Shown here: one piece after another, positions 1 to 57,252 of the stretch | Layout: every line of letters begins with the position of its first letter | Position numbering within the stretch: position 1 is the stretch's first letter | Assembly (NCBI GenBank): GCA_025361885.1 | Contig: JANYJF010000032.1 | Location: 1 to 57,252 of the forward strand | Direction of reading: 5' to 3' | DNA length: 57,252 nucleotides | DNA from: Coriobacteriia bacterium | Lineage (GTDB): Bacteria; Actinomycetota; Coriobacteriia; Anaerosomatales; PALSA-660 | Program-made: the position numbers and the translations under genes | The notes under the pieces: generated by a model | Database searches by the model: none | Told to the model about the DNA's origin: nothing | What the model saw: the letters and a program-made list of their open reading frames with translations, nothing else

Positions 1-329
1 TGACGGTCGACGGCGCGCAAGAGATGCAGCGAGTCGATCGAGTGGATCAGATGCGCACGACCGACGACGTCCTTGACCTTGTTGGTCTGCAGTGTGCCGA
101 TGAAATGCCAGCGCATCTGCGGGAACAGCGCCTGCTTGCCCGCGAACTCCAGCGTCCGGTTCTCGCCGAAGTCGGAGACGCCGGCCGCGATGGCCTGGCG
201 GACCTCTTCGACCCCCACGGTCTTGGACACGGCGACCACGGTCACTTCGCGCGGGTCGCGGGCGACGATGTCCGCGGCGTCCGCCACCTGTCTCAGTACC
301 GATCCATATCGCTGAGCGATCGCTGACAC
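1..329 (-). CDS. yggS: YggS/PROSC family PLP-binding protein (YlmE), N-terminal part, runs off the window edge
   Basis: Hand translation of the minus strand from GTG at 329: SAIAQRYGSV...VTVVAVSKTVGVEEVRQAIAAGVSDFGENR...RWHFIGTLQTNKVK...LIHSIDS. Motifs VAVSK, FGENR and WHFIGxLQxNK. Not in the ORF track because it is truncated. Confidence 0.93.
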   Translation of the reverse strand, partial: MSAIAQRYGSVLRQVADAADIVARDPREVTVVAVSKTVGVEEVRQAIAAGVSDFGENRTLEFAGKQALFPQMRWHFIGTLQTNKVKDVVGRAHLIHSIDSLHLLRAVDR

Positions 330-348
330 GTCGGCACGCGCCTTTCGG

Positions 349-1020
349 TCAGGTCACGTCGGCGGGCGGCTCCGTCGGCTGCGACTCGAATGTGCCGGTG
401 AGCAGGTACTGGATGCGCTCCCCGATGTCCACGGCGTGGTCCGCGATGCGCTCGAGGTAGCGCGAAGCCATGACCATCGACGTCGCCCACTCGATCTCCT
501 CTTCGTCTTGCAGACGCGCGAGCTCGCGGAAGAACTGCTTGTAGAGGTGGTCGATCGGCTCGTCGAGCTCCTCGAGCTTGCGGGCGAGCTCGAGGTCGTA
601 GGTGTCGAGTGCCTCGAGGCATGCCTCCAGCACACGATGCACGAGGTTGCCCTGCGCCTGGATCAGGTCGCTCAGAGTCTGCGGCCCTCTGCGGTCAGCG
701 GTTCGCTTCGCGGACTTCGCGATGTTGACGGCGAGGTCGCCCATGCGCTCCATGTGCATGCCGATGTACGCCATCGAGTGAAGAAGGCGCAGGTCCCGGG
801 CCACGGGGAACTGCGTGGCGATGACCTCGAGCGAATGCTCCTCCACGGCCAGAGTCCGGCGGTCGATCTCGTCGTCGCCCGCGATCACGCGGTCCGCAAG
901 ATCGACGTCGCCGGTGACGAGTGCGGCCACCGAATCGGTGGTACGGTCCACGATGACCCGCCCGATGCTGAGCACCTCGGCCTTCATGTCCTTCAGTTCC
1001 TGCCGGAAGCTCTCACGCAT
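349..1020 (-). CDS. phoU: Phosphate transport regulator PhoU
   Basis: Repeated motifs ERMGDLA and ERIADHA, plus QFPVARDLR. ATG at 1020 has a GAAGGGG RBS. Follows pstB. Confidence 0.95.
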   Translation of the reverse strand: MRESFRQELKDMKAEVLSIGRVIVDRTTDSVAALVTGDVDLADRVIAGDDEIDRRTLAVEEHSLEVIATQFPVARDLRLLHSMAYIGMHMERMGDLAVNIAKSAKRTADRRGPQTLSDLIQAQGNLVHRVLEACLEALDTYDLELARKLEELDEPIDHLYKQFFRELARLQDEEEIEWATSMVMASRYLERIADHAVDIGERIQYLLTGTFESQPTEPPADVT

Positions 1021-1173
1021 CGCGCTGACACCCCTTCGAGACTCGATCATCGCACCGCCGCGCACAGTCAGCACGCCGGTTCATCGTGACAGTATACCTG
1101 CCCCGATGGGGCCCGGGTTGCACGGGGGTTGAACGCTCCCAAGCCCGGGACGAAGCGCTGGGCCCCTGTGTGT

Positions 1174-1998
1174 CTATCCGAACCGGCCGGTGATGTAGTC
1201 CTCTGTCCGCCGGTCCCGCGGGCTGGTGAAGATGGAGGCCGTGCGGTCGTACTCGATGAGGTGCGCGGGCTCCCCTGCCACCTCCTGCAAGAAGAACGCC
1301 GTGTAGTCACTCACGCGAGCGGCCTGCTGCATGTTGTGCGTGACGATGACGATGGTGATGCGGTCTTTGAGCTCGGCCATCAGATCCTCGACCTTCTGGA
1401 CCGACGTCGGGTCGATGGCGGAGCACGGTTCGTCCATCAGCAGGACCTCGGGCTCGACCGCCAGGACCCTCGCGATGCACAGCCGTTGCTGCTGCCCCCC
1501 CGAGAGGGTCAGACCGCCACGGCCCATGATGTCCTTGACTTCCTTCCACACGTTCGCGCGCTTGAGCGACGCCTCGACGATCTCGTCGAGCTCCGCCTTC
1601 TTGCGGACCCCGTGGAGTCTCGGTCCGTATGCCACGTTGTCATAGATGGACATCGGGAAAGGGTTCGGCTGCTGGAAGATCATACCTACGCGGCGGCGCA
1701 GGTCGACCGGGTCGACGCCCGGTGCGTACACGTCGTTGCCGTCGAGTAGCACCCTTCCCTCGTTGCGGGTGCCGGGGATCAGGTCGTTCATCCGATTCAG
1801 GCAGCGCAGGAAGGTCGACTTGCCACAGCCCGACGGCCCGATGAAGGCCGTGACCGCGTTCTCTTTGATGCCGACCGTGATGTCGGTGAGCGCGTTGAAG
1901 TCCCCGTAGAAGAAATCGAGCTTCTGCACGGAGAACTTGTTCGCGTGGTTGTCGGTGGGGATGACCCCTGTCATGTGCGAGGCGAGCGTGTCGCTCAT
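1174..1998 (-). CDS. pstB: Phosphate ABC transporter ATPase PstB
   Basis: [56 protein letters not shown] at 1998 overlaps the pstA stop (ATGA). The upstream part of the 827-aa ORF is shadow frame. Confidence 0.97.
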
Positions 1999-2843
1999 CC
2001 CAGCATCCTCCTGTTCCTGCTGACGATGTATCGCGCGGTGAGGTTGAAGGCCAGGACCATGAGCACCAGCAGCAACGCAGTGCCGAAGGCCGCGGGCAGG
2101 TTGATGCCCTCCTGGGCGAGGAGCAGCAGGTGCACCGGCATCGTACGGCCGGGCTGCGTCGGGAGGATGGGCGCGTTGATCATGGTGCCCATCGTGTAGA
2201 TGACGACGGCGGTCTCGCCGGCCGCACGTCCGGCTGCCAGGATCACGCCGGTGATGATGCGGGGCGTCGCGGACGGCAGGACGATCCGGGAGACCGTCTG
2301 CCACTTGCTGGCGCCCAGGCCGTACGAACCCCAGCGTATGTACTTGGGAACGGCGCGGATCGCCTCCTCGGTGGTGCGCATGATGATCGGCAGGAGCAGG
2401 AACGCGAGCGCGAGCGCCGCAGCCATGACGGAGAAGCCCATCCCCATGCCTTCGACGAACGCGGCCAGACCGAACAGACCCATGACGATCGACGGCACCG
2501 AGGCCAGCGAGTCGGCTGCGAACCGGATGATCTGCACCAGCCGCCCCTGCACCGCGTACTCGGCAAGGTACACTGCGGCGAGCACGGCCACCGGTGTCGT
2601 GATGAGCATCGCCAGGATCGTCACGTACAGCGTCGCTTGGATGGTCGGCCAGATGCCGCCCTCCATGTTCACGCCGTGCGGCCAGCTGAATATGAACGCG
2701 GGTGTCAACTGACCGATGCCGTTGACGATCACGTAGAGCAGGATCGTCCCGAGAGCCCCTACGGTCGCGATCGCGGCGAGCCAGATCACGCCGAGCGCTA
2801 TCCGGTTCGTCGTCGTCTTGTTGACGCGTTCGCGCGACTGCAT
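1995..2843 (-). CDS. pstA: Phosphate ABC transporter permease PstA
   Basis: [30 protein letters not shown]. Hydrophobic, in operon context. Confidence 0.95.
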
Positions 2844-3815
2844 CTATCCCACCTCCTTGCCGAAGCGGGAGATGATCCGGATCGTCGCTACGAAGATCAT
2901 CGAGATCACGAACAGGATGATGGCCACTCCGAACAGCGCGGTGCGATGGTCGCCCGCGGCGTACGGCATGTCCATCACGATCACCGTGGTCAGGGTCAGG
3001 AACGGCGCGAAGATGCCGTTTGGGATGACGGGCGCGTTGCCCGCCACCATCACGACCGCCATCGTCTCGCCGATAGCGCGTCCCATGCCGAGGATGATGG
3101 CATCGATGATGCCGATCTTGGCCGCCGGCAGCAGCACGCGCCAGATGGTCTGCCACTTGGTGGCACCCATCGCGTAGCTGGCCTCTCGGATGCCCTCCGG
3201 CACCGAGCGCAGCGCGTCCTCGGAGATCGCCGCGATGGTCGGCAGGATCATGACCGCGAGGATGATCCACACGGTGAACAGTCCGAAGCCCAGCCCGCCC
3301 GAGAACTTCGCGATGATCGGGCGAAGCAGGACCAGACCAAAGAAGCCGTACACGACCGATGGGATGCCCGCAAGCAACTCGACGGCCGGCCGCACCAGGT
3401 CGCGGATCCTGGGGTTCGCAACCTCGGAGAGGAAGACCGCCGTGCCGATCGCCAGTGGCGCGCCCAGTGCAAGGGCACCCAGCGTAGCGAGCATGGAGTT
3501 CACGATGAGGGTCAGGATCCCGAAATCGCCCTTGGTAGGATGCCACACGTACCCACCAAGGAAGTTGAACAGCCCGACCTTCGCGAAGATGGGCCAGCCT
3601 CGCCACCCAACGAACAGGAAGATAAGGGCAACGCCCGCGACCGCGACGCACGCGCATACCAGGAACAGGTTCTGGAGAGCCGCCTCCTTGAAGTACGTGG
3701 CGCGCGAGATGGTCGACAGCCCGCTGCCGGCTGATGGGGCCGCATCCGCGTTCGGACGTCCCGACCCTTCGCTCAATCGGACAGCACGATCATCGGGCTT
3801 CGGGTCCAGAGTCAC
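2844..3815 (-). CDS. pstC: Phosphate ABC transporter permease PstC
   Basis: [27 protein letters not shown]. Confidence 0.95.
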
Positions 3816-3816
3816 G

Positions 3817-4656
3817 TCACTTCCTCCCTTCGGCTACAGGGAGGAACCCCGCGTCACGGACGACCTTGCTCTGGACTGCGGACGACAGCACGAAGTCCAC
3901 GTACTGCTTCGCCAGGCCCGAGGGCTTGCCCTTCGTGAAGAAGTGCAGCACCCGCGAGACCGGGTAGGTGCCGTCCGCGACAGTCTTCTCGGTCGGCTGG
4001 ATGCCGTCGATGGAGACCGCCTTGACCGACTTGTCGACGAAGCCGAGCGAGATGTAGCCCACAGAGGTCGCGCTGTCCGCGACGACGGAGCGGACCTGTC
4101 CGGTACCCGGCAGCACGGCCGACTTCGGATCGAACGGCGCCCCGCCAAGGACGATCTTGGAGAACGCCTCGCGGGTACCGGAAGCCTCGTCGCGGTTCAC
4201 GAGCCAGATGAGCTGATCCGATCCGCCGACGTCCTTCCAGTTGGTGATCTTGCCTTCAAAGATATCGGCGGCCTGCTTCGTGGTGAGGGCTCGGACGGGA
4301 TTGGACGGGTTCACTATGACCGCGATGGCGTCGAAGGCGATGGGCGTGTCGACCAGTCCGAGCGACTTCTCCTCCGGCTTGAGATCGCGCGAGGAGGTAC
4401 CGATGTCGCTGGTTCCCTTGGTGACCGATTCGATGCCCGCGGAGGATCCGACGCCGGCTACGAGCACGCGCAGGTCCGCGTGCTGCTCGTGGAACATCTC
4501 AGCGGCCACTTCCGCGATAGGCAGGATGGTGGTCGATCCGGTGACGGTCAGCTCGGTCTTGGCCGCTCCCGCCCGCGACGAGCAGCCAGAGACGAGCATC
4601 GCGGGAAGCACGACGGCGAGCACCAGGACACGAGCGGCGGAGCGGCGAAGGCTCAT
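3817..4656 (-). CDS. pstS: Phosphate-binding lipoprotein PstS
   Basis: Lipobox LVSGC; GSTTILP, GSSAGI, SSRDLK, RDEASGTREAF. ATG at 4656 overlaps the pgeF stop (ATGA). Confidence 0.93.
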   Translation of the reverse strand: MSLRRSAARVLVLAVVLPAMLVSGCSSRAGAAKTELTVTGSTTILPIAEVAAEMFHEQHADLRVLVAGVGSSAGIESVTKGTSDIGTSSRDLKPEEKSLGLVDTPIAFDAIAVIVNPSNPVRALTTKQAADIFEGKITNWKDVGGSDQLIWLVNRDEASGTREAFSKIVLGGAPFDPKSAVLPGTGQVRSVVADSATSVGYISLGFVDKSVKAVSIDGIQPTEKTVADGTYPVSRVLHFFTKGKPSGLAKQYVDFVLSSAVQSKVVRDAGFLPVAEGRK

Positions 4657-5504
4657 CGGCCCCATCCGAGGACGGCCGCCAAGGCGCCGTGGCGCCCGGT
4701 GACACCTTCGGCTCGGAACGAGAAGTACGAGTCGGTGTTCTCGGCCGTGCAGATGTCGGCCACGAACACGCTATCCCTGGGCAATCCGACCTCGCTAAGT
4801 GTCTGGGACACGACAGCTCCGAGGTCCAACCGGTCCCGGGGCGGTGCAATCGTATCAGCGGCGTTTGGGAATTGCGACACGAATAACGACCGGAGGTCCT
4901 CGCCTACCGGGTAGTGGCATGGTCCGATCCGCGGTCCGACGTAGGCGACCAAGTCCGAGGGCTCGCAGCCCGCGCGGCGTGCGAGGAGTACCGCTGCCGA
5001 GGCGGGCAGCCGGCCCAGCGCACCCTTCCATCCTGCATGGACCACGGCAACGGCTCGGACCGGCCTGATGGCCACGATGATGACCGGCACGCAGTCAGCG
5101 AAGCACAGGAGCAGCGGCGTGTCCGGCTCAGCGGTGATCAACGCATCGGTCTCGGGCAGCGGCGGAGCCTCGCCGAGGCGCGCGAACGCGCCCATGCCGG
5201 CCGATGCGCCCGCGACCTCCCGCGTGCGCAGCCCGTGCACCTGCTCCGCCATCGTGAGGCGGGACCTGAGCGGTTCGATATCGAGTGCCTCCAGCAGCGT
5301 AGAGCGGTTGTCGTCCACGCTGGACGCGTCGTCGCCCACGTGCGACGCAAGGTTCAGCGACGAATAGGGGGCGCTGCTTCGTCCCCCCGTGCGCTGCGTG
5401 AACGCGATCAGAATGCCCCACGACGCGCGCAACTCGGGGTCCATCAGGGCCCTCACGCCCGCGCGCGTGAGGGCCTCGAGGTTCGGAGTGTGCTGAGCGG
5501 GCAT
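4653..5504 (-). CDS. pgeF: PgeF/YfiH/YlmD family (peptidoglycan editing factor / purine nucleoside phosphorylase)
   Basis: SLNLASHVGD, EQVHG, FADCVPV, HAGWKG, YVGPRIGPCHY, FSFR. Start uncertain (5504 or 5531). Confidence 0.92.
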   Translation of the reverse strand: MPAQHTPNLEALTRAGVRALMDPELRASWGILIAFTQRTGGRSSAPYSSLNLASHVGDDASSVDDNRSTLLEALDIEPLRSRLTMAEQVHGLRTREVAGASAGMGAFARLGEAPPLPETDALITAEPDTPLLLCFADCVPVIIVAIRPVRAVAVVHAGWKGALGRLPASAAVLLARRAGCEPSDLVAYVGPRIGPCHYPVGEDLRSLFVSQFPNAADTIAPPRDRLDLGAVVSQTLSEVGLPRDSVFVADICTAENTDSYFSFRAEGVTGRHGALAAVLGWGR

Positions 5505-5654
5505 GGCTGTTCCCGTCGGCCGTCGCGGCATCCGCCCGGATACATCTGGCGCGAACGTGTCGGTTCGGTGACACTTATCGTACAGGGTACGCGCCGCTCG
5601 CGCGGCACCTGTGGGGTAGGAACCATATGGCTGCTGCCGGGAGGGGGTGCATCA

Positions 5655-6206
5655 ATGAAGCGGTCATTGAGGTTTTTCGGTTCGCTCGCCACGTTCGGCA
5701 CGGTCCTCGCGGTCGCGGCTCCGGCGTACGCGGCGGACTACAGCTCATCTGGAAGTGATCCCGCCGCCGGCGGGATCGTGTGCGGCACCTGGTTGTGCAT
5801 AGGCTTCTTCTCGCTGATCGGCCTCGCTCTGTTCATCCTGTGGGTGTGGATGACGATCGATGCCTTCGGGCGCCAGGAGTACGAGTTTCCCAACAGTACG
5901 GGGAACAGCAAGAACACATGGATCATCCTGATGCTCGCGGTGGGGCTTCTGCTCCAGGCCTGGGGCGTCATGGCGCTGATCTACTACTTCATGGTGTTCA
6001 GGAAGATCAAGCGCGGCACGGTCGCTCCGCAGTGGGCGGGCAGCGCCCCCACGGCGCCTCAGGCGCCGACCTACGCGCCGCCCGCACCACCGGTACCGAC
6101 CTACGCGCCGCCCGCACCACCGGTACCGACCTACGCACCGCCCGCACCTCCGGCGCCGCCGGCGCCGCCTGCGCCTCCGACCGATCCTGGTCAGCCGCCC
6201 GCGTAG
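5655..6206 (+). CDS. Hypothetical membrane protein: signal-peptide-like N-terminus, 2-3 TM segments, Pro-rich C-terminal tail
   Basis: ATG at 5655 after a GGAGGGGG RBS. AxA signal cleavage-like site (PAYAA), hydrophobic helices, PTYAPPAPP repeats, followed by a strong hairpin. Confidence 0.8.
   Translation: MKRSLRFFGSLATFGTVLAVAAPAYAADYSSSGSDPAAGGIVCGTWLCIGFFSLIGLALFILWVWMTIDAFGRQEYEFPNSTGNSKNTWIILMLAVGLLLQAWGVMALIYYFMVFRKIKRGTVAPQWAGSAPTAPQAPTYAPPAPPVPTYAPPAPPVPTYAPPAPPAPPAPPAPPTDPGQPPA
6066..6155 (+). repeat. 30-bp tandem repeat, 3 copies (third degenerate), encoding PTYAPPAPPV
   Basis: ccgacctacgcgccgcccgcaccaccggta at 6066 and 6096, with a variant at 6126. Confidence 0.9.
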
Positions 6207-6230
6207 GCGCCATCACCAGGGGCACGTTAT

Positions 6231-6265
6231 AGAGGCCTGCCGCCGGGAACCGGCGGCAGGCCTCT
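6231..6265. terminator. Perfect 16-bp inverted repeat between convergent genes, probable bidirectional terminator
   Basis: agaggcctgccgccgg-gaa-ccggcggcaggcctct. Confidence 0.7.
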
Positions 6266-6375
6266 TCGCTATTCGGGTCCCACCCAGTGGAGCCGCAGGG
6301 CGCGGCATTCGCCGCTAAACAGCCGCGCGGGATCGCCGGTCGCGACCGGCGCCCACGTCTAGACTCTCGGTCGCA

Positions 6376-7461
6376 CTACCTGCGGCGCAGGAACGCAGGG
6401 ATGTCGAGCTCGTCCTCAGGCATGGGCTCGAACGTCGGGACCGATGAGGCGCCGACGAGCGACTGCACTGACTGGTCCCCGCCGAACTCCATCGACTGTT
6501 GCTGCTTGCGGCGACCCTCGAAGCCGGTCGCGATCACAGTCACACGGATCTGGTCCATCATCGAGTCGTCGATGACGGCACCGAAGATGATGTTCGCCTC
6601 GGGATGCGCGGCAGCGGCGACGACTTCGGCCGCCTCGTTGACCTCGAACAGACCCAAGTCGCTCCCGCCCGCGATGGAGAGGAGCACCCCCTGCGCGCCC
6701 TCGATCGAGGACTCGAGCAGCGGGCTTGAGATCGCGGCTTTGGCGGCGTCGTGCGCGCGGTTGTCGCCGCTCGCGATACCGATGCCCATCAGTGCGCTGC
6801 CGGCGTCCGCCATGATCGTACGGACGTCCGCGAAGTCCAGGTTGATCAGGCCCGGCACCGTGATCAGGTCCGTGATGCCCTGGGTGCCCTGGCGCAGGAC
6901 GTCGTCGGCGATCCGGAAGGCGTCAAGGATCGACGTCTTCTTCTCGGCTACCTGCAACAGACGGTCGTTCGGGATGATGATGAGTGTGTCGACGACCTCT
7001 CGCAGGCGCTTGATGCCCTCGTCCGCCTGCAGGGCCCGCTTGCGGCCTTCGAACGCGAACGGGCGGGTCACGACGCCGACTGTCAGCGCGCCGATCTCCT
7101 CCTTCGCGATCTGGGCGATCACGGGCGCCGCGCCGGTGCCGGTGCCGCCGCCCTCGCCCGCGGTTATGAAGACCATGTCAGCGCCTTGGAGCGCCTCCTT
7201 GATCTCGGCACGGTTCTCTTCGGCAGCCTGAAGACCGACGTCAGGGTCCGCGCCGGCACCCAGTCCCTTGGTCAGCCCCACTCCTACGTGGACCTTGTAG
7301 TCCGCATCCGACATCAGCAGTGCCTGTGCATCGGTGTTGACGGCGATGAACTCGACGCCCTTGACGCCGGCCTCCACCATGCGGTTCACCGCGTTCGAAC
7401 CGCCACCTCCGATACCGATCACCTTGATGACGGCCAGGTAGTTCGCTCCGGTCTCCAACAT
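6376..7461 (-). CDS. ftsZ: Cell division protein FtsZ
   Basis: [22 protein letters not shown]-terminal DIPAFLR. ATG at 7461 has a GGGAGGGG RBS. Confidence 0.99.
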
Positions 7462-7487
7462 CTGTCCCCTCCCGCTTCCGGGAATCA

Positions 7488-7566
7488 TCTACGTCTAAGG
7501 CTCTACTTGAGGGTTAGCCTACCAGCAGAACACTAAATGTTTGCATAAAGGTTAGTGCCAGGTCAA
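7488..7566 (-). promoter_or_regulatory. ftsZ promoter region: extended -10 TGG-TAGGCT (7516-7524) with imperfect palindromes
   Basis: AT-rich island in a GC-rich genome. Contains AACCCTCAAGTAGAGCC on the minus strand and a cactaa-N15-ttagtg inverted repeat at 7531-7557. Confidence 0.5.
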
Positions 7567-7605
7567 GAGCTGATCCAAGGGAATTCTCGCGGTGTGTCCA
7601 AACCA

Positions 7606-7632
7606 AGAGGCCGGGCGCATGGCCCGGCCTCT
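7606..7632 (-). terminator. Hairpin after the L,D-transpeptidase gene
   Basis: agaggccgggc-gcatg-gcccggcctct, 11-bp stem, followed by TGGTTT on the minus strand. Confidence 0.6.
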
Positions 7633-7665
7633 CATCTGGCTGGTGGTGAGGTGTGTCTATCGTGC

Positions 7666-8703
7666 TCAGCGGCGCGTTTCCACCGGCGTGCCGACCGGTA
7701 CCTGCGGCCACAGGTCGAGCACATCCCAGTTATACATCCTGATACACCCGTGCGAGGCCATGGTCCCGATCACCCACGGCTGATTGGTGCCATGAATGAG
7801 GTAGCCCGTTGACTGCCACCGACCCGGACGGCCCCTCCTCGACGACCTCATGCGGAACAGACGCATCTTGCGTGGCCCGTAGATGCCACCGGGATCGCTG
7901 GTGTACTTGGCCCCCATCTTCCAGGTGCCGACGGGAGTGATGTTCCGCTTGCCGTGCGCGACCGGGTACGTCTTGACCATCTGATAGTCCACGATCCAGT
8001 GGAGCTGGTAGGTGCCCTTCTCGACCACGATCATCGTCGGGTACGGCGTGTCGATGCGGCGGAACCCGTACGAGTACGAGCCGGTCTCACCAATAGGATT
8101 GGCGACCGTGACCGTGTACACCGTCCACCCCGCGGTGTTGCTCCTCAGACCGAACGACATGGACGTGCCGGGAGTGCTCGCGCTGGTCCCCATCCACACC
8201 CCGTTGATAGCGATCGTGACCTTGGTGGTCGAAGCCCCTGCCAACACGACCACGTTCGTGAGGTTGGATACCGCGGGACCCGACGGCGACAGCAGCTCCG
8301 GCGGCCCAGGTACTCCCCATGATTGGAGCGTTGCGACCGGCGCTGAGACGTCCGTCCCCGCGTACTGTCCGGACCCGTGGACGACAGCGGAGATGACATG
8401 CCTCCCCGCAACGACCGGGATCCCTGCGAACACCGACTGCGTGTCGGGGCTCACCGCGCGAGTTGCCGCAACCGAACCGTCGACGAGCAGATCCAGCGTC
8501 CCGCCCGGATCCGTCGCTGAGAGAGTGACCGTCGCTGTCAACGATCGGGCGGTATCGGTGGGGACGGTCACGGACAACGCCGACGCCGGTGATGCCGAGG
8601 CGACCCAGGCGACCCCGGCGACTGCGACGATGGCCACCATCCTGCAAAGAGCCTTGCGTGTGATATCCCCTGAGGACCCTGCCCAGCCATGTCTGCGAAC
8701 CAT
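7666..8703 (-). CDS. L,D-transpeptidase (YkuD domain) with signal/anchor and beta-rich (Ig-like) N-terminal region
   Basis: KTYPVAHG..TPVG and YLIHGTNQPWVIGTMASHGCIRM catalytic motif. ATG at 8703 has a GAGGGGGAG RBS. Confidence 0.9.
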   Translation of the reverse strand: MVRRHGWAGSSGDITRKALCRMVAIVAVAGVAWVASASPASALSVTVPTDTARSLTATVTLSATDPGGTLDLLVDGSVAATRAVSPDTQSVFAGIPVVAGRHVISAVVHGSGQYAGTDVSAPVATLQSWGVPGPPELLSPSGPAVSNLTNVVVLAGASTTKVTIAINGVWMGTSASTPGTSMSFGLRSNTAGWTVYTVTVANPIGETGSYSYGFRRIDTPYPTMIVVEKGTYQLHWIVDYQMVKTYPVAHGKRNITPVGTWKMGAKYTSDPGGIYGPRKMRLFRMRSSRRGRPGRWQSTGYLIHGTNQPWVIGTMASHGCIRMYNWDVLDLWPQVPVGTPVETRR

Positions 8704-8753
8704 CACTCCCCCTCTAGCCGTCATGTCCCGTTCGGACCAGGACGCGAAGACGC

Positions 8754-9737
8754 CTACTTCCCCAGGCCCCGCCACGTCGGGCGGTCGGTCGTCCTCACGT
8801 CGATCGACACGACTCTACCACGCTGGTCAGCCAGTATCTTGCGCACTATGGCATCCTTCTTCACGGCGCCCGCGGCGTCACCGAAGACGATCTCGACCTT
8901 GTCCGCGGTGTAGAGGGTCGTGGCATCGATCTCGGACGCGGACACGGCCAGGACCTGTGCTCGCAGATCCGCGGAGATGGAGACGAGGACTTTGACCGCG
9001 TTGAGCAAGGGCTCGGATGTCGTCCTTCGTCCGGCCTTCAGGTCGAGCCCCTTCACCTCGCGGATCAGCGGAGTCACGCCGGCCGTCGGAGGAGCGGATC
9101 CGGTGGCCGCAGCCGACCTCTCGGCGATAACGAATCCGTTCGCGTCGATCAACCACTTCTTCGCCCCTGCGTCGACGATTGCGACGGCCCGGCGCTCCAC
9201 CAAACGGATCCGCAAAGCGTCGGGGAAGACACGTGTTACCGCGACGGACTCGACGCGCGGGTCACGTGCGACCCGGACCGTGACCGCCTCCCCCGGGAAG
9301 CGTATGAGCGTCGCGTCCGCCGGTACGGCGGCGAGCCGCACGACCTCTTCGCGTGACATGCTCTCGGCCCCCACGACCTCGACCCGCTTGATCGAGAATA
9401 GCGGAGAGCGATAGATGCCGATCATGGAACCCACGACCGCCAGGACCGAAAGCACGATGACCGCGATCCTGATCTGTCCGTGCCGGCGCTGATCGGCCAG
9501 CCGGCGCTCCCGCTCTGAGCGCTTCGCCATGGCGATACCATCGCCGGCTCGTGGCTTGGACGCCGGCTTGGCTTTGTGCCCGCGCTCGGATGGAACCCGG
9601 CCGGCCACTCTGCGAGAGACCGCGGCCGGCTCGCTCGAGACGCGGTGTCGGTCGCGTTCGCCGCTGGATATGTGGACCGGCTTACCTCGATCAGAAGGTT
9701 CCGAGGAAGCGGATCTCCGGCCTGAGCTCGACGCCAT
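8754..9737 (-). CDS. ftsQ: Cell division protein FtsQ/DivIB
   Basis: Basic N-terminus, one TM helix, POTRA-like SPLFSIKRVEVVG...RVFPDALRIRLVER, C-terminal SIDVR. Position after murB. Confidence 0.88.
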   Translation of the reverse strand: MASSSGRRSASSEPSDRGKPVHISSGERDRHRVSSEPAAVSRRVAGRVPSERGHKAKPASKPRAGDGIAMAKRSERERRLADQRRHGQIRIAVIVLSVLAVVGSMIGIYRSPLFSIKRVEVVGAESMSREEVVRLAAVPADATLIRFPGEAVTVRVARDPRVESVAVTRVFPDALRIRLVERRAVAIVDAGAKKWLIDANGFVIAERSAAATGSAPPTAGVTPLIREVKGLDLKAGRRTTSEPLLNAVKVLVSISADLRAQVLAVSASEIDATTLYTADKVEIVFGDAAGAVKKDAIVRKILADQRGRVVSIDVRTTDRPTWRGLGK

Positions 9738-10599
9738 GCGTGTCCCTGACTGTCATCTGTAGCTTGCGAATGAGTCCCGCGATGTCGGCGGCCGTGGCAC
9801 CGCCGTCGTTGACGATGAAGTTCGCGTGCACCGTCGAGACAGCTGCGCCGCCGAGTCGCATGCCCTTGCATCCAGCAGCCTCGATGAGACGGCCCGCCGA
9901 GTCACCCTCGGGATTGACGAACACGCTGCCGGCACTCGGTAGACCGAGCGGTTGGCTCGCTTTGCGCGCCCTGAGGTTCCGCTCCATCTCGGCGCGGATC
10001 CTCAGGGGGTCGCCCTCGGTCACCCGAAGGACTCCCTCGACGATGATACCGCGACGGACGAGGCCGCTGGTGCGATATCCCCACTCGATCGCGGCCCCTT
10101 TGACGAGCGACAACCCGCTTCCCGGAACGAACAACGTCACGGACTCCACGATCTGTCCGATCCAGCCCTCGCGTGTCCCGGCGTTCATGGCCAGCGCGCC
10201 CCCCAGCGTACCCGGGATCCCAACGCCCCAGGTCATGCCGGCGACGCCCTCGTGGAAGGTCTGCTGGACGAGGAATGCGAGGATCGTACCCGCCCCGGCG
10301 CGCAGGGTCCCGTCTGCGATCTCATGGTGTTTGAAGTCACGGCCCAGCACGAGCACCGCGCCGTCGTAGCCTGCATCGGCGACCAGGAGATTCGATCCCT
10401 TGCCGACCACCGTGTACGAAACGTCCTCCTCGAGCAGGACGTCGGTCGCCAGCGACAGGTCCGCGATGGTGTCAGCCACGACCCAGAGTGCCGCGGGCCC
10501 GCCGACGCGGTACGTCGTATGGCGGGACATCGGCTCACCGGAATGCACTTCTCCGGAAAGGGAACCGGCGAGGCGCGCCCGCGCCCGCTCTAGAGACAT
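9691..10599 (-). CDS. murB: UDP-N-acetylenolpyruvoylglucosamine reductase
   Basis: HTTYRVGGPA, GKGSNLL, GIPGTLGGALAMNAG, SAGSVFVNP, HANFIVN. Confidence 0.97.
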   Translation of the reverse strand: MSLERARARLAGSLSGEVHSGEPMSRHTTYRVGGPAALWVVADTIADLSLATDVLLEEDVSYTVVGKGSNLLVADAGYDGAVLVLGRDFKHHEIADGTLRAGAGTILAFLVQQTFHEGVAGMTWGVGIPGTLGGALAMNAGTREGWIGQIVESVTLFVPGSGLSLVKGAAIEWGYRTSGLVRRGIIVEGVLRVTEGDPLRIRAEMERNLRARKASQPLGLPSAGSVFVNPEGDSAGRLIEAAGCKGMRLGGAAVSTVHANFIVNDGGATAADIAGLIRKLQMTVRDTHGVELRPEIRFLGTF

Positions 10600-11990
10600 T
10601 CCGGGGAGCCCCCGCTCTGCGAGCGCTCGGTCAGTGCACGGACGATCTCGGGTCCCATCGACGTCACGTCGCCCGCGCCCATCGTCATGACCATGTCGCC
10701 GGAGCGAAGGCGCGTCGCCAGGTATCCGCCGATGTCGGCACGATGTGGGAAGTACGCGAGCGACGTATGCGCGTCATGCGTGAGGACCGCGTCGACGAGC
10801 GTGTGACCGGAAACGCCGGGAACCGGGGTCTCGCCTGCACTGTAGACGTCCATCAGCACCACGCGGTCGGCGTCGTCGAAGGCGCCACCGAAGTCCCGGG
10901 CGAGAGCAGCGGTGCGCGAGTAGCGATGCGGCTGGAAAAGCACCCATACGCGCCCTCTTGTCGCGCTCCGGGCGGCTGCCAGCGTGGCCTTGACCTCCGT
11001 CGGATGGTGCGCGTAGTCGTCGACGACCCACACGCCTTCCACGTTCGCCACAGTCTCGAAGCGGCGCTTCACACCGCCGAAACCCGCGATGCCGGCGACT
11101 GCGGCCTCCGGGTCGTAGCCGAGCGCCCAAGCGCATGCCAGCACCGCCGTAGCGTTGACGACGTTGTGCACACCGGGGGAGGCGACGAAGCAGGGAACGA
11201 CACGCCCGTCGGGGAACGAGACTTGGAACTCGTGACCGATGCCCTGTGGCTCAAGCTCGAAGCAGCGGACCTGCGCGTCGCGGGACAGGCCATAGCTCAC
11301 CAGGCGAGCCGGGCAGCTGGCCGCGAGGGCCATCGCCCGGTCGTCGTCAGCGCACGCGACCAGCGCGCCATCGTGGTGAACGCGTCCCACGAACTCGCGG
11401 AAGGTCTCGACGACCTCCTCGATGCCCGAATAGTGGTCCAGGTGATCAGCCTCGACGTTCGTCACGATCGCCACGAACGGGTCGAGGTGGACGAACGACC
11501 CGTCGGACTCGTCGGCCTCCACCACGTACAGGTCACCGGAGCCGCAACGCGCGTTGGAGCCGGCGTCCCGGACCTCCCCGCCCACAAGGAACGTGGGATC
11601 AAGACCCATCGCGATGAACGTCGTGGCCGCGAGGGAGCTGGTCGTCGTCTTGCCGTGGGTCCCGGCGACAGCGATGGTCCTCCGGTCACCGGCCAGGGCG
11701 GCAAGCATCCGGGCGCGCTGCCACACCGGTATGCCGCGACGCCGAGCTTCCACGACCTCTGGATTGTCGTCGGGGATCGCGGAGGAGACCACGACTATCT
11801 CCGGGTCTCCGAGGTTGGCGGCGTCGTGTCCGATCGAGACCCTCACGCCTTCCTCGACCAACGCGGATGCGTAGCGCGACATCTTCATGTCCGAGCCGGT
11901 CACCCCGAGGCCCCTGTCGTGCAGGACCTTTGCGATGCCGCTCATGCCGGCGCCGCCGACACCTACGAAGTGCGCGTGGACGCGGCTCAC
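10590..11990 (-). CDS. murC: UDP-N-acetylmuramate--L-alanine ligase
   Basis: HFVGVGGAGMSG, AGTHGKTTT, EADESD, DDYAHHPTE, FQPHRYSRT. Confidence 0.97.
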   Translation of the reverse strand: MSRVHAHFVGVGGAGMSGIAKVLHDRGLGVTGSDMKMSRYASALVEEGVRVSIGHDAANLGDPEIVVVSSAIPDDNPEVVEARRRGIPVWQRARMLAALAGDRRTIAVAGTHGKTTTSSLAATTFIAMGLDPTFLVGGEVRDAGSNARCGSGDLYVVEADESDGSFVHLDPFVAIVTNVEADHLDHYSGIEEVVETFREFVGRVHHDGALVACADDDRAMALAASCPARLVSYGLSRDAQVRCFELEPQGIGHEFQVSFPDGRVVPCFVASPGVHNVVNATAVLACAWALGYDPEAAVAGIAGFGGVKRRFETVANVEGVWVVDDYAHHPTEVKATLAAARSATRGRVWVLFQPHRYSRTAALARDFGGAFDDADRVVLMDVYSAGETPVPGVSGHTLVDAVLTHDAHTSLAYFPHRADIGGYLATRLRSGDMVMTMGAGDVTSMGPEIVRALTERSQSGGSPECL

Positions 11991-13288
11991 GACGCGCTCT
12001 CCTGTTCGGTCGTCGGCCCGACCATCACCGCGCCGTCACCCGGCGCATCACCGCCGGACGCATCGGCGCCCCGAGACACCGTCTCCATGGGGAGTGGAGC
12101 CTTCTTGGGGGCCTTCTCAGCCTTAGCCTGAGCCTTGGCCTGCGCGGCGGCGACCTGGGCGCAGACGTCGGTGTTGCGGCCGGAGCGGCATGCTGTCTCC
12201 ATCGCCACCTCCACCAGCTCCTCGGCCGCCGTCGGACGCCCCAACATCGAGGACGCGCACGCCATCGCACGAAGACGAGCGGGATCGCCCAGCAGCCGGA
12301 ACAGCTCATCGCCGAACATCGGCTTGCCCAAGTCAGCATCGGTGACGCGCCAGGCGGCTCCCGCATCCACCATGGACCTCGCGTTGAGGGTTTGATGATC
12401 GCCGGTCGCGAACGGGTACGGGACGAGCAATGCTGGCCGGCCCAGGACCGTGAGCTCAGCGATGGTCGTGGCTCCGGCGCGGCACACCACAAGGTCGGCG
12501 GCCGCGAGAGCATCGCCCATGTTCTCAACGTAGTCGAGAACGCGATACCATTTCGGCTCCTTGCCGCCCGCCGCCTCCTTGAGCGACGCGCGAACCTGCT
12601 CGGCCTCGGAAGGTCCGGCGATATGAAGGACCCTCAGGTCGGGGACAGCCTTCAACCTTTGGTAGAGGTCTATCATCCCACCGTTGAGATGACGCGCGCC
12701 CCTACTCCCGCCGAAGACCAGGAGGACGAGGTCCTTCCCGCGTAGCTTGAAAGCACGGCGGCCGGCGTCACGGCTCGCAAGTGGGACGTCACAGCGAACG
12801 GGGTTGCCTGTCACCACGGCCCTTGTCGGATACGCGAGATACCCGATGGACTCGGGGTACGTGACACATACGGCCTGGGCCCACCGCGACAGCACGCGGT
12901 TCGCGAGACCGGGCACCGAATTCTGCTCGTGCAGCACCAGCGGCACACCGGCGAACGCCGCCGCTGCTCCCAGGGGCAGCGAGACGTAGCCGCCGAAGCC
13001 GACCACGACATCTGCCTTGTAGCGCCACAGCAGGCCCAGCGCTCTCAAGAAGGACGCCAAGATCGTGAATGACGACGTGACCAGCGTCGACGGCTTGGCG
13101 CGGTCGTATCCTTTGGCTGGGAGCCCGTGGAACTCGAAGCCCGCTTGCGGGACCAATCGCGACTCAAGCCCCGCGGGGGTGCCCACGAATGCGACCGCGT
13201 TATGCTCGTCGCCCGCGAGTAGAGACGCCACCGTCAACGCGGGATAGATGTGGCCGGCCGTCCCTCCGCCGCTCACCAGTACGCGCAC
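11987..13288 (-). CDS. murG: Lipid II GlcNAc transferase MurG, with low-complexity C-terminal extension
   Basis: GGGTAGHIYP, HEQNSVPGLAN, TGNPVR, GGSRGA, CRAGATT. Likely GTG start at 13288. Confidence 0.96.
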   Translation of the reverse strand: MRVLVSGGGTAGHIYPALTVASLLAGDEHNAVAFVGTPAGLESRLVPQAGFEFHGLPAKGYDRAKPSTLVTSSFTILASFLRALGLLWRYKADVVVGFGGYVSLPLGAAAAFAGVPLVLHEQNSVPGLANRVLSRWAQAVCVTYPESIGYLAYPTRAVVTGNPVRCDVPLASRDAGRRAFKLRGKDLVLLVFGGSRGARHLNGGMIDLYQRLKAVPDLRVLHIAGPSEAEQVRASLKEAAGGKEPKWYRVLDYVENMGDALAAADLVVCRAGATTIAELTVLGRPALLVPYPFATGDHQTLNARSMVDAGAAWRVTDADLGKPMFGDELFRLLGDPARLRAMACASSMLGRPTAAEELVEVAMETACRSGRNTDVCAQVAAAQAKAQAKAEKAPKKAPLPMETVSRGADASGGDAPGDGAVMVGPTTEQESAS

Positions 13289-14441
13289 GCTCGCTCCCAT
13301 CTGCTGAGGACACGCGCGCGGGGATGCCACGCGCGAGGACTAGACCGTGACTGGACACCGAGAGTATAAGGCCCACCCCGGCAAGGGTGAACAACAACGA
13401 CGTGCCTCCGTAACTCACAAGCGGCAGCGGGAGCCCGGTGATAGGCATCAACTGCGTGGCGGCGGCCATGTTGATGACCGCCTGCGCAACGATCAGCGTC
13501 GTCAGCCCCCCGGCGACGAGCTTCCCCAGAAGATCACGAGAGCCAAGCGCGATTCGGAAGCCTGCGACTGTGAAAGCCCCGAAAGCGATGACGACGCTGA
13601 GCGTACCCCACAATCCGAGCTCTTCGCCGATGATCGAGAAGATGAAGTCGGTCTGGGCCTCGGGCAGGTAGAAGTACTTCTGAGCGGACATGCCCAGCCC
13701 GGCGCCCTTCCAGCCACCGGATCCGAACGCGAGAAGCGACTGGATGGTGTGGTAGCCGGTGCCCTGCGGATCCGCCCACGGGTTGACGAACGACAGCAGC
13801 CTCGCGACGCGGTAGGGCTCCATGACAGTCAGCGCCAGTGCTCCTACGGCCGCCGCTGCGGCCATCATCGCGATGTATCGCCACTCGACCCCGCCGAGGA
13901 TGAGCACGGCCCCGACACCCAGGGTCGTCGTCATCGCGGTACCCATGTCGCGCTGCAACAAGACCAGGAGCAACACGGGCCCGACGGCAGCCAGAAAACG
14001 CCCAAGGTCAGGCATCCTGCGGTCGCGTCCCCCGGTCCGATCCGCGACGAGGGCCGCGACCGCGAACACAAGGATGAGCTTCGCCAACTCCGAGGGCTGG
14101 AACGATATCCCACCGATGTCGAACCAGCTCCTGGCACCGTTGCGGGTCACGCCGGCGAACATCACGGCGACCAGGGCGGTGTCCGCGAAGATCAGCCCCA
14201 TCCAGTACAGGCGCTTCCAGAAGTGATAGTCCACGCGCGACGCGAGCCCTAGGACCGCGAGTCCGGCCAGCAGGGCGAGCGCCTGTCTCTTGATGTGGTA
14301 GGCGCTGTCGTGGTAGCGGAGGAAGTCCGGGCCCGACGACGCTGAGAAGACCATGACAAGCCCCAGGAGCACGAGGAACACCACGGACCCCAGGAGCACG
14401 TAGCGGGCGGTCGTGCCGCCCGCATGCTTCTCCCCGCTCAC
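13200..14441 (-). CDS. ftsW: Peptidoglycan polymerase FtsW (SEDS family)
   Basis: FQPSELAK, LPEAQTDFIF, GEELG, PLVSYGGTS. GTG at 14441 overlaps the murD stop. Confidence 0.95.
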   Translation of the reverse strand: MSGEKHAGGTTARYVLLGSVVFLVLLGLVMVFSASSGPDFLRYHDSAYHIKRQALALLAGLAVLGLASRVDYHFWKRLYWMGLIFADTALVAVMFAGVTRNGARSWFDIGGISFQPSELAKLILVFAVAALVADRTGGRDRRMPDLGRFLAAVGPVLLLVLLQRDMGTAMTTTLGVGAVLILGGVEWRYIAMMAAAAAVGALALTVMEPYRVARLLSFVNPWADPQGTGYHTIQSLLAFGSGGWKGAGLGMSAQKYFYLPEAQTDFIFSIIGEELGLWGTLSVVIAFGAFTVAGFRIALGSRDLLGKLVAGGLTTLIVAQAVINMAAATQLMPITGLPLPLVSYGGTSLLFTLAGVGLILSVSSHGLVLARGIPARVSSADGSERARTGERRRDGRPHLSRVDGGVSTRGRRA

Positions 14442-15841
14442 GTCCCACTCCCGCGAGGCATCTCGTGCACCATGCGCTTGAACTCGCATCCGCGGTGACC
14501 GTACGAGCGGAATTCATCGAATGACGCGTTGGCGGGCGACAGCAGGACCACATCACCGGGAACAGCGATCCGAGTGGCCGCCATCACAGCCTGCGACATC
14601 GTCGGGACCTCCACTGTGGTCATGGACAGTCCCGAGAACGCCTCGTGCAACTCGGGCAGGCACTCGCCGAACAGAACGGCGGCCTTGGCACGCGCTGCCA
14701 CAGCACGGGCCAGGGGGCCGAGATCGTTGTGCTTGTTGCGCCCGCCGAGCAGAACGATCAGCGGCTCGTCACAGAAGGCCGTGAGCGCCTTGAGCACCGC
14801 GTCGGGGTTCGTCGCCTTCGAGTCGTTGACGAATCGCACTCCCCCCACCTCCCCGGCCGGCTCCAGCCGGTGCTCCACGGGCTCGAACGAGGTGAGGCCG
14901 CGCCGGACTGCGTCGCTGCCAGCGCCCAACGCCAGCGCGGCGGTCGCGGCGGCGAGCGCGTTGCTCACGTTGTGGTCGCCGCGGATCCGCAGCTCCCCAG
15001 GCGCCACGAGCGCCACCGGACCGTCCGGTCTCTCGACCGTCAGGACGCCGTCGACGACGGACGCACCTCCTGGACGCAGCGCGACGCGGCTCACGCGGGC
15101 GACCGTCGCGCCCGTGGCCTCGGCCGCGCCCACCTTGGCGGCGGAGCCAGGATCGTCGATATCGATGATCACCGTGTCGCCCGGTCCCATGTTCGCGAAG
15201 ACCTTCGCCTTGTCGGCGCCGTACGCTTCACGACTGCCGTGCCAATCCAGGTGGTCGGGCGTGATGTTGAGCAGCACCGCGACCTTGGGGCGGAAACGGT
15301 CGGTCAGCGCCAACTGGAAGGACGACACCTCCGCCACCAGCACGGCACGCTCGGGAGCCGAGGCCGCCGCTTCGACGACAGACGTCTCCCCGATGTTGCC
15401 GCAGACACGGGCGTCGATCCCCCCGCCACGCAGCAGGTGCGCGAGGAGTGCCGTGACCGTCGTCTTCCCGTTGGTGCCGGTCACGGCGGCGATCGGAGCG
15501 CACGCGATCAGCCAACCAAGCTCCACCTCGGAGATCACCGAAGCCCCTGTCGCCTTCGCGGAGAGCATCACCGCCGCGTGCGGAGGGATACCGGGACTCG
15601 CCACGACCAGGTCCCAGGGACCGTCCGGGACACCCGTGACGCCCAGGAACACGTCGGCCCCCTCGTCGCGAAGGTCCCGAGCCCGGCTCGCAAGCGAGGC
15701 ATCTTCCGACCCGCCGCGCTCGTCGACGACCGTCACGAGCACGCCTTCGCCGGAAGATGCGCGGCTGAGTTCGTATCGGGCCGCGGCCATGCCGGACATC
15801 CCGAGGCCGAGCACCAGTATCCGCTGGAGACCCTCGCCCAT
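14438..15841 (-). CDS. murD: UDP-MurNAc-L-Ala--D-glutamate ligase
   Basis: GLGMSG, SPGIP, TGTNGKTT, EVSSFQL, NDSKATN, LLSPANASFD. Confidence 0.97.
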   Translation of the reverse strand: MGEGLQRILVLGLGMSGMAAARYELSRASSGEGVLVTVVDERGGSEDASLASRARDLRDEGADVFLGVTGVPDGPWDLVVASPGIPPHAAVMLSAKATGASVISEVELGWLIACAPIAAVTGTNGKTTVTALLAHLLRGGGIDARVCGNIGETSVVEAAASAPERAVLVAEVSSFQLALTDRFRPKVAVLLNITPDHLDWHGSREAYGADKAKVFANMGPGDTVIIDIDDPGSAAKVGAAEATGATVARVSRVALRPGGASVVDGVLTVERPDGPVALVAPGELRIRGDHNVSNALAAATAALALGAGSDAVRRGLTSFEPVEHRLEPAGEVGGVRFVNDSKATNPDAVLKALTAFCDEPLIVLLGGRNKHNDLGPLARAVAARAKAAVLFGECLPELHEAFSGLSMTTVEVPTMSQAVMAATRIAVPGDVVLLSPANASFDEFRSYGHRGCEFKRMVHEMPRGSGT

Positions 15842-15847
15842 AGCCGG

Positions 15848-16906
15848 TTACCGCCGGAACGAGTTGATGAAGAACGCAGCAAAACCGGCTCCGGCCAGAA
15901 TACCGGTCACGATCCAGAAACGGACCATCACCTTGGTCTCGGACCACCCCTTCATCTCGAAGTGGTGGTGGAGTGGCGCCATGCGGAAGATCCGCTTGCC
16001 GGTCAGCTTGAAGGACGCCACCTGCAGGATCACCGAGAGCCCTTCGGCCACGTAGATGCCGCCTATGATCGGCAGGAGCAGCTCGGACTTGGTGAGGATG
16101 GCGAGCGCGGCGATGGCCGCACCCAGACCCAGTGAGCCCGTGTCGCCCATGAAGATGTCCGCCGGGAAACTGTTGTACCAAAGGAAGCCCAGGCACGCCC
16201 CCGCCACGGCGCCGGCGTACAACGCGAGTTGCAGGTGGTTCTGCCGGAACGCGATAGCCGCGTAGGCCAGCACCACGATCATGACTGTGCCGGCCGCCAG
16301 GCCGTCGAGCCCGTCCGTGAGGTTCACGGTGTTCGATGTGCTGATGATCATGGTGAAGATGAGGCCGAGGTACAGCCACGGGATGACGATCGCCGATCCA
16401 CCGAGATGCAGCGTGGTCGTCAGGATCCCGAGGTCGAGGTACCGCGAGGTCAACGGGATGACGACCTTGGACCCGACGCCCGCCCAGTTCACCGCCAACA
16501 TCCCGAACGCACCCGCGATAAGGAACTGCCACAGGATCTTGGCACGAGGACGCAGACCCAGCGATCGCGCCTTGAGAACCTTCGAGTAGTCATCCACGAA
16601 GCCCAAGATGCCGCACGACAGCATGACTCCCACGGCCAGGATCGCGGCCCTGTCGAAGCGGCCCATCGCAAAGAAGACCGCAGTGATGACGAGCAGGATC
16701 AGGACGCCGCCCATCGTGGGCGTACCCTGCTTGACCAAGTGACCCTGCGGGCCGTCGGCGCGCACCTGCTGTCCGATGTTGCGGAAGCGCACCAAGCGTA
16801 TCCAGAACGGGAACAGCGCCCCCGCTGCGACCATCGCGACGATGACGGCCAGGAACACCTGGTAGGTCGGATACCTGCTGATGTCGAGCGGCAGAAGGTT
16901 AGGCAT
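15848..16906 (-). CDS. mraY: Phospho-N-acetylmuramoyl-pentapeptide transferase
   Basis: KQGTPTMGG, GFVDD, NTVNLTDGLDGL, FMGDTGS, MAPLHHHFE. Confidence 0.98.
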   Translation of the reverse strand: MPNLLPLDISRYPTYQVFLAVIVAMVAAGALFPFWIRLVRFRNIGQQVRADGPQGHLVKQGTPTMGGVLILLVITAVFFAMGRFDRAAILAVGVMLSCGILGFVDDYSKVLKARSLGLRPRAKILWQFLIAGAFGMLAVNWAGVGSKVVIPLTSRYLDLGILTTTLHLGGSAIVIPWLYLGLIFTMIISTSNTVNLTDGLDGLAAGTVMIVVLAYAAIAFRQNHLQLALYAGAVAGACLGFLWYNSFPADIFMGDTGSLGLGAAIAALAILTKSELLLPIIGGIYVAEGLSVILQVASFKLTGKRIFRMAPLHHHFEMKGWSETKVMVRFWIVTGILAGAGFAAFFINSFRR

Positions 16907-18308
16907 GCGGCTCTATGATCCCTTCCACGACGCGCTCCAGCTGCATCACGCGCGAGGCCTTCACGAGCACCAGGTCACCCGGCGCAAGCAGATCGTCGAG
17001 GACTTCCCCCGCCTCCTCGACCGTCGCGCAGGGCCGCACGCTCTCGGCGGGCATCCCCTCAGCACGCGCGCCCTCTGCGATCCGCAGAGCGCACACCCCG
17101 ACCGTGACGAGGATATCGGCGTGCTCGGGCACGATCTCGCCCAGCCCGAAGTGCGCCAGCTCGGACAGCGAGCCCAGCTCGGCCATGTCGCCCAGCACAG
17201 CGATCCTGCGCCCTTCGGTCGGCATGTCTCGCAATGTCGCGAGTGCCGCTCGCATCGAGGTCGGGGAAGCGTTATAGGCGTCGTTTATGACGGTCACTCC
17301 GCTGGCGCTGGAGAAGACCTGCATGCGCATGCCGGTCGTGCGTGCCACGGCGAGTCCCTCGGCGATGTCCTTGAGGCTCAACCCGAGGTAGAGTGCGACA
17401 GCGGCAGCCGCGGCGGCGTTGTACGCGTTGTGACGACCCGGGATCGGCAGTGTGACCTCCGCGGTCTCGCCGGCCGCTTGGAGCGTGAATGAGGGAAGCC
17501 CGTCCTCTCCGACCGTCAGACCGACCGCCCGCACGTCGTCGCCGGGCTCGGTCCCATACGTCACCACGGGCGCTTGAGCCTGCTCGGCGAGGCGCGCCGA
17601 GTGCACGTCGTCGCCGTTGAGGAACACGCGACCGGCACCTCCGACGCATCGCACGATCTCAGCCTTCGCGTCGACTATGGCCTCCTGGCTTCCCAGGACC
17701 TCGATGTGCGTCATGCCCACGTTCGTGACGAGCGCGGCTGTCGGCCGCGCGATGTGGCACAGCGCCGCTATCTGGCCCGGGCCGCGCATGCCCATCTCGA
17801 CGACGACGACATCGGTGTCGGGGCCCATCTCGAGAAGCGTGAGTGGCACGCCCAATTCGTTGTTGCGGTTCCCGCGGGTCGCCACGACCTTGAGCTTTGT
17901 CGCCAGAGCTGACGCTATGAAGTCCTTCGTCGTGGTCTTGCCTGTGGAGCCGGTGATGCCGATGACCGGACGGTCGGACCTCGAGCGATGCCACGAAGCG
18001 AGTGCGCTGACCGCCACGAGCGGGTCGGAGACCCGGATGATCGCCGCCTCGGGGCGCCGCGCTTCGATCACGGCGGTCTCCATCGCTTCGTCCCATCGGG
18101 TGACCAAGGCGGCACGCGCGCCGGCAGCCAACGCCTCGCCGACGAAGTCGTGGCCGTCGGCGTGTTCGCCTATGAAGGCCACGTACAGGCAGCCGGGCGT
18201 GACCTCGCGCGAGTCGACCGCGACGCCGTTGACCGTGACCGTCCCCGCGCCGCGCACGACTGTTCCTCCCGTGACCTGAGCCAGCGTGTCGACCGATGCC
18301 CTCAGCAC
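16899..18308 (-). CDS. murF: UDP-MurNAc-tripeptide--D-Ala-D-Ala ligase
   Basis: DSR, ITGSTGKTTTKD, NNELGVPLTL, EMGM, INDAYNASP, GDMAELG, KASR. Confidence 0.96.
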   Translation of the reverse strand: MLRASVDTLAQVTGGTVVRGAGTVTVNGVAVDSREVTPGCLYVAFIGEHADGHDFVGEALAAGARAALVTRWDEAMETAVIEARRPEAAIIRVSDPLVAVSALASWHRSRSDRPVIGITGSTGKTTTKDFIASALATKLKVVATRGNRNNELGVPLTLLEMGPDTDVVVVEMGMRGPGQIAALCHIARPTAALVTNVGMTHIEVLGSQEAIVDAKAEIVRCVGGAGRVFLNGDDVHSARLAEQAQAPVVTYGTEPGDDVRAVGLTVGEDGLPSFTLQAAGETAEVTLPIPGRHNAYNAAAAAAVALYLGLSLKDIAEGLAVARTTGMRMQVFSSASGVTVINDAYNASPTSMRAALATLRDMPTEGRRIAVLGDMAELGSLSELAHFGLGEIVPEHADILVTVGVCALRIAEGARAEGMPAESVRPCATVEEAGEVLDDLLAPGDLVLVKASRVMQLERVVEGIIEPHA

Positions 18309-19756
18309 AGTCGCCTCAACTCCTCGGACGCGACCTCACGGTCGTCGAAGTGGATGGTGCGGTCCGCGAAGATCTGGTAGTCCTCGTGGCCCTTGCCGGC
18401 GATGAGGACCGCGTCGCCCTCGCGAGCGAGGGACAGCGCCAGCTCGATGGCGTGCCTGCGGTCGACCTCGACGTGCTTCGACGCCGCACAGTGGGTCATC
18501 CCGTCCTCGACCTGAAGGATGATGCCGACCGGGTCCTCGCTGCGCGGGTTGTCGCTGGTGACGATGGCGATGTCCGAGAGGCTCGCCGCCGCACGGCCCA
18601 TGAGCGGACGCTTAGCCGGGTCGCGGTCTCCGCCGCAACCGAACACCGTGATGACGCGGCCAGCGGTCACTGCGCGAACCGCCGTGATCGCCTTCTCGAG
18701 GCCGTCGGGTGTATGCGCGTAGTCGACGAACACCGCGAACGGCTGTCCTTCCTCGATGCGCTCGAGACGCCCCGGTACCTGCGGCGCCGCCTCGAGTCCG
18801 GCGACGATGGTGTCTAGCGGGATACGGAGTGCCAACCCACAGCCTGCGGCCACCAGCGCGTTGGACACGTTGAAGGCCCCGGTCAGGGGCAGGGCGAGGC
18901 GCCGCGTGCCTTGTGGGGTCACCAGGTCCAATGAGGTGGACCTCAGCCCCATCTCGATGCGTGTCGCCCGTACGCGCGCCTCAGGAGATACGCCGACGGT
19001 CCACTCGGCACCTGTCTGGACCACGAGCCTGCGCCCGTGCTCATCGTCGATGTTGACGACCTGCGAGTCAGGCGGGACGTGGCGGAACAGTCGAGACTTC
19101 ACCGAGAAGTACTCCTCGATGGACGGGTGATAGTCCAAATGGTCCTGACTCAGGTTCGTGAACGCTGCGACGGCGAACCGCACACCGTCGACCCGGTGAA
19201 GGTCGATGGCGTGGGATGAGACCTCCATGACGGCCGCGTCCACGCCTTCCTCGACCATGTGCGCGAGCAGCGCCTGGAGATCGCGCGACTCGGGCGTGGT
19301 GCGGCCAGCGGGCTCGCGAGCGCCGGCGATGCGTGTCTCCACGGTCCCGACGATCCCGGTCGTGTGCCCCGCTTCGCGCAGGATCGAGTCGATGATGTAC
19401 GTGGTGGTGGTCTTGCCGTTCGTGCCCGTGACGCCGACGAGCGCCATATGATGTGACGGATCACCGAAGAACACGGCGGAAGCCAGCGCGAGCGCCTGGC
19501 GCGTGTCGGCAACGACGACCTGCGGAATCGCGGGAATGTCGACCATGTGGCTCGTCACGAGCACGGACGCACCACGGGCGGCGGCGTCCGCGGCGAACTC
19601 ATGACCGTCATGGACGAACCCGGGCACACAGAAGAAGGCATCGCCGGGCCGCACGCGATCCGAGCGGTAGGCGATGCCGGTGACCTGAGCACGCAGGCCC
19701 TCAGGGCCGACAGCCTCGGTCGTCGGAAGAAGTTGCGAAAGGTTCAGGGGATCCAC
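18302..19756 (-). CDS. murE: UDP-MurNAc-dipeptide--diamino acid ligase (DNPR motif, meso-DAP type)
   Basis: TGTNGKTTT, TTPES, MEVSSH, DYAHTPD, FGCGGDRD, SDNPR, GKGHE. Confidence 0.97.
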   Translation of the reverse strand: MDPLNLSQLLPTTEAVGPEGLRAQVTGIAYRSDRVRPGDAFFCVPGFVHDGHEFAADAAARGASVLVTSHMVDIPAIPQVVVADTRQALALASAVFFGDPSHHMALVGVTGTNGKTTTTYIIDSILREAGHTTGIVGTVETRIAGAREPAGRTTPESRDLQALLAHMVEEGVDAAVMEVSSHAIDLHRVDGVRFAVAAFTNLSQDHLDYHPSIEEYFSVKSRLFRHVPPDSQVVNIDDEHGRRLVVQTGAEWTVGVSPEARVRATRIEMGLRSTSLDLVTPQGTRRLALPLTGAFNVSNALVAAGCGLALRIPLDTIVAGLEAAPQVPGRLERIEEGQPFAVFVDYAHTPDGLEKAITAVRAVTAGRVITVFGCGGDRDPAKRPLMGRAAASLSDIAIVTSDNPRSEDPVGIILQVEDGMTHCAASKHVEVDRRHAIELALSLAREGDAVLIAGKGHEDYQIFADRTIHFDDREVASEELRRLC

Positions 19757-19762
19757 GATTCC

Positions 19763-21625
19763 TCACCGCACGGGACTGGTCGAGTCTAGCACGCCGCCAA
19801 GGGGTGCCTTGGGGGCGCCGGGTGCCTTCGTGACCTTACCGTTACCGGTCTTGGAGCCGGCCTTCGGCTTCGCCGGGACGGGAGTCACGACGACGGGGGC
19901 CGTGACCTGCGGGCTGGGTGGGATCTTGAGGTGCGCCACGCAGAACTGCGCGAGCCTGGAGAACGCCGGGGCTGCGACCGAGCCACCGAAGATGGTGCCG
20001 CTCGGCTCGTCGATGGTCACGAGGATCAGGATGCGCGGGTCGTCCGCGGGCAGGAAGCCCGCGAAGGACCCGATGTACTTGCCCGAGGCGTAGCCGGCGC
20101 CGTTCGGCAGCGGCTTCTGGGCCGTGCCCGTCTTGCCGGCGACCTGGTAGCCGGAGACCTTGGCCGCCGCGCCCGTTCCGTCGTCGACGACTGCCCTGAG
20201 CATGGTGACCATCTGAGCTGCCGTGGCCGTGGTGCAGGCACTCTCAGTGGGCCAGAACAGCGGTCGCGTGTCTCCCTCTTCCCGGAGAAGGAAGTGCGGC
20301 GTGACGAGCGTCCCGTGGTTGGCGACACCCGAGAGCGCCTTGCACAGCTGCGCGCCGGTGACCGATATGCCCTGCCCGAAGGGGATGTTGCCGATCGACG
20401 ACTTCGACCACAGTGACGGATTGGGCAAGTACCCCTTCGCCTCGCCAGGGAAGTCGATCCCGGTCTTGGCCGTCAGACCGAACCGGGAGAAGTACTCGTA
20501 CAGGCCGTTGGCGCCGAGGGCCTGGCCGAGCTTGACCGCGCCTACGTTCGAGGACTTCGTCACGATCGTGGTCAGGTTCCAGTCGACGGTCGCGCGATCG
20601 TGGGACTCATGGATGGTCCTGTCCGCGATCTTGAGAGTCGGCGGCAGGTTGAACATGCTGTCCGGCGTGAAGATGCCCTTGTCGATGACGGCGGCCGCCG
20701 TGAACGTCTTGATGGTGGAGCCGGGCTCATAGGCATCGGATACGACCTTGTTGCGCCATGCCTTGGGATCAGCGGTCCGGTAGGTGTTGGGATCGAAATA
20801 TGGCGTCGAAGCCATCGCGAGGACCTCGCCGTTGCGCGGGTCCATCACCACCACCGACCCGCCCTTCGCACCGAACTGCGTGACGGCACTCGAGAGTTCC
20901 ATCTGCGCCTGGTACTGGATGTCCTTGTCGATCGTCAGGTACACGTTATGTCCGTCCACCGGATCGATGGACACGAGCGTGCCACCTGGGATCGTGCGCC
21001 CGCGGCGGTCCATCTCGGCTTTCAACTGGCCCGGCGTCCCGCGCAGGACCGCGTCGTACTGCTTCTCGATCCCCGCCAGGCCCGAATCATCGGTGCCCAC
21101 GAACCCCAGGACCTGGCAGGCCAGATCGCCCGAAGGATACGTGCGCATAGAGTCGTCCACGAGCGAGATGCCGGCGATCCCGAGTTTGGAGACGGCCTCC
21201 GCGCGGCCCATGTCGACCTTGCGAGCGATGTCGAGGCCTCCGACGTCGCGGATTAGCTTGGCGTAGTACGACTCGGGCGTTCCGCCCAGGACGCCGGCGA
21301 GCGCGGTCGCGGCGCCTCGCGGGTCACGGATCTTGTGCGGCTCGGCGACGATCGTCTTGGCGTCCACAGTCCAGGCGAGCTTCTGGCCCTCGCGGTCGAG
21401 GATCGCCCCGCGGCGCGGCGAGAGAATGACGTTGCGCACGCGCTGCTTCTCCGCGATCGCCGCGAACGCCGGCGCCTGGACGACCTGGATCCACACGAGT
21501 CGCACGGACACGATACCGAGAAGGACGAGACAGACCGCAGCGAGACCGGTGAACCGCTCGCGAACGTCACCCGACGCGCGCGTTCGGGACACCCTCGCGC
21601 CTCCTTTGCCTACCGCCGCTCGCAT
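19763..21625 (-). CDS. ftsI: Class B penicillin-binding protein FtsI/PBP3
   Basis: RGAILDR, EPGSTIK (SxxK), KSSN (SxN), GKTGTAQ (KTG). Confidence 0.93.
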   Translation of the reverse strand: MRAAVGKGGARVSRTRASGDVRERFTGLAAVCLVLLGIVSVRLVWIQVVQAPAFAAIAEKQRVRNVILSPRRGAILDREGQKLAWTVDAKTIVAEPHKIRDPRGAATALAGVLGGTPESYYAKLIRDVGGLDIARKVDMGRAEAVSKLGIAGISLVDDSMRTYPSGDLACQVLGFVGTDDSGLAGIEKQYDAVLRGTPGQLKAEMDRRGRTIPGGTLVSIDPVDGHNVYLTIDKDIQYQAQMELSSAVTQFGAKGGSVVVMDPRNGEVLAMASTPYFDPNTYRTADPKAWRNKVVSDAYEPGSTIKTFTAAAVIDKGIFTPDSMFNLPPTLKIADRTIHESHDRATVDWNLTTIVTKSSNVGAVKLGQALGANGLYEYFSRFGLTAKTGIDFPGEAKGYLPNPSLWSKSSIGNIPFGQGISVTGAQLCKALSGVANHGTLVTPHFLLREEGDTRPLFWPTESACTTATAAQMVTMLRAVVDDGTGAAAKVSGYQVAGKTGTAQKPLPNGAGYASGKYIGSFAGFLPADDPRILILVTIDEPSGTIFGGSVAAPAFSRLAQFCVAHLKIPPSPQVTAPVVVTPVPAKPKAGSKTGNGKVTKAPGAPKAPLGGVLDSTSPVR

Positions 21626-21628
21626 CTC

Positions 21629-22246
21629 CTACCGCGAGCCGGCCAGGCCCACGTCCCCGACGAGCAGGGACTGCGCCTCACCGGCTGACATGTCGAGGAC
21701 GGCACCGATCACGGCGCCGAGCCCGGAGGTGCGCGCGGAGTCTCCAACGCTCGCCGAAGTCGCCGCGGAGGCACCGGTCGCCGGGCTCTTCGCGTCTGGG
21801 GGCAGTAGGAGATAGTTGATGGACACGGGCTTGGTCATCTGCATGGTCGTCGAGGCGATGCTCTCGACCCTCGACGGCGCCATGAGCGCGCTCTTGTCGA
21901 CCTCGAGCTGGCCTGCCGCGATCCGTTCGGTCTTGATGTTGCGCCTGAGCGAGCCTTCCGAGAGTGACATCTCGGCCACGCGGGCCATGACACCGACGCG
22001 CACCATCGCGACGGCGGCGATGCCCAGAGCCAACCACACGAACGCGGCGAAGACCGCGCGGGCCCCGGAGGCCTTGGCACGGGCGGAGGGCCGCTTGGAA
22101 GCAAGGGGCTGGGAAGCGGTTCGCGCGCGGGCGGAGGGGGTGGCCGCCCGCGCGCGGTCGCGAGTGCGAGACTTGACGACGCGAAGGTGAGCACCGCGCG
22201 GGGCGGGATGCGCCACGTGCGACAGTTTGCGCGCCGCTTCTCCCAT
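21629..22246 (-). CDS. ftsL: FtsL-like cell division protein
   Basis: Lies between rsmH and ftsI. Basic N-terminus with HLRVV, single TM helix, coiled-coil-like segment, APSRVESIA. Called mainly by position. Confidence 0.65.
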   Translation of the reverse strand: MGEAARKLSHVAHPAPRGAHLRVVKSRTRDRARAATPSARARTASQPLASKRPSARAKASGARAVFAAFVWLALGIAAVAMVRVGVMARVAEMSLSEGSLRRNIKTERIAAGQLEVDKSALMAPSRVESIASTTMQMTKPVSINYLLLPPDAKSPATGASAATSASVGDSARTSGLGAVIGAVLDMSAGEAQSLLVGDVGLAGSR

Positions 22247-22294
22247 CTTGCTCGTACTCCTTCGCGATGTTGCCCGGACACGGCCGGGTGTGGT

Positions 22295-23230
22295 TCAGAC
22301 CTTCTCCGCCACTCGCAGCTTTGCGCTGCGGGACCGCGGATTGTTCTCGATCTCGTCCGCGGTGGGCACGATCGCCTTTCGCGTGACGATCCGGAGTACC
22401 GGCACCCTTCCACACACACATACGGGCAGGTCGGGCGGGCACGTGCAGCCCCGGGCCAACTCGTTGAACACCGTCTTGATGACGCGGTCCTCGAGGGAGT
22501 GGTACGCGATGACCGCGACTCTGCCCCCGGGAGCCAGCCACCGCACGGCAGCTCGTATGGCGCCGTCGAGGACCTCGATCTCCTGGTTGACCTCGATTCG
22601 CAGCGCCTGGAACGTCCTGCGGGCCGGATGGGGCCCACCTCTGCGCGCGGACGCGGGGATCGCGTCCTTGATGACCTGGACGAGTTCGAAGGTGGTGGCG
22701 ATGGGGCGGCGGCCTCGCGCGGCTACGATGAATGCTGCGATGCGCGAGGCCCACCGCTCCTCGCCATACTCTCGAATGACTCGAGTAAGCTGGGCCTGGG
22801 AGTACTGGTCGACCACGTCGGCGGCGGTGGGTCCGCCGCCCTCCGGGTCCATCCTCATGTCGAGCGGAGCATCGTGGTGGTAGCTGAAGCCCCGCTCGGG
22901 CATGTCGAGTTGCGGAGACGATACGCCGAGGTCGAACAGGATCGCGTCCGCGTACGGTATGGACGCCTCGACGAGCAGGCGGTCCAGGTCGGCGAAGTTC
23001 CCCTTCAATAGAATGATCTGCTGGCCGAGGCGGAGTGTGTCTGCTGCTGCGATGAGTGCTGCGTCGTCTTGATCGATCCCCACCAACGTTCCGGTGGGGG
23101 CGATCGAATCTGCTATCCGCCTCGCGTGGCCTGCCCCGCCCAAGGTGCAGTCGACTGCGATGGAGCCTGGTTGCAACTTCAACTGCTGGAGGACCTCGGC
23201 CAGCAAAACTGGTGAATGCCGGTATTCCAT
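22295..23230 (-). CDS. rsmH: 16S rRNA m4C1402 methyltransferase RsmH (MraW)
   Basis: HSPVLLAE, DCTLGGAGH, DLGVSSPQLD, PLDMRM, FQALRIEVN, HSLEDR, NPRSRSAKLR. Confidence 0.97.
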   Translation of the reverse strand: MEYRHSPVLLAEVLQQLKLQPGSIAVDCTLGGAGHARRIADSIAPTGTLVGIDQDDAALIAAADTLRLGQQIILLKGNFADLDRLLVEASIPYADAILFDLGVSSPQLDMPERGFSYHHDAPLDMRMDPEGGGPTAADVVDQYSQAQLTRVIREYGEERWASRIAAFIVAARGRRPIATTFELVQVIKDAIPASARRGGPHPARRTFQALRIEVNQEIEVLDGAIRAAVRWLAPGGRVAVIAYHSLEDRVIKTVFNELARGCTCPPDLPVCVCGRVPVLRIVTRKAIVPTADEIENNPRSRSAKLRVAEKV

Positions 23231-23240
23231 TGTCAAAGCC

Positions 23241-23675
23241 CTAGAGGATGCCCTGGTCGGCCAATTCCTCGGCTGCGTCCACGACAGTGCCGCTGATCTC
23301 GCTCTGGTACGCCGCCCACGTGGCGGAGTCCCATACCTCGATGCGATCGCCATTGCCGATAACGGTCACGTCCCTGGTGATGCCCGCGTGCTCGCGCAGC
23401 GGTCCCGTGAGGGGGATCCGCCCGGCGGAATCGACATTGACCTCGGCGGCGCCGGCCAAGAAGAACCGTCGGACGTCGCGGGTCTTGCGGCCGAAATCGT
23501 TGCCCTCGAGCAGCTTGCCGAGGAAGTCCGTGTAGCCCTCGGCCGGGAACACGTACAGGCAGCCTTCGAAGCCCTTGGTCACGACGACCTTCTCGCCCGT
23601 GACTCCGCGGAACTTCGCCGGAAGTGAGACGCGGCCTTTGGCGTCGAGCGTGTGCTGATACTCACCAAGGAACAT
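23241..23675 (-). CDS. mraZ: Transcriptional regulator MraZ
   Basis: MFLGEYQHTLDAKGRVSLPAKFR, DSAGRI, RIEVWD. Confidence 0.98.
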   Translation of the reverse strand: MFLGEYQHTLDAKGRVSLPAKFRGVTGEKVVVTKGFEGCLYVFPAEGYTDFLGKLLEGNDFGRKTRDVRRFFLAGAAEVNVDSAGRIPLTGPLREHAGITRDVTVIGNGDRIEVWDSATWAAYQSEISGTVVDAAEELADQGIL

Positions 23676-23747
23676 CCGGCGCCTCCCCCCTCGTCTCGCC
23701 TGCTGATCGGACCCTCATCGTGCTGGTGAGAACTCCCTCACAACGGA

Positions 23748-23776
23748 ACTCTATGACACTACATCCCACAGTGCAA
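23748..23776 (-). promoter_or_regulatory. Sigma70-type promoter of the dcw cluster: TTGCAC-17 nt-TAGAGT
   Basis: gtgcaa at 23771-23776 and actcta at 23748-23753, 17-nt spacer. Confidence 0.7.
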
Positions 23777-23841
23777 CCCTTTTGTGACCTTTCATGACAC
23801 TCGTTACCACGCGCCACCACCGCATGCAGCCGCTCCCCCAC
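23756..23841 (-). promoter_or_regulatory. Putative MraZ-binding direct repeats (GTGG/GTGT with 10-nt period)
   Basis: Minus-strand GTG(G/T) units begin at 23841, 23820, 23810, 23800, 23769 and 23759, resembling the GTGG-type repeats bound by MraZ. Confidence 0.6.
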
Positions 23842-23985
23842 TTCGCCGGCTGCGCGAGAACGGCTAAGCCCGACTCACACTGCCGCGAACCACCGCGGCG
23901 AGAACGCCGTCTGAACGGGTGCGGACAGGAGATCGGACCTTGACAGCGAACTAGAGGGAGACGGGCGTGACCGCAGCACGGGGAG

Positions 23986-24014
23986 TTGTCCCGGCGCGGC
24001 GGCACCGATACAAT
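23986..24014 (+). promoter_or_regulatory. Sigma70-type promoter TTGTCC-17 nt-TACAAT
   Basis: Read directly from the sequence, about 40 nt upstream of the small ORF at 24054. Confidence 0.65.
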
Positions 24015-24053
24015 CCGTCACGAGTCCATAACTCGCGGGAGGTGAACCATCAG

Positions 24054-24194
24054 ATGACACCCAACTGGGCCGGCGCGGTCGTCAATACCCTCGTGCTAGC
24101 GACCTTCGTGGTGATAGGGATCGGCATCGGCTTCCTCGTCTATGCCGCCAAACAGCTGAAGAAGGCCGAGGAGAAGTCCTCCGTATCCGAGTAG
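24054..24194 (+). CDS. 46-aa single-pass small membrane protein
   Basis: GGGAGGTG RBS, ATG at 24054, MTPNWAGAVVNTLVLATFVVIGIGIGFLVYAAKQLKKAEEKSSVSE, with its own promoter. Confidence 0.7.
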   Translation: MTPNWAGAVVNTLVLATFVVIGIGIGFLVYAAKQLKKAEEKSSVSE

Positions 24195-24341
24195 GCGCCT
24201 CCATTCGCTGTCATCTCTGACGAAGGTAGATCGAACGCCCGCCGCAGCAAGTGCTGCGCGGGCGTTCTGTCATCCACAGGCATCCCGTCAAAGCCGCCCA
24301 AGGTGGTGTGCGGGAGCGACGATCGATAGGGGGAATCCGAC

Positions 24342-25430
24342 ATGCGAGGCGTCAACGCTCGAGGGCTTGTCCGAATCGCTGCCGCGGTGCTGGCCGCGAT
24401 GCTCGTCACCACGTCGCTGGCAGGTTGCGGCCTGTCCAGATCGACTTCCACGGCACCACAGCCGGGGCGCCAGGACCTGACCGGCGCGCCTGCCACGGCC
24501 GGCCCGTCGACGAAGGGCTCTCCCAGCTCGGCGGGGCTCGCCGAGAGTGCGATCGCGCCCGCTCCGACCGCGTCCGGCGTCAATGCGTCCACCATCCCTG
24601 CGGACCAGCGCCTCATCGTGCGCGACAAGACGCTGCGACTCGAGGTCGAGGACGTCCCCGGGGCGATCGATAAGCTCAGGTCGATCGCGAAGTCGACGAA
24701 GGCCGATATCACGGACATGCAGGTGTCGACGGCCGCCGACGGGCCGATCTACCGGCCACTGCCGGTGCAGACTCAGGCTGGCGGGACATCGAGCGCTTCC
24801 GCGACCGCGCTCAACGCCTACCTCACGGTGCGCGTGCCGGTTTCGGACTTCGAGAGATTCGTGGACGAGGCGTCGAAAGTGGGCCGCGTGCTCTACCAGT
24901 CCGAATCCTCCGACGACGTCACGCAGCAGCACGTCGACATGGCGGCCCGTCTGTCGAACCTGCGCGCCGAGGAGACCCGGCTTCGCGACTTCCTGAACGC
25001 GGCACGCAACGTCACGGAGATGCTTCAGGTGGAGACCGAACTCAACCGCGTCCGCGGCGAGATCGAGTCCATGTCCGCGCAGCTCGCCTACCTCGAGCGA
25101 CAGGCCGCGCTGGCCACGGTGACCATCGAGCTGACCGAGCCTCGGGCCATCGTCCGTCCCGCGGGGATCGACTGGGGCTGGAGCCAGGCGCTGACGGATG
25201 CCATCCGCGCCTTCGTCGGCGTCGTCGAGGGGATCATCGTGGTCACGGGGGCACTCCTCCCCCTGGTGTTGCTGGCTCTTGTGGCGTTCTTCATCATCCG
25301 CGCGACTGTACGGCGATCCCGCAAGCGCAGGGCCGCGGCGGGAACCGGTGCCGAGGGCGAGGACCGAGACGGACCTGTGGAGACGTTCGATGACGGCGAC
25401 CGGACCGCGTCGCACATCCCGGAGAGCTGA
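24342..25430 (+). CDS. DUF4349-like lipoprotein with C-terminal TM segment
   Basis: Lipobox SLAGC; LTVRVPVSDF, SDDVTQQHVD..ARLSNL, coiled coil ELNRVRGEIES, LATVTIELTE. Confidence 0.82.
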   Translation: MRGVNARGLVRIAAAVLAAMLVTTSLAGCGLSRSTSTAPQPGRQDLTGAPATAGPSTKGSPSSAGLAESAIAPAPTASGVNASTIPADQRLIVRDKTLRLEVEDVPGAIDKLRSIAKSTKADITDMQVSTAADGPIYRPLPVQTQAGGTSSASATALNAYLTVRVPVSDFERFVDEASKVGRVLYQSESSDDVTQQHVDMAARLSNLRAEETRLRDFLNAARNVTEMLQVETELNRVRGEIESMSAQLAYLERQAALATVTIELTEPRAIVRPAGIDWGWSQALTDAIRAFVGVVEGIIVVTGALLPLVLLALVAFFIIRATVRRSRKRRAAAGTGAEGEDRDGPVETFDDGDRTASHIPES

Positions 25431-25434
25431 GCAC

Positions 25435-25743
25435 TTGCCGTTCTCGCTGAGGCCCCGTGTGCGTATCGCGTGGTGGGCGGCGGTCCTCGCGACCGCCGCC
25501 GCCTACGTCTTCCGGGCGCTCGTCTCTCTTGGCGGTGACATGCGTCCGCAGCTTCCAGCAGACGCCATCATCGGCGGAGTGCTCGCCGCGCTGCTCATCG
25601 CTCGCATGCTGGTGGCACGGTGGGCGGTTCGCGCCGATGGAAACGAAGGGGATCGCGATTCCCGGACACGGACCGGCGCCGGTGGCGGCGATCGTCCCGG
25701 CGCCGGCGGACGAGACTCCAGCGGGCTCGACAGCAGGCCCTGA
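25435..25743 (+). CDS. Hypothetical two-TM membrane protein
   Basis: 3' part of ORF 25198-25743. TTG at 25435 after GGAGAG; two hydrophobic segments. Start uncertain. Confidence 0.5.
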   Translation: MPFSLRPRVRIAWWAAVLATAAAYVFRALVSLGGDMRPQLPADAIIGGVLAALLIARMLVARWAVRADGNEGDRDSRTRTGAGGGDRPGAGGRDSSGLDSRP

Positions 25744-25746
25744 CGC

Positions 25747-26733
25747 TCACTCCTTCTCGTACGGCTTCCCCACCGCCGCGGGAGCCACGGCGCGTCCCAT
25801 GACGCCAGCCAGCACCACGACGGTCAGCACGTAGGGCAGCATCAGGAAGAACTGCGGCGGCACCTTGATCGCACTGGAGACCAACTGCAGCTTGATCTGG
25901 AGCGCGTCCGTGAATCCGAACAACAGCGACGCCAGATACGAGCCCACCGGCGTCCATCGTCCGAAGATATTGGCCGCCAGCGCTATGAAGCCGCGCCCGT
26001 TCGTCATGTTCTCGGTGAACGTCCCGACCTGTTCAAGCGCGAGGTTGGCCCCGGCCAGACCGGCCAGTGCCCCCGAGATCACGACTGCGGCATAACGGCC
26101 ACGCCGGACGTTTATGCCAACCGTGTCCGCGGCGCGCGGGTGCTCGCCCAGCGCGCGGAGCCTCACTCCCCACCTGGTCCGGTACAGCGCCCACTGCCCG
26201 ATGACTGCGATCGCGATGGCCATGTAGGCGATAGGCGAATGGCTGAACAGGAGCGTGTTGATCCAGGTCCACACGGTACCGAGGAGGCCTGAGCCGGCTG
26301 CGGCGACCGGGAAGTTGAAGACCTGGGGGAGCGTCTCGCGGACCGCGTCGGTGGATCCCGGGTGCCCGTAGAACGACTCCATCAGGAATCCCGTGAGGCC
26401 GAGCGCCAGGATGTTGAGTGCCGTGCCGGACACCACCTGCTCCATGCGCAGGTCGATGGAAGCGAATGCGTGGATGAGCGAGAACAGGGCACCTGTGGCC
26501 ACCGCCGTGGCCAGTCCGATCCATACCGCGGCCAGTGGCCCGATGGAGGTTCCCTGAAGAGCCAGTGTCGCTGCGGTGCCGAAGAACGCGCCGACCAGCA
26601 TCATGCCCTCAAGTGCGATGTTCACAACGCCCGAGCGCTCGCATATCGTCCCACCGATGGCGGCCAGCGCGAGCGGGGTCGCGACACGGATCGCTGAGGC
26701 GAACAGGTCCGGGTTCAGGACATCACTGAGCAC
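25747..26733 (-). CDS. Nucleoside/sugar (BMP-type) ABC transporter permease 2
   Basis: ERSGVVNIALEG, GEHPRAADTVGINV, GRGFIALAA, LPYVLT (NupQ/YufQ-like). Confidence 0.9.
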   Translation of the reverse strand: MLSDVLNPDLFASAIRVATPLALAAIGGTICERSGVVNIALEGMMLVGAFFGTAATLALQGTSIGPLAAVWIGLATAVATGALFSLIHAFASIDLRMEQVVSGTALNILALGLTGFLMESFYGHPGSTDAVRETLPQVFNFPVAAAGSGLLGTVWTWINTLLFSHSPIAYMAIAIAVIGQWALYRTRWGVRLRALGEHPRAADTVGINVRRGRYAAVVISGALAGLAGANLALEQVGTFTENMTNGRGFIALAANIFGRWTPVGSYLASLLFGFTDALQIKLQLVSSAIKVPPQFFLMLPYVLTVVVLAGVMGRAVAPAAVGKPYEKE

Positions 26734-27823
26734 GTGCGGTCACCTCCTTGCGACGACGGGCTATCCATTTCGAGACGAAGGGTTCCGTAGCCACGAAGAA
26801 GATGATGAGCCCCTGGATGATCGAGACGACCTTGATCGGCACGTTCGCCTCAAGCTGCATCAGCGACGATCCGGCGGAGAGCGCGCCGAACAGGATGGCG
26901 GCGGGGATCACCGCGATCGGGTTGTTCTTCGCAAGAAGGGCGACCGCGATCCCGGTGAACCCGAAGCCCGACGAGAAGGTGTCGAAGATGCGACCCTGCA
27001 CGCCGAGCACCTCGACCACGCCCGCAAGACCGGCAAGAGCGCCGGATATGCACAGGGCTTTGACAGTGGTGGACGCTATCGAGATGCCGCCGTTCTCGGC
27101 CGCGAGCGGGTTGAACCCGACCGCGCGCGATTCGTAGCCGGTCGTCGTGTACTTGAGGATGAACCACATGAGTGCGGCACACCCGACCGCGATGAGCAGA
27201 CCCATGTGCGCTCGGCCCAACTGAAGCGCCGGGAAGACCTGCACGATCCTGGGGAGGACGGCGCCGGCGCCGATCAGGTCGGTCTGCGGTATGGGACCGG
27301 GGGCCTTGAGCGGGCCGGTGACCAGCCACGACACGATGTACCTCGCAATGTAGCCGAACATCATCGTGGTGATGACCTCGTGGGCACCGACCCGGGCCTT
27401 CAGGACAGCCGGGATGAAGGCCCAGGCCGCGCCCGCGAGGGCACCCGCGATGATGATCGCCGGCAACGCGATGAACACTGACATTCCGCCCAGGACGACT
27501 CCCAGGTAGGCGCCGGCGAGTCCGCCCATGAACAGCTGCCCCTCGGCGCCTATGTTGAACAGACCGCTGCGGAAGCCGTACGCCACGGCCAAGCCGGTGA
27601 ACATGAGCGGCACCGCGCTCAGGAAGGTCTCGCCGATGTAGTTCATCGAGCCGAAGGAACCGCGGATCAAAGCCGAGAAGGCGGCGACCGGGTCTTTGCC
27701 GAACGCCCAGATGATCAGGGAGGAGATCAAGACGGCGAGGATGACCGAGACGACCGGCGAGAACGCCTTGATGGCGATGCCGGTCCAATCGCGCTGCTCT
27801 ACGATCTCAGGTCGGCCAGCCAT
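26723..27823 (-). CDS. Nucleoside/sugar (BMP-type) ABC transporter permease 1
   Basis: GLFNIGAEGQ, HEVITTMM, GFGFTGIAVALL (NupP/YufP-like). Confidence 0.9.
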   Translation of the reverse strand: MAGRPEIVEQRDWTGIAIKAFSPVVSVILAVLISSLIIWAFGKDPVAAFSALIRGSFGSMNYIGETFLSAVPLMFTGLAVAYGFRSGLFNIGAEGQLFMGGLAGAYLGVVLGGMSVFIALPAIIIAGALAGAAWAFIPAVLKARVGAHEVITTMMFGYIARYIVSWLVTGPLKAPGPIPQTDLIGAGAVLPRIVQVFPALQLGRAHMGLLIAVGCAALMWFILKYTTTGYESRAVGFNPLAAENGGISIASTTVKALCISGALAGLAGVVEVLGVQGRIFDTFSSGFGFTGIAVALLAKNNPIAVIPAAILFGALSAGSSLMQLEANVPIKVVSIIQGLIIFFVATEPFVSKWIARRRKEVTARAQ

Positions 27824-27824
27824 G

Positions 27825-29369
27825 TCAGGAGCCCCCCTTCTCGACCGGGGCGGACAACTTGCTCCCGCCACCACCTGTCATGTAGTAGCCGAGCATCTCG
27901 TCGGTCGCCTCTTCAGCGAGGACTTCATGCACGATCAGCCCTTCGTAGATGACCAGGATGCGGTCGGCGATGGAGAGCACTTCCTCGAGCTCGAGACTCA
28001 CGAGCAGCACGGCCTTGCCCCGGTCGCGCTCGGCAAGGATCTGCTCATGCACGAATTCGATCGCACCGACGTCGAGACCGCGGGTCGGCTGCGCGGCGAT
28101 CAGCAGGTCGGGGTCGCGTCCCAGCTCGCGAGCCACGACGACCTTCTGCTGGTTGCCGCCCGACAGCGCGCCGGCGAGCACGTGGATCGACGGGGTGCGG
28201 ACATCGAAGTCCGCGACCCTCTTGCGCGCGGTGTCAGCGACCGCCTTTGTGCTCACGATCCCGCCATGAGCATACGGCGCCTTCCGGTGGTCTCCGAGCA
28301 CCATGTTCTCGGCGATGTCGAACTCCAGCACGAGCCCGCGGCGATGCCGATCCTCCGGCACGTGTGACACGCCGGCCGCGATGGTTTGGCGCGGTGTCGC
28401 GCGGGTGATGTCCTTGCCGCGGAGCGTGATGCTGCCGGCCTTCGGGCGCCTCAGGCCCGTGATCGCTTCCACGATCTCGCGCTGACCGTTGCCGTCCACC
28501 CCGGCGAGCGCAACCACCTCTCCGGCACGGACGTTGAGACTGACACCCTTGACCGCGGGCAGCCGCCGGTCGTCATCGACCTCGAGGTCGTCCACCGACA
28601 ACACCACCTCACCCGGAGACCCGGGCGTGCGTGCAACCCGGAGCACGACGTCACGGCCGACCATCATCCGGGCCAGCCCCGCCTGGTCCGTGTCGGCGGG
28701 TCGGGTCTCGCCGACGAGGCGCCCGTCTCGCATGACCAGCACGCGGTCGGCGATCGCCAGCACTTCCTCGAGCTTGTGGGTGATGAGTGCGACCGCGAGG
28801 CCCTCATCCACGAGGGAGCGCACGACGCCGAAGAGCTCGCGCACCTCCGCGGGCGTGAGGACTGCCGTGGGCTCGTCGAGGATGAGGATGCGCGCGCCCT
28901 GGTACAGCGCCTTGAGGATCTCCACCCGCTGCTGCATTCCCACGGACAGATCCATGACCCGAGCATCCGGGTCGACCTTGAGGCCGTAACGCCCCGAAAG
29001 CTCGAGTACCGCGCGTCGTGCGAAGGCCAGGTCGATGACCTGTCCGTACTTGACAGGCTCGCGGCCGAGCACGATGTTCTCCGTCACTGTGAGCGGCTCG
29101 ACAAGCATGAAGTGCTGGTGGACCATTCCGATCCCGAGGTCGATGGCCTGACGCGGGTTGTGGATGTTAGCGGGCTTACCCTCGATGAGCACCTCGCCGC
29201 CGTCGGGCGACAGCAGCCCGTACACCACGTTCATGAGGGTGGACTTCCCGGCTCCGTTCTCGCCCAGAAGCGCCACGATCTCGCCGGCATCGAGCGTCAT
29301 CGAGACCTTGTCGTTGGCAAGGACGCCGGGGAACACCTTGGTGATCTCACGCACTTCTAGCAGGGGCAT
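27825..29369 (-). CDS. ABC transporter ATP-binding protein with two ABC domains (NupO/YufO-like)
   Basis: GENGAGKSTL, MVHQHFML, DEPTAVLTP, PEDRH, LSGGNQQK, QPTRGLDVG. Confidence 0.92.
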   Translation of the reverse strand: MPLLEVREITKVFPGVLANDKVSMTLDAGEIVALLGENGAGKSTLMNVVYGLLSPDGGEVLIEGKPANIHNPRQAIDLGIGMVHQHFMLVEPLTVTENIVLGREPVKYGQVIDLAFARRAVLELSGRYGLKVDPDARVMDLSVGMQQRVEILKALYQGARILILDEPTAVLTPAEVRELFGVVRSLVDEGLAVALITHKLEEVLAIADRVLVMRDGRLVGETRPADTDQAGLARMMVGRDVVLRVARTPGSPGEVVLSVDDLEVDDDRRLPAVKGVSLNVRAGEVVALAGVDGNGQREIVEAITGLRRPKAGSITLRGKDITRATPRQTIAAGVSHVPEDRHRRGLVLEFDIAENMVLGDHRKAPYAHGGIVSTKAVADTARKRVADFDVRTPSIHVLAGALSGGNQQKVVVARELGRDPDLLIAAQPTRGLDVGAIEFVHEQILAERDRGKAVLLVSLELEEVLSIADRILVIYEGLIVHEVLAEEATDEMLGYYMTGGGGSKLSAPVEKGGS

Positions 29370-29418
29370 CGACGGGCTCCTTCACGACACCTGAAGCTTC
29401 GGCCAACGAGCACTCACG

Positions 29419-29452
29419 CGGGCGGCCGACACGAACTCGTGCCGGCCGCCCG
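29419..29452 (-). terminator. Intergenic hairpin between the BMP gene and the ATPase gene (attenuating or mRNA-stabilising)
   Basis: gggcggccgacacg-aact-cgtgccggccgccc, imperfect stem. Confidence 0.5.
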
Positions 29453-29506
29453 TCGTGCTTCGCCGGGTCCGACCTCCAGGGCCGGTCCCGCTTGTGACGT
29501 GCGGAG

Positions 29507-30574
29507 CTACTTGAGGGAATCCTTGACGGTCACCTTGCCGTCGATGATGGCCTTCTTCGCAGCGTCGACCTTGTCCTTGATGCTCTGCGGGATCTTGCTG
29601 TCGAAGTTGTGGTACGGCGCGAGAGCCACGCCGCCCTCCTTCAGACCGAACGAGGTGTTCGTACCACCGGCGAACTTGCCGTCGAGCTCGTTCTTGATCG
29701 TCTGGTAGACAGCCTCATCCACGCGCTTGACCACCGACGTGAGCATGATGTCCTTGGCATCCGGGACCGAGAGGAACTGGTCCTGGTCGACACCGATGAT
29801 CAGCGCGCCCTTTTCCTTGGCCGCCTGGATCGTGCCGAGGCCCGTGGCGCCGGCGACCGGGAAGATGATGCTGGCGCCCTGATTGATGAGCGACAGACCC
29901 AGTTCCTTGCCCTTGGCCTGATCGTTGAAGCTGCCGGCATACACGGCTACGACCTTGGCGTCCGGGTTGACGGACTTCACGCCCTGGACGAAGCCGGCGC
30001 GGAACCGCTCGATGACCGGGACGTCGAGCCCGCCGACGAAGCCGATCGTGTTGTTGTTCTTGATCTTCGGATCGATCGTGGTGTCCTTGACGGCCAGGCC
30101 GGCGAGCACGCCCGCGAGGTAGGACGCCTCCTGCTCCTTGAACACGAGACCGGCAGCGTTGGCCGGCGCCTTGTCGAAGAACTCATCGATCCCGCCGAAC
30201 TGGGTCTTCGGGAAGGTGGTGGAGACCTTGCTGACCGCGTCGGTCATCAGGAAGCCGACCGCGAAGATGGGGCTGTAGCCAGCGTTCGCAAGGTTCGTCA
30301 GGTTGCGCTCGTAGTCAGCCTGCTCCTTGGACTCCAGGACCTTGATCTCGACGCCGAAGTCCTTCTGAGCACGCTTGAGACCCTCGTACGACAGGTCGTT
30401 GAACGACTTGTCGCCCAAGCCACCGACGTCGGTGACCATGGCGGTCTTGAGCTTGGGCTTTGCGGTCGTCGGGGTCGACGTTGTCGTGGGCGCGGGAGCA
30501 CACCCTGCTACTACGACGGCCACCATGGCGAAGACCATCAGAGCCACGAGGAACGTGCGGACGTTCTTCTTCAC
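29507..30574 (-). CDS. BMP family ABC substrate-binding lipoprotein (nucleoside-type)
   Basis: Lipobox VVAGC; DVGGLGDKSFN, FKEQEASYLAG, IIGVDQDQ, TSVVKRVD. GTG at 30574 is 9 nt after GGAGGG. Confidence 0.92.
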   Translation of the reverse strand: MKKNVRTFLVALMVFAMVAVVVAGCAPAPTTTSTPTTAKPKLKTAMVTDVGGLGDKSFNDLSYEGLKRAQKDFGVEIKVLESKEQADYERNLTNLANAGYSPIFAVGFLMTDAVSKVSTTFPKTQFGGIDEFFDKAPANAAGLVFKEQEASYLAGVLAGLAVKDTTIDPKIKNNNTIGFVGGLDVPVIERFRAGFVQGVKSVNPDAKVVAVYAGSFNDQAKGKELGLSLINQGASIIFPVAGATGLGTIQAAKEKGALIIGVDQDQFLSVPDAKDIMLTSVVKRVDEAVYQTIKNELDGKFAGGTNTSFGLKEGGVALAPYHNFDSKIPQSIKDKVDAAKKAIIDGKVTVKDSLK

Positions 30575-30829
30575 ACCTACCACCCTCCATTCGATGTCAG
30601 CATTGCTGTATCCAGTCTATCCCTAACTCCATGCACGTACATCACGCCTACCACCTTCTCCGCACCCGACCCGCCCCTTCGAACGGATCTCTCTCCAAGC
30701 GCGGCAGGATCATGGGGAGAGCACTGGTGTGAACGCCACCCCAGCGTCCTGGCGCGGCCCCACGGCGTTGCCACCCGAGGGACCCCCGCTTGAGAGTGTA
30801 CCCCCCGCACCGGTCCCGCGTCCCCGTGC

Positions 30830-31750
30830 TCAGCGCATCTTTGCGCGCGGGTGGGTCGAGAGGTACTCCTCGCGAAGATGTGACCGGTCGACGTGGGTGT
30901 ACAACTGGGTAGTGGAGATATCCGAATGCCCGAGCATGTCCTGGAGCGAGCGGAGGTCCGCGCCACCCTCGAGCATATGTGTCGCGAAGGAGTGCCTCAG
31001 CGTATGCGGATGCATCTCGAGCCCGACTCGACCCGCGTACTTGCGCACGGTGGTGAACACGGTCTGTCGCGTCATCCTGCCGCCACGCTGGTTGATGAAC
31101 GCCGCAGCCGGATCCTGTCTGGAGCGCGACGACTTCGACCGAAGGAAGGGGCGCCCGTGTGAGAGGTAGTCCGCGCTAGCGCGGAGCGCGGCGCCCGCGA
31201 TCGGGATGACGCGCTCTTTGCTGCCCTTGCCGAAGACGCGCAGGAACCCGCCGGCAAGGTCGATATCCGTCAGATCCAATCCCGTGAGCTCGCTCACGCG
31301 CATGCCGCAGCCGTAGAGGACCTCCAGTATGGCGCGGTCGCGCAGACCAGCCGGGCTCTGAGGGAACGGCTGCGACAGCATCCGGTCGATATCGTCGATG
31401 CTCACGACGGTGGGCAGGCGCTTCGGAACCTTGGGCAGGGGCAGGCTCGCTGTCGGGTGGTTCTCGGTGACCCCCTCGCGCACGAGGAACTTGTGGAAGC
31501 TCTTCGCTGACGCCACCTTTCGCTCCACCGAAGACGGCGCGAGGTCACGGTCGCGCAGAGTGCCGATGTAGGCGGTCACGTCTTCGCGGCGCACCTGGTC
31601 GGGTCCCGTCACATCACGGCAGGCGAGGAACGCAGTGTACGCCACCAGGTCCCGCCGGTATGCATCTATCGTGTGCGGCGAAGCGCCCCTCTCGACCGCG
31701 AGATAGCCCAGGAACTCGTCGGACAGACCTGCGAGGTCGCGTGCGCTCAT
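30830..31750 (-). CDS. xerD: Tyrosine recombinase XerD
   Basis: YLAVERGAS..TIDAYRRDL, RDRAILEVLYGCGMRVSEL, GKGSKER, HTLRHSFATH, LGHSDISTTQLY. ATG at 31750 overlaps the GNAT stop. Confidence 0.9.
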   Translation of the reverse strand: MSARDLAGLSDEFLGYLAVERGASPHTIDAYRRDLVAYTAFLACRDVTGPDQVRREDVTAYIGTLRDRDLAPSSVERKVASAKSFHKFLVREGVTENHPTASLPLPKVPKRLPTVVSIDDIDRMLSQPFPQSPAGLRDRAILEVLYGCGMRVSELTGLDLTDIDLAGGFLRVFGKGSKERVIPIAGAALRASADYLSHGRPFLRSKSSRSRQDPAAAFINQRGGRMTRQTVFTTVRKYAGRVGLEMHPHTLRHSFATHMLEGGADLRSLQDMLGHSDISTTQLYTHVDRSHLREEYLSTHPRAKMR

Positions 31751-32208
31751 TCGGCCACCCGTGTCTTTCTCATGTACACAAGCTCGAGCGCGCTCGAGAC
31801 CGGGCGCCGGTCCGTCTCCACGTATCCGAGTTGCCGGTACAGTCCCATCCCCGGCTCGTTGAGGTGGCCTGTGAACAGCTCGAAACACCTGTGTCCACCG
31901 AACCGCGCCTCGATCTCGAGCATGAGGGCCCTGGCGATCCCCTGCCGCTGGAACGAGGGGTGCACGACTAGCCGCCCGACGTACACGCATCCATCGCGCT
32001 CGGTGCCGCGGACCGAGCCGACCAACCTCGCGTCCTGGACCGCGATCAGGACGACTTGGGTGCGGATGTCCGAGGCGATCTCATCCGCGGTCTCGACGAG
32101 CGGAGGCAGACGGTCGTCGCCGTAGCGCAGGGCCGCGGGCGCGAAGGCCAGTTGCTGAACCTCGAGGATCGCTGGGGCGTCCTGTGGACGTGCGTCGGCG
32201 ATCTCCAT
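31747..32208 (-). CDS. GNAT family N-acetyltransferase
   Basis: VGRLVVHPSFQRQGIARALM acetyl-CoA motif and LYRQLGY. ATG at 32208. Confidence 0.85.
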   Translation of the reverse strand: MEIADARPQDAPAILEVQQLAFAPAALRYGDDRLPPLVETADEIASDIRTQVVLIAVQDARLVGSVRGTERDGCVYVGRLVVHPSFQRQGIARALMLEIEARFGGHRCFELFTGHLNEPGMGLYRQLGYVETDRRPVSSALELVYMRKTRVAE

Positions 32209-32254
32209 GTCTGTCAGACCCCCTTCAGCCAGAGATGATACGCCAGCGCCCCGA

Positions 32255-32295
32255 CACATGGATGGCCGCCCGCTGAGCGGGCGGCCATCCATGTG
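32255..32295 (-). terminator. Perfect 19-bp inverted repeat downstream of ald
   Basis: cacatggatggccgcccgc-tga-gcgggcggccatccatgtg. Confidence 0.7.
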
Positions 32296-32321
32296 ATCAC
32301 TCAGTGGATCCGCCGGGCGCC

Positions 32322-33437
32322 TTACGCGAGCAGGGACTCCAGCGGGGAGTACTCCATGCCGTGCGCGTCCGCGACCGACTTGTAGGTGACCTTGCCGTCC
32401 AGGACGTTGACGCCCCGTGCGAGCGCGGCGTCTTCGGCCACGGCCTTCTTCCAGCCCTTGTCAGCGATCGCGATGCCGTAGCGAAGAGTGGCGTTGACCA
32501 ACGCGTTCGTCGACGTGTTCGGCACGGCGCCAGGCATGTTGGCCACGCCGTAGTGCAGGACCCCGTCGACGAAGAAGGTCGGGTCGGCGTGCGTAGTGGC
32601 GTGGGTGGTCTCGATGCAGCCACCCTGGTCGACGGAGACATCGACGACGACAGCGCCGCGCTTCATGTTCGGCAGCATGTCCTTGGTGATGAGCCACGGG
32701 GTCTTGGCGCCCGGCAGCAGGACGGCACCGATGACGAGGTCCGCCGAGTACACGGCTTCCTCGATGTTGTGCTTGCTCGAGTACACGGTCCGCATGCGGT
32801 TGCCCCACAGCTCGTCGATGTACCGGAGCCGGTCGAGATTGACGTCCAAGACTGACACATGTGCGCCCATGCCGCAGGCGATGTAGGCCGCGTTGATGCC
32901 GACGACACCCGCGCCCAGGACCACGACGTTGGCCGGCAGCACGCCGGGGACGCCGCCCATGAGCACGCCGCGGCCGCCGAACGGCTTCTGGAGGTAGGTG
33001 GCGCCGACCTGCGCAGCCATGCGGCCGGCGACCTCGGACATCGGGGCCAACAGGGGCAGCGAACGGTTGGGCAGCTCGACCGTCTCGTACGCGATGCACA
33101 CGGCCCCGGACTTCACGAGACCGACGGTCTGCTCGTAGTCGGGGGCGAGGTGAAGATACGTGTAGAGGATCTGGCCGGGGCGCAGCATCTCGATCTCGGC
33201 AGGCTGCGGCTCCTTGACCTTCACGATCATGTCGGCCTTGGCGAAGATCTCCGCCGCCGCGTCGATGAGCGTCCCACCGGCGGCAACGTACTCGTCATCG
33301 GTGAACGAGGAACCCTCGCCCGCCGCCTTCTCGACGAGCACCGTGTGGCCATGAGCGATGAACTCGCGGACGCCACCTGGCGTCATGCCTACGCGGAACT
33401 CGTTGTTCTTGATCTCCTTGGGGACACCGATGATCAC
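32322..33437 (-). CDS. ald: Alanine dehydrogenase
   Basis: IIGVPKEIKNNEFRVGMTP, KVKEP, YLHLA, PMSEVAGR, DQGGCIET, VANMPGAV. GTG at 33437 has a GAAGGAG RBS. Confidence 0.97.
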   Translation of the reverse strand: MIIGVPKEIKNNEFRVGMTPGGVREFIAHGHTVLVEKAAGEGSSFTDDEYVAAGGTLIDAAAEIFAKADMIVKVKEPQPAEIEMLRPGQILYTYLHLAPDYEQTVGLVKSGAVCIAYETVELPNRSLPLLAPMSEVAGRMAAQVGATYLQKPFGGRGVLMGGVPGVLPANVVVLGAGVVGINAAYIACGMGAHVSVLDVNLDRLRYIDELWGNRMRTVYSSKHNIEEAVYSADLVIGAVLLPGAKTPWLITKDMLPNMKRGAVVVDVSVDQGGCIETTHATTHADPTFFVDGVLHYGVANMPGAVPNTSTNALVNATLRYGIAIADKGWKKAVAEDAALARGVNVLDGKVTYKSVADAHGMEYSPLESLLA

Positions 33438-33534
33438 AGCTGTTGCTCCTTCGATAGGCACCGATCCGACTGTGCGAGGCGCGCGGCGATCGAGTGTCTC
33501 GATGAGGCCCGCGCGCCTTGGCAAAACCTGTCCC

Positions 33535-33562
33535 AGTGTAGCGCTCCCGACCGTCAGTTCAA
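33535..33562 (-). promoter_or_regulatory. Putative ald promoter TTGAAC-16 nt-TACACT
   Basis: gttcaa at 33557-33562 and agtgta at 33535-33540. Confidence 0.55.
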
Positions 33563-33623
33563 GCAAGGCGGGCGGTACTCGCCGTGCGGACGGCGGTCAC
33601 GGACATGCTGAGGTCTCAGGGAA

Positions 33624-34691
33624 TCAGTGGAGCAAGTCCGCCGCCGCGCGTCCCGCCGCCGCGGCAGCCAAGAAGAACGCGGGATCGTCATCAGGTCCGC
33701 GGCCCATGGTGCGCACGCCGACCCCGCGGAGATCGGGAAGTCGGCCCGAGGACACGTCGGCGCGTGTGTGACGCTCCCAAACGTGCGCGGCCTCCAGCGC
33801 CGCATCGACCACGCCGGCCTGCTCACCGGGCAGCCGCGGCACGACCACCGTCGCGGGGTGAAGCGCGATCCGCCCGAGGGCGGTCAGCGAGTGATGGCTG
33901 ACGCCGCGGTGGCGCTCACGCTGGTCGGCGAACGAGATGCGCAGCGCGGCCAGTGGTCGCCCGCCCAGAACCCCGGCGGCGTTGATCGCCTCGCCCTGTG
34001 CGATGCCGCCGTGACCGAACGGTGTCCCCGTGCCCACCGTGCCGGGACCTATGGACACGATCGCGATGTCCGCGTGCGTAACGTGCCGGGCGGCGAGGAG
34101 AGCCGAATGCAGGGTCACGGTCTCCAATCCGCCACCGACGGCTTGACCGGCGGTCAGGGTCTCATCCAGCAGGCCGCTCTCGAGGCAGCTGCGAACGAGG
34201 TCGGAGAGCGCCATCATCATCGATGCCTGGTCGGTCATGACGTACGCCACCCGTGCGCCCGGCACACGCTCCTTGATGCCGGCCGCCACCAGCGCCACCT
34301 GGCTGTGCAGGCCACAACACACCACCGGCATGCCGGCGATGTCCTCGGCGCGCCGCATGACCTCGTGGTACGGGCTCTCTTGCGACTCGACCGCCAGAAC
34401 GTCGCGCTGCATCGGCGAGTAACGCAGCTTCATGATGTGTCCGTGCGACGGGTCGTCGAGCGCGACGTCATCCCCACCACCGCGGGCCACCACGAAGTGC
34501 GAGCCGCCAGTACCGAGGCGGAGGCGCACCGCGGTGGTGTTCAGCAGGACACGCTCGCCGGCCACGCACTCACCGGTGAGCGACGTGTAGCACACGGCCG
34601 AGCCCGGACCGTCGGGCGTCGACACGTCCAGCTTCTGATAGCCGGGTGCCGCCTGCTCGATGCGCACGACGTGTCCCCATACGAGGCGCAT
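33624..34691 (-). CDS. DUF3866 family protein
   Basis: VLLNTTAVRLRLGTGG, GHIMKLRYSPMQ, LHSQ, YVMTD, GPGTVGTGT, RISFADQRERHRGVSHHS, TMGR. Family recognised from memory. Confidence 0.8.
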   Translation of the reverse strand: MRLVWGHVVRIEQAAPGYQKLDVSTPDGPGSAVCYTSLTGECVAGERVLLNTTAVRLRLGTGGSHFVVARGGGDDVALDDPSHGHIMKLRYSPMQRDVLAVESQESPYHEVMRRAEDIAGMPVVCCGLHSQVALVAAGIKERVPGARVAYVMTDQASMMMALSDLVRSCLESGLLDETLTAGQAVGGGLETVTLHSALLAARHVTHADIAIVSIGPGTVGTGTPFGHGGIAQGEAINAAGVLGGRPLAALRISFADQRERHRGVSHHSLTALGRIALHPATVVVPRLPGEQAGVVDAALEAAHVWERHTRADVSSGRLPDLRGVGVRTMGRGPDDDPAFFLAAAAAGRAAADLLH

Positions 34692-34703
34692 GGCCGGTGT
34701 CGC

Positions 34704-35819
34704 CTAGCCCTCGACCGCGCGCAACACCGCGACGTCGAGCAAGCGGGTGAGCGCTTCGAGGTCGGCCACCGCGATCCACTCGCCGGTCGAGTGCACGTCA
34801 CGCATCCCAGACGACAGCACGAAGGTCGGAGTGCCGTGCGCGGCGAACACGTTCCCGTCGCTGCCTCCGCCGGTCGCGAACGTCCGCGGCGTCAGGCCGG
34901 CTTCACGGCAACATCCGATCACGAACAGCAGCGATGGATCGTCATCGGGAAAGCGGAAGCCGTCGTACTCCTTGTGCCACGTGATCGCCGCGGAACCCCC
35001 GGCTTCGCTCGCGGCACGGTGCATCGAAAGGTCCATCGCATCGCGAGCGGCGACGGCGCGGACCGGGTCCAGTGAACGGCACTCACCCGTTATCATCGTG
35101 GTCTCGGCCACGACGTTCGTCGCCCGTCCGCCGCCGATGGAGCCGATGTTGGCGGTCGTCTCTGCGTCGAGGCGTCCCAACTCCATGCCGGAGATCGCGC
35201 GTGAGGCCATCACGATGGCGGAGACGCCCTTCTCGGGCTCGACGCCGGCGTGCGCCGAGCGCCCGAGGAAGGTCGCGGTGAACGTGTAGTGGGTCGGGGC
35301 GGCGGTCACGATACCACCGGGCTCACCGTCGGCATCGAGCACCAGACACACGTCACCGGCCGCCGCGTCGGGCGGCAGGTGCTTAGCGCCGAGAAGGCCC
35401 TGCTCCTCGCCCACGGTGATCAGCGCGCGGACTTCCGCGTGCGGTGCGCCGGACTCGTGCAGCCGGCGGACCGACTCGATGATCGCGGCGATCCCGGCCT
35501 TGTCATCGGCGCCCAGGATGGTCTCCCCCACGCTGCGCACCACGCCATCGATGACCACCGGCTCGACGCCGCGGCCCGGCTCGACCGTGTCCATGTGCGC
35601 CGACAGCACGAGCACCCGGCCCGGCACCGTCCCCGGCAGCGTCGCGATGATGTTGCCGACATTCGATCCGGTGGCTCCGGGGCTGTCGTCGAAATGCACG
35701 TCCATGCCGGCCGCATCGAGCGCATGAGCCACATACGTCGCCACACCCGCTTCATCGCCAGTGGGACTGTCGATGCGGACAAGGTCTAGGAACGTGGCGA
35801 GAAGCCGCTCGTCGGACAA
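34704..35819 (-). CDS. M20 family metallopeptidase (peptidase T-like, YqjE-type)
   Basis: SAHMDTV, LGADDKAG, GEEQGLLG, AHAGVEPEKG, GGGSDGN, VHSTGE. TTG start. Confidence 0.9.
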   Translation of the reverse strand: MSDERLLATFLDLVRIDSPTGDEAGVATYVAHALDAAGMDVHFDDSPGATGSNVGNIIATLPGTVPGRVLVLSAHMDTVEPGRGVEPVVIDGVVRSVGETILGADDKAGIAAIIESVRRLHESGAPHAEVRALITVGEEQGLLGAKHLPPDAAAGDVCLVLDADGEPGGIVTAAPTHYTFTATFLGRSAHAGVEPEKGVSAIVMASRAISGMELGRLDAETTANIGSIGGGRATNVVAETTMITGECRSLDPVRAVAARDAMDLSMHRAASEAGGSAAITWHKEYDGFRFPDDDPSLLFVIGCCREAGLTPRTFATGGGSDGNVFAAHGTPTFVLSSGMRDVHSTGEWIAVADLEALTRLLDVAVLRAVEG

Positions 35820-35825
35820 GGCAGA

Positions 35826-37436
35826 TCAGCCCCTCGAGTTCTTGTAGGCCACCGCAGCGCCGATGAAGTCGCGGAACAGCGGGGCCGGGCGAGTGGGACG
35901 GCTCTTGAACTCGGGGTGACCCTGGTTGCCGACGAACCACGGGTGGTCGGGAAGCTCGATCATCTCGACCAGTTTGCCGTCGGGCGACAGCCCGGATATG
36001 ACGAGGCCGGCGTCGACCAGTTGCTGCCTGTACGTGTTGTTGACCTCGTAGCGGTGCCGATGCCGCTCGTAGATGACGTCTTCGCCATAGGCGTCCCAGC
36101 CCCTGGTACCCGGCGTGACCGTGCATGGGTAGGCACCGAGGCGCATAGTGCCGCCCATGTCGTGGACGGACTCCTGGTCGCGCATCAGGTCGATGACCGG
36201 GTGCGGCGTGACCGGGTCGAACTCGGTGGAGTTGGCTCCGGGAAGACCCGCCACGTTGCGAGCGAACTCGGAGACCGCCACTTGCATGCCGAGGCAGATG
36301 CCGAAGTACGGGACCTTGTTCTCGCGGGCGTAGCAGGCCGCGCGGATCTTGCCCTCGATGCCGCGGACGCCGAAGCCGCCGGGGACCAGGATGCCGTCCA
36401 TCTCGGACAGCATCTGGTCGACCTCCTCGACTGTGATGCCCTCGGCGTCGACCCAGTCGATCTTCACGTCGTGCTCGTGGAAGATACCGGCGTGCTTGAG
36501 CGCCTCGTGGACCGAGAGGTACGCATCGGGGAGCTGCACGTACTTGCCGACCAGCGCGATGCGTACGGTGTCCGTGAGCGACTGGCTATGGCGGACGAAG
36601 TTCTCCCACCCACTCATGTCCGGCTCCCCGCACTCCAGCCCCAGATGGTCGATGACCATCTGGTCGAGCATCTGCTCGCGCAGGTTGAGCGGCACCTGGT
36701 AGATGGAGGGCGCGTCCTGTGCGGAGACCACGGCGGCGGGGTCCACGTCGCAGAACAGGCCGATCTTGCGCCGGATGCCGGCGTCGATGGGACGGTCGGA
36801 GCGGCACACGATGAAGTCGGGCTGGATGCCGATGCTGCGCAACTCCTTGACGGAGTGCTGTGTGGGCTTGGTCTTCAGCTCGCCGGAGGCGGCGATGTAC
36901 GGCACCAGTGTGACGTGGATGTAGCACACGTTGTCGCGCCCGACGTCCTTCTTGAGCTGGCGGATGGCCTCGAGGAACGGCAGCGACTCGATGTCGCCGA
37001 CGGTGCCGCCGACCTCGGTGATGATGACGTCGGGCTGGGTGGCCTCGGCCAAGCGGATGATCCGCTCCTTGATCTCGTTGGTCACGTGCGGGATGACCTG
37101 CACGGTGCCACCGAGGTAGTCACCTCTTCGCTCCTTGGTGATGAGCGTCTGGTAGACCGAGCCGGCCGTCACGTTGCAGTCGCGCGACAAGGACTCATCG
37201 ATGAACCGCTCGTAGTGGCCGAGGTCGAGGTCGGTCTCGCCTCCGTCATCGGTCACGAAGACCTCGCCGTGCTGGAACGGACTCATGGTACCGGGATCGA
37301 CGTTGAGGTACGGGTCGAGCTTCTGGATGGTGACCTTCTGCCCACGCGCCTTGAGCAGCCGGCCCAGTGATGCTGCCGTGATGCCCTTGCCGAGCGAGCT
37401 CGCCACGCCTCCGGTCACGAAGATGTGCTTCGTCAT
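35826..37436 (-). CDS. pyrG: CTP synthase
   Basis: [54 protein letters not shown]. Confidence 0.99.
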
Positions 37437-37441
37437 AGTCC

Positions 37442-38566
37442 TTACCGTGCCTCCCCGTCTGTGCCGCCTGTGTCCGCCGTTGCCGCCGTGCCGTTCTCGC
37501 CGCCTGCGTCCAAGCCCGCCGCAACGTCTGATCCATCATGTGCCCTGCCGAGGCCGTCGAGCCACCGCAGGAGAGGAACCTTCTCTATGGACTCCGAGAA
37601 GCTGATCTTCTCGGAGAGCAGATTCAAGGCGAGGAGGAGGGTGGCCGCCACCGCCAGTCCCCACAAGGGCAGAGTGGCCGCGAGCACGAAGCCTGCCAGG
37701 GCGCCAGCGGCATTCGCGCCGGCGTCGCCGAGCATGCCGCGCTCACCCAGGTCGTAGCGCCACACGGCCACGACCGGGCCGAGCAGGAGGATGACCAAGA
37801 CCACCGCGACGAGGATGGCCTGCGGCGCGGGAGCGACCCCCGAGGGGACTTGCTCCTCCGCGATCGCTGCCGAGCCCAACGCCCCGGGAAGCGCCGCGGC
37901 GACGGCCCCGACGGCCAGCAACGAGTAGCACTTCAGCGCGCGCCCGGGACGCAGGTCCGTGAGGTTGATGAGGTTGGCGGCAAGAGCGATCACGGCCGCG
38001 CCGAGCAGCCACCCGGCCAGCACGACGAACGCCACGGTTCGTGGTTGCGAGATGCCGCCAGCCGCATCGAATGCCCGGCGCAGCGCGGGTTCGACGCAGA
38101 CAGCCAGGGACGCGAGGCCGATCCCGAGCATCTTGAGTCCGCCGGTCGTCAGCCGGCCATGTCGAAGCGCGTCGATGTGCCCGCGGAAACCCTTGGTATC
38201 CGCACCGCCGAAGGCGTCGTCGATCAGCCCGAAGGCGAACGCCGCCGTCACAAGCAGCACCGGGACGAGCCACGCCGCCTCCCGGAGCACATCGGGGTAG
38301 ACCGCCGGCTGCAGCGTTCCGGTCATCGCAAGGACAGAATCCAGCCCGTCCGCGACGACCGTCACCGTCCAGACTCCGACAGCCCACAGCACCCACACCA
38401 GCCCCAGGCCCGGCGTGACCTCACGGCCCCGATAGTTGACGACCCGCATCCGGGACCGCTCCAACGCCGGCATGAGCGCCCGCATCCCGAGAGCCGGGAC
38501 GCCCCATCCGGCGACGAGCGCCAGCCCGACAGACACGATCCCGGCTATCCACATCGGCGTCATCAC
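37442..38566 (-). CDS. MraY/WecA-like (Glycos_transf_4) polytopic membrane protein, divergent paralog
   Basis: [41 protein letters not shown]. These are degenerate versions of the mraY motifs in this window; no HHH motif. Confidence 0.72.
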
Positions 38567-40914
38567 GAGGTGGTGATCTTCCCGGTGCGGAGGGCGCTCG
38601 CATCATCGGCAGGTGCGGGGCCTTCGGCCGCCATGCGCGTCATGATCAGGTACAGGGCTCCCACGCCAACATAGAGGATGATGAGCGCCGGGATGATGAT
38701 CCCGGAATCCTCAGTGAAGTATGCCACCGTGCCGGCAACCAGGCTGGCGGTCAGTCCGGCCGAGTAGCCCGGCCATCGCTCGAGCATCGCCTTGAACTCC
38801 CCGCGCGGCTTCCATCGCAGGTAGATGAGCGTTCCCATGATCCCGACGAGCAGGTATGTCCAGTTGGTGCGGGTCAGCACCCGGAAGTTGGTGTCGGCCT
38901 TCCTCATGATGATCGTCCACAGCGCGCCGACCCCGCCGACGCCGGCGGACTGAAGGGCCTTGCCCAGATGCGTCTCGCGTCCCGGGCTGCCGAGCAGGTC
39001 GATCGCCGACAGCGCCGCGACGAGGAGGACGACGAGCAGCAGCACGACGCCGGCCGTCTTCCAGCTCAGCACCTTGCGGCCGTTGATGAGGGCCCAGAAC
39101 ACCCCATAGCCGACGGTGCCCCAGATCGCCACACCAACGTTGGCCCCGAACATCGGGGCTGCGGAGGTGACCACCATCAGAACGCCGAGCACCGGCACTC
39201 CCCACTTCTTCGCGGCGCCTATCCACGGCTTGTCGCGCAGGATGTCGAGCAGGACACCCGCTCCGATGATGGAGGCGCCGAGGATCAGTGCCGCTGACTC
39301 GTTGCCCATCCCGTAGAAACGTGCCCCGAACAGTGGCGAGTAGGAGAAGAAGCCGGTCTGAGACAGCGGCGCACCCACCCATTGGTCGACGAGCACGACC
39401 GCTGTGGTCCCGAGACCGAACACCGCGATGCGAACTCCCGAGTGATCGTCGCGCGAGACGAGAAGCACGGCAGCCCACAGGAGCAGCGCGACACCTATCA
39501 GCAGCGATGTCACCGCGCCTGCTGTCGGGGGCCATCGCCACACGAGGAATCCGACCGTGCTCGCCACCGGGACAGCAAGTGTCAGGAGCAGCAGCGACCG
39601 AAGGATCCTGCCCCAGCGACCTGTCACGCCGCCCACGCCTCCTACGACGAGGAACGTGCACAACACCAAGATGCCGACGACCAGGCTGATATAGGCATTG
39701 ACCACGGAGAAGCGCACGACCTCGACCGCGACCGACGTGCGGTTGTACTCGTCGAGGGTGGCGACACGGTCCTCAAGCGTCGCCCCGGCCGATGTCGAGC
39801 CGATGACGGCGCCCGGCATCGAGGACGGCGCCTTGGCGCCCAACGCGGCGAGTGTCGTCGCACCGATGTCCATGAACGTCACGATCCCCGGCCGGTGCGT
39901 CGATGAGGCGGTGGCCACGCCTCCCGACAGACCGGGGCCCTTCAGAACAGCCGGCACCAGCCCGGGGGGCTCGCCCTCCACTTCTGGAGCCGCGAGGCTG
40001 ACCACCATGATCGTGTCCTGAGGCCCGAGGGCGGCGGCAACACGGGAAACCACCTTGTCGAGCTCGCGCAGAGCGGTCGCGTGCTGGGCGGCGACGACCT
40101 GTGTCGACGCGTCCGAGGCCGAAGCCGCGACGCGAGACAGATCACCCGGATCGATGACAGCGAAGATGGCGCCGCTGGATGACGCACGGGTGGCGGATGA
40201 CATGGCCTTCGTGTAGGCGGAGAGCAACTTGGCGACGTCGGTGCGGACACCGAAAGGTCGGGTGGGGTCGGTATCGAGCGTGCGGGCGGAGACGTCACCG
40301 AACATGGTGCGGCCAGCCGCGTCCATCGCGATCATGCCGGCCGGGCGGACCCGCATGATGTCACTCAGCGACAGGCCGGGATCCGAGTTGCCGGCGCCCA
40401 CCGTGGCGCCACCGGCGTCGCGGACCGCCTGGCCGAGCGTTCCGACAGCCCCCGGCGTCGACAGATCGCGGTTTGCGAACCTCTGCCGCGGCACGCCGAG
40501 GAAGACGACCTGGTCGCCTGACGGGGACGCACCCGACAGCCGCGAGAACTCGGTGGCAGCGAGCCCGCCCTCGGTGTACTCGTCCGACGAGTAGGCCTCG
40601 AGCGATGTCGGATCGATGGTGACTCCCGCGCCTGCGGAGAGCAGCAGCGCCCCCTTGACGATCGCCGAGGTGCCGACGCCGACGGAGCCGCTTCGCAGGT
40701 TCACATTGGCCAGCGTGCCGGAGCGGGCCAGGCCGCGGATCGACGGTACGGGGCCTTTGGTGATGTCGTTCCACGTCATATACGGGGCGACGATGACCAC
40801 GACGGCGCGCGGACCCGTCGGGGCGGTGGCCCCTGCAGCCGCCGAGGAGGTGAGCGGAAGGCTCAGTCCCACGAGGCAGACCATCGCGATCATCGCAGCC
40901 AGGCGTCGCTTCAT
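38563..40914 (-). CDS. Large uncharacterised membrane protein: signal peptide, extracytoplasmic alpha/beta domain (possibly alkaline-phosphatase-like fold), about 10-12 C-terminal TM helices
   Basis: ATG at 40914 (MKRRLAAMIA...). Motifs SSTHRPGIVTFMDIGAT, GARFYGMGNE, GANVG, THLG, EDSG. Its stop overlaps the next ATG. Confidence 0.8.
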   Translation of the reverse strand: MKRRLAAMIAMVCLVGLSLPLTSSAAAGATAPTGPRAVVVIVAPYMTWNDITKGPVPSIRGLARSGTLANVNLRSGSVGVGTSAIVKGALLLSAGAGVTIDPTSLEAYSSDEYTEGGLAATEFSRLSGASPSGDQVVFLGVPRQRFANRDLSTPGAVGTLGQAVRDAGGATVGAGNSDPGLSLSDIMRVRPAGMIAMDAAGRTMFGDVSARTLDTDPTRPFGVRTDVAKLLSAYTKAMSSATRASSSGAIFAVIDPGDLSRVAASASDASTQVVAAQHATALRELDKVVSRVAAALGPQDTIMVVSLAAPEVEGEPPGLVPAVLKGPGLSGGVATASSTHRPGIVTFMDIGATTLAALGAKAPSSMPGAVIGSTSAGATLEDRVATLDEYNRTSVAVEVVRFSVVNAYISLVVGILVLCTFLVVGGVGGVTGRWGRILRSLLLLTLAVPVASTVGFLVWRWPPTAGAVTSLLIGVALLLWAAVLLVSRDDHSGVRIAVFGLGTTAVVLVDQWVGAPLSQTGFFSYSPLFGARFYGMGNESAALILGASIIGAGVLLDILRDKPWIGAAKKWGVPVLGVLMVVTSAAPMFGANVGVAIWGTVGYGVFWALINGRKVLSWKTAGVVLLLVVLLVAALSAIDLLGSPGRETHLGKALQSAGVGGVGALWTIIMRKADTNFRVLTRTNWTYLLVGIMGTLIYLRWKPRGEFKAMLERWPGYSAGLTASLVAGTVAYFTEDSGIIIPALIILYVGVGALYLIMTRMAAEGPAPADDASALRTGKITTS

Positions 40915-41052
40915 GCTCTCACTCCAAACGGCGCACCCGGGCGTGCGGACACATGGTCCGGCCCGGGCGATGGGCCAAGCGTGCGGGGGCTGGTGACGGA
41001 TCGGGCGACATGGTGCCTGTGCGCGCCCGGGCAGCAGAGGTGCCCGACCAGA

Positions 41053-41116
41053 AGTATACCGGAATATGTCGCGACGACGCGGAAGTTCCTGTGGGTGTGT
41101 TGCCGTCCGGTAGAAT
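41053..41116. promoter_or_regulatory. Divergent -10 elements: TATACT (minus, 41053-41058) and TAGAAT (plus, 41111-41116)
   Basis: Both match TAnnnT and sit between divergently transcribed genes. No clear -35. Confidence 0.5.
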
Positions 41117-41158
41117 GGCGGCGAAGCATACCGCGACCGCATCCACCCGGAGGCACCC

Positions 41159-42787
41159 ATCGCCGCTCCGTCGATAGCACGCTCGACCGCGACCATGTCG
41201 GTCTCGACGCTCGTCTCCCGCATGACCGGCTTCGTGCGGACGTGGGCGATGGCCGTCGCGCTGGGCGTCACCATGACGTCCACAGGCGCGATACCGGTCG
41301 CCTCTTCGTTCAACATCTCCAACAACATCCCGAACATGATCTACGAGCTGCTGGCTGGCGGGGTCCTGTCCGCCATGCTCATCCCGATCTTCATGGAGCG
41401 ACTCGAGAAGGATGGCCAGGAGGGCGCGTTCCACTTCATCCGATCGCTGTTCAATCTCGCCTTCGTGGTGCTGGGCCTGGTCGCGCTCATCGGGACGTTC
41501 CTCCCATACCCGTTCGTCCGCACCCAGACGTTCACGGTCAAGCCCGAGGAGGTCCAGCTCGCGGTCTACTTCTTCCGCTTCTTCGCCGTACAGATCGTGT
41601 TTTACGGGATGATGGCGATCACCACGGGCGTGCTCAACTCGTACCGGCACTTCTTCGCGCCGGCGATCGCTCCGGTGCTCAACAACGTCGTGGTCATCGT
41701 CGCGCTGCTAGGTGTCTACATCCCGATGCGCGCCTCGCACCCCATGTGGGCCGTCACCGCGCTCGCGGTTGCGACCACGCTGGGCGTCGTGGCGCTCCTC
41801 GTGGTGCAGCTGCCGGTGCTCTTCAAGCTCGGATTCCGGTTCAAGCTCGGGATCGACTGGAAGGACCCGTCTCTGCGCAAGCTGGGCATCAAGATGCTCC
41901 CGATCCTGCTGTACGTGGCGACGAACCTCGTGGGCGTGTCGTTCCGCAACGCCTACGCCACCTCTGCGTTCCGCGATGGCTCGGCGACGCTGTCATACGC
42001 CTGGATGTGGTACCAGTTGCCGTACGGCGTCTTCGCCGTGGCGCTCATCACCGCGCTCGTGCCCGAGCTGTCCGAGATGGCGGCGAAGAAGGACTGGACC
42101 TCGTTCAAGACGACCTTCTCCACAGGATTGCGCGCGCTCGGCGTCCTGGTCCTGCCGATGGCCGCGATGCTCATCGCTTTGGCGGGGCCGCTCGTGACCC
42201 TGTACCGCGCCGGCAATTTCCCGCAGGCCGCCGTGCCGCTCGTCTCCAGCGTCCTGATGGCGTGGACTCTGGGCCTGTTCTCGTTCTGCGCGTTCATGTT
42301 CGTGCTGCGCACGTTCAACACGATGCAGGACAGCCGGACGCCGGCGATCGTCAACGTGTTCGTCACGGTCCTGCAGGTCGCGCTGTACGCAGGACTGACG
42401 AGCATGACGGCATGGGGCAACTTCCGCCTCGTCGGCATCCCGGCCGCGGACGCGATCGCCTACACGCTCAACGTCGCGATCCTTCTGATCATCCTGCGCC
42501 GCCGCATCGGCGCGTTCGACGGCCGTCGCATCGTCGGGACGCTCGGCGTCGTGCTGGGAGCCTCGCTGCTCGGTGGCGGCGCCGCGTGGGGAGCCTCGCG
42601 TCTGGCCGGCCTCGCGCTGCACGCCGGCCGCTTCGCCTTCCTCGGGCAGATCGCCGCCGGTGGCGTCGCCGGGCTCGTGGTCGCCTACGGCCTGCTCCTC
42701 GTGCTGAAGGTGCCCGAGATGGGGATCGCGGCTTCCATGGCCAAGCGGGTGGTCGGTCGCGCACTGCCGAAGAGGGCCGCATCCTGA
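41159..42787 (+). CDS. murJ: MurJ/MviN family (MOP) flippase; start probably ATC at 41159 (first ATG at 41195)
   Basis: SRMTGFVR, NNIPNMIYELLAGGVLSAMLIP, GVLNS..FFAPAIAPVLNN, YQLPYGVF, QDSRTP. Confidence 0.9.
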   Translation: MAAPSIARSTATMSVSTLVSRMTGFVRTWAMAVALGVTMTSTGAIPVASSFNISNNIPNMIYELLAGGVLSAMLIPIFMERLEKDGQEGAFHFIRSLFNLAFVVLGLVALIGTFLPYPFVRTQTFTVKPEEVQLAVYFFRFFAVQIVFYGMMAITTGVLNSYRHFFAPAIAPVLNNVVVIVALLGVYIPMRASHPMWAVTALAVATTLGVVALLVVQLPVLFKLGFRFKLGIDWKDPSLRKLGIKMLPILLYVATNLVGVSFRNAYATSAFRDGSATLSYAWMWYQLPYGVFAVALITALVPELSEMAAKKDWTSFKTTFSTGLRALGVLVLPMAAMLIALAGPLVTLYRAGNFPQAAVPLVSSVLMAWTLGLFSFCAFMFVLRTFNTMQDSRTPAIVNVFVTVLQVALYAGLTSMTAWGNFRLVGIPAADAIAYTLNVAILLIILRRRIGAFDGRRIVGTLGVVLGASLLGGGAAWGASRLAGLALHAGRFAFLGQIAAGGVAGLVVAYGLLLVLKVPEMGIAASMAKRVVGRALPKRAAS

Positions 42788-43467
42788 ACGCCGTCGCGAT
42801 CATCCCCGCGCACGACGAGTCCGAACGCATCGAGGCGACGGTGAAGGCCGCTCTCGCGATCCCCCGCGTCGTGCGGGTCCTGGTGGTCGACGACGCCTCG
42901 TCGGACGACACCGCCGAGCGCGCGAGCGCCGCCGGCGCCGACGTCCTGCGCCTCGAGCGCAACGTCGGAAAGGGCGCCGCGCTCCAGGCGGGGCTCGAGC
43001 GTACGCGCCGGGGCAGGGACGCGGTCCTTCTGCTCGACGGCGACCTCGCCGAGACGGCTTCGCAGGGCGCTCTCCTGCTCGGGCCGGTGCTGGCCGGTGG
43101 GGCCGACATGACCATCGCGCGCTTCCCGAAGCCGGCGAACAAGGCGGGGTTCGGGCTGGTGATGCGCCTGGCCAGGTGGGGCATCCGGCGCTACGGCCGC
43201 GCGGACTTCCTGGCCACCGCTCCCCTGTCGGGGCAGAGGGCGCTCAGCCCCCACGCTGTGGACGCGGTCATGCCCTTCGCATCCGGTTATGGCGTAGAGG
43301 TCGCGATGACGTCGCACGCCCTGCGCGCCGGGCTGCGCGTCCTCGAGGTCGACACGACGATGGCGCACGCCGCCACGGGCCGGGACATCGCCGGATTCGT
43401 CCACCGTGGAAGGCAGTTCGCGGACGTGGCCTCGGCGCTGCTCGCCCTGCGGCGCGAGCTGCGCTGA
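42784..43467 (+). CDS. Glycosyltransferase family 2 (GT-A fold); probable CTG start overlapping the murJ stop
   Basis: VAIIPAHDE, VVDDASSDDT, NVGKGAAL, LLLDGD (DxD), APLSGQRA, GYGVEVAMT, HRGRQF. Confidence 0.88.
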   Translation: MNAVAIIPAHDESERIEATVKAALAIPRVVRVLVVDDASSDDTAERASAAGADVLRLERNVGKGAALQAGLERTRRGRDAVLLLDGDLAETASQGALLLGPVLAGGADMTIARFPKPANKAGFGLVMRLARWGIRRYGRADFLATAPLSGQRALSPHAVDAVMPFASGYGVEVAMTSHALRAGLRVLEVDTTMAHAATGRDIAGFVHRGRQFADVASALLALRRELR

Positions 43468-43513
43468 GGGCGCTGGGCGAGAGCCACGACCGACCGGGAC
43501 CGCCGTCCGATCG

Positions 43514-44380
43514 CTACTTCGGGATCGTGGCGGTGAGCGGGCTCGGGTACGCACCGTCGACACCGCGCGCCAAGCCGAATCGTCCGTCAGCCCGCCCGAG
43601 CAACACCCACACGAGCGAGACCTGGCCGAGCGGGGTGTCCGCGTGATCGACGGTGGGCAGACCGGCGTCGGACGCGGCAGCCGCGACACCGGTCGCGTGT
43701 TTCGTCGTCTCCGCTCCGGCAGCCATCTGGCCGTGCGACTTGGCCGCCGAGGCCAGCGCGATCTGCGCCGCATCGGCCTTGTCGTCGAACGCTCCGGTGA
43801 CCACGAACAGCGTGGGCGTCCCAGCGCCGTCGGGCCTGGTCATGGAGAGCTCTCCGGCCGCCACGAGCAGGTCTGTCAGAGGGCTCGGTATTCCCGGAGC
43901 GTTGGCGAATTCGCGGGCAAGCACGTCGGCGGTCGGGGCGGTCAGATCGCCGCTCGCGTCCGCCGCGAGCACCGCCGCCACCTTGGCGGCGAGCGCCTTG
44001 TCCTTCAAGCCGAAGCCGGCGTCGCGGAAGGTCGCCGCGATCGACATGCCGCCCGCCTTCGCCACTGCATCGCCTACCGCGGCCGCGGCGTCCGCGCGGC
44101 CCGCGTTGCCGAGCACCAGGACCGTGCGACCGGACAGTCTGTTCGCCACCAGGACCGGCGCGGCATCCGTGACGAACGCCTTGTTCGTATCCAACTCGGA
44201 CTTGAGCTGGGTGTTATCCGTCCGCAGCGCTGAGTACTCCTTCTGAAGGCTGTCGACCAGAGTCGTGCGCTGCGCGTTGAGCGTGCCGCGTTCCACGACG
44301 ACGGTGCCGAGCAACAGCCCGATGGACAACGCGAGGAACACCGCGACGAGCGATGCGATGTGATAGCGGAAGTTGTACAT
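43514..44380 (-). CDS. steB: SteB/MctB-like ('copper transporter', DUF3186) membrane-anchored protein
   Basis: FRYHIASLVAVFLALSIGLLLG N-terminus, coiled coil, PTVDHADTPLGQVSLV. Directly after steA. Confidence 0.85.
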   Translation of the reverse strand: MYNFRYHIASLVAVFLALSIGLLLGTVVVERGTLNAQRTTLVDSLQKEYSALRTDNTQLKSELDTNKAFVTDAAPVLVANRLSGRTVLVLGNAGRADAAAAVGDAVAKAGGMSIAATFRDAGFGLKDKALAAKVAAVLAADASGDLTAPTADVLAREFANAPGIPSPLTDLLVAAGELSMTRPDGAGTPTLFVVTGAFDDKADAAQIALASAAKSHGQMAAGAETTKHATGVAAAASDAGLPTVDHADTPLGQVSLVWVLLGRADGRFGLARGVDGAYPSPLTATIPK

Positions 44381-44407
44381 GCGCCTTGGACCTTCCAGTC
44401 GTTTCGC

Positions 44408-45529
44408 TTACATGCCCAGGAGTGTGCGTATGCGCAGCAGGCCGAGACCGAGTGCCGCACGCGCGGACGAGGAGATCATGACTATGACGGTCAGCGTGAC
44501 GAGCGCCGATCCGACTATTGCGACCAGTCCGTTCAGACCCGGGGTCGCGCGGTACAGCTTGTTCACGCCCTTGGCGTCCACGAGCTTCGGACCCACCTTG
44601 AGGCGCACGAGGAACGTCGAGGCCATGCCCTTGCGACCCTTGTCGAGGTACTCGATCAGGTTGGCGTGTGTTCCGACCGCCACGATCAAGTCGGCGCCCG
44701 ACTCGTATGCGAGCAGAAGCGCCAGGTCCTCGGACGTGGCAGCGAGCGGCCACGTGACGCCGGTCAGCCCGAGCTGCTGCAGTCGCTCCATTCCAGGCGC
44801 CCGCCCGTCGGGATACGCATGGACGACGAGTTCGGCACCGGCGCGAAGGGCCGCGTCGGTCACGGAGTCCATGTCTCCGATGATGATGTCGGGCGCGAAG
44901 CCCGCGTCGCGCAGGGCGTCGGCTCCGCCGTCCACGCCGATGAGCACAGGCTTGACCTCACGGATGTAGGGCCGCAGCGCCTGCAGGTCTTCCTTGTAGT
45001 CGTAGCCACGCACGACGACCATCACGTGCCGGCCCTCGATCTGGGTCGTGATCGCCGGGAGTCCGACTCCCTCGGTCAGCAGGTTCTTGTCTTGTTCGAG
45101 GTACTCCAAGGTGTTGCGGGCGAACTTGTCCAGCTGCTCGCCGATCCCCGCCTTGGCATCCTCCATGGATTGCTCGATCGACTCGACTGTCAGGCGCGTT
45201 CCCGACGCCACGACCTGCCCACCGTACAGCACGTCACAACCCACGACCTCGACCGTGTCGCCCTCCCGGACCTTCTCGAAGATCTCGGGGCCGACAGCGT
45301 CGAGAACAGCGACCCCGCCGCGCGTGAGAATGAGCGGACCGACGTTCGGGTAGACGCCTGTGATCGACCGCGAGGCGTTCACGACGACTTCGACGCCGGT
45401 GCCCAGCAGCCCCTCGGCGCTCACCCGGTCGAGGTCCGCATGATCGATGATGGCGATGTCCGAAGGACCGAGACGCTTGGTGAGATCCTTGGTGCGCTTG
45501 TCGAGACGCGCGGTTCCCTGATGATGCAT
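44408..45529 (-). CDS. steA: Putative cytokinetic ring protein SteA (thiamine-pyrophosphokinase-like domain)
   Basis: DKRTKDL, IIDHADLDRVSAE, YPNVGP, VVRG, IGVDGGADAL, PDIIIGDMDSV, VVHAYPDG, STFLVRLKVG.KLVDAKGV. Position after recN. Confidence 0.9.
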   Translation of the reverse strand: MHHQGTARLDKRTKDLTKRLGPSDIAIIDHADLDRVSAEGLLGTGVEVVVNASRSITGVYPNVGPLILTRGGVAVLDAVGPEIFEKVREGDTVEVVGCDVLYGGQVVASGTRLTVESIEQSMEDAKAGIGEQLDKFARNTLEYLEQDKNLLTEGVGLPAITTQIEGRHVMVVVRGYDYKEDLQALRPYIREVKPVLIGVDGGADALRDAGFAPDIIIGDMDSVTDAALRAGAELVVHAYPDGRAPGMERLQQLGLTGVTWPLAATSEDLALLLAYESGADLIVAVGTHANLIEYLDKGRKGMASTFLVRLKVGPKLVDAKGVNKLYRATPGLNGLVAIVGSALVTLTVIVMISSSARAALGLGLLRIRTLLGM

Positions 45530-45576
45530 TCCGTGCCCTTCCGGGACCCTGCGGGTGGTGGTGCGGGCCCCCGGGG

Positions 45577-45585
45577 AGTGTACCA
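45577..45585 (-). promoter_or_regulatory. Extended -10 (TGG-TACACT) upstream of steA
   Basis: agtgtacca at 45577-45585 in the recN-steA gap. Confidence 0.5.
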
Positions 45586-45601
45586 GAGCTGCCTTACGCG
45601 C

Positions 45602-47227
45602 TCATCGTGTTGAGGCCGTGGAGAGGAGTTCCCTGGCGTGCGCGAGCCCGGTGTCGGAGTCGGATCCGGACAGCATCCGGGCAACCTCGACGACGCGCTC
45701 CTCACCGACGACCGGGCGTACTCGCGTGACGGCCCGGCCGTCGACCTCGGACTTCTCGACGACCAGATGCGCGTCCGCGTATGCGGCGACCTGTGCGAGA
45801 TGGGTGATGACGAGGACCTGGTGCCGCTTCGCCAGCAGCGCGAGCCGCTTGCCGACGGCCAGCGCGGTCGCTCCGCCGATCCCCGCGTCGATCTCGTCGA
45901 AGACGAGCACGGGCACGGTATCCGCATCGCCCAGCACGCCTTTGAGCGCGAGCATGACGCGGCTCACCTCGCCGCCGGACGCGATACGCGCGAGGGGCCG
46001 GGGAATGTCGCCGCCGCTCGAGGAGAACATGAACTCGACTCTGTGCGGGCCGTCAGCGGTCCACGCGGCGAAGCCGAGCGGCGCCATTGCGACCTCGAAG
46101 ACGGCACCGGGCAAGGCCAGGTCCGATGCCGCGGCGGCAAGCTGTTCGGTGAAGCGCGGCGCGGCCTGCGAGCGCACCGTGACGAGCGCATCACCGGCCT
46201 GGCGCAGATTCGCTTCGGCGGAGCGCACCGCTTCGTGCGCGGCCTCCAGTCCCGCCTCCCCCGCCTCGAGTGTGACGATCTCCGCCGCGGCGGACTCGCG
46301 AGCCTCCAGCGCGTCGTCGATGGTGCCGCCGTACTTGCGCTTGAGTGACATGAGGGCCGCAAGGCGCGATTCCGCCTCGTTGAGGGCCCCGACGTCGTAG
46401 TCCGTCGACTCGCCGTAATCACGGATGCGGCAGCCCGCGTCGTCGACGGCTGTGATCGCCGATGACAGGTCGGCGGCGATCGCGTCGAGGGCCGGGTCCA
46501 GCCCTCCGCCCGCGTGCAGCGCGGCGAGCGCCTTCGCGAGCGTGTCGGACGCGCCCCCGTCGCTTCGCAGGGCGTCGAACGCCGCGGACGACGCCTCGGT
46601 GAGTTTGCCTGCGTGACGCATACGCGGAAGGCGCTCTTCGATCGCGCTGTCCTCGCCCGGAGCGGGGGCCACTGCGTCGATCTCGTCGACCGTCCAGCGC
46701 AGACTCTCGATGCGGCTGTCCCGATCGGTCATCGCGGCCGCGAGGCGCGCGGCCTCCTGCCGAGCGCGCACCGCCGACGCCCACGCGTCGCGATACGCCG
46801 CGAGCGCATCTTGGGCTGGTGCTCCGGCGAAGCGGTCGAGGTATGCGGCGTGCCGCGCGGGATGCAGCAGCGACTGGTGCTCGTGCTGACCGTGCAGGTC
46901 GACCGCCGGGCCCAAGGCGTCGTCGAGACCGGCGACCGACGCCATCTCACCGTCCAGGTAGCACTTGGAGCGACCCTCGGCGGAGAGCCTGCGGCGGACG
47001 AATCGCTCGCGACCATCGAGCACGAAGCGCCCTTCGACGACCGCCTCTGCCGCACCGGAGCGCACGAGCGTCGCGTCCGCGCGTTCCCCCAGCAGCAGTT
47101 TGAGAGCACCGACCAGGACCGTCTTGCCCGCGCCGGTCTCACCCGTGAGCACCGTCATCCCCGGACCGAGTTCCAGCCATGCCTCGTCGATGAGGGCGAG
47201 GTCCTTGACGTGGAGTTCCTCGAGCAC
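45602..47227 (-). CDS. recN: DNA repair protein RecN
   Basis: LTGETGAGKT, HGQHEHQ, IASGGEVSRVML, FDEIDAGIGG, ITHLAQVAA. Confidence 0.97.
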   Translation of the reverse strand: MLEELHVKDLALIDEAWLELGPGMTVLTGETGAGKTVLVGALKLLLGERADATLVRSGAAEAVVEGRFVLDGRERFVRRRLSAEGRSKCYLDGEMASVAGLDDALGPAVDLHGQHEHQSLLHPARHAAYLDRFAGAPAQDALAAYRDAWASAVRARQEAARLAAAMTDRDSRIESLRWTVDEIDAVAPAPGEDSAIEERLPRMRHAGKLTEASSAAFDALRSDGGASDTLAKALAALHAGGGLDPALDAIAADLSSAITAVDDAGCRIRDYGESTDYDVGALNEAESRLAALMSLKRKYGGTIDDALEARESAAAEIVTLEAGEAGLEAAHEAVRSAEANLRQAGDALVTVRSQAAPRFTEQLAAAASDLALPGAVFEVAMAPLGFAAWTADGPHRVEFMFSSSGGDIPRPLARIASGGEVSRVMLALKGVLGDADTVPVLVFDEIDAGIGGATALAVGKRLALLAKRHQVLVITHLAQVAAYADAHLVVEKSEVDGRAVTRVRPVVGEERVVEVARMLSGSDSDTGLAHARELLSTASTR

Positions 47228-47230
47228 GAC

Positions 47231-48079
47231 TCAGCCCCGCAGGAAGGTGTCGCGAAGTACCCGGTGGAAGTGCCGGCCGTCGAGCCGCACAAGCGTGACG
47301 TCTCGCGCGTCGCGTCGCACGGTCACGCGGTCGAGGGTGCTGCGGCACGGGACGGTGTCACCATCGACGACCACGCAGGCATCCGAGCGCGCCGGGTCTC
47401 CGAACACCAGATCGACGACCTCGTCGGGGCCCAGGAGCAGCGGCCGAGCGCGCAGAGTGTGTGCGGCGACGGGCACCAGCAGCATCCCGCTCGCGCGGGG
47501 CGACATGATCGGGCCGCCCGCGGAGAGCGCGTAGGCGGTCGACCCTGTGGCGGTGGCCACGATGACTCCATCGCAGACGTAGCGCGTGAGTTCCTCGCCT
47601 GCGACGTTGATGGTCACCTCGACCGCGCGATGGGCTGAGCCGCGACCGACGTAGACCTCGTTGAGTGCCCGGTACTCGCCCGCGGACCTGCCACCGACCG
47701 TGACACTGCCCGCCAGCGTCATGCGCCGCTCGAGCGTGCCCTCACCGGCGAGCGCAGCGTCCACCGAGCCGGCCGGGTCGGAGCCATCCGCACCCGACAG
47801 AAAGCCGAGCCTGCCCAGGTTCAGACCGAGGATGGGGACGTCGGCGCCACCGAGCACGTGGACGGTCTTGAGGATCGTCCCGTCCCCGCCCAGCGCGACG
47901 GCAAGGTCCGGGACGCCCAGGTCCGCGATGGACACCGCGCGCTCGTCGAGACCGGCCGCCAGCGCGTCGCCGTCGGTGAGCACCGGCGTGTGGCCGCGCA
48001 CGTCGAGATGCGAGACAAGCTCGCGCGTCGCGTCGAGCGCGCGCGCATTGCCGATGTTGGGGACGAGCAGGACTCGCAT
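47231..48079 (-). CDS. nadK: NAD(+) kinase
   Basis: LGGDGTIL, NLGRLGFL, ALNE, DGVIVATATGSTAYALSAGGP. Confidence 0.96.
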   Translation of the reverse strand: MRVLLVPNIGNARALDATRELVSHLDVRGHTPVLTDGDALAAGLDERAVSIADLGVPDLAVALGGDGTILKTVHVLGGADVPILGLNLGRLGFLSGADGSDPAGSVDAALAGEGTLERRMTLAGSVTVGGRSAGEYRALNEVYVGRGSAHRAVEVTINVAGEELTRYVCDGVIVATATGSTAYALSAGGPIMSPRASGMLLVPVAAHTLRARPLLLGPDEVVDLVFGDPARSDACVVVDGDTVPCRSTLDRVTVRRDARDVTLVRLDGRHFHRVLRDTFLRG

Positions 48080-48088
48080 GCGGGATGA

Positions 48089-48883
48089 TCAGCCTCCAAG
48101 TACCTCGCGGGCGGCAGCGACGACGGTCTCGGGCGTGTCACCCGTGGCCTCGCCGCTGCCGGCCAGCCATATCCAGAACTCGATATTACCCTCAGGCCCC
48201 TTGAGCGGCGAGAACGTCATGCCGCGGACGACCCAGCCCAGTTCCGCCGCCGCGACCGAGACCGCGCGCAGGACATCCGTGTGCACCTCGGGATCGCGCA
48301 CCACGCCGTGTTTTCCCACACGGCCCTTACCCGCTTCGAACTGGGGCTTGACCAAGGCCACGACCTGCGAGGACTCGTCGAGTTGCTCGCGGACGTGCGG
48401 CAGCACCTTCACCAGTGCGATGAACGACACGTCAATTACCGCCATATCGAACGGTGCGCCCGGTAGAGGTCCTTCGACGGAGCGGATGTTGGTCCTCTCC
48501 AGCACCGTCACCCGCGGATCCGTGCGAAGCGCCCACGCCAGTTGACCGTATCCCACGTCGACGGCCGTGACGGACGCGGCGCCGCGCTGAAGCACGCAGT
48601 CGGTGAACCCGCCGGTCGAGGCGCCGACATCTATGACGCGCAGCCCGGCCGGCTGTATGCCGAACGTGTCCAGAGCTCCTGCCAGCTTGAGCCCGCCACG
48701 CGAGACGTACTGCTGGCGGGGCGTGACCTCGAAGACGGTCCCCTCTTCGACCTGCTGGCCGGCCTTCGTGACCGGCTGGTCGCCGATCCTCACATCACCG
48801 GCAAGGATCGCGGCGCGGGCACGTTCGCGCGACGCGAACACGCCCGACTCAACGAGTGCTGCGTCGGCCCTGATGCGTCCCAT
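48089..48883 (-). CDS. tlyA: TlyA family rRNA 2'-O-methyltransferase
   Basis: S4-like N-terminus, YVSRGGLKL, DVGASTGGFTD, DVGYGQL, DVSFI, LVKPQFE, GNIEF. Confidence 0.96.
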   Translation of the reverse strand: MGRIRADAALVESGVFASRERARAAILAGDVRIGDQPVTKAGQQVEEGTVFEVTPRQQYVSRGGLKLAGALDTFGIQPAGLRVIDVGASTGGFTDCVLQRGAASVTAVDVGYGQLAWALRTDPRVTVLERTNIRSVEGPLPGAPFDMAVIDVSFIALVKVLPHVREQLDESSQVVALVKPQFEAGKGRVGKHGVVRDPEVHTDVLRAVSVAAAELGWVVRGMTFSPLKGPEGNIEFWIWLAGSGEATGDTPETVVAAAREVLGG

Positions 48884-50783
48884 CGCCTGCGCCCTTCTTC
48901 TCGCGAACGCTGGCCAGCCTGCCGACGACCGCATCCCGCACGGCCGGGGCGGTGAGCCCGACGTCGGAGAGCAGCTTGGGTGTGGCACCGTGCGTCACGA
49001 AGCAGTCCGGGACGCCGAGGTGCAGGATCGGAGTGGACAGCTCGAGGTCGGACCCCGCCTCGAGCACTGCCGCACCGAAGCCGCCGAGTGCCGTGTTCTC
49101 CTCGAGGGTTACGATGAGGTCGTGTCCCTCGGCCGCCCAGGTGATCGCCTCGAGGTCCAAGGGCTTGACCCATCGCATGTTGACGACCGAGGCGGACACG
49201 CCCCGCTCGGCCAGCAGCGCGGCCGCCGCCTCAGCGGTCGCCGTCATGCGCCCGATCGCGAGCAGCGCCACGTCGCGACCCTCGGAGCGCACCTGCGCCC
49301 GGCCGGCCTCGAGCACGGTCGGCGTCACGGGCAGCGGGACACCGGCGCCCCTGCCGCGCGGGTATCGGATGGCCACCGGTCCGTCGGCGACCAGCGCCGT
49401 GTGCAGCATGTCGACGAGCTCGGCTTCGTCGGCGGGCGCCATGATCATCAGGTTCGGTATCGCGCGAAGGTAGGTCAGGTCGAACACGCCATGGTGCGTC
49501 GGCCCGTCCTCGCCTACCAACCCCGCTCGATCCAGGCAGAACACGACGTGGAGGTCCTGCAGGCACACGTCCATGATGATCTGGTCGAAAGCCCGCTGCA
49601 GGAATGTCGAATAGACGGCCACGACGGGGATGCGACCACCGACGGCCAGACCCGCGGCCAGCCCGACGGCGTGCTGCTCCGCGATCCCCACGTCGTAGAA
49701 CCGGTCCGGGAAGGTCTTCGAGAACGCGTCGAGCCCGGTGCCTGTGGGCATCGCGGCGGTGATCGCACAGATCCGGTCGTCGCGCGCGGCCTCGGCAACC
49801 AGAGAGGCGCCGAACACATCTGTGAACGACGGCGCTCCGGGCGTGCCGTTGACCTTCCCTGACTCGATCTCGAACGGCGCGACGCCGTGGAACAGGTCAG
49901 GGTTCTGCTCGGCGTGGGAGTAGCCCTGGCCCTTGTGCGTGACGGCGTGGATCAGGACTGGGCCGCCCGCGTTGCGTGCCCAGGTGACCGCGTCCTGGAC
50001 CTGCTGCACGTCGTGCCCGTTGATCGGCCCCACGTACTTCCAGCCGAGCTCCTCGAAGAGCATGCCAGGAACGACGAGCTGCTTGAACGACTGCTTGGCG
50101 GCCTCGCCGGCGGCGACCATCGCGGCACCTACACCGGGGATGCGAGCGACCTTGGACTCCACGTCGTCGCGAAGGCGCCGATAACGCGCGTCGAGCCGGA
50201 CGCGGCCAAGATACGAAGCGAGCGCCCCGACGTTCTCCGAGATCGACATCTCGTTGTCGTTGAGGATCACGGTGAGGTCCACGCCAAGGTGGCCGGCGTG
50301 GTTGAGTCCCTCGAACGACATACCGCCGGTCATGGAACCGTCGCCTATCACGGCTACCACCTGCTCGTCGCCGCCGACGTCATCGCGGGCGCACGCCATC
50401 CCGAGCGCCACAGAGATGGAGTTGGAGGCGTGCCCTGTGTCGAACACGTCGTACTGAGACTCGCTGCGCTTGGGGAATCCGCACACGCCCCCGTACTGGC
50501 GCAGCGTCGTGAAGCGCTCCAGACGACCCGTGAGCAGCTTGTAGACGTACGACTGGTGGCCCACGTCGAAGATGACCTTGTCGTGAGGCACGTCGAGCGC
50601 GCGCAGCAGTCCGAGCGTCAGCTCGACGACCCCGAGGTTGGGGGCCAGATGACCTCCCGTGACGGAGACCGTCTCGATGAGTGTCCGGCGGATGTCCGCC
50701 GCCAGCGCGACGAGCTGGTCGTCGTCCAGCGGTTTGAGATCCTGGGGGGTCAGTATGGATGCGAGGACGTGCTTATCGCTCAA
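48849..50783 (-). CDS. dxs: 1-deoxy-D-xylulose-5-phosphate synthase
   Basis: GGHLAPNLGVVEL, DVGHQSY, GDGSMTGG...NDN TPP motif, DVGIAEQH, YSTFLQR, GEDGPTHHG. TTG start. Confidence 0.98.
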   Translation of the reverse strand: MSDKHVLASILTPQDLKPLDDDQLVALAADIRRTLIETVSVTGGHLAPNLGVVELTLGLLRALDVPHDKVIFDVGHQSYVYKLLTGRLERFTTLRQYGGVCGFPKRSESQYDVFDTGHASNSISVALGMACARDDVGGDEQVVAVIGDGSMTGGMSFEGLNHAGHLGVDLTVILNDNEMSISENVGALASYLGRVRLDARYRRLRDDVESKVARIPGVGAAMVAAGEAAKQSFKQLVVPGMLFEELGWKYVGPINGHDVQQVQDAVTWARNAGGPVLIHAVTHKGQGYSHAEQNPDLFHGVAPFEIESGKVNGTPGAPSFTDVFGASLVAEAARDDRICAITAAMPTGTGLDAFSKTFPDRFYDVGIAEQHAVGLAAGLAVGGRIPVVAVYSTFLQRAFDQIIMDVCLQDLHVVFCLDRAGLVGEDGPTHHGVFDLTYLRAIPNLMIMAPADEAELVDMLHTALVADGPVAIRYPRGRGAGVPLPVTPTVLEAGRAQVRSEGRDVALLAIGRMTATAEAAAALLAERGVSASVVNMRWVKPLDLEAITWAAEGHDLIVTLEENTALGGFGAAVLEAGSDLELSTPILHLGVPDCFVTHGATPKLLSDVGLTAPAVRDAVVGRLASVREKKGAGDGTHQGRRSTR

Positions 50784-50944
50784 GGAGCGTTCATCTCCCG
50801 ATTCGCATTTCCGTGCACGCGCGGTGGCGTGAGCCCAAAGCGCAGTCGAAGCATAGTACCCGTGCCGGCACCCCTCAAGGTGCGCGGCCGTTGCGTCACC
50901 GCCCTGTCACCCCGCACCATCCGCGGCACCCGAGGCGTGTCCGG

Positions 50945-51319
50945 TCAGCTCCGCTCGTCGTCCTCCTGAGGCTCGTCGACGACGCCACCGCGCAACTCGT
51001 ACTCCTCGATCGTGACCTCTTCGATGATGCCGCCGTCCGGCAGCTCCTCGATCGTGACCGTCTCGACGACGATCGCGTCGCCCGCATCCGGCCCGGAGTC
51101 CTCCCCCTCGCGGGACCCCTCGCCCTCGGCGGCGGCGGCCTCGAGTGTGGACCGCCACTGCTTGGCGTCGATCAGCTCGGTGCACTGGTTGGCCAGGCGC
51201 ACGCCCTCTTCGAGCAGGTCGAGGCTCTTCTCAAGGCTCGTGTCCTTCTTGCGGACCTCGGTCGCGATCTGCTCGAGCCTCACGCGGGCGGAATCGAACG
51301 TGTACACGTCGTCGCTCAT
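50945..51319 (-). CDS. xseB: Exodeoxyribonuclease VII small subunit with acidic C-terminal extension
   Basis: TFDSARVRLEQIATEV...SLEKSLDLLEEGVRLANQC. Lies between nusB and dxs. Confidence 0.8.
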   Translation of the reverse strand: MSDDVYTFDSARVRLEQIATEVRKKDTSLEKSLDLLEEGVRLANQCTELIDAKQWRSTLEAAAAEGEGSREGEDSGPDAGDAIVVETVTIEELPDGGIIEEVTIEEYELRGGVVDEPQEDDERS

Positions 51320-51747
51320 GCTGATTCTCCGTGGGTGGCTGCCTCGCGGGTGCGCTCCTCGGACAATCTACCGAGGATGCCGTTCACGAACTTGGACGAG
51401 TCGTCGGTGCCGTAGATCTTCGCCATCTCGACCGCCTCATTGATCGAGACCGAGTCGGGGATGTCGTCTTGGAACATGAGCTCGTAGACGGCGATCCGCA
51501 GGATGTTGCGGTCCACGAGCGGCATGCGGGACAGTGTCCAGTTCTCGGAGATCGACTCGATGGTCGCGTCGATGATGGTCTGATGCGATTCGACCCCCAT
51601 CAGCAGTTCGCGGCAGAACTCTGTCGGCTCGCCGTCCTCGCCGCTGAACGTGCCTGTGGCCAAGATGCCCGACAGGGTCTCGTCGGTGATCTCACGCTGG
51701 TAGAGGATGTGAAGCGCCTGATGGCGCGCGCGGCGTCTCTCGAGCAT
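51316..51747 (-). CDS. nusB: Transcription antitermination factor NusB
   Basis: RRRARHQALHILYQ, WTLSRMPLVDRNILR, INEAVEMAK, FVNGILG. Confidence 0.97.
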   Translation of the reverse strand: MLERRRARHQALHILYQREITDETLSGILATGTFSGEDGEPTEFCRELLMGVESHQTIIDATIESISENWTLSRMPLVDRNILRIAVYELMFQDDIPDSVSINEAVEMAKIYGTDDSSKFVNGILGRLSEERTREAATHGESA

Positions 51748-51786
51748 GGTGGTGGTGTCGCTGCTTCCTGTTGGTCGCGTGGTGCG

Positions 51787-52149
51787 CTATGCGGGAAAGG
51801 TGATCCCGTCGATGAACACGTCGACGGTATCGGCCTTGGTGCCGGTCTGGCTGACGAGCGCCTCGTAGACAGCCGTCTGGACGGACTCCGCGATGTGTCG
51901 GAGCGGCTGGCCGTACTCGACCGACACATGCACGCTCACGGCCAGTAGACCCGCCTCATCGACGCACAGCTCCACGCCCTTGGCGCCCTGCTTGGACATC
52001 AGGCCTGCGAGGCCCGGGGTGGTGACAGCGGCGACGCCTTCTACGGACTCCGTCGCCAGCACGACGATGGTCTCGAGCACTCCGGGGGCCAGGTCGACTC
52101 CCTCGAGGCGCAACTCGCTGCACGCGGTGTTCTCTCTAGTCTTCGCCAT
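51787..52149 (-). CDS. Asp23/Gls24 family protein (YqhY-like)
   Basis: LAPGVLETIV..ATESVEGV, VSVEYG, VQTAV, VDVFIDGI. Lies between accC and nusB as yqhY does. Confidence 0.85.
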   Translation of the reverse strand: MAKTRENTACSELRLEGVDLAPGVLETIVVLATESVEGVAAVTTPGLAGLMSKQGAKGVELCVDEAGLLAVSVHVSVEYGQPLRHIAESVQTAVYEALVSQTGTKADTVDVFIDGITFPA

Positions 52150-53512
52150 GACCGTCCTCGTTGCCGAAGATGTGCGTGTCGACGAAGTCAGTATAGACCT
52201 CGCCGCGCTGGAAGTATTCGTTCTCGACGACCCGCTGGTGGAACGGGATCGTCGTCGGGATACCCACGATGATGAACTCGTCGAGCGCGCGCCGGGCACG
52301 GTTGATCGCCTCGTAGCGCGTCTCACCCCACACGATGAGCTTTCCGAGCAAAGAGTCGTACGTCGGCGGCACATGGTAGCCGGAGTACAGGTGGCTGTCG
52401 ACGCGAACGCCCAATCCACCGGGTGCGTTGAAGATCTCGACCTTGCCGGGATGCGGTCGGAAGTCGTGCTCCGTATCCTCGGCGTTTATGCGGAACTCGA
52501 TCGCGTGGCCGCGGATCTCGATGTCGGACTGGTCGGGGTGGCGCATCGGCCTGCCTGCGGCGATGCGGATCTGCTCCTTGATGATGTCCACGCCCGTGAC
52601 GGCCTCGGTCACAGGGTGCTCGACCTGCACCCGGGTGTTCATCTCCATGAAGTAGAACGTGCCGTCGGTGTCGAGGAGGAACTCGACGGTGCCGGCATTG
52701 ACGTAGTCTACCGCCCGGACGGCCTTGAGGGCCGCCTCGCCCATCTCCGCCCGCAACTGCGGCGTCAGAGCTGGTGACGGGGACTCCTCGATGAGCTTCT
52801 GGTGGCGCCGCTGCACCGAGCAATCGCGCTCGAACAGATGGATCGCGTTGCCGTGGCTGTCCGCGAGGACTTGGAACTCGATGTGGCGCGGACGAAGGAG
52901 GTACTTCTCGATGTAGACCGTATCGTTGCCGAAAGCGACGGCCGCCTCGGCCTTGGCGGCGTGAAGGTTGCTCACCAAGTCGCCCGGACCTGTCGCGACA
53001 CGCATGCCGCGCCCGCCGCCGCCAGCCGACGCCTTGATCAGAACCGGATAACCGACCTGCTCCGCGAAGGCGAGAGCCTCCTGTTCGGAGGTCACCGCTC
53101 CGTCGGAACCCGGGACGGTGGGCACGCCTGCGGCCATCATGGTGGAGCGCGCCACGGCCTTGTCACCCATGCGTTCGATGGCATCCGGGCTCGGTCCGAT
53201 GAAGGTGATGCCACTGTCGGCGCACGCGCGCGCGAACCCCGCGTTCTCCGCGAGGAACCCGTAGCCCGGATGGATCGCCTGACAGCCCGTCACCAGGGCG
53301 GCGGACACGATGTTCGGCATGTTGAGGTAACTGAGCGCGGACGGCGCGGGACCGATGCACACCGCGCGGTCCGCCATGCGCGCGTGCAGACAGTCACGAT
53401 CGATCTCCGAGTACACGGCGACCGTTTCGATGTCCATCTCACGGCACGCGCGGATGACCCGCAGCGCGATCTCGCCCCGGTTGGCGATAAGGATGCGGTC
53501 GAACTCGCGCAC
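52136..53512 (-). CDS. accC: Biotin carboxylase
   Basis: ILIANRGEIA, HPGYGFLAEN, KASAGGGGRGM, ERDCSVQRRHQK, FMEMNTRVQVEH, YDSLLGK. Confidence 0.97.
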   Translation of the reverse strand: MREFDRILIANRGEIALRVIRACREMDIETVAVYSEIDRDCLHARMADRAVCIGPAPSALSYLNMPNIVSAALVTGCQAIHPGYGFLAENAGFARACADSGITFIGPSPDAIERMGDKAVARSTMMAAGVPTVPGSDGAVTSEQEALAFAEQVGYPVLIKASAGGGGRGMRVATGPGDLVSNLHAAKAEAAVAFGNDTVYIEKYLLRPRHIEFQVLADSHGNAIHLFERDCSVQRRHQKLIEESPSPALTPQLRAEMGEAALKAVRAVDYVNAGTVEFLLDTDGTFYFMEMNTRVQVEHPVTEAVTGVDIIKEQIRIAAGRPMRHPDQSDIEIRGHAIEFRINAEDTEHDFRPHPGKVEIFNAPGGLGVRVDSHLYSGYHVPPTYDSLLGKLIVWGETRYEAINRARRALDEFIIVGIPTTIPFHQRVVENEYFQRGEVYTDFVDTHIFGNEDGHGED

Positions 53513-53515
53513 GCC

Positions 53516-55351
53516 CTACCCCACCGGCTCGTAGTAGAAGAGCACCGCTCCGTAGTCGACCGCCGACGCGTCCTCGGCGACGACCTCGCGGATGACTCCG
53601 GCCTCCGGCGCGTCGATCTCGTTCATCAGCTTCATGGCCTCGAGGATGCACAGCGTCGCGCCTTCTTCGAAGGTGTCGCCGACTTTGACGAACGCCTCGG
53701 AGCCGGGCGAAGACGAGCGGTAGAACGTGCCGACCATCTGCGCTTTGATCTCACGCCACGACGCAGGACGCCCGGACGTGTCCTCGACGGAGACAGCCGA
53801 AGCCGAGACAGGAGCGGACGGATGCGCCGGCGTCTGGACGCTCACGCCACCCTTGCGCACCACGATCTTCGAGCCGTTCTCCTCGACACTGACCTCGGAC
53901 ACGTCGGATGTCTCGACCATCTTGATGAGCTCGCGGATCTGATTGACGTCCACGGATTCGTCCTCCCTGACTGCATTGATCTCTTCGCTCATGAGGAAGA
54001 CCGCCGCTTCGGCGCCCTTCTGGTGCTTGCTCAAGTAGGTGCGGGCCTCGTTGGGGAAGAGCGCGTACATCAGCACATCTTCCTCGCTGTGGGCGAGGTC
54101 TCCGATCTCTGCTTCGACCTCGTCGTACGTCGTGGTGACGAGAGACCCCGGCCGGACATCCTCGGCCAGTGGCTGCTCGTTCCCGAGCACCTTGGCGACT
54201 ATCTCCAGGTCCATCGGTCCCGGCGCTTTGCCGTAGAAGCCCCGGATGTAGTCCTTCATCTCGTTGGGCACGACGCTCCACCGCTTGCCGGTCAGCACGT
54301 TGAGCACGGCCTGCGTGCCCACGATCTGCGACATCGGCGTCACGAGCGGCGGGTAGCCCACCTCCGCGCGGACCTTCGCGATCTCGGCCAGCACGTCCGG
54401 CATCCGGTCCCCGGCCTTCTGGACGTCGAGCTGGCTGATGAGGTTGCTCATCATGCCGCCCGGCACCTGGTGCGAGAAGACCTCCATCTGCAGCATCGTG
54501 GTGATGCCGCGCTTGAGATGCTTGCTCTCGCGCACTGCCTCCCAGTAGTGGGCGATGCGGAACAGCTCGTCGAGGTCGAGACCGGTGTCGTACGGCGACT
54601 CCTTGAGCGCCGCCACGATCATCTCGACGGGCGGCTGGCTGTTGCCGAAGGCGAGCGCCACGGCCGCCGTGTCGACGATGTCGGCACCGGCCTCGATGGC
54701 CTTCAGGTAGTTCATCGGGGCCATGCCGCCGATGTAGTGGCAATGCACGTGGACCGGGAGGCCGATCTCCTCTTTGAGGGCGCGGACCATCTTCTCGGTC
54801 CGGAACGGCGTGAGCATCCCCGCCATGTCCTTGATGCAGATGGTGTCGGAGCCCAGATCCTTGAGCCTGTGCGCGTACTCAAGATAGCTGTCGAGCGTGT
54901 GGACCGGGCTCACGGTGTAGGAGATGGCACCTTCGAAGTGGCCGCCGCACTCCTTGATCGCCGACGCGCTCACCTCGAGGTTGCGGATGTCGTTGAGCGC
55001 GTCGAAGACACGGAAGACGTCGATGCCGTTGCGCTTGGAGGCGTGGACGAACCTGCGGCAGATGTCGTCGGAGTAGTGGTGGTAGCCGACCAGGTTCTGG
55101 CCGCGGAGCAACATCTGCAGGGGAGTCTTCGGGCAGTGGTGCTTGATCGTGCGAAGGCGCTCCCAGGGGTTCTCGTCGAGGAATCGCAGCGCCGCGTCGA
55201 ACGTTGCCCCGCCCCATACCTCCAGCGACCAGTACCCCACGGCGTCCATCGCCGGCAGGATCGGGAGCATGTCGGCGATCTGCATGCGCGTGGCCCAGAG
55301 CGACTGGTGTGCGTCGCGAAGGGTGGTATCTGTGATCGCTACGGGTCGCAT
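53516..55351 (-). CDS. Pyruvate carboxylase subunit B / oxaloacetate decarboxylase alpha-type carboxyltransferase fused to an AccB-type biotin carboxyl carrier
   Basis: DTTLRDAHQSL, EVWGGATFD, MLLRGQN, IKDMAG, HVHCH, HQVPGGMMSNL; C-terminal MVGTFYR...LEAMKLMNEI biotinyl domain. Confidence 0.92.
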   Translation of the reverse strand: MRPVAITDTTLRDAHQSLWATRMQIADMLPILPAMDAVGYWSLEVWGGATFDAALRFLDENPWERLRTIKHHCPKTPLQMLLRGQNLVGYHHYSDDICRRFVHASKRNGIDVFRVFDALNDIRNLEVSASAIKECGGHFEGAISYTVSPVHTLDSYLEYAHRLKDLGSDTICIKDMAGMLTPFRTEKMVRALKEEIGLPVHVHCHYIGGMAPMNYLKAIEAGADIVDTAAVALAFGNSQPPVEMIVAALKESPYDTGLDLDELFRIAHYWEAVRESKHLKRGITTMLQMEVFSHQVPGGMMSNLISQLDVQKAGDRMPDVLAEIAKVRAEVGYPPLVTPMSQIVGTQAVLNVLTGKRWSVVPNEMKDYIRGFYGKAPGPMDLEIVAKVLGNEQPLAEDVRPGSLVTTTYDEVEAEIGDLAHSEEDVLMYALFPNEARTYLSKHQKGAEAAVFLMSEEINAVREDESVDVNQIRELIKMVETSDVSEVSVEENGSKIVVRKGGVSVQTPAHPSAPVSASAVSVEDTSGRPASWREIKAQMVGTFYRSSSPGSEAFVKVGDTFEEGATLCILEAMKLMNEIDAPEAGVIREVVAEDASAVDYGAVLFYYEPVG

Positions 55352-55436
55352 GGCCTGGCACCTGACGTGAAGGATTCGGACTGTCCGGTCATGTGGCCAC
55401 CTTTGGGCGCCGACTCGGCCCGCCGGTGGAACGTCC

Positions 55437-55442
55437 AGTATA
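55437..55442 (-). promoter_or_regulatory. Putative -10 element TATACT upstream of the carboxyltransferase-BCCP gene
   Basis: agtata at 55437-55442 in the efp-carboxylase gap. Confidence 0.4.
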
Positions 55443-55528
55443 GCCGACGACACCCTTGGCGCGCGCCCCTCGCGAGAGGTGCGGCCGCCGGATGCCGCTT
55501 CGAGCAGCGTTGCTGGCGTGACGAAGCG

Positions 55529-56089
55529 CTAGACGCGCGTGATGTAGCTTCCGTCCCGAGTGTCGACTTTGATGTGCTCGCCCGAGTTGACGAACATCGG
55601 GACCATCACCACGGCGCCGGTCTCCAGCGTCGCGGGCTTGCTCCCGCCCTGCACAGTGTCGCCCTTGAATCCCGGCTCGGTCTCGACCACTTCGAGCTCC
55701 ACGAACATCGGAGCCTCGACACCGATCATCTCATCACCGGCGACGAGCACGGTCGCGGTGTCGTTGTCCTTGAGCCACTTCCCCGCCTCGCCGACGAAAT
55801 CGCGAGCCAGGTCGAACTGATCGTACGTGTCGGTGTCCATGAAGTGGAACGCGTCACCGTCGTTGTAGAGGTACTGGAGGTTCTTGGTCTCCATCCGCAC
55901 GTCATCGAGCTTCTCGCCGGCGCGGAAGGTCACGTCCACCACGCGGCCACTCTTGACCTCCTTGAGCTTGGTGCGGACGAACGCGCCGCCCTTGCCCGGC
56001 TTGACGTGCTGGAACTCCACGACGACCCACAGCTTGTCGTTGTAGGAGATGCACATGCCGTTCTTGAGGTTGTTGGTGGAGACGGGCAT
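55529..56089 (-). CDS. efp: Elongation factor P
   Basis: FQHVKPGKGGAFVRTKLK, PGFKGDT, KPATLETG, VDTRDGSY. Confidence 0.98.
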   Translation of the reverse strand: MPVSTNNLKNGMCISYNDKLWVVVEFQHVKPGKGGAFVRTKLKEVKSGRVVDVTFRAGEKLDDVRMETKNLQYLYNDGDAFHFMDTDTYDQFDLARDFVGEAGKWLKDNDTATVLVAGDEMIGVEAPMFVELEVVETEPGFKGDTVQGGSKPATLETGAVVMVPMFVNSGEHIKVDTRDGSYITRV

Positions 56090-56143
56090 ACCTTCAACGT
56101 CCTTCCATGCAGCGCGAGGCCGTCGGGCGCCGCGGCGGGTGTC

Positions 56144-57232
56144 CTACAACTCGATGAGGCCCTTGGGGGAGTGGGACAGGAGCCTGCACCCACCCTCTTC
56201 GACCACCACAAGGTCCTCGATTCTAACACCTCCGAAGCCGGGCACGTACACGCCCGGTTCGATGGTGATGACGCTGCCGGAGCGAACCGAGTCGCGACTG
56301 TTGACCCCCACACGCGGCAGTTCATGGATGTTGAGACCCACGCCATGCCCGAGTCCGTGGCCGAACTGCTCGCCGAAGCCACGCGCCCGCAGCAGGTCCC
56401 GCGCCGCGGCGTCGATCGCCTCGCCCGGCATCCCCGGCTTGACGGCGGCCAGCCCGGCCATGTTCGCGTCCAGCACGGCCGAGTACAGCTCGCGCTGGCG
56501 CTCGTCGGCGAGGCCGACGACCACGGTCCGCGTCATATCCGAACAGTACCCGCCGATGCGGGCCCCGAAGTCCATGGTCAGCAGCTCTCCGGTCCCGATT
56601 ACCCTGTCGGTCACCCCGGCGTGCGGCTTCGATGAGTTGGGACCGCTCGCGACGATGGAGTCGAACCCCAGCCCCTCGGAACCGCCGCGGCGCATGAACG
56701 ACTCGAGCTCGAGCGCGACGTCCACCTCGCGCATGCCGGGTCGGATGATCCCGAGCACGTGGTCGAAGGCCTGGTCCGCGAGTGCGGCCGCGCGCCCGAT
56801 CGCATCGACCTCGACCGGCTCCTTGACCTGCCGCAGCTCTTCGACCAGCTGTTCGAAGGCGGCCACGCGACCCTGGAACTTCTCAGAGATGAACCGGAAC
56901 CTGCCGTACGGCATCGAGGACTCGATGCCGAGCGCCTCGACGCCCTTCGCCCTCAACTCGTCGCACACCGTGACGTAGAGGTTCTCGCGCACGATGTGGA
57001 CCGACCACGGTGTTCCCTCGGCGGCCGCCTCGGTGACCTCCTTGTAGCGGAAATCCGTGTAGTAGCGCGCTGCCGCGGCCGTGATGAGACACAGACCGGC
57101 GCCGCTTCCGTCGATGACGCCCTCGAATCCGGTGAGGTAGCGCTGGTTGGCGTCCGAGGTCACGAGGAACGCGTCGATGGCCTCGTCCACGAGCCGAAGC
57201 CGGAGTGCCGCGAGACGATGTTCGGCGTTCAT
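56144..57232 (-). CDS. Xaa-Pro peptidase (M24B, PepQ/YqhT-like)
   Basis: DFRY, DFGARIGGYCSDMTRT, HGLGHGVGLNIHE, TIEPGVY, GGVRIED. Directly upstream of efp. Confidence 0.93.
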   Translation of the reverse strand: MNAEHRLAALRLRLVDEAIDAFLVTSDANQRYLTGFEGVIDGSGAGLCLITAAAARYYTDFRYKEVTEAAAEGTPWSVHIVRENLYVTVCDELRAKGVEALGIESSMPYGRFRFISEKFQGRVAAFEQLVEELRQVKEPVEVDAIGRAAALADQAFDHVLGIIRPGMREVDVALELESFMRRGGSEGLGFDSIVASGPNSSKPHAGVTDRVIGTGELLTMDFGARIGGYCSDMTRTVVVGLADERQRELYSAVLDANMAGLAAVKPGMPGEAIDAAARDLLRARGFGEQFGHGLGHGVGLNIHELPRVGVNSRDSVRSGSVITIEPGVYVPGFGGVRIEDLVVVEEGGCRLLSHSPKGLIEL

Positions 57233-57252
57233 CGCGCACATCCGGTCAGCAG

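Follow-up and report, generated by a model that had tools for sequence, protein, structure and literature searches.

A conserved steA-steB gene neighborhood of Coriobacteriia and Clostridia-type bacteria as a candidate lipid-carrier glycan pathway

Do the envelope genes lying beside steA and steB in a Coriobacteriia bacterium (GCA_025361885.1, contig JANYJF010000032.1; the whole stretch analyzed, 57,252 nucleotides, is hereafter called the window) belong to one pathway, or do they share only a neighborhood? These genes travel together across two bacterial phyla, and we consider it slightly better than an even bet that steA, steB, a Dpm1-like GT2, a MraY/WecA-type transferase, DUF3866 and a 783-aa membrane protein (X783) represent an ancient six-gene core module, that is, a SteAB-coupled lipid-carrier glycan pathway; this core is often accompanied by a PepT-like M20 hydrolase and a MurJ flippase. 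Pfam and NCBIfam profile searches of the window's ORFs resulted in the following family calls:

33624-34691, minus strand, DUF3866 (PF12982, E 3.1e-116)
34704-35819, minus strand, PepT-like M20 peptidase (TIGR01883, 340 bits, cut-off 274)
35826-37436, minus strand, pyrG, CTP synthase (NF003792, 869 bits)
37442-38566, minus strand, MraY-like protein, 374 aa (motifs and a sub-threshold PF00953 match)
38563-40914, minus strand, X783, 783-aa membrane protein (without a Pfam or NCBIfam family)
41195-42787, plus strand, MurJ (TIGR01695, 290 bits)
42784-43467, plus strand, GT2, 227 aa (PF00535, E 4.7e-16)
43514-44380, minus strand, steB, MctB family (PF11382, E 5.7e-33)
44408-45529, minus strand, steA (NF040608, 497 bits, cut-off 150; PF12555, PF04263)
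45602-47227, minus strand, recN (TIGR00634, 487 bits)

All of the genes that a previous, sequence-only reading had named, from recN to pyrG plus DUF3866, were recovered in place by ORF coordinates and family matches, with 33624-45529 being the exact span from the DUF3866 gene stop to the steA start. As MurJ and GT2 lie on the plus strand, converging on steB and diverging from the X783 gene, the locus is not one co-directional operon; X783, MraY-like, pyrG, PepT-like and DUF3866 genes, however, form a tight minus-strand run with gaps of at most 12 bases, at the first junction of which the X783 and MraY-like genes share 4 bases. Outside the module, recN is part of an upstream flank (tlyA-nadK-recN) kept in both phyla, and pyrG is a housekeeping gene inside the run, whose position after the MraY-like gene is shared by most Actinomycetota loci, but not by those of the Clostridia type.

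The gene order and orientation of the window recurred in 35 of the 80 loci fetched, these being all 35 of the Coriobacteriia-type ones, an agreement that exceeds chance. Two further loci of the 80 (L048 and L084) have steA-steB-GT2-MraY-like-DUF3866 divergent from X783, three Clostridia-type genomes show the order tlyA-nadK-recN-gap-steA-steB-GT2-MraY-like-DUF3866, and variants of the latter were seen in seven out of eight additional loci. Twelve loci from nine other Actinomycetota families kept the MraY-like gene between steB and pyrG, accompanied by GT2, MurJ, X783 or both of the last two, and the Mycobacteriales-like steA-steB-pyrG arrangement appears to be a reduced form of the cluster. 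Similar neighborhoods, which the earlier reading had mentioned for Clostridia and other actinobacteria, exist in both.

Co-occurrence points the same way: among 151 genomes of the window's phylum (an identical set for each protein), DUF3866 was found in 80, X783 in 75, the MraY-like protein in 78 and SteA in 82, with all four matched in 70, all four unmatched in 65 and a partial set in 16 (combined counts tallied by hand), and among 121 genomes from the phylum of a Clostridia-type Caldanaerobacter genome (G002), the respective numbers were 77, 79, 76 and 78, with 75 genomes having all four, 41 having none and 5 having a partial set, although such counts overstate the independent support, because related genomes inherit genes by common descent. 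In either sample, the presence of DUF3866 goes along with that of SteA, X783 and the MraY-like protein, and the genes both co-occur and stay clustered across genomes, as a single pathway had been expected to require. SteA without DUF3866 was seen in four genomes of about 6-7.5 Mb (G074, G088, G116 and G144) and in C. glutamicum from the control panel, and therefore SteAB can work without the rest of the module.

The least familiar component is X783, for which there is no family in Pfam or NCBIfam, even though 3110 representative clusters of homologs were found at E<=1e-3. It consists of a signal anchor, an ectodomain (residues ~31-376) and a polytopic membrane domain (residues ~380-765), with a pLDDT of 81.6 for the whole-protein model and 92.9 for that of the membrane domain. 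The ectodomain model shows an alkaline-phosphatase fold (Z 21.6 to PafA, 5too_A), a feature missed in the earlier reading, and its further fold matches include PbgA/YejM (6xlp_A, Z 18.4; 6vat_A, Z 18.0). Its alignment has no conserved acidic residue past the first strand and no conserved Ser/Thr nucleophile, because of which the ectodomain may be non-catalytic. The best fold matches of the membrane domain, RodA (Z 8.5), WaaL (Z 8.4) and FtsW (Z 8.3), are weak and fall below the noise level of the fold tool for helical bundles (~Z 13), with designed helical proteins coming next (Z 7.5); Foldseek gave no match at E<=0.001, and neither PF01098 nor PF04932 matched X783. What had been put forward as a GT-C-type protein is, consequently, not recognizable as one, and carries an alkaline-phosphatase-fold ectodomain and a weak RodA/WaaL/FtsW likeness instead. 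Eight residues of X783 are invariant (R532, G535, N538, G590, H649, R671, D736 and G738), of which the Arg, Asn, His and Asp residues sit on the outer side of the membrane domain, under the ectodomain.

The 374-aa protein, with ~8-9 hydrophobic segments, matched no Pfam or NCBIfam family at E<=0.01, its PF00953 match being sub-threshold (E 0.055, profile positions 2-156 of 160), and 7 out of 23 members of its family match PF00953 at E<=1 (best 1.4e-5). Its family profile found no solved MraY, WecA or GPT structure and matched the genome's own two canonical enzymes weakly (E 0.016, probability 2.85%). Nonetheless, D115-D116, N197/N200/D203 (NxxNxxD) and D280 in GDAG, three motifs that characterize polyprenyl-phosphate sugar-phosphate transferases, are invariant in 23/23 aligned sequences, so that the “MraY-like” designation holds at the level of superfamily motifs, but not as a family assignment, and the protein is best described as a putative, divergent representative of the superfamily of MraY/WecA-type polyprenyl-phosphate sugar-1-phosphate transferases.

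GT2 is of the soluble Dpm1/AglJ/PpgS-like kind, having a DGD motif and no membrane segment, and its best NCBIfam matches (AglJ, GpgS and PpgS) are each below their own cut-off. It lacks an ATG, GTG or TTG where 29 of the 31 scored related loci have their start, and begins with a CTG at 42784 that overlaps the MurJ stop codon. Six natural fusions with X783 were found, built as GT2-X783 (P0019) or X783-GT2-X783 (P0199, P0205, P0221 and P0291), with P0269 being the remaining one; the GT2 of the window shares 50% identity with its counterpart domain in P0019. MurJ, on the other hand, gives the sole PF03023 match (1/1) of a 1.65-Mb genome that is 91.6% complete, and in the tree it groups with non-cluster copies of other genomes, apart from the cluster paralogs. 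Being the sole and canonical-type copy, for which lipid II export alone is a sufficient explanation, it cannot be called a dedicated flippase here. MurJ is absent from the locus in many lineages, and a second, divergent paralog resides inside the cluster in G097, G013, G102 and G082.

SteA is a cytoplasmic thiamine-pyrophosphokinase-like protein with a single C-terminal hydrophobic segment (a membrane helix), and SteB, whose gene always follows steA in related loci, has a single N-terminal hydrophobic segment (a membrane anchor) followed by an extracytoplasmic domain. According to PMC12977500, the SteA structure has a conserved nucleotide-type pocket, the C. glutamicum protein is stabilized by GDP or UDP, but not by ADP or triphosphates, and SteAB forms a transmembrane complex of regulatory function that has a ligand pocket; this fits a sensor role, and the catalytic role once suggested for SteA is left without support. 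A single NlpC/P60 protein, which carries both a signal peptide and a long coiled coil, is encoded in the genome. DUF3866 is cytoplasmic, with neither a PDB sequence match nor an atlas match, and the PepT-like gene, directly upstream of it in the Coriobacteriia-type loci as well as in L094, L099, L102, L104 and L121, encodes a metallopeptidase/deacylase that is a probable accessory member of the module.

Counterparts in C. difficile are already in print: PMC12157513 lists, as essential and of unknown function, a steA-steB-GT2-GT-DUF3866 cluster together with a 723-aa membrane protein, with cdr20291_1053-1057 classed as essential and 1053-1056 targeted with strong knock-down (1057 being left out), which resulted in chaining and short, swollen, phase-bright cells. 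A C. difficile membrane protein of 723 aa (P0422) was matched by the X783 profile at a probability of 100% (E 3.4e-42, 642 columns). Knock-down of cdr20291_1124, encoding a 723-aa membrane protein, led to chaining and curved cells, which the authors remark may be due to polarity on alaS (PMC12157513), in agreement with alaS immediately preceding the X783 homolog in 3/3 related loci tested. The same source also raises, for PS-II, that the essentiality of late steps can reflect carrier-lipid trapping and not a need for the product.

Could these proteins sense rather than synthesize? X783, and perhaps the MraY-like protein, might be non-catalytic, binding carrier lipid or a wall precursor and signaling via SteAB to wall hydrolysis, with no new glycan being made. 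The conserved metal-binding acid and the nucleophile that mark active enzymes of the alkaline-phosphatase fold are missing from the X783 ectodomain, which resembles PbgA/YejM, an inactive protein of this fold that binds lipid; the regulatory nature ascribed to SteAB (PMC12977500) would also suit. We, nevertheless, regard this as unlikely, since the motifs of the MraY-like protein are invariant, the retained DGD motif of GT2 and its repeated fusion to X783 are hard to explain without catalysis, and X783 has eight invariant residues, including Arg, Asn, His and Asp at the outer membrane face. Distinctly improbable, in our opinion, is synthesis independent of a carrier, whereby an X783-docked GT2 would polymerize a glycan exported directly by the X783 membrane domain as in cellulose-type synthases, the ectodomain would modify the polymer outside, and the MraY-like protein would serve elsewhere. 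GT2 being placed, on the cytoplasmic side, between or before X783 units in the fusions is compatible with this, and alkaline-phosphatase-fold enzymes decorating exported polymers have a precedent in BcsG acting on cellulose. Yet GT2 is short, and its nearest named families, AglJ and PpgS, are polyprenyl-phosphate sugar synthases, not processive ones; moreover, the X783 stop codon lies within the start of the MraY-like gene in the window, the two genes are <=5 kb apart in 29 of 72 same-phylum genomes having both (hand count), and MurJ paralogs have been recruited to the locus.

Equally little credence would we give to a mere inheritance of gene order, in which an ancient housekeeping string (dxs-tlyA-nadK-recN ... 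pyrG-alaDH) holds genes of separate roles and MurJ is the lipid II flippase. The tlyA-nadK-recN, pyrG and alanine dehydrogenase flanks do retain their order in both phyla despite being functionally unrelated, and the window MurJ is just such a canonical copy. In the second phylum, however, X783 is usually far from the operon (e.g., in G271, G247, G197 and G207), and is still found in 77/77 DUF3866-positive genomes versus 2/44 of those without DUF3866; the GT2-X783 fusions exist, and the four module genes are matched or go unmatched together, unlike the near-universal tlyA, nadK, recN and pyrG.

The single lipid-carrier pathway, thus, retains the co-occurrence, the clustering, the fusions, the MraY-like motifs and the C. 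difficile knock-down defects (PMC12157513) on its side, and has lost the GT-C identity of X783, the dedication of the window MurJ and SteA catalysis. Its chemistry is drawn throughout from family resemblance: at the inner membrane face, the MraY-like enzyme would transfer a sugar-1-phosphate from a UDP-sugar to polyprenyl phosphate, and the soluble GT2, anchored at the membrane through X783, its fusion partner in some organisms, would extend the lipid-linked sugar or make a polyprenyl-phosphate sugar, to which an adjacent GT4 may add in other lineages. A MurJ-type flippase (the cell's only MurJ here, a dedicated paralog elsewhere) would carry the product outward, where X783 might use the flipped lipid-linked glycan for transfer or polymerization onto a wall or membrane acceptor, with DUF3866 and the PepT-like hydrolase possibly acting as cytoplasmic tailoring or recycling enzymes. 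SteA could read the state of the pathway by binding a UDP- or GDP-type nucleotide, and the SteA-SteB transmembrane complex could position the coiled-coil NlpC/P60 hydrolase, which would tie septal wall cleavage to polymer synthesis. The module, whose product and chemistry we infer, probably makes and exports a wall sugar that is carried on a lipid and that normal division requires.

The window is contig C43 of a metagenome-assembled genome (1.65 Mb in 70 contigs, 91.6% complete and 2.1% contaminated), has a G+C content of ~67%, and contains every gene that the sequence-only reading had placed in a single lipid-carrier envelope pathway: steA, steB, a GT2 glycosyltransferase gene, murJ, the genes for a 783-aa membrane protein (X783) and a 374-aa divergent MraY-like protein, and that for DUF3866. 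The gene order, derived from an ORF listing, a third-position G+C filter, Pfam and NCBIfam, also reveals what that reading had overlooked, namely that murJ and the GT2 gene lie on the plus strand, opposite to the other genes of the cluster.

Genes of the cluster in the window (coordinates, strand, identity).
45602-47227, minus strand, recN
44408-45529, minus strand, steA (NF040608, 497 bits against a cut-off of 150)
43514-44380, minus strand, steB (PF11382, 115 bits against a cut-off of 25.6)
42784-43467, plus strand, GT2 (227 aa)
41195-42787, plus strand, murJ
38563-40914, minus strand, X783 (no family)
37442-38566, minus strand, MraY-like (374 aa, no family at E<=0.01)
35826-37436, minus strand, pyrG
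34704-35819, minus strand, PepT-like M20 hydrolase
33624-34691, minus strand, DUF3866

The gene steB begins 27 bases past the end of steA, the upstream flank holds nusB, xseB, dxs, tlyA and nadK, and the downstream one alanine dehydrogenase, GNAT and XerD-like recombinase genes. The division and cell-wall (dcw) cluster is also present in the window (7666-21625), with a canonical mraY at 15848-16906 and an FtsW-type SEDS match at 13347-14384. The PepT-like M20 hydrolase and DUF3866 genes recur as a pair in both phyla compared (33624-35819 in the window; fetched loci L094, L099, L102, L104 and L121), and the hydrolase may be part of the module; alanine dehydrogenase is often close by, after DUF3866 in the window (32322-33566), L101, L104, L115 and L116, and after pyrG in L111, L112, L119 and L120.

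Neighbourhood and co-occurrence across Actinomycetota and Bacillota had been set as the test of a common pathway, and the genes do occur together in both phyla. Of 80 loci collected around relatives of X783, 35 match the window in gene order and orientation (17 complete from tlyA to DUF3866, the others cut by contig ends; three, L008, L013 and L021, with extra inserted DNA), two from Bacillota (L048, L084) have a steA-steB-GT2-MraY-like-DUF3866 operon divergent from X783, and 43 have X783 without other module genes within the DNA fetched. In five Bacillota genomes of this last kind, DUF3866 was found in all five, three of them having the order tlyA-nadK-recN-(~2.3 kb unannotated)-steA-steB-GT2-MraY-like-DUF3866 and the other two having steA elsewhere, while eight further loci of the same phylum comprise seven variants of the steA-to-DUF3866 run, some with a PepT-like gene ahead of DUF3866 and alanine dehydrogenase behind it, and one lone DUF3866. 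Coriobacteriia-type loci were also seen in L057 (labelled Aeromicrobium sp. MAG; its MurJ nests in the Coriobacteriia-type clade) and L033 (labelled Candidatus Bathyarchaeia archaeon, a 2548-base contig), both probably being mis-binned or mislabelled contigs. Other families of Actinomycetota show further rearrangements, down to the order published for Mycobacterium and Corynebacterium, which is that of family f38.

Gene orders in other Actinomycetota families (14 loci; f, family label; order after steA-steB, except for f38, given in full).
f5: MurJ-GT4-X783-MraY-like-pyrG (GT4 identified in L112 only)
f12: MurJ-{DUF3866, X783}-MraY-like-pyrG
f15, f6: GT2-MraY-like-pyrG-DUF3866
f32: GT2-MraY-like-pyrG-PepT-DUF3866
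f14, f10: GT2-MraY-like-pyrG
f42, f39: MraY-like and MurJ, in either order
f38 (two 6-Mb genomes; L123, L124): tlyA-nadK-recN-steA-steB-pyrG, nothing between steB and pyrG

Co-occurrence was counted in 151 genomes of the window's phylum (sample 1, including the seven unpublished genomes G006, G023, G053, G087, G093, G125 and G153, from which no loci were taken) and in 121 genomes of the phylum of the Caldanaerobacter genome G002 (sample 2), with cut-offs of E<=1e-10 for X783, E<=1e-20 for SteA, and E<=1e-10 (sample 1) or E<=1e-8 (sample 2) for the MraY-like protein.

Genomes positive for each protein (all four, none and partial by hand comparison of genome handles; related genomes are not independent, so the numbers describe a pattern, not a probability).
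Sample 1, n=151: DUF3866 80, X783 75, MraY-like 78, SteA 82; all four 70, none 65, partial 16
Sample 2, n=121: DUF3866 77, X783 79, MraY-like 76, SteA 78; all four 75, none 41, partial 5

SteA occurs without DUF3866 in 4 of 82 SteA-positive genomes of sample 1 (G074, G088, G116 and G144, two of which were fetched and are the f38 loci) and in 1 of 78 of sample 2. By hand count, X783 and the MraY-like gene are at most 5 kb apart in 29 of the 72 sample 1 genomes that have both (six of them unpublished), and 29 of 77 sample 2 genomes have SteA and DUF3866 no further than 4 kb from each other (46 of 77 have them on one contig, up to 30 kb apart); X783, however, usually lies hundreds of kb from the operon in sample 2, so the agreement there does not stem from adjacency. 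SteA, DUF3866 and the MraY-like protein were found in none of ten genomes from other families of the window's own class (G017, G032, G047, G062, G077, G091, G105, G119, G133 and G147; a partial X783-like match in G047), and the module seems to have been lost in the better-known families of this class.

Gene fusions join two of the components directly: the GT2 part of protein P0019, a GT2-X783 fusion, is 50% identical to the window GT2 (E 9e-47), P0199, P0205, P0221 and P0291 are X783-GT2-X783 fusions (P0269 being a partial form), and the GT2 profile matches all six of these proteins over its whole length with 219-240 bits. Tandem X783 duplicates (L061, 9887-14322; L111, 9964-14222) and an X783-X783 fusion (P0203) were also seen, and X783 may work as a dimer. 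A GT4 (GT-B) gene, always of one subfamily, directly adjoins or overlaps X783 in the same orientation at 16 loci of the 80, all outside the Coriobacteriia type (L037, L039, L040, L046, L049, L053, L055, L056, L063, L065, L068, L073, L079, L081, L082 and L083), and in the f5 locus L112 it lies between murJ and X783 (8682-9767). The best GT4 homolog of the window genome (contig C9, 9912-11084; 36-39% identity to three Clostridia-type queries) has uninformative neighbours, i.e., a gene for an unknown 382-aa protein and radical-SAM/B12 genes. On these comparative data, which tested that part of the earlier idea, the six genes steA, steB, GT2, X783, MraY-like and DUF3866 can with considerable confidence be regarded as one module.

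Besides NF040608, SteA matches PF04263 and PF12555 and consists of a thiamine-pyrophosphokinase-like core with a single C-terminal hydrophobic segment; SteB belongs to the SteB/MctB family (PF11382). DUF3866 covers the whole PF12982 profile (388.5 bits against a cut-off of 25), gave chance matches alone against PDB sequences (E ~0.09) and no usable atlas match, and was found in none of 14 control genomes, which included E. coli and B. subtilis. The window genome has a single NlpC/P60 hydrolase (contig C20, 47176-47454; 1480-2640 on the minus strand of fetched locus L130), in which a signal peptide and a long coiled coil precede the catalytic domain, i.e., the architecture of RipA and RipC, the hydrolases controlled by FtsEX and by SteB, which binds their coiled coil.

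The MraY-like protein has 1624 relatives at E<=1e-3 among 8000 scored candidates, a precomputed PF00953 label being attached to 3 of the 120 relatives listed. PF00953 is matched at E<=1 by 7 of 23 aligned members (best 1.4e-5), each other family has at most one match among the 23, and the window protein falls below the PF00953 gathering score (no match at E<=0.01; E 0.055, 13.2 bits, profile positions 2-156 of 160 in the genome search), and is thus outside this Pfam family as defined. D115, D116, N197, N200, D203, G279, D280 and G282 are invariant in the 23 sequences, the motif NLxNLxD being followed by LRPGRA and D280 standing within MLGDAGAN; these we take as counterparts of the MraY and WecA motifs Asp-Asp, NxxNxxDGxDGL and GDxGS, in which the aspartates serve catalysis. 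Such motifs are expected in a protein of ~10 membrane helices, and ~8-9 hydrophobic segments were counted. The motif set of the superfamily (Asp-Asp, NxxNxxD and a GDxGS-type motif) is therefore present, DD, NxxNxxD and GD(A/S)G(A/S)N being shared with MraY, WecA and TagO and invariant in the MraY-like family, whereas the second Asp-Gly of the usual DGxDGL reads LRPGRA. The family profile gave only chance matches to ChRmine among PDB sequences (E 0.75) and a weak one to the two canonical PF00953 proteins that the window genome encodes in addition (MraY and a second one on contig C19; E 0.016, probability 2.85%), in which the NxxNxxD and GD motifs were nonetheless aligned. We read the protein as a divergent, probably active member of the MraY/WecA superfamily.

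The window GT2 matches PF00535 (59.6 bits, cut-off 23.3) and is a soluble protein devoid of hydrophobic segments; its DGD motif (D85 and D87) is invariant in 21 sequences. The named NCBIfam families nearest to it, each scoring far under its cut-off, are AglJ, GpgS and PpgS, and the equivalog models for polyprenyl-phosphate sugar synthases scored 72 bits against a cut-off of 325 (AglJ), 49 against 370 (PpgS) and 22 against 529 (ArnC). Its start (within 42781-42790) reads CTG in the window versus ATG or GTG in 29 of 31 related loci scored, and this CTG overlaps the murJ stop codon (C-TGA), which suggests either that translation begins at a non-canonical codon or that murJ and GT2 are coupled by termination-reinitiation.

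MurJ matches TIGR01695 (290 bits against 235.55) and PF03023 (299 bits against 27.4) and gives the only PF03023 match in the window genome (91.6% complete), whereas four other genomes with a MurJ at the locus have 2-3 copies each, the locus copy scoring weaker. In a maximum-likelihood tree of 22 rows, a split with support of 96/93 separates six locus paralogs from all other MurJ rows, i.e., five non-locus copies, the window MurJ and ten Coriobacteriia-type orthologs. Its place on the canonical side marks the window MurJ as canonical in type and a presumed lipid II exporter; a dedicated flippase for some other substrate was considered and rejected, as it is the sole copy and falls on that side of the split. 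The presence of two different MurJ lineages at one locus is suggestive.

X783 belongs to a family without a Pfam or NCBIfam model, for which 3110 representative clusters were found at E<=1e-3 and 844 at 1e-30, a relative being encoded by 526 of 601 candidate stretches in species-representative genomes. Its AlphaFold model (pLDDT 81.6, pTM 0.80) has a signal anchor followed by an ectodomain (residues ~31-376) of alkaline-phosphatase fold, which matches PafA (5too_A) with Z 21.6 (rmsd 3.5, 280 aligned) and sulfatases, NPPs, LtaS/LtaP, PbgA/YejM and MCR-1 with Z 17-20; 69 chains reached a Z of at least 8, the best 50 of the 69 (Z>=16.8) all being alkaline-phosphatase-fold enzymes, and Foldseek matches to sulfatases and LtaS had E-values of 2e-4 and weaker. 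Active members of this superfamily carry a metal-binding acid after strand 1 and a Ser, Thr or formylglycine nucleophile. As judged by a 15-sequence alignment, not by superposition, the position after strand 1 holds no conserved acid (APY, MPR, VDG, LPG or VPT) and the residue following the invariant R74 is S, T or G, so that the nucleophile is not conserved and the canonical catalytic set seems absent from the ectodomain. Its other invariants in the 15 sequences are D178, R190, D198, D226, D258, R261, T339, R341 and D349.

For the membrane domain modelled by itself (residues 376-783; pLDDT 92.9, pTM 0.92), the top three of 48,161 chains compared were RodA (6pl5_A; Z 8.5, rmsd 6.1, 229 aligned), WaaL (7tpj_B; Z 8.4, rmsd 5.7, 256 aligned) and FtsW (8bh1_A; Z 8.3, rmsd 5.7, 234 aligned), followed by designed helical proteins (Z 7.5 and 7.4), E. 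coli RodA (7.3) and, as a GT-C fold, AftB (9dlh_C; 6.6). Since the Z of 8.3-8.5 falls within the helical-bundle noise range given by the fold-search tool, Foldseek gave no match for this domain at E<=0.001, and both PF01098 (SEDS) and PF04932 (Wzy_C, not even at E<=1) miss X783, the resemblance to RodA, WaaL and FtsW is merely a lead; the three SEDS and four above-cut-off Wzy_C matches of the genome search all lie elsewhere. In 39 sequences of both phyla, R532, G535, N538, G590, H649, R671, D736 and G738 are invariant and D510, Y534, K672, N676 and S737 nearly so, and with a topology derived from hydropathy and from the order of helices in the model, all of these residues would lie at the outer face of the membrane, the ectodomain being outside.

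As in Mycobacteriales, steA and steB are clear family members located behind tlyA-nadK-recN, but the window has four more genes between steB and pyrG, and DUF3866 past pyrG. In GtrA/B/C, ArnC/ArnT and PpgS-Rv3779, a Dpm1-like GT2 is combined with a flippase and with a polytopic protein whose site faces outward; the window set has equivalents of all three, PpgS and ArnC being among the nearest named families of its GT2. Unlike those systems, the module has an MraY-type initiating enzyme as a constant member, a MurJ-type instead of a GtrA-type flippase, a tie to SteAB, and a polytopic protein with an alkaline-phosphatase-fold domain and no recognisable GT-C. With RodA/FtsW and WaaL, X783 shares conserved charged residues at the outer face, the large N-terminal ectodomain being found only in X783, while with LtaS, EptA/MCR-1 and PbgA/YejM it shares the ectodomain fold (LtaP 4uop_B, Z 18.1; PbgA 6xlp_A, 18.4; MCR-1 5gov_B, 16.9), yet in the reverse domain order (ectodomain first, membrane domain last), with a much larger membrane domain, and without conservation of their metal ligand after strand 1 and nucleophile.

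The closest published counterpart is found in C. difficile, where, in a 2025 study, cdr20291_1053-1057 are listed as a pyrophosphokinase (373 aa), an exported protein (291), a GT2 (230), a glycosyl transferase (274) and DUF3866 (355), and six genes are classed as essential and of function not known (PMC12157513). According to the same text, knock-down of 1053-1056 (1057 was not targeted) caused a strong viability defect with chaining, short, swollen and phase-bright cells, and that of cdr20291_1124, a 723-aa membrane protein, gave chaining, curved and phase-bright cells, the authors cautioning about possible polarity on the upstream alaS (PMC12157513). The X783 profile finds, with a probability of 100% (E 3.4e-42, 642 columns), a C. 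difficile 723-aa "membrane protein" (P0422, a member of the P0317 cluster). In 3 of 3 Peptostreptococcaceae loci tested, the gene immediately upstream of that for the X783 homolog is alaS (in 6 of 6, an 878-936-aa ORF occupies this position), and from length, annotation and the alaS neighbour, not from a locus tag, we infer that the C. difficile protein is cdr20291_1124. The gene kinds are thus common to both organisms and of near-equal size (L090 represents C. difficile relatives with the operon), whereas C. difficile has five genes in one operon with X783 apart, after alaS, and lacks in this cluster the murJ, pyrG and PepT-like genes that the window has.

The 2026 SteAB paper describes SteA-SteB as a transmembrane complex positioning RipA, with a conserved SteA pocket resembling the nucleotide site of thiamine pyrophosphokinase and predicted to bind carbohydrate; GDP or UDP stabilise C. 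glutamicum SteA, ADP and triphosphates do not; steAB is found downstream of spo0A in some Clostridia, and SteAB is termed "largely restricted to Actinobacteria" (PMC12977500). The words glycosyltransferase, MurJ, flippase and pyrG are absent from its main text, as are the first three, by term search, from that of the 2019 SteAB paper (PMC6705760), and a search largely confined to open-access main texts found no literature tying SteAB to a glycosyltransferase, flippase or carrier lipid.

Taken as a mechanism, which we hold to be somewhat better than an even bet as a whole, the MraY-like enzyme would initiate a glycan on polyprenyl phosphate at the inner face; GT2 docked on X783, perhaps together with GT4 in other lineages, would extend it or supply a polyprenyl-phosphate sugar; a MurJ-type flippase would export it; and X783 would transfer or polymerise it outside, at the invariant Arg/His/Asp ring beneath the ectodomain. 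SteA would sense a UDP- or GDP-type product or substrate and, via SteB, direct the genome's single coiled-coil NlpC/P60 hydrolase; DUF3866 and the PepT-like hydrolase would act in the cytoplasm. A non-catalytic sensor complex is an unlikely alternative reading of the same genes, to be set beside the seemingly missing catalytic set of the X783 ectodomain on the one hand and the invariant aspartates of the MraY-like protein and GT2 on the other. Still less credit is given to a carrier-independent GT2-X783 synthase, which the fusions of these two proteins would fit and in which the MraY-like protein would have some other role, and, to the same small degree, to a gene order inherited without shared function, against which speaks the agreement in sample 2 that adjacency does not explain.

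The gene kinds themselves are already known, and the C. difficile operon is already in print as essential and unexplained; three points are new relative to the literature found: SteAB is linked over two phyla to a set of carrier-lipid enzymes, the Mycobacteriales arrangement is read as reduced, and X783 is presented as a family with its domain make-up. Our broader view, for which the odds are rather against than for, is that SteAB might be not a stand-alone, Mycobacteriales-centred hydrolase regulator but the arm controlling a lipid-carrier pathway that would be ancient, often essential and shared by about half of the Actinomycetota sampled and Bacillota of the Clostridia type. Through X783, which would be an undescribed transferase family joining a RodA/WaaL-like membrane domain to an ectodomain of alkaline-phosphatase fold, this pathway would build an envelope glycan; Mycobacteriales would have kept the control arm only, and SteA, with its UDP/GDP pocket, would read the pathway's nucleotide output and thereby delay cleavage at the septum until the polymer is made.

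The finding provides a concrete biochemical context for six essential C. difficile genes and a candidate source of the UDP/GDP-type ligand of SteA reported in 2026, and it suggests that mycobacterial SteAB is a remnant of a larger system. A conserved, essential and surface-exposed pathway, absent from the 14 DUF3866 control genomes, would also be of interest as a narrow-spectrum target, and the question of what SteA senses becomes testable with nucleotide sugars and lipid-linked intermediates.

Follow-up and report, generated by a model that had tools for sequence, protein, structure and literature searches.

A gene on the minus strand of the 57,252-nt stretch analysed here (the window) encodes a pyruvate-type carboxyltransferase (CT) fused to a complete biotin carboxyl carrier protein (AccB). 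It is probable, on balance, that a conserved internal start in this gene yields a free AccB beside the CT-AccB fusion and that both are served by the AccC encoded immediately downstream. The internal start was judged to be probably functional, with the gene making both proteins, because a conserved Shine-Dalgarno (SD)-like sequence and a conserved start codon lie exactly where AccB begins.

The fusion ORF (53516-55351, minus strand; 611 aa plus stop) was defined by Pfam and NCBIfam matches, and its domain order is the pyruvate-type CT (HMGL-like and PYC_OADA domains), a short linker, and then the complete AccB. In the linker, the minus strand reads GTC AGG GAG GAC GAA TCC GTG GAC GTC AAT CAG ATC. 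The SD-like AGGGAGG (53962-53968, minus strand), read directly from this text as the codons AGG (Arg), GAG (Glu), and G(AC), is separated by 8 nt from a GTG (53951-53953, minus strand) that is in frame with the ORF 53516-55453 and encodes Val467 of the 611-aa protein, the equivalent of AccB Met1. The nested ORF starting at this GTG (53516-53953, minus strand) would give a putative free AccB of 145 aa plus stop. The preliminary description had reported this motif pair, its spacing, and the 145-aa product, and reading and translating the sequence bore this out. The start of the fusion is most likely the ATG at 55351 (611 aa) and not the GTG at 55453 (645 aa), because the listed homologues (n = 120) are 606-647 aa long and the consensus of the A1 alignment agrees. 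Since the ORF is continuous, ribosomes starting at ATG 55351 must make the 611-aa CT-AccB. No separate accB ORF was found at the locus, where AccB is the 3' part of the 611-codon gene, and a stand-alone AccB of ~150 aa would thus depend on the use of the conserved internal start.

The 145-aa product has the size and N-terminal pattern of a free AccB, as had been proposed from the sequence. It matched the BCCP family TIGR00531 at 128.6 bits (cutoff, 115.2) over model positions 1-154 of 156, and its residue 1 aligned with Met1 of E. coli BCCP (4hr7_B residue 21, after the tag). Residues 1-138 aligned with 4hr7_B residues 21-172, placing the EAMKLMNEI motif on the E. coli biotinylation motif; the biotinyl-lysine is encoded by the AAG codon at 53630-53632 (minus strand) and corresponds to Lys108 of the short form and Lys574 of the long form. 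The nested AccB comprises an N-terminal helix and a beta-hairpin, an Ala/Pro/Ser-rich linker, and then the biotinyl domain. In the AF2 model of the fusion, which is of low confidence (mean pLDDT, 65), a helix was predicted at 469-481 and strands at 486-491 and 494-499, and the SD-encoding residues fell within a segment with pLDDT <50 (446-467) that ends at Val467. Furthermore, gene callers began two proteins from fragmentary contigs (P0288 and P0301) precisely at the internal start.

AccB and AccC are a textbook pair, and accC (52136-53512, minus strand) directly follows the fusion gene, with its GTG start read 3 nt past the TAG stop of the fusion. The accC product is an ACC-type biotin carboxylase (BC) of 458 aa (TIGR00514, 725.3 bits; cutoff, 626.5). 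An asp23/yqhY-like gene of ~120 aa (51787-52149, minus strand) was assigned by a Pfam Asp23 match and start analysis; with ATG 52149 as its likely start, the gene overlaps the end of accC. It is followed by nusB (51316-51747, minus strand; Pfam NusB match), and efp (55529-56089, minus strand; Pfam EF-P domains and sequence) lies upstream, separated from the fusion gene by 177 nt. The order efp-...-accC-asp23-nusB was found in the window and in relatives, and is the canonical accBC synteny. The synteny accB-accC-asp23(yqhY)-nusB named in the preliminary description was confirmed in loci of Coriobacteriia and Clostridia; two loci (L009 and L012) have the order spoIIIA-...-accC-asp23-nusB-folD. 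A sigma-70-like consensus scan revealed no site inside the fusion gene, although this consensus says little for a high-GC actinobacterium; between 51200 and 56200 a single site was found (inside accC) against 0.7 expected. There were no Rfam matches at the gathering score in the whole window.

Chance expectation was estimated from the window itself. Among 14,523 codons in 37 gene calls, 11 internal in-frame ATG, GTG, or TTG codons had GGAGG 5-10 nt upstream, and three of these, at codons 11-18, are likely to be true starts. Comparable motif pairs thus occur about once per 2,000 codons in the window, and chance could account for an SD and start pair taken by itself. A similar SD precedes genuine starts in the window; the gene at 2844-3815, for instance, has GGGAGGA 7 nt ahead of its GTG. 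Judged from the sequence, what exceeds chance is the position of the pair on the codon equivalent to AccB Met1, together with its conservation. The frequency of such pairs lends some weight to the view that the internal start is a non-functional relic, namely that the SD and start of a former accB were carried into the linker upon loss of a stop codon and are now unused and unselected. In addition, the linker resembles a converted gene end plus an intergenic spacer: stand-alone CT proteins of other loci end ~15-20 residues past the ALFP motif, and the linker is poorly conserved in L009 and L012.

The age of the fusion bears on this reading. A continuous fusion ORF was present in all 120 protein clusters listed (76-99% identity), whose annotation varies between "acetyl-CoA carboxylase biotin carboxyl carrier protein" and "oxaloacetate decarboxylase alpha subunit". 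The fusion was also found in loci of Coriobacteriia, Aquicultor, and Clostridia that are 49-78% identical and saturated at synonymous sites. By these sequence comparisons the fusion is old and widespread, being neither an artefact nor a recent relic. The relic of a recent fusion that the preliminary description had offered as its alternative is therefore disfavoured. An assembly or sequencing artefact, in which a CT gene and accB, two ordinary genes, were joined through a missed stop or an indel, would have to recur in the independent assemblies behind the 120 listed clusters and in seven independent genome loci that carry the same ORF, and it is hardly credible.

Codon-level conservation was evaluated in an alignment of eight loci (the window and L001, L002, L003, L007, L008, L009, and L012), which represent approximately four independent lineages from Coriobacteriia, Aquicultor, and Clostridia. 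The loci other than the window came from a contig scan with generic CT peptides, which listed at least 80 loci, at least 12 of them with an AccB-type C-terminus; among the matches listed, accC was downstream in seven loci with an AccB-type C-terminus and missing in four to five. Among the matches listed, window included, the internal start codon was GTG in five of the eight loci and ATG in the other three, and the GGAGGA/GAGGA core was found at a fixed spacing in all eight (xxG GAG GA, 8 nt upstream). The Glu codon of the SD was GAG in all eight loci, and none of the 14 other invariant Glu columns was entirely GAG; likewise, Val at the start was always GTG, and none of the 11 other invariant Val columns was entirely GTG. 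The Arg in the SD was encoded by AGR in 4/4 cases and the Lys by AAG in 2/2, the family shares in these genes being 24-47% for GTG, 42-87% for GAG, 0-43% for AGR, and 44-73% for AAG. A start codon with an SD-like motif in 8/8 loci occurred at one of 684 alignment columns, with the runner-up reaching 5/8. In a scan of synonymous conservation with 7-codon windows, the REDESV window ranked first of 616 (z = 5.9), pairwise synonymous codon identity among the loci being just 0.26-0.61. Hence, the site matches the sequence pattern of in-frame internal initiation sites for C-terminal proteoforms: it has an in-frame start with an SD-like sequence 5-10 nt upstream, is preserved among the loci, and shows a local rise in synonymous conservation. 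Conservation of the SD and of GTG/ATG at synonymous sites in orthologues, a check that the preliminary description had called for, was thus clearly positive across the eight loci.

These observations argue against the relic. The fusion is old and its synonymous sites are saturated, yet the GTG/ATG and the GAG were kept in every locus, unlike the control columns, and no other window of the scan was as conserved. Besides, accC was immediately downstream in all eight start-bearing loci among the matches listed, and in the four fused loci without accC within 4 kb (L004-L006 and L041) the start site was occupied by E, Q, or N in 4/4. Since the start decayed where accC is absent, decay does happen. 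In L004-L006, an in-frame ATG preceded by a weak AAGGA/AGGGA lies ~11 codons downstream of the site; it could serve as an alternative internal start, in which case the contrast between loci with and without the start would weaken. Taken together, a non-functional relic appears rather unlikely.

The residues encoded at the site are themselves conserved, and constraint on the protein could be part of the reason why the SD positions encode Glu and Asp/Glu and the start encodes Val/Met. Glu463, Val467, and Asp468 were invariant in 41 aligned proteins, Val was at the start position in all 120 close homologues listed, and Glu and Asp codons are GA-rich by nature. These facts would fit an acidic x-E-[DE] linker followed by a Val/Met capping the N-terminal helix of AccB, with the nucleotide pattern as a by-product. 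On the other hand, in the 120 listed homologues R, K, E, G, D, A, and T were the sole residues at the three SD-encoding positions, and V or M was at the site in 28 of 49 junction-spanning 50%-cluster representatives (Leu in seven of the 49). Protein-level constraint leaves unexplained the synonymous choices, namely GTG in 5/5, GAG in 8/8, AGR in 4/4, and AAG in 2/2, and the alternation of Val with Met alone. Moreover, the residues concerned are in the low-confidence linker, and fusions without accC have E or Q at the position with the domain kept. Constraint on the protein as the sole explanation is accordingly considered unlikely.

An internal SD might also act as an elongation pause or ribosome-retention element without productive initiation, which might let the CT fold before the carrier emerges or tune the coupling to accC. 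The SD core is the best-conserved part of the site and lies at a domain boundary, as such an element would predict. However, pausing would not require a start codon 8 nt past the SD, and the GTG/ATG was nevertheless kept in every locus, and the local mRNA structure was reduced as at true starts. The folding energy of the segment from -30 to +30 was weaker than the gene mean in all eight loci (percentiles, 0.01-0.46), a modest signal with one locus at percentile 0.46. The pausing attributed to SD sequences in ribosome profiling has itself been questioned, which also bears against this explanation, and we regard it as quite improbable. Productive initiation at the internal GTG/ATG remains the favoured reading.

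Based on these results, we propose that in the housekeeping accB-accC operon of this Coriobacteriia-like genome a complete accB carries a pyruvate-type CT joined in frame at its 5' end. Besides translating the full-length fusion, ribosomes would load on the internal SD and initiate at GTG 53953, producing a free AccB of 145 aa that differs from the C-terminus of the fusion solely in its first residue, fMet where the fusion has Val. Both forms would be biotinylated on the EAMK lysine and would dock to the ACC-type AccC through the N-terminal helix and hairpin of AccB, like BCCP in the E. coli complex with BC. The long form may then pass carboxybiotin to its own CT domain, which would carboxylate pyruvate to oxaloacetate or act on a related 2-oxoacid, and the short form may carry it to a putative AccA/AccD carboxyltransferase encoded elsewhere. 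Ribosomes from internal initiation would, moreover, reach the tightly coupled accC. Neither accA nor accD was present in the 57-kb window or in the ±4-kb flanks of the relatives, and we therefore only infer the role of the free AccB in an acetyl-CoA carboxylase; the 57-kb window also contained no second accB.

In a broader and more tentative proposal, a single accB-accC operon may supply one BC and one carrier sequence to two carboxylases, with the ratio of the two initiation events partitioning carboxybiotin between oxaloacetate (anaplerosis) and malonyl-CoA (lipid synthesis), and may represent a third architecture of split pyruvate carboxylase. Docking in such an architecture, if true, would rely on the N-terminal module of AccB rather than on a BT/PT domain. 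Should the internal start be in use, the current annotation misses a protein of an essential pathway in a whole clade. Its use would also add an evolutionarily traceable case, originating in a gene fusion that retained the translation signals of the downstream gene, to the few bacterial genes known for two functional products read in one frame. The arrangement is indicative of a split pyruvate carboxylase that combines an ACC-type BC with the AccB docking module, unlike the BT-domain enzyme solved in 2016, and suggests a simple translational means of sharing one BC between anaplerosis and fatty-acid synthesis.

A literature search whose coverage did not extend to subscription journals returned no description of a CT-accB-accC arrangement or of an internal start for a BCCP, and nothing of use on fatty-acid synthesis in Coriobacteriia or on cryo-EM of the BCCP N-terminal domain. 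The locus was compared with known carboxylases and internal starts. The fusion carries PF00682, PF02436, and PF00364, and it matched NF006761 (pyruvate carboxylase subunit B) at 787.9 bits (cutoff, 402). An assignment to OadA, the alpha subunit of Na+-pumping oxaloacetate decarboxylase, was rejected (TIGR01108, 673.8 bits, below the cutoff of 756.5), and the Pfam scan of the window genes detected no families of the decarboxylase beta and gamma subunits (oadB/oadG). In the accessible text on the two-subunit pyruvate carboxylase PycA/PycB of Methylobacillus and Pseudomonas, an alpha2beta4 enzyme, the PycB linker folds into a BT-like sheet of four strands in which an HGE motif is conserved, and an Ala-rich hydrophobic helix forms the end of the PycA alpha subunit of ~471 aa (Choi et al. 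2016, PMC5059739). The likeness, as far as that text describes the enzyme, lies in a CT plus BCCP polypeptide, a separately encoded BC, and the same CT fold families; as in PycB, a CT domain (HMGL-like and PYC_OADA) is followed by a biotinyl domain. In contrast, the linker of CT-AccB is without the BT-like sheet and HGE and has the AccB N-terminal module instead, the carrier being a complete AccB that includes this module; Pseudomonas-type loci carry ...DVHGESY... in their CT-BCCP linker. The AccC of the window (458 aa) also differs from PycA in ending in an acidic tail without the Ala-rich C-terminal helix. The AccC proteins of the relatives (450-470 aa) are likewise without this helix, and the PycA proteins of L028-L036 have it. 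The gene order differs as well, CT-BCCP preceding BC here and pycA preceding pycB there.

The E. coli AccB-AccC pair (PDB 4HR7) is resembled in that the entire short product can be aligned with E. coli BCCP from Met1 and accC is directly downstream, and it differs in that accB is without its own ORF here and the binding of the N-terminal module to AccC is a prediction. In the accessible part of a report on the heteromeric ACC of Chloroflexus aurantiacus, BC1 is a BC-BCCP fusion, and that part describes no internal start for it (PMC11077971). By that account, BC1 and CT-AccB are alike as partial fusions of ACC components that kept the N-terminal beta-hairpin of BCCP, and differ in that BCCP is fused to BC in the former and to a non-ACC pyruvate-type CT in the latter.

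The closest precedent for the internal start itself comes from E. coli arcB, where, according to the accessible text, an internal GUG at a domain boundary releases the carrier domain ArcB-C, and both Ribo-RET and Western blot revealed the product (Meydan et al., bioRxiv 10.1101/520783). As described there, an SD-like sequence and a GUG coincide precisely with the border of a C-terminal carrier (shuttle) domain, the site is kept across species, and the product is a diffusible copy of a domain also present in the full-length protein. These features would recur in CT-AccB, where the short product is predicted from sequence, with the difference that the domain is a phosphotransfer domain in ArcB and a biotin carrier in the fusion. 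Most plausibly, the internal start of CT-AccB was inherited from a once separate gene, where it served as the original start.

At the junction of the gene that fuses a carboxyltransferase (CT) with the biotin carrier protein AccB, the minus strand of the window reads GTC AGG GAG GAC GAA TCC GTG GAC GTC AAT CAG ATC. The coordinates and sequence in the preliminary description were correct at this site: the SD AGGGAGG (53968-53962, minus strand) and a GTG 8 nt after it (53953-53951) are both in frame with the long ORF, and the reading frame from GTG 53953 encodes 145 aa. Within the window alone, such a combination is no more than chance: its 37 gene calls (14,523 codons) contain 11 internal in-frame start codons preceded by GGAGG at 5-10 nt, 3 of the 11 being probably mis-called true starts.

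The comparison of orthologous DNA was decisive, as far as sequence can be, in placing this SD and start beyond chance. Eight loci with accC downstream were compared, namely the window and seven among the loci listed. The codon aligned to AccB Met1 was GTG in five and ATG in three, and no other Val codon occurred. The codons five to three positions upstream of the start were AGG, AGA, GAG, AAG or ATG, then GAG, then GAC, GAA or GAT, resulting in the SD GGAGGA in seven loci and GAGAGGA in L001 (Coriobacteriia), with identical spacing to the start. In the codon alignment of the eight genes, none of the 11 other invariant-Val columns was all GTG and none of the 14 invariant-Glu columns was all GAG. 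In these genes the share of GTG among Val codons was 24-47%, that of GAG among Glu codons 42-87% and that of AGR among Arg codons 0-43%, yet the loci with Arg at the SD position all (4/4) encode it by AGR. When all 684 columns were scanned blind, only the internal site combined a start codon with an SD-like motif in all eight loci (runner-up, 5/8). Synonymous conservation was also scanned in 7-codon windows, with expectations specific to each pair and residue; the stretch encoding REDESV, which spans the SD and the start, came top of 616 (z = 5.9). Between pairs of loci, the identity of synonymous codons was only 0.26-0.61, near saturation even within lineages. Predicted mRNA structure from -30 to +30 was weaker than the gene mean in every locus (percentiles 0.07, 0.05, 0.46, 0.19, 0.15, 0.01, 0.30 and 0.18), and local G+C around the start was lower in seven of the eight. 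The SD and GTG/ATG are thus conserved at synonymous sites, and this comparative evidence gives good support to the earlier proposal of a functional GTG start for a stand-alone AccB, the short product itself being predicted.

Fused loci lacking accC within 4 kb served as a natural negative control. Among the loci listed, these were L004 (3989-5827), L005 (3713-5836) and L006 (around 4001-5830), all from Thermoleophilia/Actinomycetota MAGs, and L041 (3944-5944), from a Fibrobacteres MAG. Their codon at AccB Met1 was GAG, CAG or AAT (E, Q or N), so that the start codon was associated with accC in 8/8 versus 0/4 loci, the four representing only two lineages. The biotin carboxylase that works with these fusions must have its gene elsewhere. 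These loci appear as a second CT-AccB class in the same efp...nusB-dxs context, without accC, asp23 or a start codon at Met1; the order in L004 was efp-fusion-nusB-ispA-dxs-tlyA. An alternative internal start may exist in L004-L006 at an ATG that lies in the same frame about 11 codons downstream and is preceded at 10 nt by a weak AAGGA or AGGGA.

At the protein level, Val was present at the site in all listed close homologues (at least 120), and the three SD-encoding positions varied only among R/K/E/T, E/G and D/E/G/A, residues with mostly purine-rich codons. From at least 150 listed representatives of 50%-identity clusters, 49 whose coordinates span the junction were aligned. V or M followed by D/N was found in 28 of them, and L, whose codon is not readable from protein alone, in seven; in the other 14 (12 with S/T/P/A/E/G/D/I, one with a gap and one garbled) the N-terminus had typically diverged to a 'RAERIRELV' type. 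For many free AccBs (140-160 aa), the alignment begins with their residue 1 or 2 at query position 68 or 69, exactly this Val, and AccB-sized database proteins of the clade start with VDVNQ or MDVNQ. Two of them from fragmentary contigs, P0288 and P0301, start exactly at the internal site (VDVNQ), indicating that automatic gene finders will call a start there when the sequence before it is absent. Four others, P0286, P0298, P0302 and P0303 (MDV.QI, 146-150 aa), may come from related lineages in which accB is genuinely unfused.

The long ORF was mechanically called at 53516-55453 (minus strand, start GTG 55453, 645 aa). Since all listed homologues (at least 120) are 606-647 aa with the same N-terminus, MRP(V/x)ITDTTLRDAHQS, its translation most likely begins at ATG 55351 (611 aa), and the mechanical start, with the extra stretch 55352-55453, is probably wrong. 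Only a weak AGGTG precedes ATG 55351; strong SDs occur at the equivalent start in the relatives L007, L008 and L009. The ORF contains HMGL-like, PYC_OADA and biotin-lipoyl domains and passed the domain model for 'pyruvate carboxylase subunit B' in NCBIfam (787.9 vs 402 bits), not the OadA equivalog (673.8 vs 756.5). The last 145 aa passed the AccB equivalog TIGR00531 (128.6 vs 115.2 bits; model positions 1-154 of 156) and can be aligned with E. coli BCCP (PDB 4HR7) along the N-terminal module, linker and biotinyl domain, their first residue pairing with its Met1; therefore, the carrier is a complete AccB rather than a bare biotinyl domain of ~70 aa. The biotinyl-lysine is Lys574 of the long form and Lys108 of the short form (codon 53632-53630). 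In a poor AF2 model (mean pLDDT 65), a linker (446-467, pLDDT <50) ends at Val467, the start codon position, and is followed by a helix (469-481) and two strands (486-491, 494-499).

The alternative that the SD is a relic of a recent fusion is disfavoured. The same three-domain architecture was found in all listed protein clusters (at least 120; 76-99% identity, independent assemblies) and in several lineages, pointing to a fusion that is real, old and widespread. Among at least 80 genome loci listed, an AccB-type C-terminus on CT was scored in Coriobacteriia (L001, L002, L007, L008), Candidatus Aquicultor (L003), two Clostridia MAGs (L009, L012), the three Thermoleophilia/Actinomycetota MAGs and the Fibrobacteres MAG. 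Downstream of the fusion in L003, the accC match (2478-3792) is split between two frames (query residues 1-247 and 283-452) by a frameshift or an assembly error in that MAG. The expected accB-accC-yqhY(asp23)-nusB order was seen in both Coriobacteriia (pepP-efp-fusion-accC-asp23-nusB-xseB-dxs) and Clostridia (spoIIIA genes-fusion-accC-asp23-x-nusB-folD). The Clostridia flanks are those of the Bacillus subtilis accBC neighbourhood, and the flanking genes identify the fusion locus as the canonical accBC locus. The CT-AccB linker of L009 (3953-5923) and L012 (3710-5944) is longer (~50 aa) and poorly conserved, yet both loci retain the xGGAGGAyGGA...ATG signal unbroken; the Clostridia fusion may have arisen independently at this locus.

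In the window, efp lies upstream of the fusion gene, and accC, asp23 and nusB follow. accC (equivalog, 725.3 bits vs 626.5) is tightly coupled, starting 3 nt after the fusion-gene stop. The asp23 ORF as listed (51787-52419, 210 aa) overlaps accC, and its Pfam match covers residues 107-206 only; its start is likely ATG 52149 (120 aa), whose 14-nt overlap with the accC stop region and upstream GAGGA suggest translational coupling along accC-asp23. The other genes are housekeeping (pst/phoU, dcw cluster, pyrG, recN, nadK, dxs, xseB). Two adjacent minus-strand ORFs with coding-like GC3, 37442-38566 (374 aa) and 38563-41337 (924 aa), sit between pyrG and steA/mctB-like genes and matched no Pfam family at E <= 1e-5; a simple filter called no gene in 41338-43513. 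A 1277-aa open frame on the plus strand (52802-56635), opposite efp, the fusion gene and accC, was rejected as the usual high-GC antisense artefact.

Since the ORF is continuous, the full-length CT-AccB protein must be made. Ribosomes would also initiate at GTG 53953 to yield free AccB, and both proteoforms would be biotinylated (Lys574/Lys108) and dock to AccC via the N-terminal helix and hairpin. In the E. coli BC-BCCP complex, four BCCPs are described as clamping two BC dimers (PMC11077971). The long form would act as the subunit carrying CT and BCCP in a split pyruvate carboxylase (PC), or in one for a related 2-oxoacid, and the short form as the BCCP of acetyl-CoA carboxylase (ACC) if accA/accD lie elsewhere in the genome, none being present in the 57-kb window. 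One biotin carboxylase could serve both enzymes, as the preliminary description proposed.

Bacterial two-subunit PC, as defined by Choi et al. 2016 (PMC5059739), has a BT-like domain formed from an HGE-containing beta-sheet within the beta-subunit linker, and an Ala-rich C-terminal helix on the ~471-aa alpha subunit that sets PycA apart from ACC BC. Both features were present in the Pseudomonas-type loci among those listed, whereas in the window AccC (458 aa) has an acidic tail and no Ala-rich helix, and the AccB N-terminal module replaces the BT-like linker. The system is thus predicted to work as a split PC while standing outside that family as defined there. In the open literature, supplements aside, neither a nested AccB start nor this CT-AccB architecture was found described. 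In-frame internal initiation is in general an already known kind of event and the subject of reviews (PMC13515050, PMC11005335), and SD depletion within coding regions has been reported (PMC5100845). The closest mechanistic precedent, as described in a preprint, is the internal GUG at a domain boundary of arcB, which releases the ArcB-C carrier domain (bioRxiv 10.1101/520783); that start was demonstrated experimentally, whereas the one in the fusion gene is predicted from sequence.
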